Origin: Tubiluchus corallicola
Lineage: Eukaryota; Animalia; Priapulida
Length of the DNA stretch: 64,000 nucleotides
Assembly (NCBI GenBank): GCA_030141605.1
Contig: JAQGDQ010000641.1
Location: 56,338-120,337, forward strand
Direction of reading: 5' to 3'
In this document: positions 1 through 64,000 of the stretch, piece after piece
Position numbering within the stretch: position 1 is the stretch's first letter
Layout of the letters: every line of letters starts with the position of its first letter
The notes under the pieces: model-generated
What the model saw: the letters and a program-made list of their open reading frames with translations, nothing else
What the model was told of the DNA's origin: nothing
Databases searched by the model: none
Program-made: the position numbers and the translations under genes

Positions 1-645
1 CAACTTGCCTCAACTGAGAGGAAACAGTCGTAGACGCGCTCCAGTCGACTGAGAGGAAACAGTCGTAGACGGGCTCCAGTCGACTGAGAGGAAACAGTCG
101 TAGACGCTCTCCAGTCGACTGAGAGGAAACAGTCGTACACGCGCTCAAGTCGACTGGGAGGAAACAGTCGTAGACCCGCTCCAGTCGACTGAGAGGAAAC
201 AGTCGTAGACACGCTCCAGTCGACTGAGAGGAAACAGTCGTAGACGGGCTTCAGTCGACTGAGAGGAAACAGTCGTAGACGCGCTCCAGTCGACTGAGAG
301 GAAACAGTCGTAGACGCTCTCCAGTCGACTGAGAGGAAACAGTCGTAGACGCGCTCAAGTCGACTGGGAGGAAACAGTCGTAGACCCGCTCCAGTCGACT
401 GAGAGGAAACAGTCGTAGACGCGCTCAAGTCGACTGAGAGGAAACAGTCGTAGACGCGCTCCAGTCGACTGAGAGGAAACAGTCGTAGACGCGCTCCAGT
501 CGACTGAGAGGAAACTGTCGTAGACGCGCTCCAGTCGACTGAGAGGAAACAGTCGTAGACGCGCTCCAGTCGACTGAGAGGAAACAGTCGTAGACGCTCT
601 CCAGTCGACTGAGAGGAAACAGTCGTAGACGCTCTCAAGTCGACT
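1..645. repeat. 35-bp minisatellite (GTCGACTGAGAGGAAACAGTCGTAGACGCGCTCCA), ~18 copies
   Basis: GTCGACT recurs every 35 nt (44, 79, 114...). Confidence 0.97.
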
Positions 646-1599
646 ATGACTGATTTCCAGCAACTAGAAAGATACGAGTTCCCGCGAGTTGCAACACTGC
701 TCAAGTCAACGACAACGAGCGTATGCAAATGAAAAACATCTCTGACCAGAATCACGTGACCAAACCACAATCAACGTCCAACAATGCTCAGGTTAAAACT
801 GGTTGGATACGGTATGCCGTGTGTAGAACATAAACAACTTGCTGGAACTGAGTTGCATTGCGTTTAGTTGCATCGTAAGTTTGCTTATTGCACACTGGAC
901 CGTGTATACTCAGAAATAGCGGCTTACCGCATGCCACCAGTTGCCGAGTCATCATTTCCTCTCAGCTGCGTTGCGTTGCAAGGCCGGCCTAAGCCTGCCC
1001 TAAAATGTGTCAGCCACATTCATATGGGAACGCATCCTCTTTCAAATTGGCAAATAGTTAGAACGGACAGTGTCACACTTTGAGTATTCAATATGGCCGT
1101 CATTCACCGATTCACATTACATTAACGTGTAAACACTCAATTATTTGCGTCACCCACAAAGGAAAAAGTCATCCAAAAAATGTCAAATTGTTGCTGGGCA
1201 TTTGGTACAAAAGAAAATGAGACACAGAGAAAAAGAACAGTTTTTGACTGCCAAAACGTTAACACTAGTTTCCGGAGGAAACGTATTTCACGTAGCAGAA
1301 TTGCCTAATTTTCACATTTGAAGTTGTAAAGCTAATATCTGTACAACCCGTACGATTATTGCATTGTAGCTTGCTCAAAACACTTTCTCAATGAAAGTCC
1401 AAAACATACAAAACGAGAACCCTGCTTTGAAACAGCGCAAAATAGATTTCTATATACAAGTCATACGTACAATATTTACAAAGCATTACTAAAAATTATA
1501 CTGTGCAAATTTACATCGTTATAACAATTGTTGTTCCGACGGAAACATGTATAACGTGCAGCTCCACCTACAGGGTCTATTTACAAACTATCAACATAA

Positions 1600-2035
1600 G
1601 ATTTTTAAGGCATACTGAGTGGAAACGACAAAATTACATAGACACATGCAAGCCAGAAGAGGTTAAAGATATATTGAAAATAAGACTGAATATGATTAAA
1701 GTTAAAGGGAACTACAAGAATGAATTTAAGAATCAGTTATTATGCCCAGTGTGTGAGGAAGATGATGACACTACTGAACATATGCTTAGATGTGACAGAT
1801 ATGGAGAATGGAAAAAAATTTTGAACTCAGATGTATTAATGAACAGTGAAAAGGAAGGATTGCTAGAAATTAGAAATCTAGTGAACGAATGTATGGAATA
1901 CAGGATAAAGACAAATAAAGACATTAAACTTGGAAAAGACAAATAAAACATCAGCGTTATAGAAGAATAGACTTTGCACCCTATAAAGGTGCCCGCCTCT
2001 GATAGGTGGAGAGAGTCGAGTATCGCACTCGCAAA
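1600..2035 (+). mobile_element. 5'-truncated non-LTR retrotransposon 3' end with CCHC zinc knuckle and structured 3'UTR
   Basis: ORF ending IRLNMIKVKGNYKN...CPVCEEDDDTTEHMLRC followed by stem-loops at 1970-2031. Confidence 0.75.
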
Positions 2036-2408
2036 CATTTTCGCTCAACTTTTGTCAAAGCAATAGATGCGGAAGATGAATTTAAGCAAATATAAGATGA
2101 AAACATGAATACATAGGAGAAGAGAAAGTAAAACAAAAACGACAACAAAGATATGTTTTAAAATGGCTAATGAGTATGTCAAAAGTAAATATTATCCATA
2201 ATCACCTTCTTAATCATAATTTGTTCATACAGCTACATTGGTTCATTTAATCAACAAAAATCTATCACATGATTGATGCATTATGTTGTTCTCTGCTAAC
2301 ATGCAGCAGATACCTAGCCTTACAAGTCTAGCTTTGTAAGCAATTTCGGAATTATCGCGGTTATAATATCGATTATAAAAATTCTTCGGAAAAATCTGGA
2401 TTACAGTG

Positions 2409-3192
2409 CAGTAAGTCCTCGCTTAACGACTAACCAGTTTAGTGAAGTTTCGTTTTAATGACGCTGAACATTTGACACCATTTTCCGCTTAACGACGCAC
2501 TCCGCTTAACGACGCACTGTTTCGTTTTAACGACGATTTTTTTACCTTGCTCTACGCAATTTTTATTTTATCAACAACTTTTTTACCTTAAAACAGTACA
2601 TATTGTATTATTATGTTCTAAAAATGATCTAGTAATGTAAACACTGGAATTATTACATAAGAATACAGTCAACCCTCGTTAAACCGGACCCCGTTAGCCC
2701 GGATATTGGATAAGACGGACGTCATCCGTGGTAAAGGAAACTTACCGATTTCCGTCCGAGCCCGAGCACTAAACACAACACGGCCTACCAACTGTACAAT
2801 AATTTCTTTATCCTCACGGGTTAACTATTTTAAACTAATGTACAGCATAGTATATAGTGCAATGTATGTAGGCCTTATTAAGGTGATTATTCCTGTATAA
2901 TATAGACCATATATAGTCATATCGGATACCACCCCCCCCACCCCCCAATTAGTCCGGTTTAACGAGGGTTGATTGTATAGTTGGTTTTGAGCAAGTAGAA
3001 AGAAATTAATCAGCAGAAACACGAGTAAAACTCATAAAACATTTAATTCACATGATTTAAGCAGCATTGATTTTTGCCTCTGGAACTCATCCCGATACTT
3101 TTGCGTTACTTTCCGTGGAAATCTTTGCTTCGTTTAACAGCGTTTCGTTTTTTGCCAGAACGCAGCAAACGTCATTAAGTGAGAACTTACTG
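2409..3192. mobile_element. Tc1/mariner (Tigger-like) MITE with a nested MITE
   Basis: TIR CAGTAAGTCCTCGCTTAACGAC / GTCATTAAGTGAGAACTTACTG; related end fragment near 31260-31302. Confidence 0.75.
2666..2975. mobile_element. Tc1/mariner MITE (CAGTCAACCCTCGTTAAACCGG TIR)
   Basis: TA TSDs, TIRs, second copy at 14231-14558. Confidence 0.9.
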
Positions 3193-3408
3193 CACTCTCG
3201 GTAAATGGCAGGTGTGCCGTGTTCGTCGTAATTCTACGCAGAAATTGCGTTTTCTATCAGCACTCCCTGATTTGTCCAGCCCAGAAAATGAAAATAAAAT
3301 AAACATATAGATTTTATCTAAATGCCAATATGTAGTAACAACTGTTACAATCCATTTTTAGCACCATTTTCTCAAGTTCGCCAACATATGTTTATTTTTC
3401 ATCTACAT

Positions 3409-3816
3409 CAGGGGTGTGCAAATTGTCCGACCAGCCGGGCCACATTAAACTTTCCCGCAATTTCTGCAGGCCACAGGCAGTATGATCAAGGAGCCAAGTA
3501 CAGTAGGACCTAATAACGATTTTTTTTGCATCCGATTTGCGCACATCATTACTACTGCACTCAAGAAACTACTTTACAAGTTATTAAAATTTATATTACA
3601 AACAACATATTTCGTCATGTCCGACAGTGACATTAAGTGATAACGGTCTTGAAAGGGTTAATGTCATTCGATCTAGAGGAAAAAACTACCCGCACTATCG
3701 TTGCGATATTGGCGCAGACTTCAGCTGGATCGCGTGGGCCGCACTTTCATTACGTTGACAAACCTCTTCGCGGGCCACACAAGATCTCTCGGCGGGCCGC
3801 AGTTTGCACACCCCTG
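3409..3816 (+). mobile_element. hAT (Charlie/Buster-type) MITE, CAGGGGTGTGCAAA TIR
   Basis: Perfect 8-bp TSD ATCTACAT with central TA. Confidence 0.93.
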
Positions 3817-3944
3817 ATCTACATTTACAGCAGTTTGGCCACATTTATATGCATTTTCTAATTCCCTGATTTTTTAATTTGAACCCTGCTTAGCCTTTGA
3901 ATTACAGGAATAAATTATTACCACATTATTCTAGAAAGCTTCAC

Positions 3945-4180
3945 TGTGACACTTTTAAATTGTGCACAACGCTTAACTGTGCCACTTTTAAATTGTGCAC
4001 AATGCTTAACTGTGCCACTTTTAAATTGTGCACAATGCTTAACTGTGCCACTTTTAAATTGTGCACAATGCTTAACTGTGCCACTTTTAAATTGTGCACA
4101 ATGCTTAACTGTGCCACTTTTAAATTGCGCACAACGCTTAACTGTGCCACTTTTAAATTGTGCATTATTGTGCACAACGC
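3945..4180. repeat. 33-bp minisatellite, ~6.5 copies
   Basis: CACTTTTAAATTGTGCACAATGCTTAACTGTGC, period 33. Confidence 0.95.
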
Positions 4181-4441
4181 CCTGAAATTGAAAAACATTC
4201 AACTTTTTGAAAACTGAAACATTCTTGCCAAGCGAAGTGCATACAGTTTATACGCGAATCAAAAAGTTTCGGAAACGTGTATTTGTGCAGCCGTGTGTAA
4301 AAATTTCAAGCGTTAATGATTACAAGCCTAAAATTACAACCGATACAGTAATGCAGCATGATCTGAAATGTATATGCCTTGTGCACAATGCGAGTTTAAA
4401 GAAACGTTTTAATTTCATTCACATTTGTTTTATATCACTTA

Positions 4442-4900
4442 CAGGGATGAGAATTACAAATTGCAAAAAACTCTGAAACAGGCCGCGGGCAGCAACAAAT
4501 AGCAATTTTGTGACCATAGAGAGCCTCTAAATGGACTTAAAATATCAATTACCTTGTTTCAGGCATAATATAAAATACCCAACTATCAAGGATACATGAT
4601 ACCTAATTGTCTCAAAAACACCTAAGTACTGGCAGCTCCTATGCAAAAGTATATAAAAACTGTCTGCAATTGACTCAAATAACTCCGCACAATTGATTCT
4701 ATATTTTTATACATAGAGATATACACATGGTTACACTGATGTACGTGATGTAAACAAAGTGACGGCCTGCCACCTAGCGGTCAGTTTGTGAAATAATGTA
4801 CTGGATCCGTAAAAATTTTCTCAACGAATTTACGCGATTTACAAAAATAGCACTACTGGTCTTCCAAAAACTCGGAATTCGCGGAAAATTCTCATCCCTG
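4442..4900 (+). mobile_element. MITE with CAGGGATGAGAAT TIR and 6-bp TSD (hAT6-like)
   Basis: TSD CACTTA; about 150 bp past the DSTYK stop. Confidence 0.9.
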
Positions 4901-5047
4901 CACTTAACAGTTTAGTTCGGCCACAACATTCTGGTTTCTTATGAATTTGACTTGGTATATCACCACGCTAACAAGAATTAATCAAATTAAGAAGAGTTAT
5001 CACACACACACACGCAGCATCCATCTCTAATTACAACGGTTACTTCC

Positions 5048-5220
5048 TCACGACTTTCCAGTTTTTAGTTTGGCGGCAGATCTATAACAATTCATGATCT
5101 CTGTGAGTTTGGTTTGCACGTCGCCCAGTAGGGGTCTCTTCTGTGGCGTGCCCTCCCAGCAGCGAGACATTAGCGTCCAGCACTCGTCGTCACATTTAGA
5201 TGGGCGTTCAGGTCTTGTTC
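5048..5220 (-). CDS. DSTYK: DSTYK terminal coding exon 14
   Basis: [33 protein letters not shown]...TGKS*; CAG acceptor. Confidence 0.95.
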
Positions 5221-8200
5221 CTGAAACCAAACATATATAAAGAAGAGTATTCGCCAGTCATACTACAGACATATTCTTGGCATGCCTTTAGCCACTGTGG
5301 TACTATTTATTGATTGCAGATTACTCCACGTGGCGTTTTATATTAATTAAATTAGCTCTCATTTCTCACAGAGCATTAGATTTTATGCTATTTAGTATGC
5401 AAAATTTTCTTACTGGTAGATAGTGAAAAGTGATTACTACAAGCTAAGTTTTCACACCCCCTGATTTAGTTTCACTTTTATATCGACGCATTGGTCTCAT
5501 CCCAAACCGTAATCTTGTTTCGACATGTTGATCTCCTCCTAAACCGTGCTTTTATTTCGGATACAAAGAAATCTGTTGACTTTTCATTTATGATTGACAA
5601 GTGATCCTGGATCTATTATAAAACAAGAATGCTCGTATTTTGCTCTTGACACCGGGGTACTGTCGAGTTACGGGAACATTATGCCAAAAGCCGTGAAAAG
5701 GAAGAGAGTTTCAAATGACAACTCAATATGTACGTCACAATAGCCAGTTTTTTTTTGTTAAGAAATAATTTTATTCGTTTTGTCCTCTTAGAGATTTTCA
5801 GCATTGGAGAAAAAAAGACGTTACCTTTTCGGACGACACTCCAAAGGTGGTCTTTACTTGTACATTGTTCAAATAACATGGGCAAGCGAACGTGTCCAGC
5901 GCACAAGTACCAGAAAAGGATCCCGAAAGCGTACACATCCACGCTGCTGTCGTACTTTCCCGTGAAAAGCTCCGGGGCCATGTGAATAGGCGTGCCCACG
6001 ATGCTTCCCGACATCATGGCTTCCGGTTTACAAAACCCCAGATCGGTGATCTTGGCTCGATTTTTAGAGTCCAACTGAAACGAGAAAATGTGAACTCGGC
6101 GAAGCCGCATTAAAGAAGAAACTCTACTTACATAAAACTAAAAAAATCATCTTGAAATTCTTTATGCTGCCTTATTGTACACAGAGCTTGCATTAGCAGT
6201 AACGCTGTATAAAACTTGAACTCTTTCGATGACCGTTAGGCGAAGCCATTTTGTTGGTAGGTCAATCGAATGGAGTTTACATAACACTGAGTACAAATTA
6301 AGTCTAATTTTCTTGCAAACAAATTAAGACTAATTTTCTTGCAAACACATTAAGACTAACTTTCTTGCAAAACAAATCAAGTCTAATTTTCTTGCAAAAA
6401 AATTAAGTCTAATTTTCTTGCAAAAGAATTAAGTCTAATTTTCTTGCAAAACAAATTAAGTCTAATTTTTTCGCACTAAGTCTAATTTTCTTGCAAACAA
6501 AATAAGACTAATTTTCTTGCAAAACAAAATAAGACTAATTTTCTTGCAAAACAAATTAAGTCTAATTTTCTTGCAAACAAATTAAATCTAGTTTTCTTGA
6601 CCAACCTTCTAGTAACAAAGAAAGCAACTCACTAGGACGTTTTTGAGTTTAATGTCTCGATGCACCAGCCCCTGACTATGCAAGAACCGCAGTCCGTCTA
6701 TGACGTCCATCGCGACGGTCAGACGACATAACCAGTCGATACCGGCCTTGATGGCGGAGTACAGATCCCTCTGCATACGATCCATGATGAGCAGGACGGC
6801 CGGAGACGAGCCGTTGCCGTATGAATGATCGATGACAGATCCACGTATTGAGACTATGCGCTCGTGCTCCGGTAAACTCCTGGAAAGTTGCGACTTGTTT
6901 ACAATTACTATGAAATGTTGGTGTTGTTAAATGTACTGAATCCGGAACCGGATCGCAGGATTCGGTAACTTTAATGAATAATTTTTAATCTGCTTTTCTT
7001 GAGTAATGATTGAAAGGGCCACATTAAACTTTCCCACAATTTCCCATGGGCCACAGGCAGTTTGATCAAGGAGCCAAGTACAGAAAGGCCTAATAACAAT
7101 TTTTTTGCATCCGACCTGTGTACATCATTACTACTACACTCAAGAAACTATTTTAGAAGTTATTAAAATTTACATTACAAACCATATATTTTTACTTTCA
7201 GGACAGATAGTGGTAATTTCATTACAATGCATATTAGTAATGTGTATCACACAGTCTGTGTAGTACAGTGACATTAAACTACAACCGTCTTGTAAGGGTT
7301 AATGGCATCCGATCTAGAAGAAAAAACTACCTGCACTATCTTTGGGATCGTGGCACGGACTTCAGCAGGATACACTCAATTAATCGCTCGGGCCGCACTT
7401 TCATTAGCTTGACAAATCTCTTCACGGGCCGCACAAATTCTCTCGGCGGGTCGCAATTTGCACACCCCTGGTCTAGACAGTCAAATTTTAATCATCGTTT
7501 TGTTTTCAATTCAATAGATTTATTTTGCAATAAACACATGCATATGCATTACATGTGCATCGATAATCAGTGTTTGGTAATACGAAATTATGATACAATT
7601 CATGAATTCTGCACTAGAGACCTAAGAAGCTAGCTTATGCTAGTCCATTAGAATTGTTACAATAGGAAAGCAAATGTATTAGTCGCTTGCTGCTCCACCT
7701 GTACGTAAAACTAAGAACTAAAAACCGTTAAAATACCGTGAATAGAAAAATTCAAGAGCTAGGTCATTCCAATGCTTTTCGTCAGGAGGCACCACAGATT
7801 TCAGAGCGCAACGTTCGTAGTTACCCCACTTGTGACAGGCATAGACCACCCCATACTGACCTCTTCCAATTTCTCTTCCCATGTCAGGCATACCTGCAAA
7901 AATTACATACCATCAGTCCATTACTACAGATTTAAAGGATAAGAAAAGGGGTATCTGAAGTAGGTTTTAGAAAAATCGCTTTACGAAATTATATTACTTT
8001 ATAGCAATTTTATGCGTATATCGTAGTTGCATCAAAAGAAATTTTTGTTTGTTTTCATTTTAAATCTCCGACAATACTGTTCCTATGTCACCATTACATG
8101 ACGTCACCTACGCACAACGTAAATCAAGGGAAGAAAAGACGATCTTAAATTATGTCCCAAAAACTTTCCATGCAAATCTACATTACTTAGCACTTCGTTA

Positions 8201-11200
8201 GAAAGACTTATTTAACTAGAAAAGAAAATTTTTAATTATTTAAAATGTTTTCACCAATTGGTAAAATGTCGCTGACTCACCTCCAGGGTGCACCACTAAC
8301 TAACCAAAAACGTATTTTTAATCTTATTGGCAAGATACATTAATTTAAAACTTTACTTAATTAGCAACGTGTGTGCTACGAATGAGCTGATTATTTTGTC
8401 AAACTTTACTCAATGTTATCTAAACTTGTTTCAAATGACTTATCATCAAAATGGCTGCGCCTAACGATCATCGCGAGAGTTTAAATTTACATGTTTTATA
8501 CAGCGTGACTGCCAACGCAAGTCTATGTAAGTGATATAAAATTTCAAGACAAATTTTTCAAGCTTTTTGTAAGTGGAGGGTTTTCTTGTGCTTTTCAGCT
8601 TTTGCAACTACAGTAAACTCTGCATAATTCTGATGTCTCAGGGATCAAAAAATCTGTCAGGGTTCCATGATGAGTCGAGTTAGGTGAAGATGCAAATTCT
8701 TGTTTGCTTGTAGATATTTATTGAAATGAGAAATGGCAGCTAAATTTTGATCTATTTTCTAAATGGTTGCATAAATAGCAATGGTCTCCAGTCTTGATAG
8801 ATAGCAAGAGCAGCTTCCCTTTGAAGATAAGAGAATATTTTTAATAAAATGTCCTCTTTTTAATCAACCTACAATACTAATGCTCAGACAGTGTAGCAAG
8901 TGAACAGTGAACCAGACAGTGTAGCTAGTGAACAGTGAACCAGACAATGTAGCAAGTGAACAGTGAACCAGACAGTGAAGCTAGTGAACCGTGAACCAGA
9001 CAGTGTAGCAAGTGAACTATGAACCAGACAGTGTAGCAAGTGAACAGTGAACCAGACAGTGTAGCAAGTGAACAGTGAACCAGACAGTGAAGCTAGTGAA
9101 CAGTGAACCAGACAGTGTAGCAAGTGAACAGTGAACCAGACAGTGTAGCAAGTGAACAGTGAACCAGACAGTGTAGCTAGTGAACTGTGGACCAGACACT
9201 GTAGCAAGTGAACAGTGAACCAGACAGCGTAGCAAGTGAACAGTGAACCAGACAGTGAAGCTAGTGAACTGTGAACCAGACAGTGTAGCAAGTGAACAGT
9301 GAACCAGACACTGTAGCTAGTGAACTGTGAACCAGACAGTGTAGCAAGTGAACAGTGAACCAGACACTGTAGCTAGTGAACTGTGGACCAGACACTGTAG
9401 CAAGTGAACAGTGAACCAGACAGCGTAGCAAGTGAACAGTGAACCAGACAGTGAAGCTAGTGAACAGTGAACCAGACAGTGTAGCAAGTGAACAGTGAAC
9501 CAGACACTGTAGCAAGTGAACAGTGAACCAGACACTGTAGCAAGTGAACAGTGAACCAGACACTGTAGCTAGTGAACTGTGAACCAGACAGCGTAGCAAG
9601 TGAACTGTGAACCAGACAGTGTAGCAAGTGAACAGTGAACCAGACACTGTAGCAAGTGAACAGTGAACCAGACACTGTAGCTAGTGAACTGTGAACCAGA
9701 CAGTGTAGCAAGTGAACTGTGAACCAGACAGTGTAGCAAGTGAACAGTGAACCAGACAGTGTAGCAAGTGAACAGTGAACCAGACAGTGTAGCAAGTGAA
9801 CAGTGAACCAGACACTGTAGCAAGTGAACAGTGAACCAGACACTGTAGCTAGTGAACTGTGAACCAGACAGTGTAGCAAGTGAACAGTGAACCAGACACT
9901 GTAGCTAGTGAACTGTGGACCAGACACTGTAGCAAGTGAACAGTGAACCAGACAGCGTAGCAAGTGAACAGTGAACCAGACAGTGAAGCTAGTGAACAGT
10001 GAACCAGACAGTGTAGCAAGTGAACAGTGAACCAGACACTGTAGCAAGTGAACAGTGAACCAGACACTGTAGCTAGTGAACTGTGGACCAGACACTGTAG
10101 CAAGTGAACAGTGAACCAGACAGTGTAGCTAGTGAACAGTGAACCAGACAGTGTAGCAAGTGAACAGTGAACCAGACACTGTAGCTAGTGAACTGTGAAC
10201 CAGACACTGTAGCTAGTGAACTGTGAACCAGACAGTGTAGCAAGTGAACAGTGAACCAGACACTGTAGCAAGTGAACAGTGAACCAGACACTGTAGCTAG
10301 TGAACTGTGGACCAGACACTGTAGCAAGTGAACAGTGAACCAGACACTGTAGCAAGTGAACTGTGAACCAGACAGTGTAGCAAGTGAACAGTGAACCAGA
10401 CACTGTAGCTAGTGAACTGTGGACCAGACACTGTAGCAAGTGAACAGTGAACCAGACACTGTAGCAAGTGAACAGTGAACCAGACACTGTAGCAAGTGAA
10501 CTGTGAACCAGACAGTGTAGCAAGTGAACAGTGAACCAGACAGTGTAGCTAGTGAACTGTGAATACTAATAATACAAAATTTACAATAGATTATGAACTT
10601 TCCGCTGCCTATAACACGTAATAACAAGAAAGAAAACAAATTTAAAAATGTTTGTATTCAACATGCTTCACTACAAAAAAATTTAAACAGGCCAACAAGC
10701 TAAGAATCACTTACCATAAAGAATCATATCTTTAATACTGGTGCTCTCTAAAGCGAGTCGAGCCAGTTGGGGTGCAAATCCCTTTCTCACCTTTAGCCGG
10801 GCTGCTTCCGTCTTTTCCAACCTAAACATTAGCCACAAGTAGGGACCAATTCACGTGTGGAATGCATATATAATCATGTAAACAGGTACACGCATCTCAA
10901 AATAATATTCTGAATAAGCTTATCATTTACTTGCAAGTGCTATATTTACTGTAAATAGGAAAAAAAGACGTGAAATGAATAAGCATTTTCACAGCTTCAT
11001 TGAGCGCACGTACATAGTTGGTGTACGTTACATAGGTAATTCATAATAAAAAGGGTTAGCAGTCAAGATTATTCACACCACTAGTAATAGAAACAACAAG
11101 ACGATAGTAAAAAGAATTAATAGGTCTAGTATTTCTGATAAAATATATGAGCAGTACAATTTCTTTCATATTAACACGTTACAATGTAATTTAGAATTGA

Positions 11201-14200
11201 TTGCAGCTGTGCTGTGTTTAAAAAAATAAAATCATTACATTCGAAGCATATGACACAGTCTCTAGGCATATTAAAAATTACCTGCTGGTTTTCTATCAAA
11301 GCCTTTTTCCTCACTGATCTCCTTGCCTAAATATCTTACCCATTTTCTAACCGATAACTACTACAGTTCAACGTGAAACATATACGTCGTAAATTAAAAC
11401 CAATTATGATATTAGTAACAGATTGCCGACCACAGAAAAATTTGTTTCTATCTTACCTCATGAGCTCAAAAGATGTCAGTAGGGAGGGAGAAAATTTTTT
11501 TGTGAATGTTTAAAGTTGAATCGTGGAATATTTAAAATCAGTCGAAATCAAAGTTCGTTTATTTCTCACTGGTTAGCAGTTTCACCTTGTAGTTACGGTC
11601 GCATAAATGCAAAAAGATATGTGATTGATACGTATATATATATAAAGTGTTTGCTAGTATATATATAGTTATAAAGGTAGTGGATATATTTGGTATTAAT
11701 CTTAATCACCAACATATTCAGTCTTGGAAAGTACCTACAATGCATTGCAAAATTATTTTACTTTACTATGCAGGTGACTGTGAATTTAAATTAGTTTAAA
11801 TTGGATGTTTTATTAATCCTGCCAGTGCGATTAGCTTTTTACTCTCCAATAAACTGCAGTAAAGCACGAAGTTGAAATTTTGATACTAATTCAAGTTAAA
11901 TTATCCTCGTATTTTTGCGATGTTTGAACATTCTTTTATTAAAACTTGTTAAGAACAAGTCAGATATTCAATCATTGCATCAGCCTTCTGAAATCGTCTA
12001 TTTTTGACTAGGGTTCGTTGGTTGCTGACGAGTCGTTAATAGAAGTGCTAGCAAACGCAATGCAAACAGCAAGGGAAGTGAATGATACGTATCTTTTCGT
12101 TAAATGGGACGGAAATTTCCCCGAAGCCCGATTCGTATTCTCAATTTTTTGTATAGCAGGGTTTTCGTAAGTCGAGGTTCCACTTTACCTCCCATGAAAT
12201 AACTCAACTACTACCACTGTAACATACCTTCCAGGAAATAACTCAACTACTACCACTGTAACATACCTTCCAGGAAATAACTCAACTACTACCACTGTAA
12301 CATACCTTCCAGGAAATAACTAAACTACTACCACTGTTACATACCTTCCAGGAAATAACTCAACTACTACCACTGTAACATACCTTCCAGGAAATAACTC
12401 AACTACTACCACTGTAACATACCTTCCAGGAAATAACTCAACTACTACCACTGTAACATACCTTCCAGGAAATAACTCAACTACTAATACTGTAACATAC
12501 CTTCCAGGAAATAACTCACCTACTAGCACTGTAACATACCTTCCAGGAAATAACTCAACTACTACCACTGTAACATACCTTCCAGGAAATAACTCAACTA
12601 CTACCACTGTAACATACCTTCCAGGAAATAACTCAACTACTACCACTGTAACATACCTTCCAGGAAATAACTCAACTACTACCACTGTAACATACCTTCC
12701 AGGAAATAACTCAACTACTACCACTGTAACATACCTTCCAGGAAATAACTCAACTACTACCACTGTAACATACCTGCCAGAATGTCGCATTTCTAACTGT
12801 CGCAACGACGACGAGAAGTTGTCATGGGAATTTTTTAAGCGCTCCTTAAACTGAGTGCAAATGCTCTTGCCTAGCCGTGATTCGCTGAGTTTACTGATGA
12901 TGTCACTAGCCACCGTCTCTTTCCACTGGCTGTCGATTTTAGGGGGCGTGGTCCAAGGCATGGAGTGCATCAACTGTAGTTTTAAATTACCAAATTTAGC
13001 GGTTAGGTTTTTGCTAATTTATGGAAAAATCATCCTGCTTTCTGAAATAATTAGATACCAAATTTGAAATAATTATGTAAGCTATTAGGCTAGCAAAAAT
13101 GTACTTCAATTTTTACCTGTTTTATTCGTTCCAGTAAAATCTGTATAAAAGAATTGGTATTTTTCACTGTGACTTCAACTTGATATGCTGCATTGAGAAT
13201 CTGAAAAATGTAAATAGCATTGTTTACGTCAATCAATTACCGTATTTTCCCATGTATAAGAGACCCCTTCAATTTTTAGGCAAAAATTCTGGAAAAAAGT
13301 TTTTTGGTAATGAATAACTTTATTCATCATAGAAATCATTAAATTCCTCATCACTCTCATCAAAAATATCAACTGGAGTCAGACCTTCAGCAATTCCAGC
13401 CAGTTCATCATCAGAGGAGTCACTGTGCTCAAAAATGGCATTGTCCTCTGTGCCGTCCATGGCATTGGAGATGCCACACTTCTTGAAAGATTTAATAATG
13501 ACCTCTGGCTTTACACCATTCCATTCTGGACTTACTCCCATGTATAAGAGACCCCCTATTTTTAAAGTGAAAATTCTTAGCAAAAAAGGGTCTCTTATAC
13601 ATGGGAAAATACGGTAAGTCATAAATCATTTATTTCGTGGCACGGACTTCAGCTGGATACACTCAATTATTCGCCCGGGCTGCACTTTCATTAGGTTGAC
13701 AAATCTCTTCGCACAAATTCTCTCGGCGGGCAGCTAGTAGCCCACGGGCCGCAATTTGCACACCCCTGTACTAAGCAGACATAATGAAACTAATCAGCAT
13801 CCCCTAGCTAGGACGTTCTACCTGTTGAAGAGCACCACTTGCTGTTGGAGATTCTTCTAAATCATTCTCACCTCCCTCCAAGCTTGATAAGCACCTCGTC
13901 AATGTACCTTGAGAAACAAAATACAAGTGATATTACTTAGAATCAAACCAGAATCATTAATATTGTTGCAGAGGCAGCCAAGAGGTTCAGGGTTCAAATC
14001 TGGATCAAACCATGTTGCGGATGAGAAAATAGAAGTGAAATATAAAAAAAATCAAACGGAAAATTAAGACGAATCTCTTCCTGCCTTCCTCATGCTGACC
14101 ATGACTACAGAACAGGTGCTTAAAGTGATAAACCCACCTGTCCGACTGAACAGGTATTACTACGCATTTATACCTGGTATTCAATGTCACTATGCAATGA

Positions 14201-17200
14201 CTTCATAGTGAATCGAACCATCACAATATACAGTCAACACTCATTAAACCGGGCTAATTGGGGGGGGGGGGTCCGGTTTAGCCGATTGTCCAATTTATCC
14301 GATATGCCTATATATGGTCTATATTATACAGGAATAATCACCGTAATAAGGCCTACATACATTGCACTATATTATATACTGTATATTACTTTAAAATAGT
14401 TAACCTGTGAGGATAAAGAAATTATTGTACAGTTGGTAGGCCGTGTTGTGTTTAGCGCTCCGGCTCGGACGGAAATCGGTCAGTTTCCTTTACCACAGAT
14501 GACGTCCATCTTATCCGATATCCGGGCTAACGGGGTCCGGTTTAACGAGGGTCGACTGTAGCGAGGGGTGGAAAATAAATGGCATTTCGCCCCCACGTAA
14601 CAATGCTTTGAATATTTGAATAGTTCTCTGGATTGCACTGTTGCTTTTTCCAGTAATTATCATTCAGTCTAAGATTATGTAAAAGTTATAAAATGAGGCC
14701 AAATGTTGAATTTGAACTGCATAAAAATCTATTGGTTATTTAACGTGTGCATTGTTTCAACGTCACAATGATTAAAACAAGATGCCTAGATTTGCAAAAA
14801 TCTCTATGTAAATATTAACACTATGAGGCCAAATGCTGAATTTGAATGACGTGAAAATATAATCAAGACATGCCTATATGATGTTCTGATGTCTATATGT
14901 GCTGTTGACTTGCTCGGTTTAATGAATTTTAATATTTTAAGGTAGCAAAACATAGAATCTATCTACTTTTTTATGTTTCCTCAATAAGGTAAATAGTTGA
15001 ATGCAGTATGAAAGTTAAAACCGTCCAGAAGTAGACCGGTAGTAAACACGGCGGTCAGTCATCCATTTACTGTCAAAACTAGGGGCTGTTTAACTGCGGT
15101 CGCCGAGTACTTTTCATTGCCAATCCGCTAATATCTTGGCATAAATATACGGAAGCATACATATTAGTTACCCGAACCAGCAAAAGAGGTTTAGCACAGT
15201 AGGGGGTGCACATTCCATTGATTCTTAGCATTACGTGTTTCAAACACTTAATTTCGCATATTTGTGTCGGGGAGAAAACTCAATGGAAAGGTATATTGAT
15301 TATTCACTGAAGCAGCAACGTAAAATTGATTTATACAATGGCTGGTAAGCCAGCAAATGTTACAAATGTGCACCTGATTTGATAGTAAATCAATGAATGA
15401 ATGAATACAAGAAATAAATTAAGCTTAGAGGAAAGACCAAACGATTGTTTAGACTCAATCTCATTTTAATTTGCTGTCCAAAATATAGATTTTCTTACTT
15501 ATAAAGTTAGGAATTGTTCCTTATATTTGAATAACTAGCTTAGAAAGTTAATTAACGGCAGCAGAACACAGCTAGTGCTTACGTCACAAACTAACCACAG
15601 TTTGTGCAATGGCAGGCATGTTCCCTTGTGCATCAAGCACGTTTGCATAAGTGTTACTGTCTAAACGCATGATGTCACAAAAATGGGCTCTACATCATAT
15701 GATGACATGAAACTAACACTGCAGTTCATGATCATGGTTATCACGGTACCACCTTCTATTTATCGGCCACGCGAATGTGACAAAAAGGCGCCGTTGCCAA
15801 TCTTAGTAGATTCACTGAGCCGTGCATAGCTTTGAAAGTTTAACATAATTTTAATATCCGAGGTAATTATTATTTAATCTAAGCTTTGATATAAAATACG
15901 CTATTGTAGTTTTCAACATTTTGAGCATTCTTTATTCTAGACTCGTGTTTACACAATCATCCGGTTTTCCTTTAAGAACACAAACATTAACAAAGGATTT
16001 TCTAATAGCAATGAAAAAAGTGACATCTAGTCACCCATCTAGTCACCTACCCGTATAATTCTCTCTCATAGCATTTACATAGTTGCAACGAAACAAGTCA
16101 CATCTAGTCACCTATCTAGTCACCTACCCGTATAATTCTCTCTCATAGCATTTACATAGTTGCAACGAAACAAGTCACATCTAGTCACCTATCTAGTCAC
16201 CTACCCGTATAATTCTCTCTCATAGCATTTACATAGTTGCAACGAAACAAGTGACAACTAGTCACCTATCTAGTCACCTACCCGTAAAACTCTCTCTCAC
16301 AGCATTTACATAGCTGCAACAAAACAAGTGACATCTAGTCACCTATCTAGTCACCTACCCGTAAAACTCTCTCTCATAGCATTTACATAGCTGCAACGAA
16401 ACAAGTGACATCTAGTCACCTATCTAGTCACCTACCCGTAAAACTCTCTCTCACAGCATTTACATAGCTGCAACAAAACAAGTGACATCTAGTCACCTAT
16501 CTAGTCACCTACCCGTAAAACTCTCTCTCATAGCATTTACATAGCTGCAACGAAACAAGTGACATCTAGTCACCTATCTAGTCACCTACCCGTATAACTC
16601 TCTCTCACAGCATTTACATAGTTGCAACGAAACAAGTGACATCTAGTCACCTATCTAGTCACCTACCCGTATAACTCTCTCTCATAGCATTTACATAGTT
16701 GCAACGAAACAAGTGACATCTAGTCACCTATCTAGTCACCTACCCGTATAACTCTCTCTCACAGCATTTACATAGTTGCAACGAAACAAGTGACATCTAG
16801 TCACCCATCTAGTCACCTACCCGTAAAACTCTCTCTCACAGCATTTACATAGTTGCAACGAAACAAGTGACATCTAGTCACCCATCTAGTCACCTACCCG
16901 TATAACTCTCTCTCAGATATTCCACTGATCCCGTGATCTGACCAGCAATTGCTTGATTAAGACGTTGCAGGATCAAATCTTGTATTTCACACGTGCAGAT
17001 CTGAAGCTCCCGCAGAGTCTCGATTTCACCGTTCTCTGCAACGGCGACACCTGCGGGAGAAAAAATACAACTAAGGGACAGACAAATGAAGAAACATACG
17101 AGCAGGTAGGCAGGTAGAGGTGTAAATAACTGAGGAGTCACGTGCTTCGTGATTAAAAAGGTTCAGTACTTGTTTCACACACCATATTGATTTATCTCGC

Positions 17201-20200
17201 CAAGAGAGGATGTATATACATGCAAAACATGGCTGTGGTATTTCTGCTGGTTCAGTGGCTCATTCTAGAGGCAAAGCCTTGATAACCAGCCAGGTTCCAG
17301 TACGTACAGCAACAACGTAGGACTCCGCTTGTACCAAGTTGCGTAAAAAGTAGATACACACATAAAAAGACGGGTAGTCAACAACACATGTATACAAACA
17401 TAGGTGAGTAGATGGTGAATATGTCATTAGGAGCACGTTTACTACTTACTACACAAATTGCTTCTGCCTGATCAGACAGTCAGAAATGTGCACTGTTAGA
17501 TCGTCTTAAATCTCTTACCGAATAGTAAAGTCTCGTTTTTGACAAAGGAAGATTTTAATGTCAAAGGCTGAGCGAAACTAACAATTATTATTACAAGGTT
17601 AAACGTATATACAATGAGATGAAAATAACAGTTAACACTTCTAAGCTAAACGAGTTTGCGACACGGATTATGACAGGCTAAGACCAGGGATGAGAATGAC
17701 AAATTGCAAAGAACTCTGAAACAGGCCGGGGGGTTGGGAGCTGCGTAGGCCCCCATGGGGGTTCAAAGGGGGCGAAGTCCCTTGCAGCCAGCAACAAATT
17801 GCAATTTTTTGACCATAGAGAGCCTCTAAGTGGACTTCAAATATCAGTTACCTTGTTTCATGCATAATTTAAAATACACAACTATCAAGGATACATGATA
17901 TCTAATTTTCTCAAAAACGCCTAAGTATTGGCCGCTCCTATGCAAAAGTATATAAAAACTGTCTGCAATTGACTCAAATAACTCCGCACAATTGATTCTA
18001 TATTTTTATACATAGAGATATACACGTGGTTACACTGATGTACATGATGTAAACAAAGTGACGGCCTGCCAACTAGCGGTCAGCTTGTGAAATAATGTAC
18101 TGGGTCCGTAAAAATTTTCTCAACGAATTTACGCGATTTAGAAAAATGGCACTACTGGTCTTCCAAAAACTCGGAATTCCGCGTATCCGAGGGAAAATTG
18201 TCATCCCTGTAAGACGGACGACTCAACGAACCTTAGATTCCCCCGACTTCCGTTTTTATATCCAAAATAAAGATATGTTACCGAAACGAAAATATCGCGA
18301 CCTTTTTATCGCTGAATCAAATGACAAACTGCATATTATAAACTATATTAGAGCAGCAAGCCTCCTTACCTTCGAATTCATAATTCCTTGCCTCGTCTAG
18401 CAACTTCTCCCGCATCTCAGTTATAGTCGTTGCTATGACGACGCGTATCTCCTCCTGCTTCTGCGTCGCGATGGCCATCAACGACTGATAGAGATCTAGC
18501 TCCTTCTGTCTGGCATACTCGATCCGCTTCGGCGTAATCAGCATGTCTCGGGCCATGTCGAAAGCCGTCAAGATGAACATCTTCAGACATCTGGTGTGGG
18601 CCGTCTTGAGGATGGTGGCCGCCTGCACTAGGTGGCTCTGTAGCACCCGATGAACGAAGAAAATCACGCTGCTGTGGAACTGCTCGAAGTTCTCGACGAA
18701 CTCGCATTCGACGGCGACGTCGGTGGCGCCGAGGTGCAACTGCAACTGGCCGTCGTTTGGCACCAGACTGAGATATCCTGCCTCGCATAGTTGTTCGAAT
18801 AGCCTGAAACAGATCACATTTCAATTCAATTCAAAACGTGCATTTATTTCCATATTCATGATATAACCGAGGCAAGTAAATGTATTTATTTATCACAATG
18901 GAAATAGGATGGCGAAAGACCAAGAAGGTCAACTGGTCAAGCCATCCTTCAATGGATGTATGTGATTATTGGGATGACACTGTAACTATTTCACTCATGA
19001 ATAGTAGTGAAATTACATTATTACTATTTTACTTAGCAACTTGATCTGTTTAAAATTCACTAATCAACTTTAAATAACTGAAGGATGAAAATGCAATCAA
19101 AAATATCTAAACATACAGGAAAATGATGAAATAGGATGGTGAAAGACCAAGAAGGTCAACTAGTCAAGCCATCCTTCATTGGATGAATGTAATATAAACG
19201 TTATGGTTAAGAAAATAATCAGTCTGAAGCTCGATGTAGATAACAGCTGTTGTCGTCATCATTAACATCGCCGTGAGGCACCATTGTATTTACAATAATG
19301 TAGTAAAGTGGTAAAATGAAGAAACAACAGAAAAATGATTCAGTACGCTAATTGGAGTAAGGAATCTAGGCATTTTTATATATCTAATCTTGACACATTA
19401 GGAGGACAGATGCTTGACCAGTTGCTCAGCGCCTGGGCCTTCACCCAGTACATGACCAATTAAGGCTGAGTAGACCTAGAAAGGAGGCCAGAGATTCCTG
19501 TTAGAGTGGAATGTGGCTCGAAAAATGCCGACATTAATGGGATTCGAACCCATAACCCCTGGATCGGCATTACGTTACCCCTGAATCACATTTATAAAAA
19601 AACATTGGAAAAGAAAATGCTTCAACTAGTTGGAAAGTTTCTGCAACTTTCATACGGAATTATCCCACGTGTAGTTTATTCATTTCTTTATTCACTCAAT
19701 GGAAACCCTTGCACAAGATCGCTCAGCATGGTGGAGTGCCATCACCACAGGGCCTATGATAGCAGAGGCGAAAAGAATTGAGGAGGCAGAGGAGAAGCGC
19801 AGGAGACACTGCCCAACAACAGGTCAAAACATCCAGCCTCACCTGTGCCAAATGCCAAAGAAGTTTCCAGGCCAGAAGTCAGTCACCTTCGAGCTCATCA
19901 AAGGAATGACAAACCCCCAAACTGACCTTTTATCCCTGTCACTATGGTCATCTTCGATGCGAAGGACGAACATCATCAATCAATCAGTTTATTTATTTAC
20001 TTGGTATAATTCATTGGAAAATATTTGATTGAAACATTTTTAGTTGTGTAACACATGGCTTCACTCACATACTTTAGAAACGACACTGACGAATATACAA
20101 GCAATGCATTCGCGTGCTTTTTGAATACGATGCCACCAAGGCAGGGATGAGAATGACAAATTGCAAAAAACTCTGAGACAGGTTGGAGGTTTGGGGTCCG

Positions 20201-23200
20201 CGCAGACCGCCATGGGGGTTCAAGGGGGCGAGCCCCTTGCAGCCAGCAACAAATTGCAATTTTGTGACCATAGAGAGCCTCTAAGTGGACTTAAAATATC
20301 AATTACCTTGTTTCATGCATAATTTAAAATATCCAACTATCAAGGATACATGATACCTAATTATCTCAAAACCGCCTAAGTACTGGCCGCTCCTATGCAA
20401 AAGTATATAAAAACTGTATGCAATTGACTGAAATAACTCCGCACAGTTGATTCTATATTTTTACACATAGAGATAAACAAGTAGTTACACTGATGTACGT
20501 GATATAAACAAAGTGACGGCCTGCCAACTAGCGGTCAGCTTGTGAAATAATGTACTGGGTCCGTAAAAATTTTCTCAACGAATTTATGCGATTTACAAAA
20601 ATGGCACTACTGGTCTTCCAAAAACTCGGAATTCCGCGTATCCGTGGAAAATTCTCATTCATGAATTAGGACAACATACAAGCAATGCATTCGCATGCTT
20701 TTTGAACAAGATGCCACCAAGGGCCATGGCCTCACAGTATCTGTAACCCAGGAGCCCACAAAACCAAAATCCGGCCCTGACGCCACCGGACGAGCTAGAT
20801 CAGCATCCCGCAGTTTGTGTTCACGTAAAGTTAAGAATAACGTTAAATTTATAATAAATACTTGGAATTAAGGTGAAACTGTACATAGAGATTTCACATT
20901 TGTTTCAAAAAATTTCTGGTTTAGTCTTTGATGTTTACAAAGACCTAGCGAGGTCGCCGAAAAACGCCGATCAACCCAGATATTACACGGGGAAAAAAGC
21001 ACTAAAAACAATAAGCGAAAATTTATATATAAAACAGCAAAATTCAACAACACTCGTCATCATTTGGATCACATCTTCTAATGACGAATTAACTCTTGCT
21101 TTGCTTCTCATTTTAGTATTGTTAGAACCTCGTCAGACATCATCAACAAAATCACTGACACCGTTGCTACACTCTCCATCATAAAACACTAAAAATTATT
21201 TATCGATAACAACATGCGGACAAAATTTTGCACAAACAATATCGTGCGTTACTTTTTACCATTAGTAGGTGCTGAAAACAAGTTGCTAGGTACCAAAAAA
21301 TTGTACAAAAACGGAAAGACGGTATTTGAAAAGTAATTTTTCGATATCCTATCTACATCAAAAATTAGAATTTTAACAGTAAAACTACAGGCACTACTCT
21401 AGGTCAGTTTTAATATAAGCAAAGCAGTTAATAAGAATGCAAAATTTTTTGCAACTATCTCATTAATAGATAACTGTGAATCATAATAATTGTAATTAAT
21501 GCATTAGAACACGGGTGTGCAAATTGCGGCCCGCGGGCCACTTGCGGCCTGCCGAGAGAATTTGTGCGGCCAGCAAAGAGATTTGTCAACCTGATGATAG
21601 TGCGGCCCGGGCGATTAATTGAGTGTATCCAGCTGAAGTCCGTGCCACGATCCCAAAGATAGTGCGGGTAGTTTTTTCTACTAGATCAGATGCCATTAGC
21701 CCCTACAAGACGGTTGTAGCTTAATGTCACTGTACTACACAGACTGTGTGATACACATTACTAATATGCATTGTAATGAAATTACCACTATCTGTCCTGA
21801 AAGTAGAAATATATATGGTTTGTAATATAAATTTTAATAACTTCTAAAATAGTTTCTTGAGTGTAGTAGTAATGATGTACGCAGGTCGGATGCAAAAAAT
21901 TGTTATTAGGCCTTTCTGTACTTTGCTCCTTGATCAAACTGCCTGTGGCCCGCAGGAATTGTGGGAAAGTTTAATGTGGCCTGCCTAGTCAGATAATTTG
22001 CACACCCCTGCATTAGAATGAAGAAATAAACGTAAATAAACACAAACAAATAAAAATCAGCAAATAAGTAAGCAAAATTCTAAACAAAGCTGTTCGGAAA
22101 CAGTTGACTACGGCTACACCGGTGAAGAAGCAAGCGCTACACAGCCTTGTGCGAAAACTCAAAAACCAGAAAGCCAAAAAAAATCAAGATGAGTTGTGCA
22201 TGCAGCAGCGAGAATCAAACCTTGATTTGTGCCGATGGCTGGCCTTTCGGTGGGCGGTCGTAAATGATGGTTTGGACTTATTCCGAGGTTTAGCGTCAGA
22301 TTTTGAAGGCGACCGACGCCTCTGACAGTGTGAGCAGAGCTGATGCGGGCTTAACCTACAGCAGATTAAACATACATTTAGCTAATAGGTAAACACAGTC
22401 GCAGGTTATCACACATAATTATTTGCACAACTGAGACAGAAGTTCATACACCTCACTGTCGCATATGTATAAAGGGTCTTGCACGCGTTCAGCGGCATCA
22501 TGATAGCCCAACGGCCAAATAATTGCAGGAGCCACTGAAAAATTGCGAACCAACCAGAATTTCAAACCAGAAACTTGTGCTTTGATGGCTGAGCTACTGG
22601 GACAACTTACCAGAGTTAGACTGAATTCTCATCATAACCGTTCACAATCAATAAGATCCAGATGTCTGATACAGATGTACATATTGAATGCTTTTAACAG
22701 TCGGAGCCTTTCTGTAGGGCATCCGATACAAACATTAAGAGACCTGTCATACTTACAACAAACAGCAAAATAGCCAATTAGCTGAAGAAGGAGGCACTGA
22801 AAAATTTCGACCAAATTAGGACTTGAACCTGGTAGCTTGTGCAGCGGTTCACAAACACAGGGTTCCCACGGAATTTTAAAATAAATTTCCCTGACTTTTC
22901 CACGACCAAGATAAGCAGAAATTGCTTTAAAGGTATACATATTCAAACATTTTTGTGTACGGACATTCATACATATACTGATATATAATGTGTCAGCCAA
23001 TCATTATTTTTGGAACAGAAATTGAAACTGGGAGCCTGTCGTAGCAAAATTTTATTTGAACACGAATCGCTGAAAAATATGTTTGGAAAAATAACGGCTC
23101 GCGGAGATTATTTTTGCACCCTATTTTCATCATTTTCCCTGACTTTTTACCAAATTATCTTTTTCCCTGACCTTTCCATGACTTTCCAGGATAGCCTGTA

Positions 23201-26200
23201 TTTTCAAGGATTTTCCCTGACCGTGTGAACCCCTATCCGTGGAAAATTCTCGTCCCTGGAAGCGGCCATGCCATTTGAGAAAACAAACAAGAGATACAGA
23301 ACGAAGCTGCTTGACGGAAAAGAACTCCAAAATGGAGTGGAAATGATGCACAGCATCCTTGCGGATAATTAAAATCTAGTAATTCGTTTGTTAGAGCTTA
23401 ATTAGAACGGCATTACCGACAGAACAGCGGTCATGATTTCGTTGTTCATTTGAGGCTGAGGTTATCCCACGCTGAAACCAAAATTGACCAACAGCGGTCA
23501 GTTGCAACCAGAACCAGAGGAAAGCCATAATAGAAGGAAAACATCCAAAGAATAGGGGTGAGCATCGAACGCTCGAATTCGATTCGAACGAGTTTTTTTA
23601 GTTCGAACTCGATTCGAATGCAATACTATAGATTCAGCACTTCAATCACACATGTTCCTGATCACTAAAACGATTGAAACATCATGCAATTACGTTCAAT
23701 CTCAATTCGAATTCGGTTCGAATTCGAAACACTGAAGTTCGGTTCGATTCGAATTCGACAGTCACAAATTCGGTTCGATTCGAATTCGCTTTCTGGTAGA
23801 GAATGCTCACCCCTACCAAAGAAATGAAAGAACGCAAGTTTGCAGAGGCTAATAATTGCTAAACGCTCATGCAACTGCTCAACGGATTTCAACAAAATAC
23901 GGTTTACCTTAAAGACGTCTTTACAGACTTCTGATGATGCTGACGGCGGCCGGTCCTAAACCGCGGCATGCGCATCGACTGAGACTGAGACGACATGTGC
24001 TGGTCAGATTCCGTCAAGTCCGAAGGACCGCTGCACACGAACAAGATCGGCAGTCCGGGTGCTACGTGCTGGAGATCCCTCAATTGTTCAAGATCCTAAA
24101 AGTAAAAAATTAAAACAAAAAGTAAATTGGGTTTGTTTTGAAGTGTTTGTGTTTTGTTAGTGTTTGTTTTGAAGTATGATACCACACACGATGGTCAATA
24201 AGATGCTACTTAAATTACGAAAATGAAAAAAAGCCCAAAGAGGGGGGGGTGTAGCCGGTACGCTGCTCCCTGGCCCATGAAGTCCCGGGACCCATAAATA
24301 TTACAGTTTGTACGTCGGCATGACCAGTATTCGTGTCGATCCGAATGCATTTTTAATAGTTGCGTTCTGCTGTGATTAGCGTCTTTTTGTATACTGTCTT
24401 TCTGAGAAGGGTGGTTGATTCGATAACCTTTGGTTTTTCACCACCCTTTCTCCCATGTTCGTTTGTATTTTTGTATATTTTATTGTAAAATTATTGTAAA
24501 TTTATGGAGAAAAATAAAAAAAAATTACTCTTACCTTAGCAAATCTCAAGGTTAAGTTAACCTTCTCTATTTGACAAATTCATAATGTCCACAGAACATC
24601 CAACAGTACATAAATTTACACTTTTCTGAATCATTTACGTTTACAACACCCTGATTAGGGTTAACACTTTCATACCCGTTGTATCCCGTGGGATACAAAA
24701 ATATTTTTTGCCTTTAAAAATAGTAAAATTTTAAAACTGACAGTTATTTGGTCTGTTAATAGTTATTTTGATTTAAGCCAATAACAATAGACTAAAAATA
24801 GTGATAAAATGGCAAACTAGAAAAACTACGTAGCATAAAGAACTGCGCAAGGTACAGTACTTTAGAGACGACTTTGTACAGATCAGCATAGCATGCATAC
24901 TAAATGTCTCAAATACTTTAAAAAATTATCAGCAGTTGCAAAATGAAGCATATTTTATGCTTCCATTGAATCCCAATGTATCCCGTGGGATACAGGCTAT
25001 ATTTAGCATGCGGGCACAGGTAGAAAAAATAATTATGTGTAAACAAGATAGACATACTGAACAAAAGTACCAGGCCAGAAAATTTTTTCTTATTACGAAA
25101 TAATTTGGGACTTAAAGGGTTAAATGGCTGTTGACACTGCCAGAAATTGGTGTATGAAACAGGTCCACATGTGTAAACCTAATCTGTTAGCTACGCAAGT
25201 TTGCCGACATGTTTGTTCAAGGATTTGCTATGATTGTTGAAGCTTGTTCTGCCAATATGTAAATATATTCCCCATACAGTAACCTTTATCATGTAGAATC
25301 TAGACCACAAATATTACAGTGGTAGGTATTAAAGAATGTGCACCCAATCAGTAACACACTAGGCATTATATAGAGTACACTCATCATACGCCCGTCACAT
25401 CTATTGTAGACATTGGGCAGGCAGAATTCTAAAATAAAAGAAATCTGCCTTCAGACAGGTAAACGCAGCAGTAATCCAGCAAAAAACTAGACACTGCTAC
25501 GCCAGTGGCTTGTCAGCACCACTTCCGTTTTACAATCTTCAACAATTCATTGTCATCATCATCATCATCATCATCATCATACGCCCGTCACATCTATTGT
25601 AGACATTGGGCAGGCAGAATTCTAAAATAAAAGAAATCTGCCTTCAGACAGGTAAACGCATCAGTAATCCAGCAAAAAAACTAGACACTGCTACGCCAGT
25701 GGCCTGTCAGCACCACTTCCGAAGAGTACACTGTACAAAAGCAAACCCTACTACGTATATAAACAAAAACAGTACTAGACAACATTTGTGTAATTTAGAA
25801 TTGGTCTGTATAATTAAATCTGCTTGTTAAATATTAATGGCTGTCCGTGTTCATATAAAACTTGGAATGTTCAGCTCCTGAGTTTTTTAAATCCTTGGTA
25901 TATTTGCAATTCAATTCAATAGATTTATTTCACAATAAACATATACATATGCATTACGTGTGCATCGATAATCAGTTTTTATTAAAGCAAAATTATGATA
26001 CAATTCATGAATTCTGTGCTAGAGACCTAAGAAGCTAGCTTATGGTAGTCCGCTAGAATTAGTAATGAGAAAAATTTTACAATATATTGCTAATGGTTAG
26101 TGTGAGTTACAGTGGGCGTTAGTAGTGTTAATTTTCATAATTACGATGTAAACTGATGGTCGGTACAGAGAAATGATAAATGCTTTAACACATTAGCTAA

Positions 26201-29200
26201 GCATTTGTGGAGGAGGCAACACTTGTTTAGACTATATGGAGGTGCGCATTGCATATATACGGAAGGGAAGTAATAATTTAAATATTATTGCTTTACTCAA
26301 AAATGTATTAATGACATGTATAAACAACTTTTTTCTCATACTTAATAATGATTATATTTAACATATCTCTTGACTGATACATGATGCAGTGATATTGTAA
26401 ACATATGTCTTGACTGATACATGATGCAGTGATATTGTAAACATATGTCTTGACTGATACATGATGCAGTGATATTGTAAACATATGTCTTGACTGATAC
26501 ATGATGCAGTGATATTGTAAACATGTGTTTTGACTGATACATGATGCAGTGATATTGTAAACATATGTTTTGACTGATACATGATGCAGTGATATTGTAA
26601 ACATATGTCTTGACTGATACATGATGCAGTGATATTGTAAACATATGTCTTGACTGATACATGATGCAGTGATATTGTAAACATATGTTTTGACTAATAC
26701 ATGATGCAGTGATATTGTAAACATATGTCTTGACTGACACATGATGCAAGGATATTGTAGTCCATCAAATAAATGTCGTATGTCAAATTTAAACCTGCAT
26801 TTCATTTATAAAAAACTATCTCTGAAATCAGTGTTGGCATCCCGCAAGCCTACAGCACCTGGTATTCGTAGGCGGTCACCCATCCAAGCATCCAATGTCA
26901 CAACTTACACGTATATTAATGCAAGCGCTGAAGAACAAGTTGTGGACTACAATACTGCAGACTTTGCGGAAAACTCCACATGTATGGAGCTGCCATAATC
27001 TGATCCATAACAAGTTCGGCAATGGACGGAATTAACCCCCTTTCAAGACGTGTCGAAAGATTTTCTAATAATTATTTCCTGATTGGTGCATCAAGGTCGA
27101 AAAACCAGAATGAAGTAACAGCAGCTAATCAAACACCGCAGATAATTCAATATCAGACGTTTGAAATGAACAGAATGCAACTAAAAAGCAAAAGTTGTAA
27201 GGTAATAAACGTTAACCCTTTCAGTCCCAAATTATTTTTTAAAAGGAAAAAATTTTTTGGCTTGGAACTTTTGTTCCCAATGCATCCTGTTGGATACACA
27301 ACATTCTTTGTCATGTGCAAAAAAAACAAAGTCCGGCTTTTTTAAAAACACAACAAAAGCAAAAAATGTGCTTCATTTTGCAACTGCTGATGATTTTTTA
27401 AAGTATTCAAGACATTTAGTATGTATGCTATGCTGATCTGTACAAAGTCGTCTCTAAAGTACTGTACCTTGCACAGTTTTTTATGCTATGTAGATTTTCT
27501 AGTTTACCAATTTTATCACCATTTTTAGTCTATTGTCATTAGCTTATATCAAAATAACTATTAACAGATCAAATAACTGTCAGTTTTAAAATTTTATTAA
27601 TTCTAAAGGCAGAAAATATTCTCGTATCCCACGGGATACAACGGGTATGAAAGGGTTAAACTACGTAAAAGTTCAAACTCATGGATATTACTGACAAGAG
27701 AAAATGAGGCACTTAACATGAAAAACAACTAAAAATATCAAGAAAAATGTGTTAACATTGCTTGCTTTTTTTGTTGTTGCATTCATGACTTGTTCAGTTG
27801 TTGTTTTAATATTTAATTGCATTATTTGCTTGCTGTTTTTCATTGGTACAATTATAATATAACTGCTTTGCGTTTGTTTATTTGCTACACTTAAGACCTA
27901 ATCACGTATTTATTCACTTAACTATGTATTCTGCCGTGCTTTATAATATTTCAAAGTTATATAGGGGTGGCTGACTCGATGACCTCCTGGTCTTTCGCCA
28001 CCCCATCTCTACATACTTTACATAATTTGTTGTATTTGCGCTATAAATATTATGTTAGAGATGAATAAACTTTGAATTTGAATGAACGGAATGAATAACA
28101 CAGTTCCTAAATACAGCATTACAAACATACAACGACCAAGATAATATACTGACCCAAATTTTGCCTGTAGCATTAATTTTTGAAAGCCCCTTTAATGAAG
28201 ACTTTCCCCGTGGGTGTAGACATTTCAAAGTTACATAATATATTTATTATTACATATAACTCTTATGTATAGAGCATGGTAGTCATTTGGTAGGTCATTT
28301 GCCTAGATAAAAAGCAAAGTTTTTAAAAAGCAAAATGCAATTAACATTTCTTAACACGTGCCTTTTCAAACTAAAGAATTTGCTTTGCCTGTACGGGTAG
28401 AGAAAATATGGCTTACGTGGTCATACATACATGCGTATCAAATGGAATGAATGAGCCCTTTCACAGTTCCAGCGATTGATGATGATCATGAAAACGTCAA
28501 AGTTTAAGTGTACCAGACAACGCATTTGCGTACACTTGACAACGCCTAGGACCCCATCCTACTGTAATAGCAATAGTTTTAACAGTTAGCTAGAACCTTA
28601 CCTATTTCATTTTTTCTTGTTTCCAAACAAGATCCAGCTAGTAAAGCACTCTACTAACAGATACTCTACTGCACATACTAACAGATAATCAAGTAAAGTC
28701 CACATAAAAAACAACTGAAGCTTCCGTATTGATGCGATGGGAATAAATGATTCGGTACTCAACCAAATCGGTTTTCAAACACTTTTTAGGAATGAATTAT
28801 GGTCGAAAACCCAGGTATGACTGTAATAATAATCTATTATGGGATTTAACTTACCTGAGGTGAAAGAACTTCTTGACCTATTGCATAAATAACAAGAGGC
28901 AGAACACCATCCGAGCAACGCATCCAGATCTGCGCCATAGACGACTCCGCATTGCTTGGACTGACTATCAACTGCGCACGATCCTTCAGCAACAGATTGT
29001 TCAAGGTCACGTCCAAAATGGCGCAACCGTTGGCGACGTCGTTTGGATTGACTTCAATGTCCACCAGGGGAATGCAGCATCCCGGCGACAACGTGTCGCA
29101 TTCCAGCGGCGCGACTAGTTCGTAATTATCCGGAAGTATGAGACCGATGCCCATTTTGTGACCATATCGGAACGAGACCATCCTCCACGGGCTGTTGACG

Positions 29201-32148
29201 TCTTCGCCCGGAAACGGAAGAATGTCCGTATTGAGAAGAGCGTTGACGACGCGAACTTTAGCCACGTTAGTTTGTCCGAGAACAATGATTGTGGGCGGCA
29301 GGCTGGTAATGTTCTGAACTGTAATGCCATCTTCGAGGCTAAGGCCAGCATACGGTTCTAAAAAATTAACATAACAGTATTAATCAGGGATGAGAATGAT
29401 AAATTGCAAAAAACTCTGAAACAGGTCGGGGGTTTTGGGGCCACCTAGGCCCCCAATGGAGTTCAAGGGGAGCCAGCAACAAATTGCAATTTTGTGACCA
29501 TAGAGAGCCTCTAAGTGGACTTAAAATATCAATTACCTAGTTTCATGCATAATTTAAAATACCCAACTATCAAGGATACATGATACCTAATTGTCTCACA
29601 AATGCCTAAGTACTGACCGCTCCTATGCAAAAGTATATAAAAACTGTCTGTAATTGACTCAAATAACTCTGCACAATTGATTCTATATTTTTATACATAG
29701 AGATAAACACGTGGTTACACTGATGTACGTGATGTAAACAAAGTGACGGCCTGCCAACTGGCGGTCAGTTTGTGAAATAATGTACTGGGTCCGTAAAAAT
29801 TTCCTCAACGAATTTATGCGTTTTACAAAAATGGCACTACTGGTCTTCCAAAAACTCGGAATTCCGCCTATCCGAGGAAAATTCTTATCCCTGAATAATG
29901 GTTAGTTTTAAAAACTGCTGTTAACACAACACTTGATTAAAATGCAGCAGGCGCCGCTTAATAGACTCACTTTGGGATGGAATTGTTTTGACCCAATTAA
30001 CCGACTGAGTCTATTAGCCGAATAATAATAGTAATATTAGTATACTACTACTGTACAAGTATGAATCATCACTCCTCATCTTAGTATGCATTGCAAAGGC
30101 TTTAAATGAATCTTAGAAACGAATTAATGTCAAAAATGTCTATGTGCAAAAAAGCAAAACTTATATAAGTGAATTAATAAAAAAGAAGAAAAATCCCAAA
30201 AATCTGATTATTACCATGAAAAATTACAAAAATTCATGCAAAGCCAGTTGCTTCATTTCTTCACGAAGAAGTTGGTTTATGAAATTCTCATACTGATAAA
30301 AACATTGAAAATCTTTTGCTCTGTACTGCACATATTCGCACATAAGTCACCTTGAGTTGTAGTTGATGATGACCCTGTGAAAAGCAGCAGGAGCATCAAA
30401 AGCAAACCGCTGGTCAAGTGATTAAATGTTTGGCTTCTAGAAACAACGAGGTTAATTGCAGTGGACAAGCGGGTAGCAGATTCAAAGCAAAACCGCTATG
30501 CTAGAATTTTAGCGCACATGATAGCCATACTGTACCTGCTTACAAACAAGGCTGTACTTAACATGACTGTTTCGATGTATATTACCGTGCACAAAATCGA
30601 TGTAAAGACGAAACAAAAGCAACAAAAACGTTCGGCACACACAAGCGCGCGTAGTAAAACAGTGAGTCAATTACCGACAACTTTTGTACACATTCGAATA
30701 GAAGCGGCCCGTTTCTGGTGGTTTCGAGTCAATCAAGTGACTGAGTCCATTAACTGTGAGTCTAATAAATGGCGCCATAATTATTTCTTGACTAATTTTG
30801 CAATAGCACGTGAATTAACATGTAATGCGGCACATAGAGAGAATTGTATGTGACTGTATAAATAATAAATAAAGAATTATAATAATAATAATAACAATCT
30901 GTGCATGCTGTACAAACCTTTCCTCTGTGACAAATTGACCCTTACAGTCACAGAAATTTCACAAGAAATCATCATAACCATTAAAGATGGGCTATGGTGA
31001 GGGAGGGGGCCAATTTAGTAGTTTGTTGTAAGTCAGAAAGCAAAAACATATAATAATTGTACTAATTTACATTAGTGGTATGTTTTTGTGACAGAATAAT
31101 ACAATATATATACTGTTTTAATGCTTAAAATTAGCTCAAATACTTATACTATATAGATAAAGTAAAAAGTAGCTTTGAAAAGGTAAGAAAATCGTCGTTA
31201 ATATGAAACGTGAGTAGTTAACAGAGAAAAAAGGAGTTAAAAGTTCAGCGTCATTAAAATGTAACGTCACTAAACGGGGAGTCTTTAAGCGAGGACTTAC
31301 TGAACATGCGCATGAGAGTGAACAGGCTCAGTAATTAGGTCCATCTTGACCAGTAACCTCTGTGGCTCACAGTTACCACTTAATATGAACTGAAGCTTAT
31401 TTACGAAAAAGGCGTTTGAGCTGGATTATTGGCATTCAGCTTGAAATGTTCTCCCATTTCAGGCTGACAAAGGTGAGCTCTTACAAGTGCATTCTTGTAC
31501 ACTTTCATGATTTTTAGACCCTGTCTTTCTTTCAAGAAACGCTATTTTAGTTCTATACCATTGGACTGTTAGAACAAGAAAAGCGAACGTGCTTTACTCA
31601 AGAGTGGCTAATTACTTAAAATCAAAATCCAGAAAATTAATTCAATTATGCCTACTACACCCACCGCTGAACGGGCTAGCTATCTATACCCAGCACCCCC
31701 CTCGGCCCGTTCCCGTTCTCTACATCTCAGCCGTATAACTTTTGCAAAAAACGGCAGAAGGGCCATTTTTGGAGGTTTTTCGCCTCCCCCTCCTCCCGCT
31801 GGGCCCGATTCGAAAAATAAACCATCAATGGCACGACACTAGATCGAGACCTTTCGTTTGATATATAGATCGCCGCAAATGGTGCCGTCGTCGAAGCTGT
31901 AGCCTCGAATCTTATATATATGTATACCAAGAATATTAATATAAGAGTATAGATACAATAAATTACAAATACAAATGCAGCATTCATGAAGTTAATGCGA
32001 ATGTGCTAGCAAATGACATACCGAGATCAGGAAAACAATCACTCTTTTCTATTTCACGTAAAGCAGCGTCAGTTTCTTCTAGTATTTCACGCAAAAGGCC
32101 ACAATGCTTGGAAAATTTTTTAAATTCGTGAGGTAATCTGACAGCCAT
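5048..32148 (-). CDS. DSTYK: Dual serine/threonine and tyrosine protein kinase (DSTYK/RIPK5), 14-exon gene, 2844-nt spliced CDS, 947 aa
   Basis: Exons 32148-32022, 29357-28855, 24095-23908, 22355-22221, 18803-18370, 17050-16898, 13907-13822, 13200-13117, 12973-12774, 10821-10715, 7893-7737, 6879-6633, 6074-5825, 5220-5048 all have GT-AG ends and matching phases. The kinase motifs are DSTYK-typical: [66 protein letters not shown]. Confidence 0.95.
5825..6074 (-). CDS. DSTYK: DSTYK exon 13, activation segment
   Basis: [16 protein letters not shown]...MAPE...DVYAFG; CAG acceptor, GTAACG donor. Confidence 0.97.
6295..6599. repeat. 24-25-bp minisatellite just past the exon 12 donor, ~12 copies
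   Basis: AAATTAAGTCTAATTTTCTTGCAAA(C) repeated. Confidence 0.93.
6633..6879 (-). CDS. DSTYK: DSTYK exon 12, kinase catalytic loop
   Basis: SLPEHERIV...[20 protein letters not shown]; CAG acceptor, GTGAGT donor. Confidence 0.97.
7015..7470 (+). mobile_element. hAT Buster-type MITE, left-truncated copy
   Basis: Matches 3409-3816 and 21510-22010; right TIR followed by GTCTAGAC. Confidence 0.85.
7507..7655 (-). mobile_element. L2/CR1-group LINE or SINE 3' tail (second copy 25908-26060)
   Basis: Minus strand ends AAATAAATCTATTGAATTGAA; two similar copies. Confidence 0.65.
7737..7893 (-). CDS. DSTYK: DSTYK exon 11, kinase Gly-rich loop and VAIK-equivalent (ALK)
   Basis: [20 protein letters not shown]...[23 protein letters not shown]; CAG acceptor, GTATTT donor. 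Confidence 0.96.
7936..8595. mobile_element. TTAA-flanked MITE, Kolobok-like (left end also at ~55093-55300)
   Basis: TTAA|AGGATAAGAAAAGGGG start shared with 55089; degenerate inverted end TTTTCTTGTGCTTT. Confidence 0.5.
8885..10563. repeat. 28-bp minisatellite, ~60 copies, DSTYK intron 10
   Basis: GAACCAGACA(G/C)TGTAGC(A/T)AGTGAAC(A/T)GT, period 28. Confidence 0.98.
10715..10821 (-). CDS. DSTYK: DSTYK exon 10 ([35 protein letters not shown])
   Basis: TAG acceptor, G|GTAAGT donor, phase 2 to 1. Confidence 0.94.
12184..12775 (-). repeat. 39-bp minisatellite containing copies of the exon 9 splice donor, ~15 copies
   Basis: Sense unit GTATGTTACAGTGGTAGTAGTTGAGTTATTTCCTGGAAG; ACATAC on + at 12768, 12729 ... 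12222. Confidence 0.97.
12774..12973 (-). CDS. DSTYK: DSTYK exon 9 ([11 protein letters not shown]...LEMRHSG)
   Basis: CAG acceptor, AG|GTATGT donor, phase 0 to 2. Confidence 0.93.
13117..13200 (-). CDS. DSTYK: DSTYK exon 8 ([28 protein letters not shown])
   Basis: CAG acceptor, CAG|GTAAAA donor, ILNAAYxVEV motif. Confidence 0.93.
13240..13614 (-). mobile_element. pogo/Tc2-type deletion derivative retaining the transposase C-terminus
   Basis: 27-bp perfect TIR CCGTATTTTCCCATGTATAAGAGACCC, TA TSD, internal [20 protein letters not shown] plus acidic tail. Confidence 0.9.
13636..13768 (+). mobile_element. hAT Buster-type MITE right-end fragment
   Basis: Ends TTTGCACACCCCTG. Confidence 0.8.
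13822..13907 (-). CDS. DSTYK: DSTYK exon 7 ([29 protein letters not shown])
   Basis: AAG acceptor, CAG|GTAGAA donor, GTLxRCLxxLE motif. Confidence 0.9.
14231..14558. mobile_element. Same Tc1/mariner MITE family, inverted relative to the 2666 copy
   Basis: TA|CAGTCAAC...GTCGACTG|TA; high identity to 2666-2975. Confidence 0.9.
15429..15971. mobile_element. Kolobok-like MITE (TTAA target, AGGAAAACCGGATGATTG TIR)
   Basis: Ends CAATCATCCGGTTTTCCT|TTAA; inverted homolog at 47519-48040. Confidence 0.75.
16015..16915 (-). repeat. 77-bp minisatellite containing the exon 6 3' end plus donor, 12 copies
   Basis: CCTACCCG ends at 16053, 16130 ... 16900 (period 77). Confidence 0.97.
16898..17050 (-). 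CDS. DSTYK: DSTYK exon 6 (GVAVAENGE...[22 protein letters not shown])
   Basis: CAG acceptor, G|GTAGGT donor, phase 1 to 1, conserved YLRES motif. Confidence 0.93.
17685..18209 (+). mobile_element. CAGGGATGAG MITE with 6-bp TSD
   Basis: TSD TAAGAC. Confidence 0.92.
18370..18803 (-). CDS. DSTYK: DSTYK exon 5 ([11 protein letters not shown]...[22 protein letters not shown]...YEFE)
   Basis: CAG acceptor, G|GTAAGG donor, conserved DSTYK motif AFDMxRDxxITPKRxEY. Confidence 0.95.
18820..19190 (-). mobile_element. LINE 3' tail with duplicated hairpin, AATAAA and (TTGAA)n
   Basis: AGGATGGC...GCCATCCT hairpin at ~18906 and ~19133; tail abuts the exon 5 acceptor. Confidence 0.6.
19400..19585 (-). mobile_element. 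tRNA-derived SINE (degenerate)
   Basis: B-box GGGTTCGAATCCC and CTAGGTCTACTCAGCC on the minus strand. Confidence 0.5.
19695..19986 (+). mobile_element. RTE-clade LINE 3' fragment
   Basis: [11 protein letters not shown]...[15 protein letters not shown]; tail GGTCATCTTCGATGCGAAGGACGAACATCATC. Confidence 0.8.
20142..20662 (+). mobile_element. CAGGGATGAG MITE with damaged right end
   Basis: High identity to the other copies. Confidence 0.88.
21510..22010 (-). mobile_element. hAT Buster-type MITE, full length
   Basis: TSD CATTAGAA on both sides. Confidence 0.93.
22221..22355 (-). CDS. DSTYK: DSTYK exon 4, basic low-complexity symmetric exon (possibly alternative)
   Basis: TAG acceptor, AG|GTTTGA donor, 135 nt, phase 2 to 2, open frame ([44 protein letters not shown]), GC-rich island in an AT-rich intron. 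Confidence 0.65.
22858..23233. mobile_element. MITE with CAGGGTTCCCACGG TIR and internal TTTCCCTGAC repeats
   Basis: Inverted end CCGTGTGAACCC; fused to the terminal ~25 bp of the CAGGGATGAG family. Confidence 0.7.
23553..23815. mobile_element. hAT MITE with TAGGGGTGAGCA TIR and TTCGAA subterminal repeats
   Basis: Perfect 8-bp TSD CCAAAGAA; related fragment at ~32458-32560. Confidence 0.92.
23908..24095 (-). CDS. DSTYK: DSTYK exon 3 ([20 protein letters not shown]...KTSLR)
   Basis: Polypyrimidine tract plus TAG acceptor, AG|GTAAAC donor, open frame, phase 0 to 2. Confidence 0.88.
24665..25119. mobile_element. piggyBac-like MITE
   Basis: TTAA TSD, C(A/C)CTTT...AAAGGG ends; copies at 27216 and ~42100. 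Confidence 0.85.
25382..25721 (-). mobile_element. Tandem dimer of a short (ATG)n-tailed retroelement
   Basis: Two near-identical units within a direct repeat AGAGTACACT; third unit at 48562-48750. Confidence 0.8.
26368..26759. repeat. 40-bp minisatellite, ~10 copies
   Basis: TGACTGATACATGATGCAGTGATATTGTAAACATATGTCT. Confidence 0.96.
26829..26890 (-). mobile_element. Fragment of the 5S-derived SINE spanning the 5S/RTE junction
   Basis: GGATGGGTGACCGCCTACGAATACCAGGTGCTGTAGGCTTGCGGGATGCC. Confidence 0.8.
27216..27655. mobile_element. piggyBac-like MITE, inverted copy
   Basis: TTAA|CCCTTTCA ... TGAAAGGG|TTAA. Confidence 0.88.
28453..28740 (+). mobile_element. Academ-like MITE family (AATAAGCCTTTTCACAGTT TIR); other copies 46397-46626, ~49890-50279 (-), ~61600-62320
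   Basis: Shared CAGTTCCAGCGATTGATGATGATCGTGAAAAGGTC; the 46397 copy shows both TIRs; superfamily assignment tentative. Confidence 0.6.
28855..29357 (-). CDS. DSTYK: DSTYK exon 2 (EPYAG...[21 protein letters not shown]...VLSPQ)
   Basis: TAG acceptor, CAG|GTAAGT donor, 503 nt, overlaps ORF 28846-29265. Confidence 0.92.
29385..29893 (+). mobile_element. CAGGGATGAG MITE, about 25 bp upstream of the exon 2 acceptor
   Basis: TSD ATTAAT/AATAAT. Confidence 0.9.
31676..31953 (-). mobile_element. Non-autonomous Helitron-like element in DSTYK intron 1
   Basis: Minus strand starts A|TCTATACTCTTATATTAATA; CTAG near the other end; internal GAGACCTTTCGTTTGATATATAGATCG. Confidence 0.5.
32022..32148 (-). 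CDS. DSTYK: DSTYK coding exon 1 ([42 protein letters not shown])
   Basis: ATG at 32148; donor G|GTATGT; phase 1 matches exon 2; resembles the DSTYK N-terminal helix. Confidence 0.85.
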
Positions 32149-32300
32149 AACTCACTGCCTTTCCTCGTCACTGTTTGCAGTTTCCACTTCCGAGCATGTC
32201 GGAGTCGGAATGTTGAAAGTGATCAGCAGGGGGCTGGATTTAATTTAGGCTCAGTTTGTTTACACGCGACGACTTGGCTCGTTTCCTCAGAGTATACAAT
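32149..32300 (-). promoter_or_regulatory. Putative DSTYK 5'UTR/proximal promoter
   Basis: GC/CpG-richer patch directly upstream of the ATG, with an ETS-like CGGAAGTG; TSS unknown. Confidence 0.4.
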
Positions 32301-32689
32301 ACAAGTTTCTTAATTTCAATTTGGCGTATTTATAAAGTTGCGTACATACCAGGTACAAAACTGCTAATATAGTGAACAAATGGGTTCATCAGTTCTGCAG
32401 GTAGTCAGGCAAGTATCTGTACTATCTGAACTACTATTCCGAATAAGTTTTTTTTCTAAGGGTGAGCATCAGACGAAGTTTTTTAGTTCGAGTTCGAAAC
32501 TATAGATTCGAACAATTCAGCATTTCAGCCACATACATTCTCTTTTATTAAAATACTTGAAACAGCATAAAATTAGCACAATTTAGCTGCAATTTCTGTG
32601 CAAACTTATTAATAAACTAACTAATAGTGGTTTGACTGCAGAACAAAATCAAATAATGTGCGTAATCATTGTAAGCCCAATTTTTGTCA

Positions 32690-35507
32690 GTGGTTTGAAA
32701 ACTTGTTCAAAAGCTGATAGTGTGATGGAAAAACACAAGTCAGTTTTTCAGTCATGTAGTAAACCGATTAAAAGCTAGAAAACACACATTGAGCTTAAAC
32801 AAGGTGCAAGACCTATATTTTTGAGACCACGACCAGTACCCTATGCTCTTAAGGATGCTGTGGATGAGGAGGTAACCAGGTTAGAAAACAATGGTATTAT
32901 AAAGAAAGTGGGAAATGGCAAATGGGCTGCTCCAATAGTGGTTGTCCCAAAAAGAAAACTGGGAAGGTCAGGATTTGTGGTGATATAGTGGAAGATGAAC
33001 CGCATGATTTTCGGACAACAGCTGATATGTTTGCGACCCTATCAGATGGTAAAATTTTTACCAAGTTGGATTTAACAAATGCGTATCAACAGTTAGAACT
33101 AGATGAAGAGCTAAAAGAATTACTGACTGTGAATACTCATCGAGGCCTTTACCAGTATCAACGCCCTGCTTTTGGTGTGAAAACTGCGCCAGCAATTTTC
33201 CAGAAAATGATGGATAAAATTTTGTGTGGTGTTGAGCATACATGTTGTAAAATAGATGATTTTTTAATTAGTGCACGTGATGACAAAGAGCATGTTAAAT
33301 TGTTAGATAAAGTGCTTACTAGATTACTAACCATAATATACATCTAGGCAGAGATAAATGTTATGTAGGTGTTCAAAGTGTTGAATCTTTAGGTCACGTG
33401 ATTGAGCTGGAGTTAGACCTACTGAAGAAAAGGTGGAAACCATTCTTAAAGCTAAAACTCCCAGAAATGTTTCTGAGCTTAGATCATTCTTAGGTATTGT
33501 AAATTACTACTCACGTTTCTTGCCCGATTTATCAACTACCATTGCTCCTTTGTACCAGTTGTTGCAAAAAGGTGTTCCATGGAAATGGTCATCAGAGTGT
33601 GACAGTGCACTATATAAAGTTAAACAGTGCTTAACTAGTGATTCATTGTTAGTGCACTATGATTTAAAGAAGCCACTCACCTTGGCATGTGATGCTTCAC
33701 CATTTGGTGTGGGTTGTGTCATATCGCACATCATGGAAAATGGCGAAGAACGTCCGATTGCTTATGCGTCTAGAACCTTGACAGCTGCAGAGAAGGGTTA
33801 CAGTCAGATTGAAAAGGAGGCACTTGGCATAGTGTATGGTGTTCAAAAGTTTCACAAATATTTGTATGGGCGGCATTTTACATTGTATACCGATCATAAG
33901 CCTTTGACTGCCATCTTTGGGCCAAAAACAGCTGTGCCTACTCTTGCTGCATTAAGACTACAGCGATGGTCTTTAATTCTTATGGGCTATGAATATGACA
34001 TCCGTTACAGGAAGTCAAGTGAGCATGAAAATGCTGATACCTTGTCTACGTTTCCATTATCTGGTTGTACTTTAGCAACTGAGTTGGATGTTAATTACTT
34101 TTCTTATGTAAATGATTTTGCCAGTTACAGCAAAGAGTTTCAGTGAAGAATCTCGTAAAGATCCTATTTTGTCTAGACTCTAGAGTAAGGTATCATGTCA
34201 TGAATGGTTGGCCTGCTCAGGCAAATCAAAATAGTCCTTTAATGCCTTATTTTCTTAGACGCCATGAGTTGTCTAATGACAATGGTTGTCTTCTTTGGGG
34301 GTTACGTGTCATTATACCACCCCGTTTCCAGTCTCAACTACTTGACGAATTGCACCGTGAGCATTTTGGAATGGTGCATATGAAAGCTTTAGCTCGTTCT
34401 TATTTTTGGTGTCCTGGCTTAGATGCTGAAATCGAAAATTTAGTAAAAGGCTGTAGTGTATGCCTTAGTGTTAGAAATAATCCAGTGCGTGCACCAGTAA
34501 TTCCTTGGAAATTTCCGTCTAAAGTGTGGGAGAGAGTGCACATTGATTTCTTTGAGATTGATGGGAAACATTTCCTTATCTTGGTTGATGCCTATTCTAA
34601 ATGGTAGAAATACAGTATATGCCATCTACAACTTCTACAAGAACAATCGATGTACTTGGTACTTTGTTTGCTTCTTTTGGGCTACCTGTTGAGTTAGTAT
34701 CTGATAATGGGCCTCAACTGGTATCTGAAGAGTTTGAGAACTTCTTGAGATGAAATGGTGTAAAACATTCTGTTTCTCCTATTTACCGTGCACAGAGTAA
34801 TGGTGCTGCTGAACGTTCAAACTGCAAAATTAGCTTTAACTAAATACATGATGGAAGCTAAGAATGTACCTTGCATGACTATTTGTAAAATGCTGAATAG
34901 CTTTTTACTTACTTATAGGAATACTCCACATAGTACAACTGGACGTAGTCCAGCAGAGAATGCCTAGAATTAGATTTAGTATGTTAAAACCAGATTTAAG
35001 AGAGGAGGTGGTTAGTAAGCAGGAGAAAACAGTTGATCATGATAAACTGTTCGTGAATACTCTGTAGGTGAGATAGTTAGGGTGAGGAATCAGTGTGGAG
35101 GTATGCTTAAGTGGGACATTGGCAAAGTTGTAAAGAGAATTGGTGTTGTTAGGTACAGGGTTAAGATTGGTTATCAGGTTAAGCATGTACATGTAAATCA
35201 TATGCTGAAAAGTGGAGAATTTGTTAATGATGATGATTGTGTAAAATTGGATGGGTCTACAGATGATGTGATCAGAGTTCCGGTTAGTCAGCCTGTGGCT
35301 GAATCTGAAACATTGCCTGTGAAAGATTCAAGTTCTATTGCTGAATCAGTTAAAAATTATGATGATGATGATTTACCGACTGTAGACAAACCTTCAATTT
35401 TTGAAAAAAATCATCCAGTAACTGTATTGCCTAAACCACCCATAGAACCTGTTAGACGATCCAGTAGAATCAGGAAGGCTCCTGATAGGTTGATGGAGTC
35501 GGTGTGA
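32690..35507 (+). mobile_element. Degenerate Ty3/gypsy (Mag/K02A2.6-like) pol: RT, RNase H, integrase
   Basis: FTKLDLTNAYQQ, VNTHRGLYQY, LACDASPFGVG, YSQIEKEAL, TDHKPL, HHCC zinc finger, WERVHIDF, VDAYSKW; several frameshifts and stops; no LTR seen. Confidence 0.95.
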
Positions 35508-35845
35508 TTTGTTTGCAAATTGATACTTTAATTGAAATAATTTAGTACTGATTTTGAATTTCTGATTTACTGCACTTACAAATTGGTGTTTGTATTTTCA
35601 CTGGCTAATTGTCATTATAGCTTATAATAGTTATTCTGATTGAAGGTTTCTGTTAGTATACTATACCTAATTAAAGTTATGTTCAATTATTTTGTGAATT
35701 CAGTACATATTACTCTGGCTGTTTGATGGGTTTTCCCCAAATTACTTAACTGCGTAAATTTAAATGGTTTGAGGGCTGATTTCATCATTACGTCATATTC
35801 GCCTTACAAACTTCATTCCTATTTTGTGTACATACGTTTACATAA

Positions 35846-35990
35846 TTGACCTCGACTATAACGAGATTTGGTTATAACGAGCAAGTTTGAAACAGTCCCT
35901 TGAAACTCGTTATAAACGGATCTCTAACGAGTTTCAAGGGACCACCAAAACTTACTCGCTATAACCGAGTCTCGTTATATCCGAGGTCAA
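35846..35990. repeat. Imperfect palindrome built from Tc1/mariner MITE ends
   Basis: TTGACCTCG...CGAGGTCAA with internal TATAACGAG/CTCGTTATA. Confidence 0.7.
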
Positions 35991-36000
35991 ATATCTAGCG

Positions 36001-36507
36001 CAGGGGCGGGGTGTGCAAATTGCGGCCCGCGGGGCCACTTGCGGCCCGCCGAGAGAATTTGTGCGGCTCGCGAAGAGATTTGTCAACCTAATGATAGTGC
36101 GGCCGGGGCGATTAATTGAGTGTATCCAGCTGAAGTCCGTGCTACGATCCCAGAGATAGTGCGGGTAGTTTTTTCTACTAGATCGGATGCCATTAATCCG
36201 TACAAGACGGTTGTAGCTTAATGTCACTGTACTACACAGACTGTGTGATACACATTACTAACATGCATTGTAATGAAATTACCACTATCTGTCCTGAAAG
36301 TAGAAATATATGGTTTGTAATATAAATTTTAATAACTTCAAAAATAGTTTCTTGAGTGTAGTAGTAATGATGTACGCAGGTCGGATGCAAAAAAAATCGT
36401 TATTAGGCCTTTCTGTACTTGGCTCCTTGATCAAACTGCCTGTGGCCCGTAGGAATTGCGGCAAAGTTTAATGTGGCCCAGCTAGTCAGATAATTTGCAC
36501 ACTCCTG
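36001..36507 (-). mobile_element. hAT Buster-type MITE, full length
   Basis: TSD ATCTAGCG on both sides. Confidence 0.93.
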
Positions 36508-39408
36508 ATCTAGCGTATATGCTGCACAAGGGTCATAATCATGACGAAGGCAAGGTACCCTTTTGGTATAAACTTTAATTTTTCCAGGAGCTTACGTCAG
36601 TTGTAAGGCATTTTTTGGTGATTACCACGTATTAGAATAGAATGTACCTTTGCGTAGTGTACGTTGGTGTACTGTTCCTTAATGCCATATACAACCTTAC
36701 CTACTATTAGTATTCTAGATGTAGTCACAGAAAACACTGTAAACAGAGGTTAATACCACTGAATGCTTTATTAACATAATCAGTATGTCCAATATAACAT
36801 AAATGCCCAACAGATCCCATAAAGTGGATTAACCTGACTGTTCAGAACACAGGTGTGTAAAAACAGACAGGTGACTAGCAGGTAACAAACAGAAAAACTG
36901 GCCAAAACCAAAACCTTTACGTTCCCGTCACAGATGGCGCCTCGTGCACGATAAGTAAGATTAACAAAAAAAGCTAAGTCAGCTACACTATTAACAAGTA
37001 ACAAATTTTGCATTCACAGCACCAAATAGTCGATATACATACACCATACGTACAAGATTAGTGTCAATCAGATTTTTAAATAATACTTCTGCCTGAAATA
37101 GTTACTTCAATATCAGTGTCTTTCTAGCCTTGACTGAATCTAACACATCTGGCTATTTTAGCTCAGTTCCAGGGCTATGATTACAGAGAATGTTGGCAAT
37201 TTGCCATGCACTTTGTAGGGTGAATGATGTTTTCAGGAAACGCGATGCATTTATTCGGCAAGCACACACTCAGCTAATTTTTTTCCTCTTATTACATTAT
37301 ACTTATAATTATATACTATGCTTACTTTTATTGCCAGTCATAATCATAATATTAATATTGAACATTACAGAATATTGTAGTTACGTCAACACTGGTTTAA
37401 TTACTGGTGTACAGTACAATTCAATTCAATTCAGTTTCAATTTATACAATAAAACACGATTAATAAAACAATCTCTAATAAGTTTTGAAAAATGGCAAAA
37501 ATGTATAGATAGAGCTAGAACTAGAGAAAGGATAGCGAAAAGACTATAAAGTCACCTAGTCTGCTACCCTTTACCGAATATAAATAAAAAGATTTTTTAG
37601 ACACTGGTGGGCATTAATGTTATCAGTTTAATTTAGAAAACATTACTAATTTTTAAAATTATGACATTTACTATATAATCCAAAGAAAAGAATATACATG
37701 TAGTTTAATTAGCGGGCAACAAAATAAGGTCAATCTTGATTAAACTAAAAATTGCATTTAGATTTTATGTGAAATACAGGTCAAAATTGTTATGAAATGA
37801 TAAAAACATTTTGGGTTAATAATGTTATTAATCAACAACAGGAGTTAAATACATTTTGATTTGAGTTCAACTTCATTATTTATTGATTAAGAACAAATCT
37901 ACTGACTTGGACAATAATGCTAAATAATATAATTCTCAATATAATGATAAGACAAACATTTAGCTATACAGGTTTTTTAGTAATTTTATAAGGGAGAGGT
38001 AAGACTTGTGTAATTTGTGAACAGCACCTAAATCTTTACTCATAAAATAGTATGGTAACTGCTGCTGTAATATGGTGTGTGAAAGATGTTTAGAGAATGA
38101 ATATGTAGAAAGCAAAAGCGGCCTTTGGGTACCCAAGAGCATTTGTGTAGAGCTGGACGCACACGTGTTGCAGAGCATGCATGAGTGGTCTGATTATAAA
38201 AATAACCCATCAGCCATGTTAATTGTGTTGCTAATACAGTCTATTGTCCTCACCGCGTCTGTCAGTTAGCTACGCACGGTGCGCACGGTGTGTCACGTGG
38301 TGCGTCACCATATTTCAGCAACAATCAGAATTCACAGTACAGTTTGCGTGTGATGACGGACAAGCAGGAGAGTGCAGCTGCTGTCTGTGTGTTCTGATTT
38401 CCCATGGGAAGCAGGAAGTGCACACTGTCACATCTCGGTCAACTTGTCACGGGATGCCCTAGTGGTCTCTGGTGAACCTGGAAGTTGTAGAAGCTTGCAA
38501 GGTATGAACTAAATTATACAATTAATCTATGAAGTATAGACAGGATTCTTGTTACATGCAATTTTTTGTTGAAATAAAAATGAGTAATTGTAACTAAGTT
38601 AGCATCTGGTTAATACTAAGTATCAGTCGGTTTTGACGTCTGTAATTACCGATTGACCAGTAGGGTTAAGTATCTACGCACGCCTATTTATTTTGTGTCA
38701 ATGATTTTGATGTTATTGTCTTTGTGTTGTCAGGACATTTTGTCAGTAGGATTTTCTTATTACGTGCATAGACTTATATACCTTAAACGTACCATAAATT
38801 TTGAAGTACTAGTATAAATTATCATCAAAACAATTTGGAAGCTTGTTGACAAAACTCCTCTCGATTTACTTGTTTGATTTGCAATTTTTTTAATATCGTC
38901 AAGATAGAGACGTTAGCCAGGTAATCATGCAATAATATAAAACATCTTTTTACGTATATACAGCACCATCTTTCTTTATGTTCAAAACGATTACATCCCA
39001 CATGGACCTCATATCTTCTCTTTCCTTTATTAAATGCCAGATGTCGAATAATACCTCGTGCATGCGGGCTCGTTTGCCTATACACTTGAGATTATTTTAT
39101 GGGCCATACCTATATTACCAAAGCAAATTTGGCTTGTTGCCATGACAGCCGGCGCACTTTCATGTACACAAAAGAAAATCAAATGCACTCCAAACAAAGT
39201 AATGTATATACGGCACACCTGAATCCATCTGAATGTCATTAGGAGGGGTCCCGGGAATATAAATGTTTGACGCACGCTTCCGGTAGTCAAAATGTTAACG
39301 TTGAGTTTATAGTTAAATAAGCATCTCCTGTTAATGGCAGGCTGGCAGCAAAGGTACTATTTAAACAACTTAAGAGCTTCATCAATCTTAATGTCATGCA
39401 CTACTGAC

Positions 39409-40011
<603 letters not shown>

Positions 40012-40664
40012 TACTGACAAAGTACACTATTGGTTCAAAGTATAATGTTGAACTTATTTACAGAAAATGCAGAATTATTTTTTATTTTCAGTTCGTAGAC
40101 ATAGTATTAAGCTATAAACGTGCAATAATTACTATCACCAATTTAGTTAAATATTAGTTAATTATTTAGAAATTAGTTAAATAATTCACAAAAATGACAT
40201 ACATTAAAAGTACATGAAAATGACATTCCAATGGGTAAAAATTTTGGAGCATATAAAAACATCACTGTTGTAAAATTACATGTTTTAATAAACCATTGCA
40301 AAAGTGAAAAACATGGTATCTAAGATTATACTTACATTTAATTAAGCAGATAACCTTAAGATGATTAATACCATTTTTACACAGATTATAGAAGCTTACG
40401 TACCATATCTATATTTTGAACAATTTTACCACAGCTGTGTAGTAACTAATGAGCAGATTAGTTTATTAGCTTACTATTAAGAATTGATAGTATTAGTTTA
40501 TTAGTTCTTATAATAACAATAATAATAATAGTAATAATAATAATATAATAATAATAATAATCTTTATTTAAAGTCGGCTTTTGGGTGAACAATTAACATT
40601 AGCTCAAAGAGCTATTATCGCCGATTGTAAATAACAACCTACAACTACATAACAGAGATTATTA

Positions 40665-40814
40665 TTACCCCACTTTTACCCTAAATACCACGCGTCAGGC
40701 AGGGCAACAGCAGGTACCATTTTTAAAGTCTTTGGTAAGACCCGGCCGCTGGTTCGAACTCACGACCTCCCAGACGGAAAGTAGACGCATTCCCACTAGA
40801 CTAAACTGTCTGGT
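40665..40814 (-). mobile_element. tRNA-derived SINE head and central domain
   Basis: A-box TAGTCTAGTGG, B-box GAGTTCGAAC, then GGCCGGGTCTTACCAAAGACTTTAAAAATGGTACC. Confidence 0.75.
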
Positions 40815-42094
40815 TAAGTGCCACACAAGGATTAGAGTTCATCTAGAAGGATGCGGCATCTTAAATATCTCAGTGTCTTAGTGTCTGCCTCCTGATTGAC
40901 ACGAAAATGCTTGTTTTGTGATGTGCCACTAAGAAAGATTTTACTGTTATCTCGAGTTGCTCTGAACTCAATTATCCAGCTCTTTTTAAAACCACTGTTG
41001 CTTAACTTTGTCTGTCACAAGGTCATTGTTGTTGTTGGTGAAAAAACTAGTCAAGATTGGCTGTTTTGTAACAGAGTTTCTTGTGACATCTTAGTAAATT
41101 CGCTTAATGAAATGACAGAAAGAAAAGTAAGAATGTGAAGAAGAAAGACGATGATGAAAACAGACAATAAAAAATAAGTAAAAATGTCGGCACCGTTTAG
41201 GTTTGAAGCTAGCTATGATGAATTACTGAATTTAAAGCACTCCAGCTGACAACTGGCAAAACTCTAATGTTCTATCTGCCCCAGCATCTCATCTGTACAG
41301 GTCGGTTCGTCCGTTGCTATGGCGACAGGTGGTTTCCCTAAACCGGTGGCATTTGGTACTGCATGACATCAGTTTCCCAGGATAATTTCCTGAAGGAAGC
41401 CATCAATTTGTTTTCACAATTAAATTGGACGACATTTGCTCTAAATTGATATTGGACACAGAATTGATGACGTTTTACCGACTGAGCTACCTACGTCACT
41501 GTTTACGCATGCGTAGAGATAGAGATACTACCGTCACGGCAGTGGGATTGAGAACAGTGTAATGAAGTTGAAAATTACAATACAATCAAGTCGCATCTAA
41601 AATAAATTACAATATATAACAAACTATATACGGTTAGATAGAGAATTTCACGGGCTTTCTAACCGTGTATTACATGACTAAATTCGCTTAAGTACTGCAA
41701 CGAAAATAAAGAAAAAACATTAAATAGAATATAAAATGATACTAGAAACATTAAGTTTGCATTTCTTTCTTTCGGTCAAAATTTGGTTTCAAATATTAAT
41801 AATGTGAGTTCTTTTCATTATTAACCAATAATCTTAAAGCTAAAAATGTTGTCTTTATTCGTAATTTGATAATTATTTTATAGTTTGTAGATTTTATGAA
41901 AGAAATTCATAAATAATAATATTTTAATCTAAAATTTAATGGGGGAAAAGGTAGTCTTTGAGTATTTAGCTCTTTATAATTAATTATAGCTCTTAATTAG
42001 TGTAGATTATCAGCAAGTCAAAATGTTACTTGAATGAGGAAACAATATTTAATCCATTCTTGACCGTTTTTATTCAATGTTTTGTTTTGCGAAC

Positions 42095-42498
42095 TTTTGT
42101 TCAGTATGTCCATCTTGTTTACACATAATAATTATTTTTTCTACCTGTGCCCGCGTGCTAAATATAGCCTGTATCCCACGGGATACATTGGGATTCAATG
42201 GAAGCATAAAATGTGCTTCATTTTGCAACTGCTGATAATTTTTTAAAGTATTTAAGACATTTAGTATGCATGCTATGTTGATCTGTACAAAGTCATCTCT
42301 AAAGTACTGTACCTTGTGCAGTTTTTTATGCTATGTAGATTTTTAGCTTGCCATTTTATCACCATTTTTAGTCTCTTGTTATTGGCTTAAATCAAAATAA
42401 CTATTAACAGATCAAATAACTGTCAGTTTTAAAATTTTATTAATTTTAAAAGCAGGAAATATTCTCGTATCCCACGGGATACAACCGGTATGAAAGGG
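42095..42498. mobile_element. piggyBac-like MITE, truncated copy
   Basis: Ends TGAAAGGG|TTAA; matches the 24665 and 27216 copies. Confidence 0.82.
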
Positions 42499-42868
42499 TT
42501 AAAGAGAGCAGTTTTTCGTGAACCTATCTGAAACGTAGCAAACTTTTACGGTCTTGAAGGGCCAGTCTGACCTCAGACGCTCCATGCACAGACAGTAATT
42601 AAATGCTACGTCATTTTCACGTAACACAGTAAAAGCACTTGACATGCCTAGATCGGCGGCGCCTTGCTGTTTAATAATTAATTACCTGTACAGGTATGAC
42701 TCATACTCTTTGGCTAACAATAAAACGTATAGCCTATGGATACTCGTAAACCTGCTTGTCGGCTTTCAAAAGATTGCTATTATTGTTGGAGGTGGTTACT
42801 AATAATGGAGAATGTGGTGTGTTAATCGTGTTATAATTGTATATTTCCACGAATATATGTGTGGAAAA

Positions 42869-43664
42869 CAGAGTTGTGGAGTCGGTAGCAAATTTATTAC
42901 TATCGGTTTTACATGTCAAATGTAGACCTGCGTTAACTCAAATGTAGATTTAGGTAATTCAAATGTTAGGTAGTTCAAATGTGTTAACAATGGTTTTCAA
43001 GAAATCTTAAGCGTTTTTGGTAAGTCAAATGTAGACACATGTCATGTCAAATGTGACATAGGTATCTCAAATGTGGATAGGTGGTAAAGTTTAAGGATGT
43101 TAAATTTAATCTTCTTTAATTTCGGTTTAATAATTGCTCTTAAGTTAAAATACTAACGTTATAGGTCTACTAATAGATGCATTATCTGTAGTTTATCTTT
43201 TTCTAATTTGCACTTAAATAACTTAATTACCGATTTATTCAAAGTAATGCATCTACATTTGACTTACCTAAGTCACATTTGAGTTACCAAAACACATTCG
43301 AAATTCCTATGTCTACATTTGACTTACCTAAGTCACATTTGAACTTTCTGTGTCTACATTTGACGTGTAAAACCTATAAAGGAGACATAGTGGGAGTTGT
43401 TAAAAATAAGGGAGTCGGGACTCTGAGCACACTTATTGTCAGAGCAGTCAGTATTGGAGTTGGTAAAAATAGACAAACTCCAACTCTATTTACCCTTTAA
43501 GACAATTATACCTGATACTGTTGTATAAAAAGGTCAATTCAACTAAATTATATGAGCAAAAGTAAGCTGCTGATTGGCAGGAGTTGGAGACGGGGTTGGA
43601 TCTTTTAAAATTGGAGGAATCGGAGCTGGAGTCGGGAGTTTAATGTACAGACTCCACAGTTCTC
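42869..43664. mobile_element. hAT MITE with GGAGTC repeats, hosting a nested MITE
   Basis: 8-bp TSD GTGGAAAA; TIR CAGAGTTGTGGAGTC / GACTCCACAGTTCTC. Confidence 0.85.
42903..43376. mobile_element. MITE with TAGGTTTTACACGTCAAATGTAGAC TIR and TCAAATGT subrepeats
   Basis: TA TSD; second copy 61716-62182. Confidence 0.88.
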
Positions 43665-44473
43665 GTGGAAAACATGGCAGCCAAGTATTATCGTGAGATC
43701 AAGTTTTTTTGCGGACAGTGTTCAAAATTTCGCAATCAATCGGTCTCCCTTTATCATTCGAAGACGAAGCATTCAAGTATCCTCTTTTTAGTACCTCTCC
43801 CTCTGATTCGAATGGTCGGAATCTGCAATTGAAGGTGTTTTCTTTTTTTGGCGGGGCAAATCAGTAAAGTTATCTTACCGCCATCATGATGTTTGCTTAA
43901 ATCATTAACGTAAGGTAATCACTCTTCCTGATTCTTGCACGGTGTTCCTTGGGGCTCTTTGTTCGTAGATTTGTACGGTGCGTCTCAGAGTCACAGAGGT
44001 GATTTTTGATGTGTGGCCCGCTATAAGTTCAACGTGGTCAATTGTCATGTTTTTTATTTTAAGTTGGTACGTTGAAATCAATACATTTACGTAATATTAT
44101 AGTAATATTGCAAATTTATTTGATGGAGAATTAATGTCAATTGGAAGTTTCATTTACGACTGTATGCATAGATTTGTGAATTAAATAGTATAGCTTTGTT
44201 AGCGGACATATAACCGCATGACTGTGATTATCATATAGGTAAAATATTTGTTTAATACATGTATACAAATGCTTAGTAAATAGTTATTTTCGCTTCATGG
44301 AGTTTACAACTAAATTTGTATATCTGTGTGTATACCTTGTGCAGCTATGTTGAGTCAAATTGTTAGTATGAGCTGGAAATCATTACCCGAGCTCTGCCCG
44401 CTGATAAAACCATCGGGTATGCATTGATTTCGTAATTTTCGTGTTGGAAATTTGATTTTCAGAAATAAAATTT

Positions 44474-44766
<293 letters not shown>

Positions 44767-44905
44767 CGTTTGGTGTCTTTTGGTTTAGCCACAGAAAAGG
44801 TTAGAAGGAAACTAAAAACATGGAAATAAAGAAATTTGATTAATTTCCTATACGCGTAATACGTTAGTAAAAGATGGGAAACAGTTTACAATGAAGCGCA
44901 GAGTT

Positions 44906-45432
44906 GTTGTTTTTGGCATCCTTCTGTCTCGGAAGACAATGGAGTGTGCGCCAAGAGAGTCAGTTATTGATCACATTGATGGAGCTGCAGCGTCGACTGT
45001 GGCTGAGCAGTGCGATCCTTGAACGTCTCCAGGGCGCACGCCTTGGCAAGGTGTATGGAGATCCTGAGTTGCCCAGACAACAGGAACCCCCTCTCTTCCT
45101 CGCTGGTGTAGTCCAAAGGAAAGCGGAGCGATACGTTTGGCACCAGGTTGGCTGCAGGAGCTGCCGGAGTCATGAGCATGCTGCACTGGTCCGCCTTCGG
45201 GGCTCCACTCCTGATTTGGAAGGTTTACTCCTCTACACATGGCCATTGGGTCACTTGACCTCCTCCGCCCTCTAGCCGTTGGCTGCTTGTGCAGTTCCTC
45301 CGTGTAGTGTCGAGATACAGTGTGGGCATCCCGCAAGCCTACAGGACCTGGTATTCCAAGGAGGTCACCCATCCAAGTACTAACCGGGCTCTACTACGAG
45401 AACCGGTGTTTTCAGCGTGATATGGCCGTAGT
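44906..45432 (-). mobile_element. 5S rRNA-headed SINE (SINE3) with bipartite RTE body; copy with a deletion in the 5S head
   Basis: TSD AGCG(C/T)AGAGTT; 5S head TACGGCCATATCACGCTGAAAACACCGG; RTE C-terminus IALLSHSRRC; (AAC)n tail. Confidence 0.88.
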
Positions 45433-45806
45433 AGCGTAGAGTTAACACGTGTATAAATCCGCAAAGTTGAAAATAGCTGTCTCCGTGATTGATGCGCTTG
45501 GAATTTATCACTTATGGAGTGCTTACGTATGCACTTTTAAAGTTATGCAGTGGTTTTATGTAGTGGCTATAAAAGTATTTACTATTATCGGATATTTTGG
45601 CTCAAGTTTATAGTTCTTCACACAATTAAATTAGTTCGTGAAGCGTATTAGGGTTAGGGACTCGGTTTTGGGTTAGGGCTAGGGTATTTAAATCGTGTGT
45701 GTGTGTGTGGGGGGGGGGGGGTAGTCGAATTGTAAACTTCATCCGATATTTTTATCAACCGCATCATAGGTTACTTATTTTAATAAAAAGTGGTTCTTAA
45801 AAAACT

Positions 45807-46161
45807 CTGGCATCTATTAGAATTAAATAGAACATTGTAGAATGTTCCATTAGAATAATCGTCTTACCGTGTAGAATGTTCTAGAAAGAAACGTCTGGAA
45901 TGCTCCCTGGTACCCTATATAAGGCGAAGCAGGCCGCTGACAGACACGCACAGATTCACACGGACGCCACTTACACATTCTCTTGTATATTTGTATGTTC
46001 AGATACACTCAAACGTTTTCCAGATTTTCACGTTTAATGTAAACATTTCGCGTTCCTTCATACTTTTGTGTTGTAGAATTCTCGCTTAATAAACTAGTTT
46101 AATTTGACGAAGTGTTTTCTGGTTTTCTCTACGAGCCTTCCGAGAGAAACGAAACACAACA
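45807..46161 (+). mobile_element. Solo LTR, 5'-clipped
   Basis: CTATATAAG, AATAAA, ends CACAACA; near-identical to 57379-57748. Confidence 0.8.
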
Positions 46162-47141
46162 GTTTTGTAATCGTAAAACTATGCAACTCAAGTTACGAAA
46201 AATAAATTTATTAGTACTATTATTACTACAGGATTTTTATCTTTTAGTAATGGGGATCGGAGAAAGTAAAAATTTGGGGAAGGAAGCAAATCGTCGGCAA
46301 TGCAGAAAATAATAAGAATTTAGTATTATTTATCATAATTAGATTATGACTGAGCATGTCAGAATGTTCATAAACCATTGTGATTTATTTCACAACAATA
46401 AGCGTTTTCACAGTTCCAGCTAAATCACTCTAAGCACAGGCTAATGCATAATTAAGTAAAGTCCACGTAAAACAACCGACGTTACTGAAGTGATGTGGCA
46501 GACGGCTTTAATTTACCCACATGTCACGTGACAGTTGTACTTGAGACGCGTTGCTGAGTTACACTTCTTAGCCGTCGACCTGCAGCAACTGCGCGTGCGC
46601 AGAGCAAAACTGTGAAAAGGCTTATTATTTAGTATTAGCTAGTAATGAACTGAGTCGTTTTTTTGCAGGTAAAATAAAGATTTGCTGCCAAGACGTAGAA
46701 CCAGGAGAAAGACGGAACAAATGAAATTGTTAAAAATTTTTTAACCTGGTAAATTTGGAAAAAAGCTATTGGGAGCCACAAAATTGACGTTGCATCTGTA
46801 TCAAGCCATCTAACTGTGTAAAAATAAAAAAAAAACAATTCTTTGGTTCCGTGCAGTGCATCAGTTTACACGAGAAATGTGTAAACTGTATTGATGACTA
46901 GGTTTACATACGACTTTTTCTACATACAGTAAGAATCTTATTATCTGACAGTGAAGCTGCAGGATTTTAAACTCGACTATAACTGGAGATGAATTTCCTC
47001 TCAGAATACTTCCACACGGATCTAGACATCTTCATAGTAAGTGCCTTCTCCTTTTACTAGCTGTAGATTTTCGGTGTCTCGAATTTGTATATTTTAGCCT
47101 TTGATAAAAACTTGACAATGCTCTCTTGGAAAGATTGTTTT

Positions 47142-47487
47142 GTTGTCACCATGGTATCCATTTGTTTAGTGGTCACCATGGTATCCATTTGTTTAGTTGT
47201 CACCATGGTATCCATTTGTTTAGTTGTCACCATGGTAACCATTTGTTGAGTTGTCACCATGGTATCCATTTGTTTAGTTGTCACCATGGTAACCATTTGT
47301 TTAGTGGTCACCATGGTATCCATTTGTTTAGTTGTCACCATGGTATCCATTTGTTGAGTTGTCACCATGGTATCCATTTGTTTAGTTGTCACCATGGTAT
47401 CCATTTGTTTAGTTGTCACCATGGTATCCAGTTGTTTAGTTGTCACCATGGTATCCATTTGTTTAGTTGTCACCATGGTATCCATTT
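47142..47487. repeat. 27-bp minisatellite, 13 copies
   Basis: GTTGTCACCATGGTATCCATTTGTTTA. Confidence 0.97.
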
Positions 47488-47518
47488 TTAAGCTGCATTT
47501 TTTGCTTTACATCTTTAA

Positions 47519-48040
47519 AGGAAAGCGGATAATTGTGTAGACATTAATTCAAGATAAAGTATGTTCTAAAATATTGAAAACTACAACGGCTTTTTTTTAA
47601 AATCAAAGCCTAGATTAAATAATAATTACCTTGGATAGTTAAATTTCGTTGAACTTTCAAAGCTACACGCAGCTCAGTGAATCTACTAAAACTGGCAATT
47701 GCGCCTTTTTGTCACATTCGCGTGGCCGACAAATTGGCACGGTGCCGTGATCATGAACTATTGTGTTCATCTGTGACGTCAATGTGACGTAGAGCTCATT
47801 TTTGTGACATTACATCAATCTCTTATAGCAATCTTCGCTTACGCAAGAGTCTATGCCTACCATTCCACAAAGTGTGGTTAGTTTGTGACGTGAGTGATAG
47901 CTGCGTTTAGTTGCCGTTAATTAATTTTCCAAGATAATTATTGAAATATTGGAAACAATCGCTACCTTTTATAGTCAAAAAATGTATATCTTTGACAGTG
48001 AATTAAAATGAATAATTCTAATCAATCATCCGGTTTTCCT
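47519..48040. mobile_element. Kolobok-like MITE
   Basis: TTAA|AGGAAAGCGGATAATTG ... CAATCATCCGGTTTTCCT|TTAA. Confidence 0.8.
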
Positions 48041-48750
48041 TTAAGCTTTCGTAAATGGATTGAATTTTCAAATGCTTTGTAAACGGGTTTATCATGAACT
48101 CTACATATATTGTAGTTTAAATTAACCGTTCGCCTACCTGTTTCAACATCATTAAACTTTCGGCTATTAGCACCATCGTCTAATCACCATTCTTTCTTCG
48201 GCCCTCTAATCTCTTCAAAATTGTTCTCACGGTTTACTTTCCATGGAAACTTTTGCTTTTCTGACGACTGATCCATACAGAGGGTGCTAATTCGGGTATA
48301 CCTCAAGGTTACTTTTGTAAATAATTCTTATGCAATTTTTGTTAGATAATAGTTAATGTAATTTTGCTCTTGTGCTAAGCGAAGCAGTAGTATTCCGTGT
48401 GTTTGTCATTACTTGATGCTTTACTTTGGTTTTTTCCACCCACATCCTGTGGCGAAGTTTGTGTTTCACTAGTTCACAACAATAGTCTTTAGAATAAACT
48501 CAAAGAATCAGGCTTTTTGTTATTAGAAATATTCAATATTTTGTTCGGTGTTTTTTCCAATGATCATCATCATCATCATCATCATCATACGCCCGTCACG
48601 TCTATTGTAGACATTGGGCAGGCAGAATTGTAAAATAAAAGAAATCTGCCGTCAGACAGGTAAATGCAGCAGTAATCCAGCAAAAAAACTAGACACTGCC
48701 ACGCCATTAGCTTGTCAGCACCACTTCCTTTCTACAATATTCAACAATTC

Positions 48751-49335
48751 TTCTTCTTCTTCAATGAATCATACGTCCAGGGACATGATTCTGCTCACCT
48801 CCCTATGCCAGGACTCCCTGCTCGCTGCAATGCCCCAAGTGCATTTATTTCTAAGGATCAATGCTGAAGTGTTTAAATCTTTTTGTGCAAAATCTAAATA
48901 TGTTAACATTTGTCCTCCTGCAGTTTTTTTACCTGGTTCTATGGCTTGTTGAAGAGCTATCTTCACTGGAATATTATCAGGTAGGCTAAGCATATGCCCA
49001 ATCCATCTTAAACAGCGCCTTTTTATTGTTGTCCAAGATTCTTCTTTTATTTTTTTCATATAGATCTTTGTTTGAAATTTTCTTTGGCCATCTAATACCC
49101 AAAATGTTTCTGTAATTTCGCCTTTGAAACGCATCGATTTCAGCTTTATGATTTGCTTTTAATGTCCAGAGCTCAGAGTTATACACAAATACAGTTTCAA
49201 CTAAGGCTGAGAATATTCTAATTTTTGTTTCCAAAGAAATCTTCCTATTCTCAAAAACTTTTGTGAGTTTTGAGTAAGCTGATAATGCCATTATCTTCCG
49301 TCTTGATATGTCATTTTCTGTTGCAATTTCCAATG
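48751..49335 (-). mobile_element. RTE-clade LINE 3' portion (frameshifted RT C-terminus) with (GAA)n tail
   Basis: KISLETKIRIFSALVETVFVYNSELW, IDAFQRRNYRNILGIRW, RRCLRWIGH. Confidence 0.88.
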
Positions 49336-50529
49336 ATACAGGTTACAACCAACAAGTTTTTTTACTCATTGCGCATCATGATAATCTGCGCACAATTTTA
49401 AGCAAGCAAGTATTTCGTCGCATTTTTACGACACGTGCGGCCGCGTTTCTGGATCCTCCCTTGAACGAAAATGAGTCATTGCCGCTAAAGACTTTAAGTG
49501 GAAAATGCCTCGAGAACAGACTGGCATTGTGTAGTGATTTGTATGCTGAAGTTCATTCATGAATTCTTTACACGATCGAGATGTTTAGTAGAAGTTAGGT
49601 ATGAGTAAAATCATAAAAATGTCGCCCGAGTATCAACGCTATTAACTTTGTACAGAAGTAACTAGTAAACAGGAAATAGGGGGCGGAAACAGCGATTAAA
49701 ACAGGACAAAAGTACAAACATTTTGTAAACATACCAAAACTTTGTGATGTCTGAAATTTTGCTTTGACTCTGGTCCGCCTTATTTAACCGAAAATCAATA
49801 AAAAAACAAATAATAATACATGTTATAATTTTGTTTCGAGTAGTCATATTTCAGCAGAAATTAGTGTTCATTTGGCAGTGCTTATTAACGAAAAAGTCCT
49901 TTATCACAGATTCGTTGTGCGCACGCGCAGGTGCTGCGGGTCGAAGGTTAATTATACCACAGCGGCGCATCTTAACTACGACTGTCACGTGACATGTGAG
50001 TAAAGCAAAGCCGCCTGCTGCATCAGATCAGTAAATTCAGTTGTTTTACGCGGACTTCACTTATGCATTTGTCTGTACATAGAGTGATTTACTAGCAAGA
50101 TCTAGCCTGGGAACAAGTAAAAATGAACTAGCTACGTTTCTACTTTGCTGTTAGAAGTGTTAGTATTACAATAGCATCGGCTGCGAGGCGTTGTCAAGTG
50201 TACACACGTTGTCTGGTACACTCAACCTTTGACCTTTTCACGATCATCATCAATCGCTGGAACTGTGAAGAGGCTTATTAAGGGATTGTTAGTGTTACCA
50301 AATTTTAGGTTTGTGTTGTAGCGTATAATATGTTCACATATTAAGTGGTTATCATGTGTGAACGGAGGCAATAATAATAAACCAACTGCCACCTGCCAAG
50401 AATGATGTACACTCAGCTGACTTAGGATTTAATTCAGAATCTTGTATGTTTGTCAACTATATAAATTATGTGAGAAACGTGAGAAAACTTTAAAATTCTC
50501 AATCATTGAAGCACACAAAGAATATTTTA

Positions 50530-51078
50530 CTCTGCTTTTTATATTTAAATACATTAACAACATCAGCAAACCATTCCAGAATAACAGATTTACCTTTTTT
50601 CCAAATCCTATCGTTAATTCCAGAACAAGCAATCTAAAACAAATTAGGACAAATACCCACTATGGAACCAACTCTGTAATCAAACAAGCAATTCTACTTT
50701 GGAATTCTCTACCATTACAGGTTAAACAAATCAAGTCCCTATCAGCATTTAAAACAAAATTAAAATCACTAATATTAACAAGATATGAAATACCATCACA
50801 CCAGTACGACAACATACACACTAATTCAGAATTCATATATTCACGGCCATATTAATAAAATCATAATTTTTTCATATTTTGTGCATAGCTGTAAATATGT
50901 TTGATTTTATTCGTCGTTACTTTCCATTACTGCACAGTAGTTTAGATTGCACTGACGCATTTGCCTTTAGCAGTGCAAGTTTTTTATTAACTAACACTGA
51001 TTGATCATCTCTGTAAAGTTTTTATCAGTGATTATCAATGTATTTTAATGGCAAATAAAGATTATATATATATATATA
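50530..51078 (+). mobile_element. L2/CR1-group LINE 3' end
   Basis: LWNSLPLQVKQIKSLSAFKTKLK; AATAAA plus (TA)n tail; inverted copy at 63381-63905. Confidence 0.85.
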
Positions 51079-51144
51079 AAACCTTAATCCTAGGACTATC
51101 AGAGACGTGATTCAGTGGTAACAAGAAATAATTTTGAAGCAAAA

Positions 51145-51730
51145 TTGGACCCGATCTTAAACTGCAGGTCAAAACAATCTACTCTCTAAATTATTGAAAG
51201 GAAACATGCTATTTTTTCAAAAATGACTTACGTGAAAGAATTATTACCACACAAACAATTTCACGTACGCGCAGTTCTTCGCTGTTACGCTGTTCTTTCG
51301 CTATTCGCTAGTTAGACGGGCACTAGCGCCTGTATTTCGAAAACGCATTGCACAAAAATCAGCTGTTGTACCTGTCAGTTCAGATGTGTTAGTTTCTGAC
51401 GAACAGCACACGTTCGACAGGTCATGCGTGAGCACAGCGGTAAATTTAAAATTTTATCTCAAAACTTGCCTAGTTTTAGTACTGTGAATATCTTACAGTT
51501 GCACTGTACTTCAATTTTCGCTTTTGCAAACACGCCCAACACGCTCGTGGAATACTTTTGCTGTTGAAAATCATGTTCGTTTGTGATGTCATCAATAGTT
51601 GGGTTCGCCCACCGTTAATTAAGTTTTTAATGTAGTATTTATTTATCAGAAACGCTTTTACAGTATTAATTGTGTTAAAATGTATACTTTTTATTGTACT
51701 TGAAAATAGGGTTGTATATGAAAAATCATC
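51145..51730. repeat. Unclassified dispersed repeat (second copy ~59770-60432)
   Basis: Shared TCTTAAACTG(C/T)AGG...GCTAGTTAGACGGGCACTAG...TGTGATGTCATCAATAG...ATGAAAAATCAT. Confidence 0.7.
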
Positions 51731-51762
51731 TTGTCTTCTTGTAATTTTTTCAGCTGTTATAT

Positions 51763-52207
51763 ATTCATTAATTCATTTATTCATTCATACACTGGCCCAC
51801 TTACTCATTCACTCACTCACTCACTCATTCACTCACTCACTCACCCACTCATTCATTTATTCATTCATTCACTCACTCACGCATTCGTTCAATCATTCTT
51901 TCATTCACTTACTCACAAATTCATTCACTCGTTCATTCATCCAATCACTCATCTGCTCATTCACTCACTCACTCACTCACTCACTCATTTATTCATTCAT
52001 TCACTCACTCGCACATTCGTTCAATCATTCACTCGCTCACTTACTCACAAATTCATTCACTCGTTCATTCATTCATCCATTCAGTCATCCATTCATTCAC
52101 TCATCTGCTCATTCACTCACTCACTCGCTAATTCATTCATTCATTCTTCATTCATTCATTCTTCATTCATTCATTCATTCATTCTTCATTCATTCATTCA
52201 TTCATTC
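51763..52207. repeat. (TTCA/CTCA)n degenerate microsatellite
   Basis: Read directly from the sequence. Confidence 0.95.
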
Positions 52208-52435
52208 AACAAATCCACCTTTCACTTTTTTTATAAAGTTAGGAGATGCCTTCTAATTTGTCCAAATATAGGATATACACTTGTGTCCTTGGGCTTCGTG
52301 TGGGAGGTGGTACAAATTCCTAGCTACTAAACCCCCTTTGCAAACGCCCCCCTCGGCATGAACCTGACACTTACTCCTTTAAGCGCACAAAAGTAATACT
52401 AAATTATAAACTCTGAATATGTTTGTGCTTTGATT

Positions 52436-52500
52436 GTCACTCGAACTCCAGACCTTCTGCTTCGCGTGTAGCTATGCTAACCATTACACCACAGAGGCAC
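52436..52500 (-). mobile_element. tRNA-like SINE head
   Basis: CTGTGGTGTAATGGTTAGC (A box) ... GAGTTCGAGT (B box); no acceptor-stem closure. Confidence 0.55.
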
Positions 52501-53261
52501 TCGAGACGTTAAACTTTTATAGATTAATTAACTTAGATTACTGAGGGGAACGACTGGTGCTTCTCATAAAAAACGATGAATTTTAGCACCTCTGAATTTT
52601 AAAAACTAGCGTTGTAAAATTGTAAACCGGTATCAAATTTCTTTGGAACGCCGTTCATCCAGAATCTTACCTATGAACAGTGACCAGGTATGTAAGATGC
52701 TGATGATATTCGCTTTCCCCACCGCCTCTTTTTCCCTGCAGCGAAATTTTCACCGCCTCCTGAACTTTTTATGATTCTGTGCTGCCTCAATGAGCCATTG
52801 AAACGACATTCGTGAAATTCTTTTGCCAGCCGCTAGGGCGGCGCTACACAACGGGCTCGCAGAAGATGGAAATCGTAGTCCGTTTGAAGCGCAGGTTGCA
52901 TTTTTTTCCAAAACAAGTTATAAGTTCATCTTGGCAGTGAAACTAACTTTGTTCTGGTGCTTATGACATAACCCCTGGGTATTTGGAGAGTTTGAGATCA
53001 CCCCTGAAAATGAACAGTTACATTTTAATGAGTCCAGTTAGTGCTCCTGGCAAAACTAATTAACAAGAATACCTGCGCAGCTTCCGTAAATGTTTTCAAT
53101 ACAAACAGTTCCAGCCTGAGAATCAACAAGTTTCAACAAAACATGAATGGATTCTAGTAAAGTATGGTAGCACAAAAGGCCAATGAGAGCAAGAGTATGG
53201 TAGCACAAAGGGCCAATGAATTTGTGGAGGTGTTTGCAGGTATTATACACGTAGTGAGGTG

Positions 53262-53754
<493 letters not shown>

Positions 53755-54134
53755 GTGAGGTAGAATTCACTGCTTGCGCGTCCATTTGTAGGTGATTGTG
53801 ATGAAATGACCTTGATAACGGACTTCATATACACAGGTACGTCAATCATTTCGATTTTATCAGGCAGTCAGGGCCGGTTTAAGACCTCAAGAGCCCCTAA
53901 AAATTTATTCTTTTAATAAAGATTACATATTGGATGAATAAATTAATTAAATAATAGATTTACCTAATTCTAATATGCACTTAAGACGCATAAGGTCATT
54001 AAGACAGTTGCAGCGCCATTACGGCAGTGAAAAGTTCTTTCATGTTGTCCTTCTTATGGAAGACCTAGTTTCAACCTGAATAGGTTTACTGACCGCAAAT
54101 AACCCAATTGTAAATAACTCGATAGGGAGTCTAC

Positions 54135-54383
54135 AGAATGTTATGTTTAATAAGATAGAACTCTTTTGTGTCCGCAAGATGGCAGTGCTGAGAGAAAGTA
54201 AATAGGCTAGACCATAGAGAATGTTATGTTTAATAAGATGGAACTCTTTTGTGTCCGCAAGATGGCAGTGCAGAGAGAAAGTAAATAGGCTAGACCATAG
54301 AGAATGTTATATTTAATAAGTTAGAACTCTTTTGTGTCCGCAAGATGGCAGTGTTGAGAGAAAGTAAATAGGCTAGATCATAG
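54135..54383. repeat. 83-bp tandem repeat, 3 copies
   Basis: AGAATGTTAT at 54135, 54218 and 54301. Confidence 0.95.
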
Positions 54384-54393
54384 TAGTGATTTG

Positions 54394-54893
54394 CAGGGAT
54401 GAGGCGGAATTCCGAGTTTTTGGAAGACCAGTAGTGCCATTTTTGTAAATCGCTTAAATTCGTTGAGAAAATTTTTACGGACTCAGTACATTATTTCACA
54501 AACTGACCGCTAGTTGGCAGGCCGTCACTATCTTTACATCACGTATATCAGCGTAACCACGTGTAGATCTCTATGTATAAAAATATAGAATCAATTGTGC
54601 GGAGTTATTTGAGTCAATTGCAGACAGTTTTTATATACTTTTGCATAGGAGCGGCCAGTACTTAGGCGTTTTTGAGACAATTAGGTATCATGTATCCTTG
54701 ATAGTTGGGTATTTTAAATTGTGCATGAAACAAGGTAATTGATATTGTAAGTCCACTTAGAGGCTCTATGGTCACAAAATTGCAATTTGTTGCTGGCCCT
54801 TGAACCCTCATGAGGGCTTTGCCCCTCAACACCATTAGGGGCCTAGGCGGCCCCGTTTCAGAGTTTTTTTGCAATTTGTCATTCTCACCCCTG
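54394..54893 (-). mobile_element. CAGGGATGAG MITE, inverted
   Basis: TSD GATTTG. Confidence 0.9.
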
Positions 54894-55318
54894 GATTTGA
54901 ATTTACTTTGCTGCAAATTTTCACAATCACGCCTTTTCGATATAAAGAAGCTAGGGGCTTATGGTAATTGACTGTATTAACTACACACTATGTAAGTGCT
55001 GCCATCCAACGACAGTAAAAATCGCCAATGTTTATTTTTACATAAATCAGTCTATTTTGTAGCTAACTGCGGGAATAAGTAACGAAACTTAAAGGACAAG
55101 AAAAGGGGCACCTGAAGTAAGTTTCAGAAAAATCGCCACAAAAAATCAAATTACTTTATAGCAATTTTATGCACATATCGTACTCGCGATGAATGAATTT
55201 TTTGTTTGTTTTCATTTTAAATCTCCCGCGATACTGTTCCGTAGTCGCCATTACAGTGACGTCACTATGCACAACGTAAATTAGGGAAGAAAAGGAACAG
55301 TTTTCCTTAACGCTGATA

Positions 55319-55997
55319 TGTTTATGCTGGCTTCCTTGTGAAGAAACTAATTTCCTCCTGGCAACGTGTTTTAGTTTAGCGCAAAAAAAACCCGTGTTAT
55401 AACTATCGGTACCCGGACGACGTGTGTGTGGCAGAGCTAGGTAAGAGACCCGAAAGGGGGTCTCCGAACGATGAAGAAAATTCTCGAATAAACTTTGCAA
55501 GAGGATTTAGTGTCACATACAAGTTGTACCAACTGCTGTCCACACTACAGCTGTATTGGAGCCAAGTTCTTCGGTAAGTGACCAGTACTGTAGACGATGG
55601 ACTTTGACCTACGCCTCCGCAGCCTGGACACGCCTTTAGCTGGAAAATTTTACTGTCAGAAACTAAACTGGGCGCTGCTACTGCTACATGTTATCGACTT
55701 GGGAATTCTGGAACAGATTGTCTACTCAAATTATCAGCAGTAGGAATTTGTTGTAGTTTGCCCCCGGGGTCGCGTGCCCGTGTGCTAACCATAGACATCT
55801 CTGTGGTCTGTGCACCGTGTTACGCTCGGATAGTTGCCGTGGAATGTACCTGATGACTTGTTTTGTCGGTTTTGTGAGTTCCCTTATGTTTACACGCCCC
55901 GTGGTTGAGTTACTGGTTTATTTTATTTGCAAATAGTGTGTGTGTTAAAGTTAAATCAAAGCATATCAGACTAAGTGTGCTATTGGATATAACAACA
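55319..55997 (+). mobile_element. Possible solo LTR
   Basis: TGTT...AACA termini and a GC-richer interior starting where homology to the 7936 element ends; flanks GATA/GGTA. Confidence 0.3.
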
Positions 55998-56039
55998 GGT
56001 AAGGGCTGTTGCATTTACTGATTATAGTAGTTGTCGTAG

Positions 56040-56200
56040 ACTAAGTAGTGGTAGTGGTAGTAGTAGTAGACTGAGTAGTGGTACTAATAGTTTTAGTGGT
56101 AGTGGTATACTAAGTAGTAGTAGTGTGAATGGTAGTGGTAGTAGTGGTAATAGTATTAGTGGTCGTGGTAGTGGTAGAGTAAGTAGTTGTAGTGTTAATG

Positions 56201-56234
<34 letters not shown>

Positions 56235-56546
56235 TGGTAGTGGTAGTGGTAGTGGTAGTGGTAGTGGTAGTGGTAGTGGTAGTGGTAGTGGTAGTAGTAG
56301 TGGTAGTGGTAGTGGTAGTGGTAGTGGTAGTGGTAGTGTTAGTGGTAGTGGTAGTGGTAGTAATAGTGTTAGTGTTAGTGGTAGTGGTAGTGGTAGTGTT
56401 AGTGGTAGTGTTAGTGTTAGTGGTAGTGGTAGTGGTAGTGGTAGTGGTAGTAGTAGTGGTAGTAATAGTGTTAGTGTTAGTGGTAGTGGTAGTGGTAGTA
56501 GTAGTGGTAGTAATAGTGTTAGTGTTAGTGGTAGTGTTAGTGGTAG
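56040..56546. repeat. (AGT)n/(GGTAGT)n microsatellite
   Basis: Read directly from the sequence. Confidence 0.97.
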
Positions 56547-57378
56547 ACTAAAAGGGTAGTCTTGTTAGTTTTGATAATTAAACCCGTATTGCACTTTGTT
56601 TATTTGACCTATTTACCGGTGTTGAGTTGTTTACTGCTTTAAATTGAGCTTACAAGCAACTTTCGACGTTATTAACAGCAGTACGTAACTTACCTAACTG
56701 TGTGTTGATTAACTTGTTTCTTTAACTCGAGTTGAAATTGAAAATGAAATACTGATTCCTGGCAACTAGTCTACAGACTCGACGGTCGTGCTGCAAATTC
56801 GCTAAAGGCAGATTTCGTTTCAAAATCTTAAAAGCCGTTTTAGGGAGCCATTATTTTATTATCGTAACTCCACAGTAATCTTAATAAAACGTGACTATGC
56901 TCAACAGGTTACTGAACACTTTATAATCATGATCACAGTTTTTCTTAGTTCTCTCTCCATTTCATCTTTCATTCACTACTCCCCCCACACTTTTATGTAT
57001 ATATTATTATTATTTCAATTATTAATCACTTCTTTAGGATTTCCACGTACAGTTTGGGCTGTCCATCTATGCTTTTAGGCTTAAACTTTATGCATCAAAA
57101 TTACTCTGTAATGTATTTGCTGCATAAGAATCTCTTTTGTAATTTCTGGATAATATTGCATTTATATTTATATTTACTTCATTGAAATTATCTGTATTTT
57201 TATTATAACTGTTAGATGCAGAGTGGAATTAAATAAACATAACTTGTGTTTGGTTGGTTACACGCATAGTTTCTAAAATCACCCGTTCGAGGGCACCACC
57301 GTTCACCCATTTGCAAACAAGGTATATGATGTCCTTCGTGTCAACTTACGTAAGTTTTGTCCACTATTTTTGCAGTTG

Positions 57379-57748
57379 TGTTGTGGAGATCGCTGGCATC
57401 TATTAGAATTACATAAAACATTGTAGAATGTTCCGTTAGAATAATCGTCTTACCTTGTAGAATGTTCTACAAAGAAACGTCTGGAATGTTCCCTGGCACC
57501 CTATATAAGGCGAAGCAGGCCGCTGACAGACGCACGCAGATTTCGCACGGACGCCACTTACACATTCTCTTGTATATTTGTAATATCAGATACACTCAAA
57601 CGTTTTCCAGTTTTTCACCTTTAGCGTAATCATTTCGCGTTCCTTCATACTTTTGTGTTGTAGAATTCTCGGTTAATAAACTAGTTTAATTTGACGAAGT
57701 GTTTTCTGGTTTTCTCTACGAGCCTTCCAAGAGAAACAAAACACAACA
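57379..57748 (+). mobile_element. Solo LTR (370 bp)
   Basis: TGTTGTG...CACAACA termini, TATA box, polyA signal; no adjacent PBS or internal ORFs. Confidence 0.85.
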
Positions 57749-58006
57749 AATGTTCGAATTTTTTTAGTTGAATTCGATTCGAACATAACATTATTGTTGA
57801 CTGGTACCATTGGTATGTTGGCACATGTTTTCATTCAGATCCACTTAGCTGATTTTATTTTGTTTTATCTTTTGGGAAAAATTATAAACAAATCGTCCTA
57901 GGGAAGGCAAATTGTAACTTCTCCCGTTTGAGGCAAATTCTTCTATATGAGCATGGGGGCTTCTTGAAGAGAATGAATTCACGGTGCAACTTATTTTCCT
58001 AGAGTA

Positions 58007-58580
58007 CAGTGTTCCCTCGCTAGTTCGCGGTTCGTTTATCGCGGACTCGCTGTTTTGCGGGTTTTCAAAAATATTAATGTAAAATATTTATCGCGGTATT
58101 TTCGCTGTTTTGCGGGTTTTTGCGGTACTCTGTCTAAAGTATTTTTGCACATGCGTAGTATGTATTGTACAGTAATGTATAGATTTGATGAATTTTGCAT
58201 ACAAAAATCACAAAATGTATAAAGATATATAAAAATATTAATTCTGACATTACAAGAATATTATAAATCGTAAAAAATTACCATTTACAGTAAATAGTGT
58301 ATTTATTCGGCGGATGAATACACACCAAAAACGAAATGTAGTACTTGCGCCCGCTTGAGATGCTATTTGCCGACGTGAGATTGTACACGACACACGATTG
58401 GTTGATTGATGGAAAGCTTTTTAAAAGGTACATGTGCAGTATGGGAAAAGTTATTAAGGGAATGGGAAAGGGTTATGTATAAGAGTGTGGGGATGTATAA
58501 CTACTAAAATAAGTATAGCGTCCCTACTTCGCGGAAATTCACTTACCACGGGTGGACCTAGAACGGAACACCCGCGCTAA
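58007..58580. mobile_element. Tigger-like MITE with clipped right TIR
   Basis: TA|CAGTGTTCCCTCGC start, TCGCGG subrepeats, end TTCGCGGAAATTCAC...ACCCGCG. Confidence 0.7.
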
Positions 58581-58595
58581 GTAGTTGCTCTACTC

Positions 58596-59056
58596 CAGGG
58601 GTGTGCAAATTGCGGCCCGCCCGAGAGAATTTGTCAACCTAATGAAAGTGCGGCCCGGGCGATTAATTGAGTGTATCCAGCTGAAGTCCGTGCCACGATC
58701 CCAAAGATAGCACGGGTAGTTTTTTCTACTAGATCGGATGCCATTAACCCTTACAAGACAGTTGTAGCTTAATGTCACTGTACTACACAGACTGTGTGAT
58801 ACACATTACTAATATGCATTGTAATGAAATTACCACTATCTGTCCTGAAAGTAGAAATATATGGTTTGTAATATAAATTTTAATAACTTCTAAAATAGTT
58901 TATTGAGTGTAATAGTAATGATGTACGCAGGTCGGATGCAAAAAATCGTCATTAGGCCTTTCTGTACTTGGCTCCTTGATGAAACTGCCCGTGGCCCGCA
59001 GGAATTGTGGGAAAGTTTAATATGGCCCGGCTAGTCAGATAATTTGCACACCCCTG
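58596..59056 (-). mobile_element. hAT Buster-type MITE
   Basis: TSD CTCTACTC/ATCTACTC; TIRs intact. Confidence 0.9.
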
Positions 59057-59464
59057 ATCTACTCTATCTTCAAGTAGTTGTTTACTCGTTTTAGGTGCCT
59101 TTTCTTAGTTTTAACGTATAAATTAGAGAGCTGCGAAGAAGAAGAAGAAGAGGTTCACAAATTTGCAGGCAGTTTTTCACTCACTAATTCTCTCGGTTGC
59201 AGAAAATTTGTTACTTTGCATCTCTGGGTTTATTGATTTTGCTGCTTTATTATTCACTTTCTAGTAGAATGTATCGACAGCTTTTGCTGCGTGGTGCATG
59301 CAAGCGTCAAATTCTGCTGTGAAGTCGGAAAGTTCTGTGGAAATTTAACCGGAAGTCGACATGGAAGTGGTTGTGGCAACGATGCACAACTGTAGGAGGT
59401 GTTGTGAACTGCGTGGAGGCGGGTCTGCTGGCGGGAGATGCTGCTTAATATATGTTTAGCGATT

Positions 59465-59640
59465 TAAATTAAGCAACACCCAGGCTGTTTAGTGGATGGA
59501 TAGATGACTGTTGGCTGTTTCGTATCCTAAGTTCCAGCTTACCTAAGACACCTCTGCCAGTTCATGCAGAGCTCACTTTTAGATGGATCTCCTTGATAAT
59601 TAGGTAGATTCCGACCCCGCCACAAACATATACATGCAGA
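59465..59640 (+). mobile_element. Second, highly degenerate 5S-like SINE relic
   Basis: AATTAAGCAACACCCAGGCTGTTTAGTGGATGGATAGATGAC resembles the 5S A-box to C-box region. Confidence 0.35.
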
Positions 59641-60482
59641 GGTTAAGGCTTCGGGGTTTTGTCATTGTCAGCTGTAACCCATGATGATGACTGTTTTTTT
59701 ATTTTAAAACACGTGTTTACATAAATGGATCTCTAGCTGTATGTAAAGTTTTAAGTTAAAACAAAACCGGACTCATTCTTAAACTGTAGGTAAAAACAAT
59801 CTACTCTTTAAAATATTGAAAGAAAACATACTATTTTTTTAAAGAATGACCTACGTGAAAGAATTATTACCACACAGCACACAATTTCATGTCTGCGCCG
59901 CTGTTACATGCATTTCGCCTTTCGCTAGTTAGACGGGCACTAGAACCTGCATTTCGGAAAGCGTTGCACACAAAAAACAGGCGCCGCACCTCTCAGTTCA
60001 GATGTGTTAGTTTGTGACGAACTGCATACGTGACAACAGTAAATTTAGAATTCGAATTTTTGCCCAGTTTTAGTACAGCACACTAAATCTCTTATAACAC
60101 CTTATAACATGGCAGGTAATTAAATGTGTCACGCTTGCTTTAAATGAGTAATAAACCTATTTCAGTTCCAGCGATTGATGATGATCGTGAAAAGGTCAAA
60201 TCTCTTACAGTAGCACCGTACGTCAATTTTCTCTTTCACAAACACGCTCATGGAATGTTTTTAATGTTGAAGAAGATGTTACGTTGTGATGTCATCAATA
60301 GCTGGGCTCGCCCGCTGTTAATTACGTTTTTAATCTATTATTTAATTATCAAAAACGCTTTTAGAGTATTATTGGTGTTAAAATGTATTCTTTTTACCAT
60401 ACTTGAAAATGGGGTAGGGTATGAAAAATCATGCAACCTTCCACAAGTACACACACGCTGATACAATGTTAAATACATATAT

Positions 60483-60986
60483 TGTTGTTGTTGTTGTTGG
60501 CATCCTTCTGTCTCGGAAGACAATGGAATGTGCGCCAAGAGAGTCCGATCTTTGAACGTCTCCAGGGCGCACGCCTGGGCAAGGTGTATGGAGATCCTGA
60601 GTTGCCCACTCCGCAGGAACCCCCTCTCTTCCTCCCTGGTGTAGTCCAAAGGAAAGCGGAGCGATACGTTTGGCACCAGGTTGGCTGCAGGAGCTGCTGG
60701 AGTCAGTGAGCATGCTGGACTGGTCCGCCTTCGGGGCTCCACTCCTGATTTGGAAGGTTTGCTCCTCTACAGATGGCCGTTGGGTCACTTGACCCCCCCG
60801 CCCTCTAGCCGTTGGCTGCTTGTGCAGCTCCTCCGCCTAGTGTCGAGATACAGTGTGGGCATCGTGCAAACTTACAGCACCTGGTATTCCTAGGCGGTCA
60901 CCAATCCAAGCACTAACCAGGCTCTACGTTGCTTAACTTCGGTGATCAGACGAGAACCAGTGTTTTCAACGTGATTTGGCCGTACA
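60483..60986 (-). mobile_element. 5S rRNA-headed SINE (SINE3) with near-complete 5S head
   Basis: 5S-like head ~60868-60984 with A box AGTTAAGC and C box TGGATTGGTGACC; TSD TAAATACATA(T/A)AT; (AAC)n tail. Confidence 0.92.
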
Positions 60987-61715
60987 TAAATACATAAATA
61001 ACTAATGATATATCACTAAGATTGTCAAAAGTTATAAGCAGAAAAATAACCACTTGACGCTATTAAATTATTACGCAACGAGCCAAATCGCTAATTAACC
61101 TAAAACTGATATTTATCAGAGCGATTATAGAGAATATTTTTATCCATGTGAGACCTAGTTTGTATATGAACTATATCATTCAAAATTTGGCAATAAAATG
61201 TACAAAATTTTGCAGATCAATACATCTATCAATAATAAAATATCAATATTTACAAATTTGTGAATTAAACACTCCCTTCTTATCTACGTAACCCAATTTG
61301 CAAAGTGGTGGAGCCGATGGAATTTGCAGTCGTAGTATTTTTGTTTTACTGGCTATAGATGGCGCTAGTTGCCAACCGCTATTTTGACTTGGGTGTTTTA
61401 ATGTGTTTTTCGGCGGTAATACTGGGCTATCACGTGTCAAAATAAACGCACGTGACATATGCTACTGTTTATTATTATCCATCGCAAGGAAAATCTGATG
61501 TCTGTGGAGAAAGCGGGCTTTTAAGAGGTAACTTGGCAGCAGCGGTAATTAAATGTATCACGCTTTTACTTTGAAATATGCCCTATTAAATGGAAGTAAT
61601 AAACCTGTTTCAGTTCCCAGCGATTGATGATGATCGTGAAAAGGTCAAAGGTACACAAAGGCCAGACAACACATTTGCGTACGCTTGACAACGCCTCGCA
61701 GCCCATGCTACTGTA

Positions 61716-62182
61716 TAGGTTTTACATGTGAAATGTAGAGCTACGTTAACTCAAATGTGTAATTCAAATGTGTTTAGGTAATTCAAATGTGTTTTGGTAA
61801 CTCAAATGTAGACTTTAACTCAAATGTAGTTTAGGTAGTTCAAATGTGTTAACAATGGTTTTCACCAAATCTTGAGCGCTTTTGGTAAGTCAAATGTAGA
61901 CACATGTCAAGTCAAATGTGACATTGGTATCTCAAATGTGGATAGGTGTTAAAGTTTAAGGATGTTAAATTTAATCTTCTTTAATTTCAATTTAATAATA
62001 GCTCTTAAGTTAAAATACTAACGTTATAGGCCTACTAACAGATGCACTATCTTTGGTTTATCTTTTTCTAATTTGCACTTAAATAAGTTAATTACCGATT
62101 TATTCAAAGTAACGCATCTACATTTGACTTACCTAAGTCACATTTGAACTTTCCTGTGTCTACATTTGACGTGTAAAACCTA
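61716..62182. mobile_element. TAGGTTTT-TIR MITE nested in the Academ-like element
   Basis: TA TSD supported by the empty site CTACTGTAATAG at ~28559. Confidence 0.9.
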
Positions 62183-62436
62183 TAATAGTAACAGTTTTAA
62201 CAGCTAGCTAGAACCTTACCTAGTTCATTTTTCCTTGCTCCAAGCACAAGATATTGCTAGTCAATCACTCTATGCACAGACTAATGCATAATTAAGTAAA
62301 CAATTGAAGTTACTGAACTGAAGTAAATTTTTCTGATTCTAAAAATTATGAAGCTGTACTGGCGTAGCATAAAATGAAGGATTGTGGCTATTTTTTTAAA
62401 TTAAGGGGAATCTTGCCGCGATATACATGAATCAAA

Positions 62437-62921
62437 GAATGTGATAGTTTGGCCTTGATAGTTCAATTCAAAATAGAAATCCGATAAGGTATTGTTGTAG
62501 TGTGTATTGACACTCAATATTAAGGTGGCAACAAATTGTTGACTTGTTGCGCAGCGCCATCTCTTGGTGTTAAATGTAATAATAGCGTGATTCTCCGAAT
62601 GTAATAGTTTGGCCTTGATAGTTCAATTCAAAATAGAAATCTGATAAGGTATTGTTGTAGTGTGTATTGACACTCAATATTAAGGTGACAGGAAATTGTT
62701 GACTTGTTGCGCAGCGCCATCTCTTGGTGTTAAATGTAATAATAGCGTGATTCTCCGAATGTAATAGTTTGGCCTTGATAGTTCAATTCAAAATAGCAAC
62801 CTGGTAAGGTATTGTTGTAGTGTGTATTGATACTCAATATTAAGGTGACAGGAAATTGTTGACTTGTTACGCAGCGCCATCTCTTGATGTTAAATGTAAT
62901 AATAGCGTGATTCTCCGAATG
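62437..62921. repeat. 160-bp tandem repeat, 3 copies
   Basis: GAATG at 62437, 62597, 62757 and 62917. Confidence 0.95.
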
Positions 62922-63380
62922 CTTGTAATTTAACTGTATATTTAGAAAATACTCAGAGATAGCGCTCAAAATCTAAAAAAAATTGGGTCATTTTTTAAAT
63001 TAGGTTTCGTATCCATGACATGGCAGTAATAAGGCGATTAATCTCAAAATTTTTGAAAATTATTTTTTTCAGGCTTCGAAACTCAGAGTTAATCTTATTA
63101 GAAAATTTTTACTCTCTATGAGAGTTCTAACAAGCGAGACATGAATCACAAAGTGCAGTAATCATCTCCAGCAATTATTGAGCACTGTAATATGTATTTT
63201 TGGGCGCCAGATGGCGCCAGCAGGTTATCACGTCATGTATTAGCAGACTTGAATGAAAGCCGGGTAAGAAACGCTAGCGTATATTTCTGGCGCCGCTGTT
63301 CAAATGCAACGTGTCTTTTAGTTTGATTGTTGTATGTCTGTCTGTTCGTCTGTCTGTCTGTCTGTTCATATATATAAGAT

Positions 63381-63905
63381 ATAATAATCTTTATTTGCCA
63401 TTAAAATACATTGATAATCACTGATAAAAACTTTACAGAGATGATCAATCAGTGTTAGTTAATAAAAACTTACACTGCTAAAGGCAAATGCGTCAGTGCA
63501 ATCTAAACTACTGTGCCTGTAATGGAAAGTAACGACGAATAAAATCAAACCATATTTACAACTATGCACAAAAAAATGAAAAAAAAACTATGATTTAATT
63601 AATATGGCCGTGGATATATGAATTCTGAATTAGTGTGTATGTTGTCGTACTGGTGTGATGGTATTTCATATCTGGTTAATATTAGTGATTTTAATTTTAT
63701 TTTAAATGCTGATAGGGACTTGATTTGTTTAACCTGTAATGGTAGAGAATTCCAAAGTAGAATTGCTTGTTTGATTACAGAGTTCGTTCCATAGTGGGTA
63801 TTTGTCCTAATTTGTTTTAGATTGCTTGTTCTGGAATTAATGATAGGATTTGGAAAAAAGGTAAATCTGTTATTCTGGAATAGTTTGCTGATGTTGTTAA
63901 TGTTT
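63381..63905 (-). mobile_element. L2/CR1-group LINE 3' end, second copy
   Basis: Reverse complement of 50550-51065 with few differences. Confidence 0.85.
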
Positions 63906-64000
63906 GTGAAAGCGAAAGTACAGTGCTACTGTAAGAGATGTGTTGTACTAAACCTAAGCAAGTTCTAAGACAAAAATTCAAATCTTTAATTTACTGCTGT

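What the first reader, a model, noticed from the sequence alone, without database searches (positions are those of the whole stretch)
12184..12790. In-frame splice-donor ladder: a 39-nt minisatellite multiplies the exon 9 5' splice site
Seen: the array starts exactly at the exon 9 donor (GGCAG|GTATGT). Each of 14 further units ends GGAAG|GTATGT, and a last one ends GGGAG|GTAAAG. The unit is 39 nt, and every copied donor is in phase 2 like the real one. The frame stays open for 11 units ([13 protein letters not shown] repeated) until a single G>T variant creates TAG at 12320-12322. Known: AAG|GTATGT is a good U1 match, comparable to the native site. Inference: choosing donor n would insert n x 13 hydrophobic residues just upstream of the kinase domain, while donors past the stop would trigger NMD. 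This would be a VNTR-tunable protein-length or dosage dial; alternatively the extra donors may be silenced U1 decoys.
Basis: partly seen in the sequence, partly recalled or inferred. Interest (0 to 1): 0.8.

Follow-up and report, generated by a model that had tools for sequence, protein, structure and literature searches.

The report
Repeated splice donor in DSTYK intron
A 39-base repeat copies the splice signal at the end of a kinase (DSTYK) exon 15 more times into the next intron, and a second exon of the same gene has a similar repeat; this layout is already known from human and lancelet genes, and the cell likely keeps using the first, genuine signal rather than making longer proteins.

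Summary
The array is real: 15 units of 39 nt start at the donor of exon 8 (not 9) of an intact 13-exon invertebrate DSTYK. All copied donors are in phase, and unit 12 holds a TAG. DNA-run contigs join both array ends to their flanks. It is a known kind: a junction-reiterating minisatellite or 'mirage' (F7, CBS, 6-16, ABCA7; amphioxus Adh3, globins), where the first donor dominates and at most the next one or two leak. This scan noted the same kind in at least 8 other genomes. The 'dial' reading is weak. In-frame plus open arises by chance about 1 time in 6. The same gene has a second, 77-nt ladder whose 11 identical donors all lead to a stop. The insert would put Pro-Gly and hydrophobic residues in the middle of a predicted 72-residue helix, where 0 of 28 homologs have an insertion. 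Contigs of two runs show the native donor as the perfect CAG|GTAAGT, stronger than the copies. No RNA run covers the gene, so donor use is untested. Verdict: new member of a known kind, low interest.

The parts
5048..32148 (-). DSTYK (dual Ser/Thr and Tyr kinase) gene, 13 exons, 902 aa predicted
   Evidence: all 12 introns GT-AG, no internal stop, 49-53% identity over about 900 aa to the best full-length homologs
12774..12973 (-). Exon 8 (200 nt), ends ...HSG + first two bases of Arg; native donor after 12774 (CAG|GTATGT in the window, CAG|GTAAGT in contigs of X1 and X2)
12189..12773 (-). 39-nt minisatellite, 15 units, starting at intron base +1; each unit ends in a copy of the donor context (14 x GGAAG|GTATGT, last GGGAG|GTAAAG); similarity reaches 7 nt into the exon (6 of 7 match)
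   Evidence: both ends joined to their flanks in X1 contigs
12514..12522 (-). Out-of-frame cryptic donor TAG|GTGAGT made by a variant in unit 7 (+254 nt); U1 duplex -10.6 kcal/mol against -6.8 for the typical copy
   Evidence: not seen in run contigs, which drop rare variants
12320..12322 (-). In-frame TAG in unit 12; donors 12-15 would include it
   Evidence: unchecked in raw data
10715..10821 (-). Exon 9 (107 nt), acceptor AG at 10823-10822; begins G + LEKTE
16008..16915 (-). Second donor ladder: 77-nt minisatellite, 11 copies of the exon 5 donor CGG|GTAGGTGA (GT at 16820...16050), each with 16-18 of the last 18 exonic bases; not a multiple of 3, TGA two codons into the intron
16898..17050 (-). 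Exon 5 (153 nt), whose 3' end seeds the 77-nt ladder

Best explanation
A 39-nt minisatellite starts at the exon 8 donor of an intact DSTYK gene and repeats that donor 15 more times in phase; it is likely a tolerated 'mirage' repeat in which the spliceosome uses the first, genuine donor and ignores the copies, so the mRNA and the 902-aa kinase would be normal. Origin (inferred): a short stretch at the intron start was duplicated between two similar motifs, the exon end (TGGCAG|GTA) and a site 39 nt downstream (TGGGAG|GTA). It then expanded by slippage or unequal exchange, which homogenised the interior units and left the edge units different. Selection (inferred from human and amphioxus cases): U1 and exon-definition factors commit to the first good donor after the exon, co-transcriptionally or by 5'-to-3' scanning. 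Here that is helped by the native site being the better U1 match. The in-frame, stop-free unit is likely a coincidence.
For: Anatomy shown. Same layout as F7 IVS7, where only the most upstream donor is used even when copies are made stronger; the same paper lists LMNB2 and PDGFA as using only the authentic site (PMC1557585). Amphioxus mirages do not disturb splicing and their edge units escape homogenisation (PMC3087553; PMC3902484). Internal control: the exon 5 ladder has 11 copies identical to the native donor from -3 to +8, all leading to a stop, yet the ORF is intact and conserved; first-donor preference in this organism is inferred from that. The native donor scores 8/9 (-8.3 kcal/mol) in the window and 9/9 (-12.1) in the X1/X2 contigs, against 7/9 (-6.8) for 13 of the 14 interior copies. 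0 of 28 homologs have an insertion at the junction, and 42 of 43 scorable loci have no extra bases there. The junction (R606 of the Owenia protein) is in the middle of predicted helix 570-641, block pLDDT 76-90. The insert has GRAVY +1.2 against -0.71 for the flanks and ends in Pro-Gly. Of 16301 sampled 39-nt pieces of this gene's introns, 7598 are stop-free in a given frame; times 1/3 gives 0.16.
Against: No RNA from this gene was seen, so donor use is inferred. In 6-16 and CBS the two nearest copies are also used, and in ABCA7 one unit is retained in a minor isoform. In-frame products here would escape NMD. In the window's allele the native donor is only one match better than the copies. Local folding does not hide the copies: predicted 9-nt accessibility is 0.004-0.13 for copies and 0.001 for the native site. 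The gene has exons of 434 and 503 nt, so exon length is a weak brake. The scanning data come from mammalian cells.
Confidence: 0.74

Rival explanations
1. Leaky ladder: the first one or two copies (12735, 12696) are used in a clear minority of transcripts, giving in-frame +13 or +26 aa forms that escape NMD. These would be splicing noise, probably misfolded, not a selected function. They may be more common on alleles whose native donor is GTATGT than on GTAAGT alleles.
For: [quoted passage not shown] ABCA7 retains one VNTR unit (PMC5954066). The copies (7/9, -6.8) are as good as several real donors of this gene (5-9 of 9; -4.4 to -12.1). They are not masked by predicted structure.
Against: F7, LMNB2, PDGFA and the amphioxus mirages show no such products. 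The run-contig allele has a perfect native donor.
Confidence: 0.17
2. Adaptive dial: donor choice and repeat number tune the spacer length before the kinase domain, or tune dosage through NMD for donors past the TAG.
For: All 15 copies are in phase and 11 units are open. Repeat depth relative to unique depth is lower in a second sample (about 7-fold against 10-16-fold), a weak hint of length variation. ABCA7 VNTR length was examined for effects on splicing (passages).
Against: Chance 0.16. The second ladder in the same gene is out of frame. The site is mid-helix and length-invariant in 28 of 28 homologs. A stronger out-of-frame donor lies inside the ladder at 12519. The intron position is shared by 0 of 43 scorable loci, so there is no conservation to support a function.
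Confidence: 0.04
3. The array works as DNA: each interior unit holds the palindrome TTCCTGGAA, which fits the STAT-binding GAS consensus TTCN3GAA (consensus recalled, not from a call), so the array could be an intronic enhancer whose strength scales with copy number.
For: 14 copies in the array; TTCCNGGAA occurs 0 times elsewhere on the + strand of the window, TTCN3GAA 13 times (0.008 per 39 nt).
Against: Found post hoc among many possible motifs; no binding or expression data; one chance motif is multiplied by any repeat expansion.
Confidence: 0.03
4. The last copy (12189) is the real donor and the units form a coding repeat in the main protein.
For: An earlier, unchecked note of this scan describes such a case in another gene (e1-9353532).
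Against: TAG in unit 12; the last donor is the weakest match (6/9); homologs are colinear with the 12774-10821 junction.
Confidence: 0.01
5. The array is an assembly artefact.
For: Both edge units differ between the window and the X1 contigs: the first unit by 3 bases (also in X2), and the last-unit contig has 3 differences from the consensus where the window has 2. No contig showed the window's own exon-plus-GTATGT join.
Against: X1 contigs join exon 8 to a unit and the last unit to the intron. Repeat words are about 7-16 times deeper than unique words in 4 of 4 runs, and the window holds these words 10-12 times. At most the edge bases or the count are wrong, or they are a second allele.
Confidence: 0.01

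Closest known systems
Human F7 intron 7 37-bp VNTR (Borensztajn et al. 2006, PMC1557585; seen: part 1 of 6 with abstract and introduction, 12 passages, the Discussion)
   Same: Minisatellite at an exon/intron boundary with few exonic bases in the unit, nearly the same period, a row of repeated 5' splice sites competing for one acceptor.
   Different: F7 has 5-9 units with copies identical to the native site and a period that is not a multiple of 3. Here there are 15 units, in phase, and the copies differ from the native donor at -3 (also at +4 in the run-contig allele). F7 splicing was tested; this one was not.
Amphioxus 'mirage' minisatellites (Adh3, troponin C, globins BflGb6 and BflGb9, PGBD5; PMC3087553, 6 passages; PMC3902484, 1 passage; supplements not read)
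   Same: Tandem copies of an exon/intron boundary in an invertebrate; edge units escape homogenisation; several per genome; normal splicing reported.
   Different: Different phylum (closest hits here are priapulid). The 39-nt unit holds only about 7 exon-like bases; the 77-nt ladder (18 exonic bases) is the more typical mirage.
Human 6-16 (IFI6) intron 2 and CBS intron 13 minisatellites (known only through the introduction and reference list of PMC1557585; the 6-16 paper PMC306954 is not held)
   Same: Repeated donors behind the authentic one, 15-25 copies.
   Different: There the two nearest copies are used as well; here use of the copies is unknown.
ABCA7 intron 18 25-bp VNTR (PMC5954066, 6 passages)
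   Same: Array starts exactly at the GT of the donor; about 590 bp in the reference.
   Different: One-unit retention is out of frame in ABCA7 and was observed; here it would be in frame and is unobserved.

Membership tests
Junction-reiterating minisatellite ('mirage', F7 type) | Tandem array whose first unit lies at or across an exon/intron boundary | tested here: met
   TRF array 12186-12780 reaches 7 nt into exon 8, 6 of 7 bases match
Junction-reiterating minisatellite ('mirage', F7 type) | Splice signal repeated in the units | tested here: met
   15 further AG|GTA donors, 6-7 of 9 consensus matches
Junction-reiterating minisatellite ('mirage', F7 type) | Homogenised interior, diverged edge units | tested here: met
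   11 of 15 units identical; last unit differs at 2 bases; first unit differs at 3 bases in X1 and X2 contigs
Junction-reiterating minisatellite ('mirage', F7 type) | Copy number varies between alleles (VNTR) | tested here: inconclusive
   Depth ratio about 10-16 in sample S1 and about 7 in sample S2; the tool states depth is no copy number, and X4's unit is not shown to lie at this locus
Junction-reiterating minisatellite ('mirage', F7 type) | The most upstream donor dominates; mRNA mostly normal | not testable with these tools
   No RNA holder listed; the one possible RNA run laid 0 contigs
DSTYK | Full-length orthology with a C-terminal kinase domain | tested here: met
   Named hits are mostly DSTYK; 902-aa model aligns end to end at 49-53% identity with the 12 best hits listed; exon 12 matches solved kinases
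Coding VNTR / protein repeat | Units lie in the spliced ORF and the frame stays open to the used donor | tested here: not met
   TAG in unit 12; 0 of 28 homologs have an insertion
Recursive (ratchet) splice sites | A YAG acceptor with a pyrimidine tract directly before each donor (feature recalled) | tested here: not met
   Units end in GGAAG or GGGAG, with purines before the AG
Intron gained by tandem duplication at an AG/GT site (Rogers model, as described in PMC3087553) | New intron made of copies of the flanking exon sequence | tested here: not met
   Only 6 of the last 7 exonic bases recur in the unit, and 1367 of the 1952 intron bases are outside the array. The intron position does look lineage-specific: 0 of 43 scorable loci share it

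The most novel reading that the evidence does not exclude
The ladder is live: in this likely priapulid DSTYK, several in-phase copies are spliced, and repeat number plus the allelic strength of the native donor (GTATGT against GTAAGT) set how much kinase carries 13-residue inserts in its long pre-kinase helix, or is lost to NMD. That would be a heritable, selected protein-length and dosage dial made from a mirage repeat. It would also be a natural two-ladder test (in-frame exon 8, out-of-frame exon 5) of first-donor scanning outside chordates.
Probability: 0.05. Interest if true: 0.65.

Novelty: new member of a known kind. Interest (0 to 1): 0.15.

Why it matters
On the likely reading it matters little: one more mirage repeat. 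Two small points of value remain. One gene carries two donor ladders among five intronic arrays (121 of 100000 random placements gave two or more), which suggests donor-spanning repeats are favoured in this genome, as proposed for amphioxus. And the pair, one in frame and one out of frame, allows a clean test of first-donor preference in a non-chordate without NMD hiding the result. If the copies were used and tuned by repeat number, it would be a repeat-controlled isoform dial in a conserved kinase.

Tried and rejected
No whole genome is held, so mirage frequency could not be measured genome-wide. Run search on 4300-6130: no RNA holder listed. X6 (RNA by guess) laid 0 contigs; X5 laid 3, none on the exons; X4 is DNA, since one contig runs across exon 6 into the intron without a joint. 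None of this is evidence on expression. No protein from this organism appeared in two homolog searches, so no annotated isoforms could be inspected; the third search was not used. The Owenia locus is not on record. The crinoid locus L001 lacks an intron at this position and has one 22-bp intronic array away from junctions. My first exon model had off-by-one boundaries and stops; it was fixed by snapping to AG/GT. The idea that units pair through the TTCCTGGAA palindrome and mask the copied donors was not supported. MaxEntScan was not available; consensus counts and U1 duplex energies were used (U1 complement recalled). Recursive splicing, a coding repeat and intron birth from the array were considered and rejected (membership tests). 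Paper searches: VNTR + UPF3A + splice donor gave 0 papers. DSTYK + splice donor + tandem repeat at 2 of 3 terms gave 666 papers; none of the 12 listed held both DSTYK and tandem repeat. PMC10078293 (12 passages) gave no donor-ladder case in what I saw. PMC306954 is not held.

Full report
OBSERVATION. The minus strand carries 15 units of 39 nt from 12773 to 12189 (TRF 12186-12780, 97% matches, score 1127). 11 of the 15 units are identical; units 7, 8, 12 and 15 each differ at two bases. The native donor is CTGGCAG|GTATGT after 12774. 14 copies read GGAAG|GTATGT and the last reads GGGAG|GTAAAG. All lie at multiples of 39, so all share phase 2. The reading frame runs through 11 units and stops at TAG 12322-12320.

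THE GENE. A search with one exon returned 40 proteins among 269 candidates, most of the named ones called dual serine/threonine and tyrosine protein kinase, with Priapulus caudatus at the top (61%). tblastn with six homologs placed the exons. After snapping to AG/GT, 13 exons from 32148 to 5048 give 902 codons with no internal stop, 49-53% identical to the 12 best hits listed (a first try with off-by-one boundaries failed). The ladder follows exon 8, not exon 9. The best match over exons 8-9 is P0041 at 71%, whose species name was cut off in the listing. The organism is probably a priapulid or near one; two unchecked notes on this genome say the same.

IS IT IN THE RAW DATA? No genome is held. 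The run search listed 6 runs and no RNA holder. An X1 contig joins exon 8 to a first unit, and another joins a last unit to the downstream intron. Repeat contigs are deeper than unique ones: 1700-1865 against 177 in X1, 97.7 against 6.2 in X2, 46.6 against 3.3 in X3, and 67.7 against about 10 in X4, a different sample. The window holds these 31-letter words 10-12 times. The tool warns that depth is no copy number, so this shows a real multi-copy unit, not a count. In both X1 and X2 the only contig that joins the exon to the intron differs from the window at 12770, 12761 and 12760, which makes the native donor CAG|GTAAGT. No contig shown has the window's own join. This is either the other allele of a heterozygous animal (two alleles at depths 118 and 99 lie at 12971-13051) or an error in the window's first unit. 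I cannot tell which. X1-X3 are one sample and may be the window's source, so they are not independent.

DONOR STRENGTH. Against MAG|GURAGU (consensus as in PMC1557585) and a U1 duplex (complement recalled), the window's native site scores 8/9 and -8.3 kcal/mol, the run-contig allele 9/9 and -12.1, 13 of 14 interior copies 7/9 and -6.8, the copy at 12345 7/9 and -8.4, and the last copy 6/9 and -7.7. The gene's 12 real donors range from 5 to 9 of 9. The copies are therefore usable but weaker than the native site. Local folding does not hide the copies: accessibility is 0.004-0.13 against 0.001 for the native site, and 0.000-0.090 for the gene's real donors. This counts mildly against my reading.

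INTERNAL CONTROL. The 77-nt array at 16008-16915 is a second donor ladder. 11 copies repeat the exon 5 donor CGG|GTAGGTGA exactly, with 16-18 of the last 18 exonic bases. 77 is not a multiple of 3, and read-through meets TGA two codons into the intron, so every copy leads to a stop. If identical donors were chosen at random, 11 of 12 transcripts would be lost. An intact, conserved ORF suggests the first donor wins in this organism (inference). Of the five arrays of three or more copies and period above 20 in the gene span (four other TRF rows in the span, three of under three copies and one trinucleotide run, were left out), two span a donor. 121 of 100000 random placements gave two or more (small n, simple null). 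So arrays here favour donors whatever the frame. Being in frame and open is not rare: 7598 of 16301 sampled 39-nt intron pieces are stop-free in a given frame, and one unit length in three is a multiple of 3, giving 0.16.

PROTEIN. The junction HSG^RLEK is ungapped in 28 of 28 homologs that reach the kinase glycine loop; R and L after it are 27/28 and 28/28 conserved. Of 80 loci held (79, 1), 43 could be scored. 42 have no extra bases at the junction, 1 has an intron elsewhere nearby, and none shares this intron position. 35 of the 42 are split genes and so likely genomic. The search favours compact genes, so loci with long introns may be among the 37 unscored. An AlphaFold2 model of the Owenia homolog (22-row alignment, mean pLDDT 73.4) puts the junction at residue 606, inside helix 570-641, with block pLDDT 76-90. 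The insert [13 protein letters not shown] is hydrophobic (GRAVY +1.2 against -0.71) and holds Pro-Gly. It would likely break that helix.

WHAT IS KNOWN. PMC1557585 (part 1 of 6, 12 passages, Discussion) describes the F7 37-bp VNTR whose first unit spans the exon 7 donor. Its copies work when the first site is destroyed but are otherwise unused, even when strengthened to a consensus value of 91; only a perfect site competes. Its introduction lists 6-16 and CBS (two nearest copies also used) and LMNB2 and PDGFA (authentic site only). PMC3087553 (6 passages) and PMC3902484 (1 passage) describe amphioxus 'mirages': tandem copies of exon/intron boundaries that vary in length, keep diverged edge units and do not disturb splicing. 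PMC5954066 (6 passages) describes the ABCA7 VNTR that starts at the donor GT, with a minor one-unit-retained isoform. Supplements were not read; they may hold isoform shares. One search returned 8 earlier scan findings of this general kind in at least 8 genomes; they are unchecked notes and are not counted as evidence.

MECHANISM AND VERDICT. Shown: the array, its phase, the stop, the second ladder, the conserved junction, and the stronger donor in run contigs. Predicted: the helix and the U1 energies. Inferred: birth by duplication between two similar motifs 39 nt apart, expansion by slippage or unequal exchange, and dominant use of the first donor. Untested: any RNA. Best reading 0.74, minor leak 0.17, adaptive dial 0.04, enhancer 0.03, coding repeat 0.01, artefact 0.01. 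It is a new member of a known kind. I found no paper on this locus among the papers listed, in a library that lacks most subscription journals. Interest 0.15.

Noticed in passing
window 16008-16915 (-): Second donor ladder in the same gene: 77-nt unit, 11 exact copies of the exon 5 donor, out of frame, with a 12-nt internal duplication in each unit.
   Followed up: yes
window 12770, 12761, 12760: Contigs of X1 and X2 show a different first unit, with a perfect donor. Its +13/+14 bases match the window's unit 8. Second allele or assembly error, unresolved.
   Followed up: partly
window 12942: One base is missing from a run of five in exon 8 in the low-depth runs X2 and X3 but not in X1: a sequencing error, or a heterozygous frameshift allele.
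   Followed up: no
window 10822-12773: Intron 8's position is shared by 0 of 43 scorable homologous loci and sits at a CAG|G site, so it may be a lineage-specific intron gain.
   Followed up: partly
window 12186-12780: Each interior unit holds the palindrome TTCCTGGAA, which fits the recalled STAT/GAS consensus; 14 copies, no other TTCCNGGAA in the window.
   Followed up: partly
window 8885-10563, 6293-6599, 26360-26759: Three more intronic minisatellites in DSTYK (28, 26 and 40 nt) that do not touch a junction; TRF lists 40 rows in the window.
   Followed up: partly
window 32868-35507 (+): Broken ORFs that look like a retrotransposon pol region (reverse transcriptase, RNase H, integrase motifs, judged by eye), just upstream of the DSTYK start.
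   Followed up: no
window 13225-13810: Very high-copy interspersed repeat in intron 6 (summed contig depth up to about 10^6 in X1), with an ORF remnant at 13320-13625 that looks like a pogo-type transposase by eye.
   Followed up: no
window 43019-43364 and 61759-62169: Degenerate 19-21-nt repeats at two places, some units of which read AGGTAAGT on the minus strand: donor-like motifs with no exon identified nearby.
   Followed up: no
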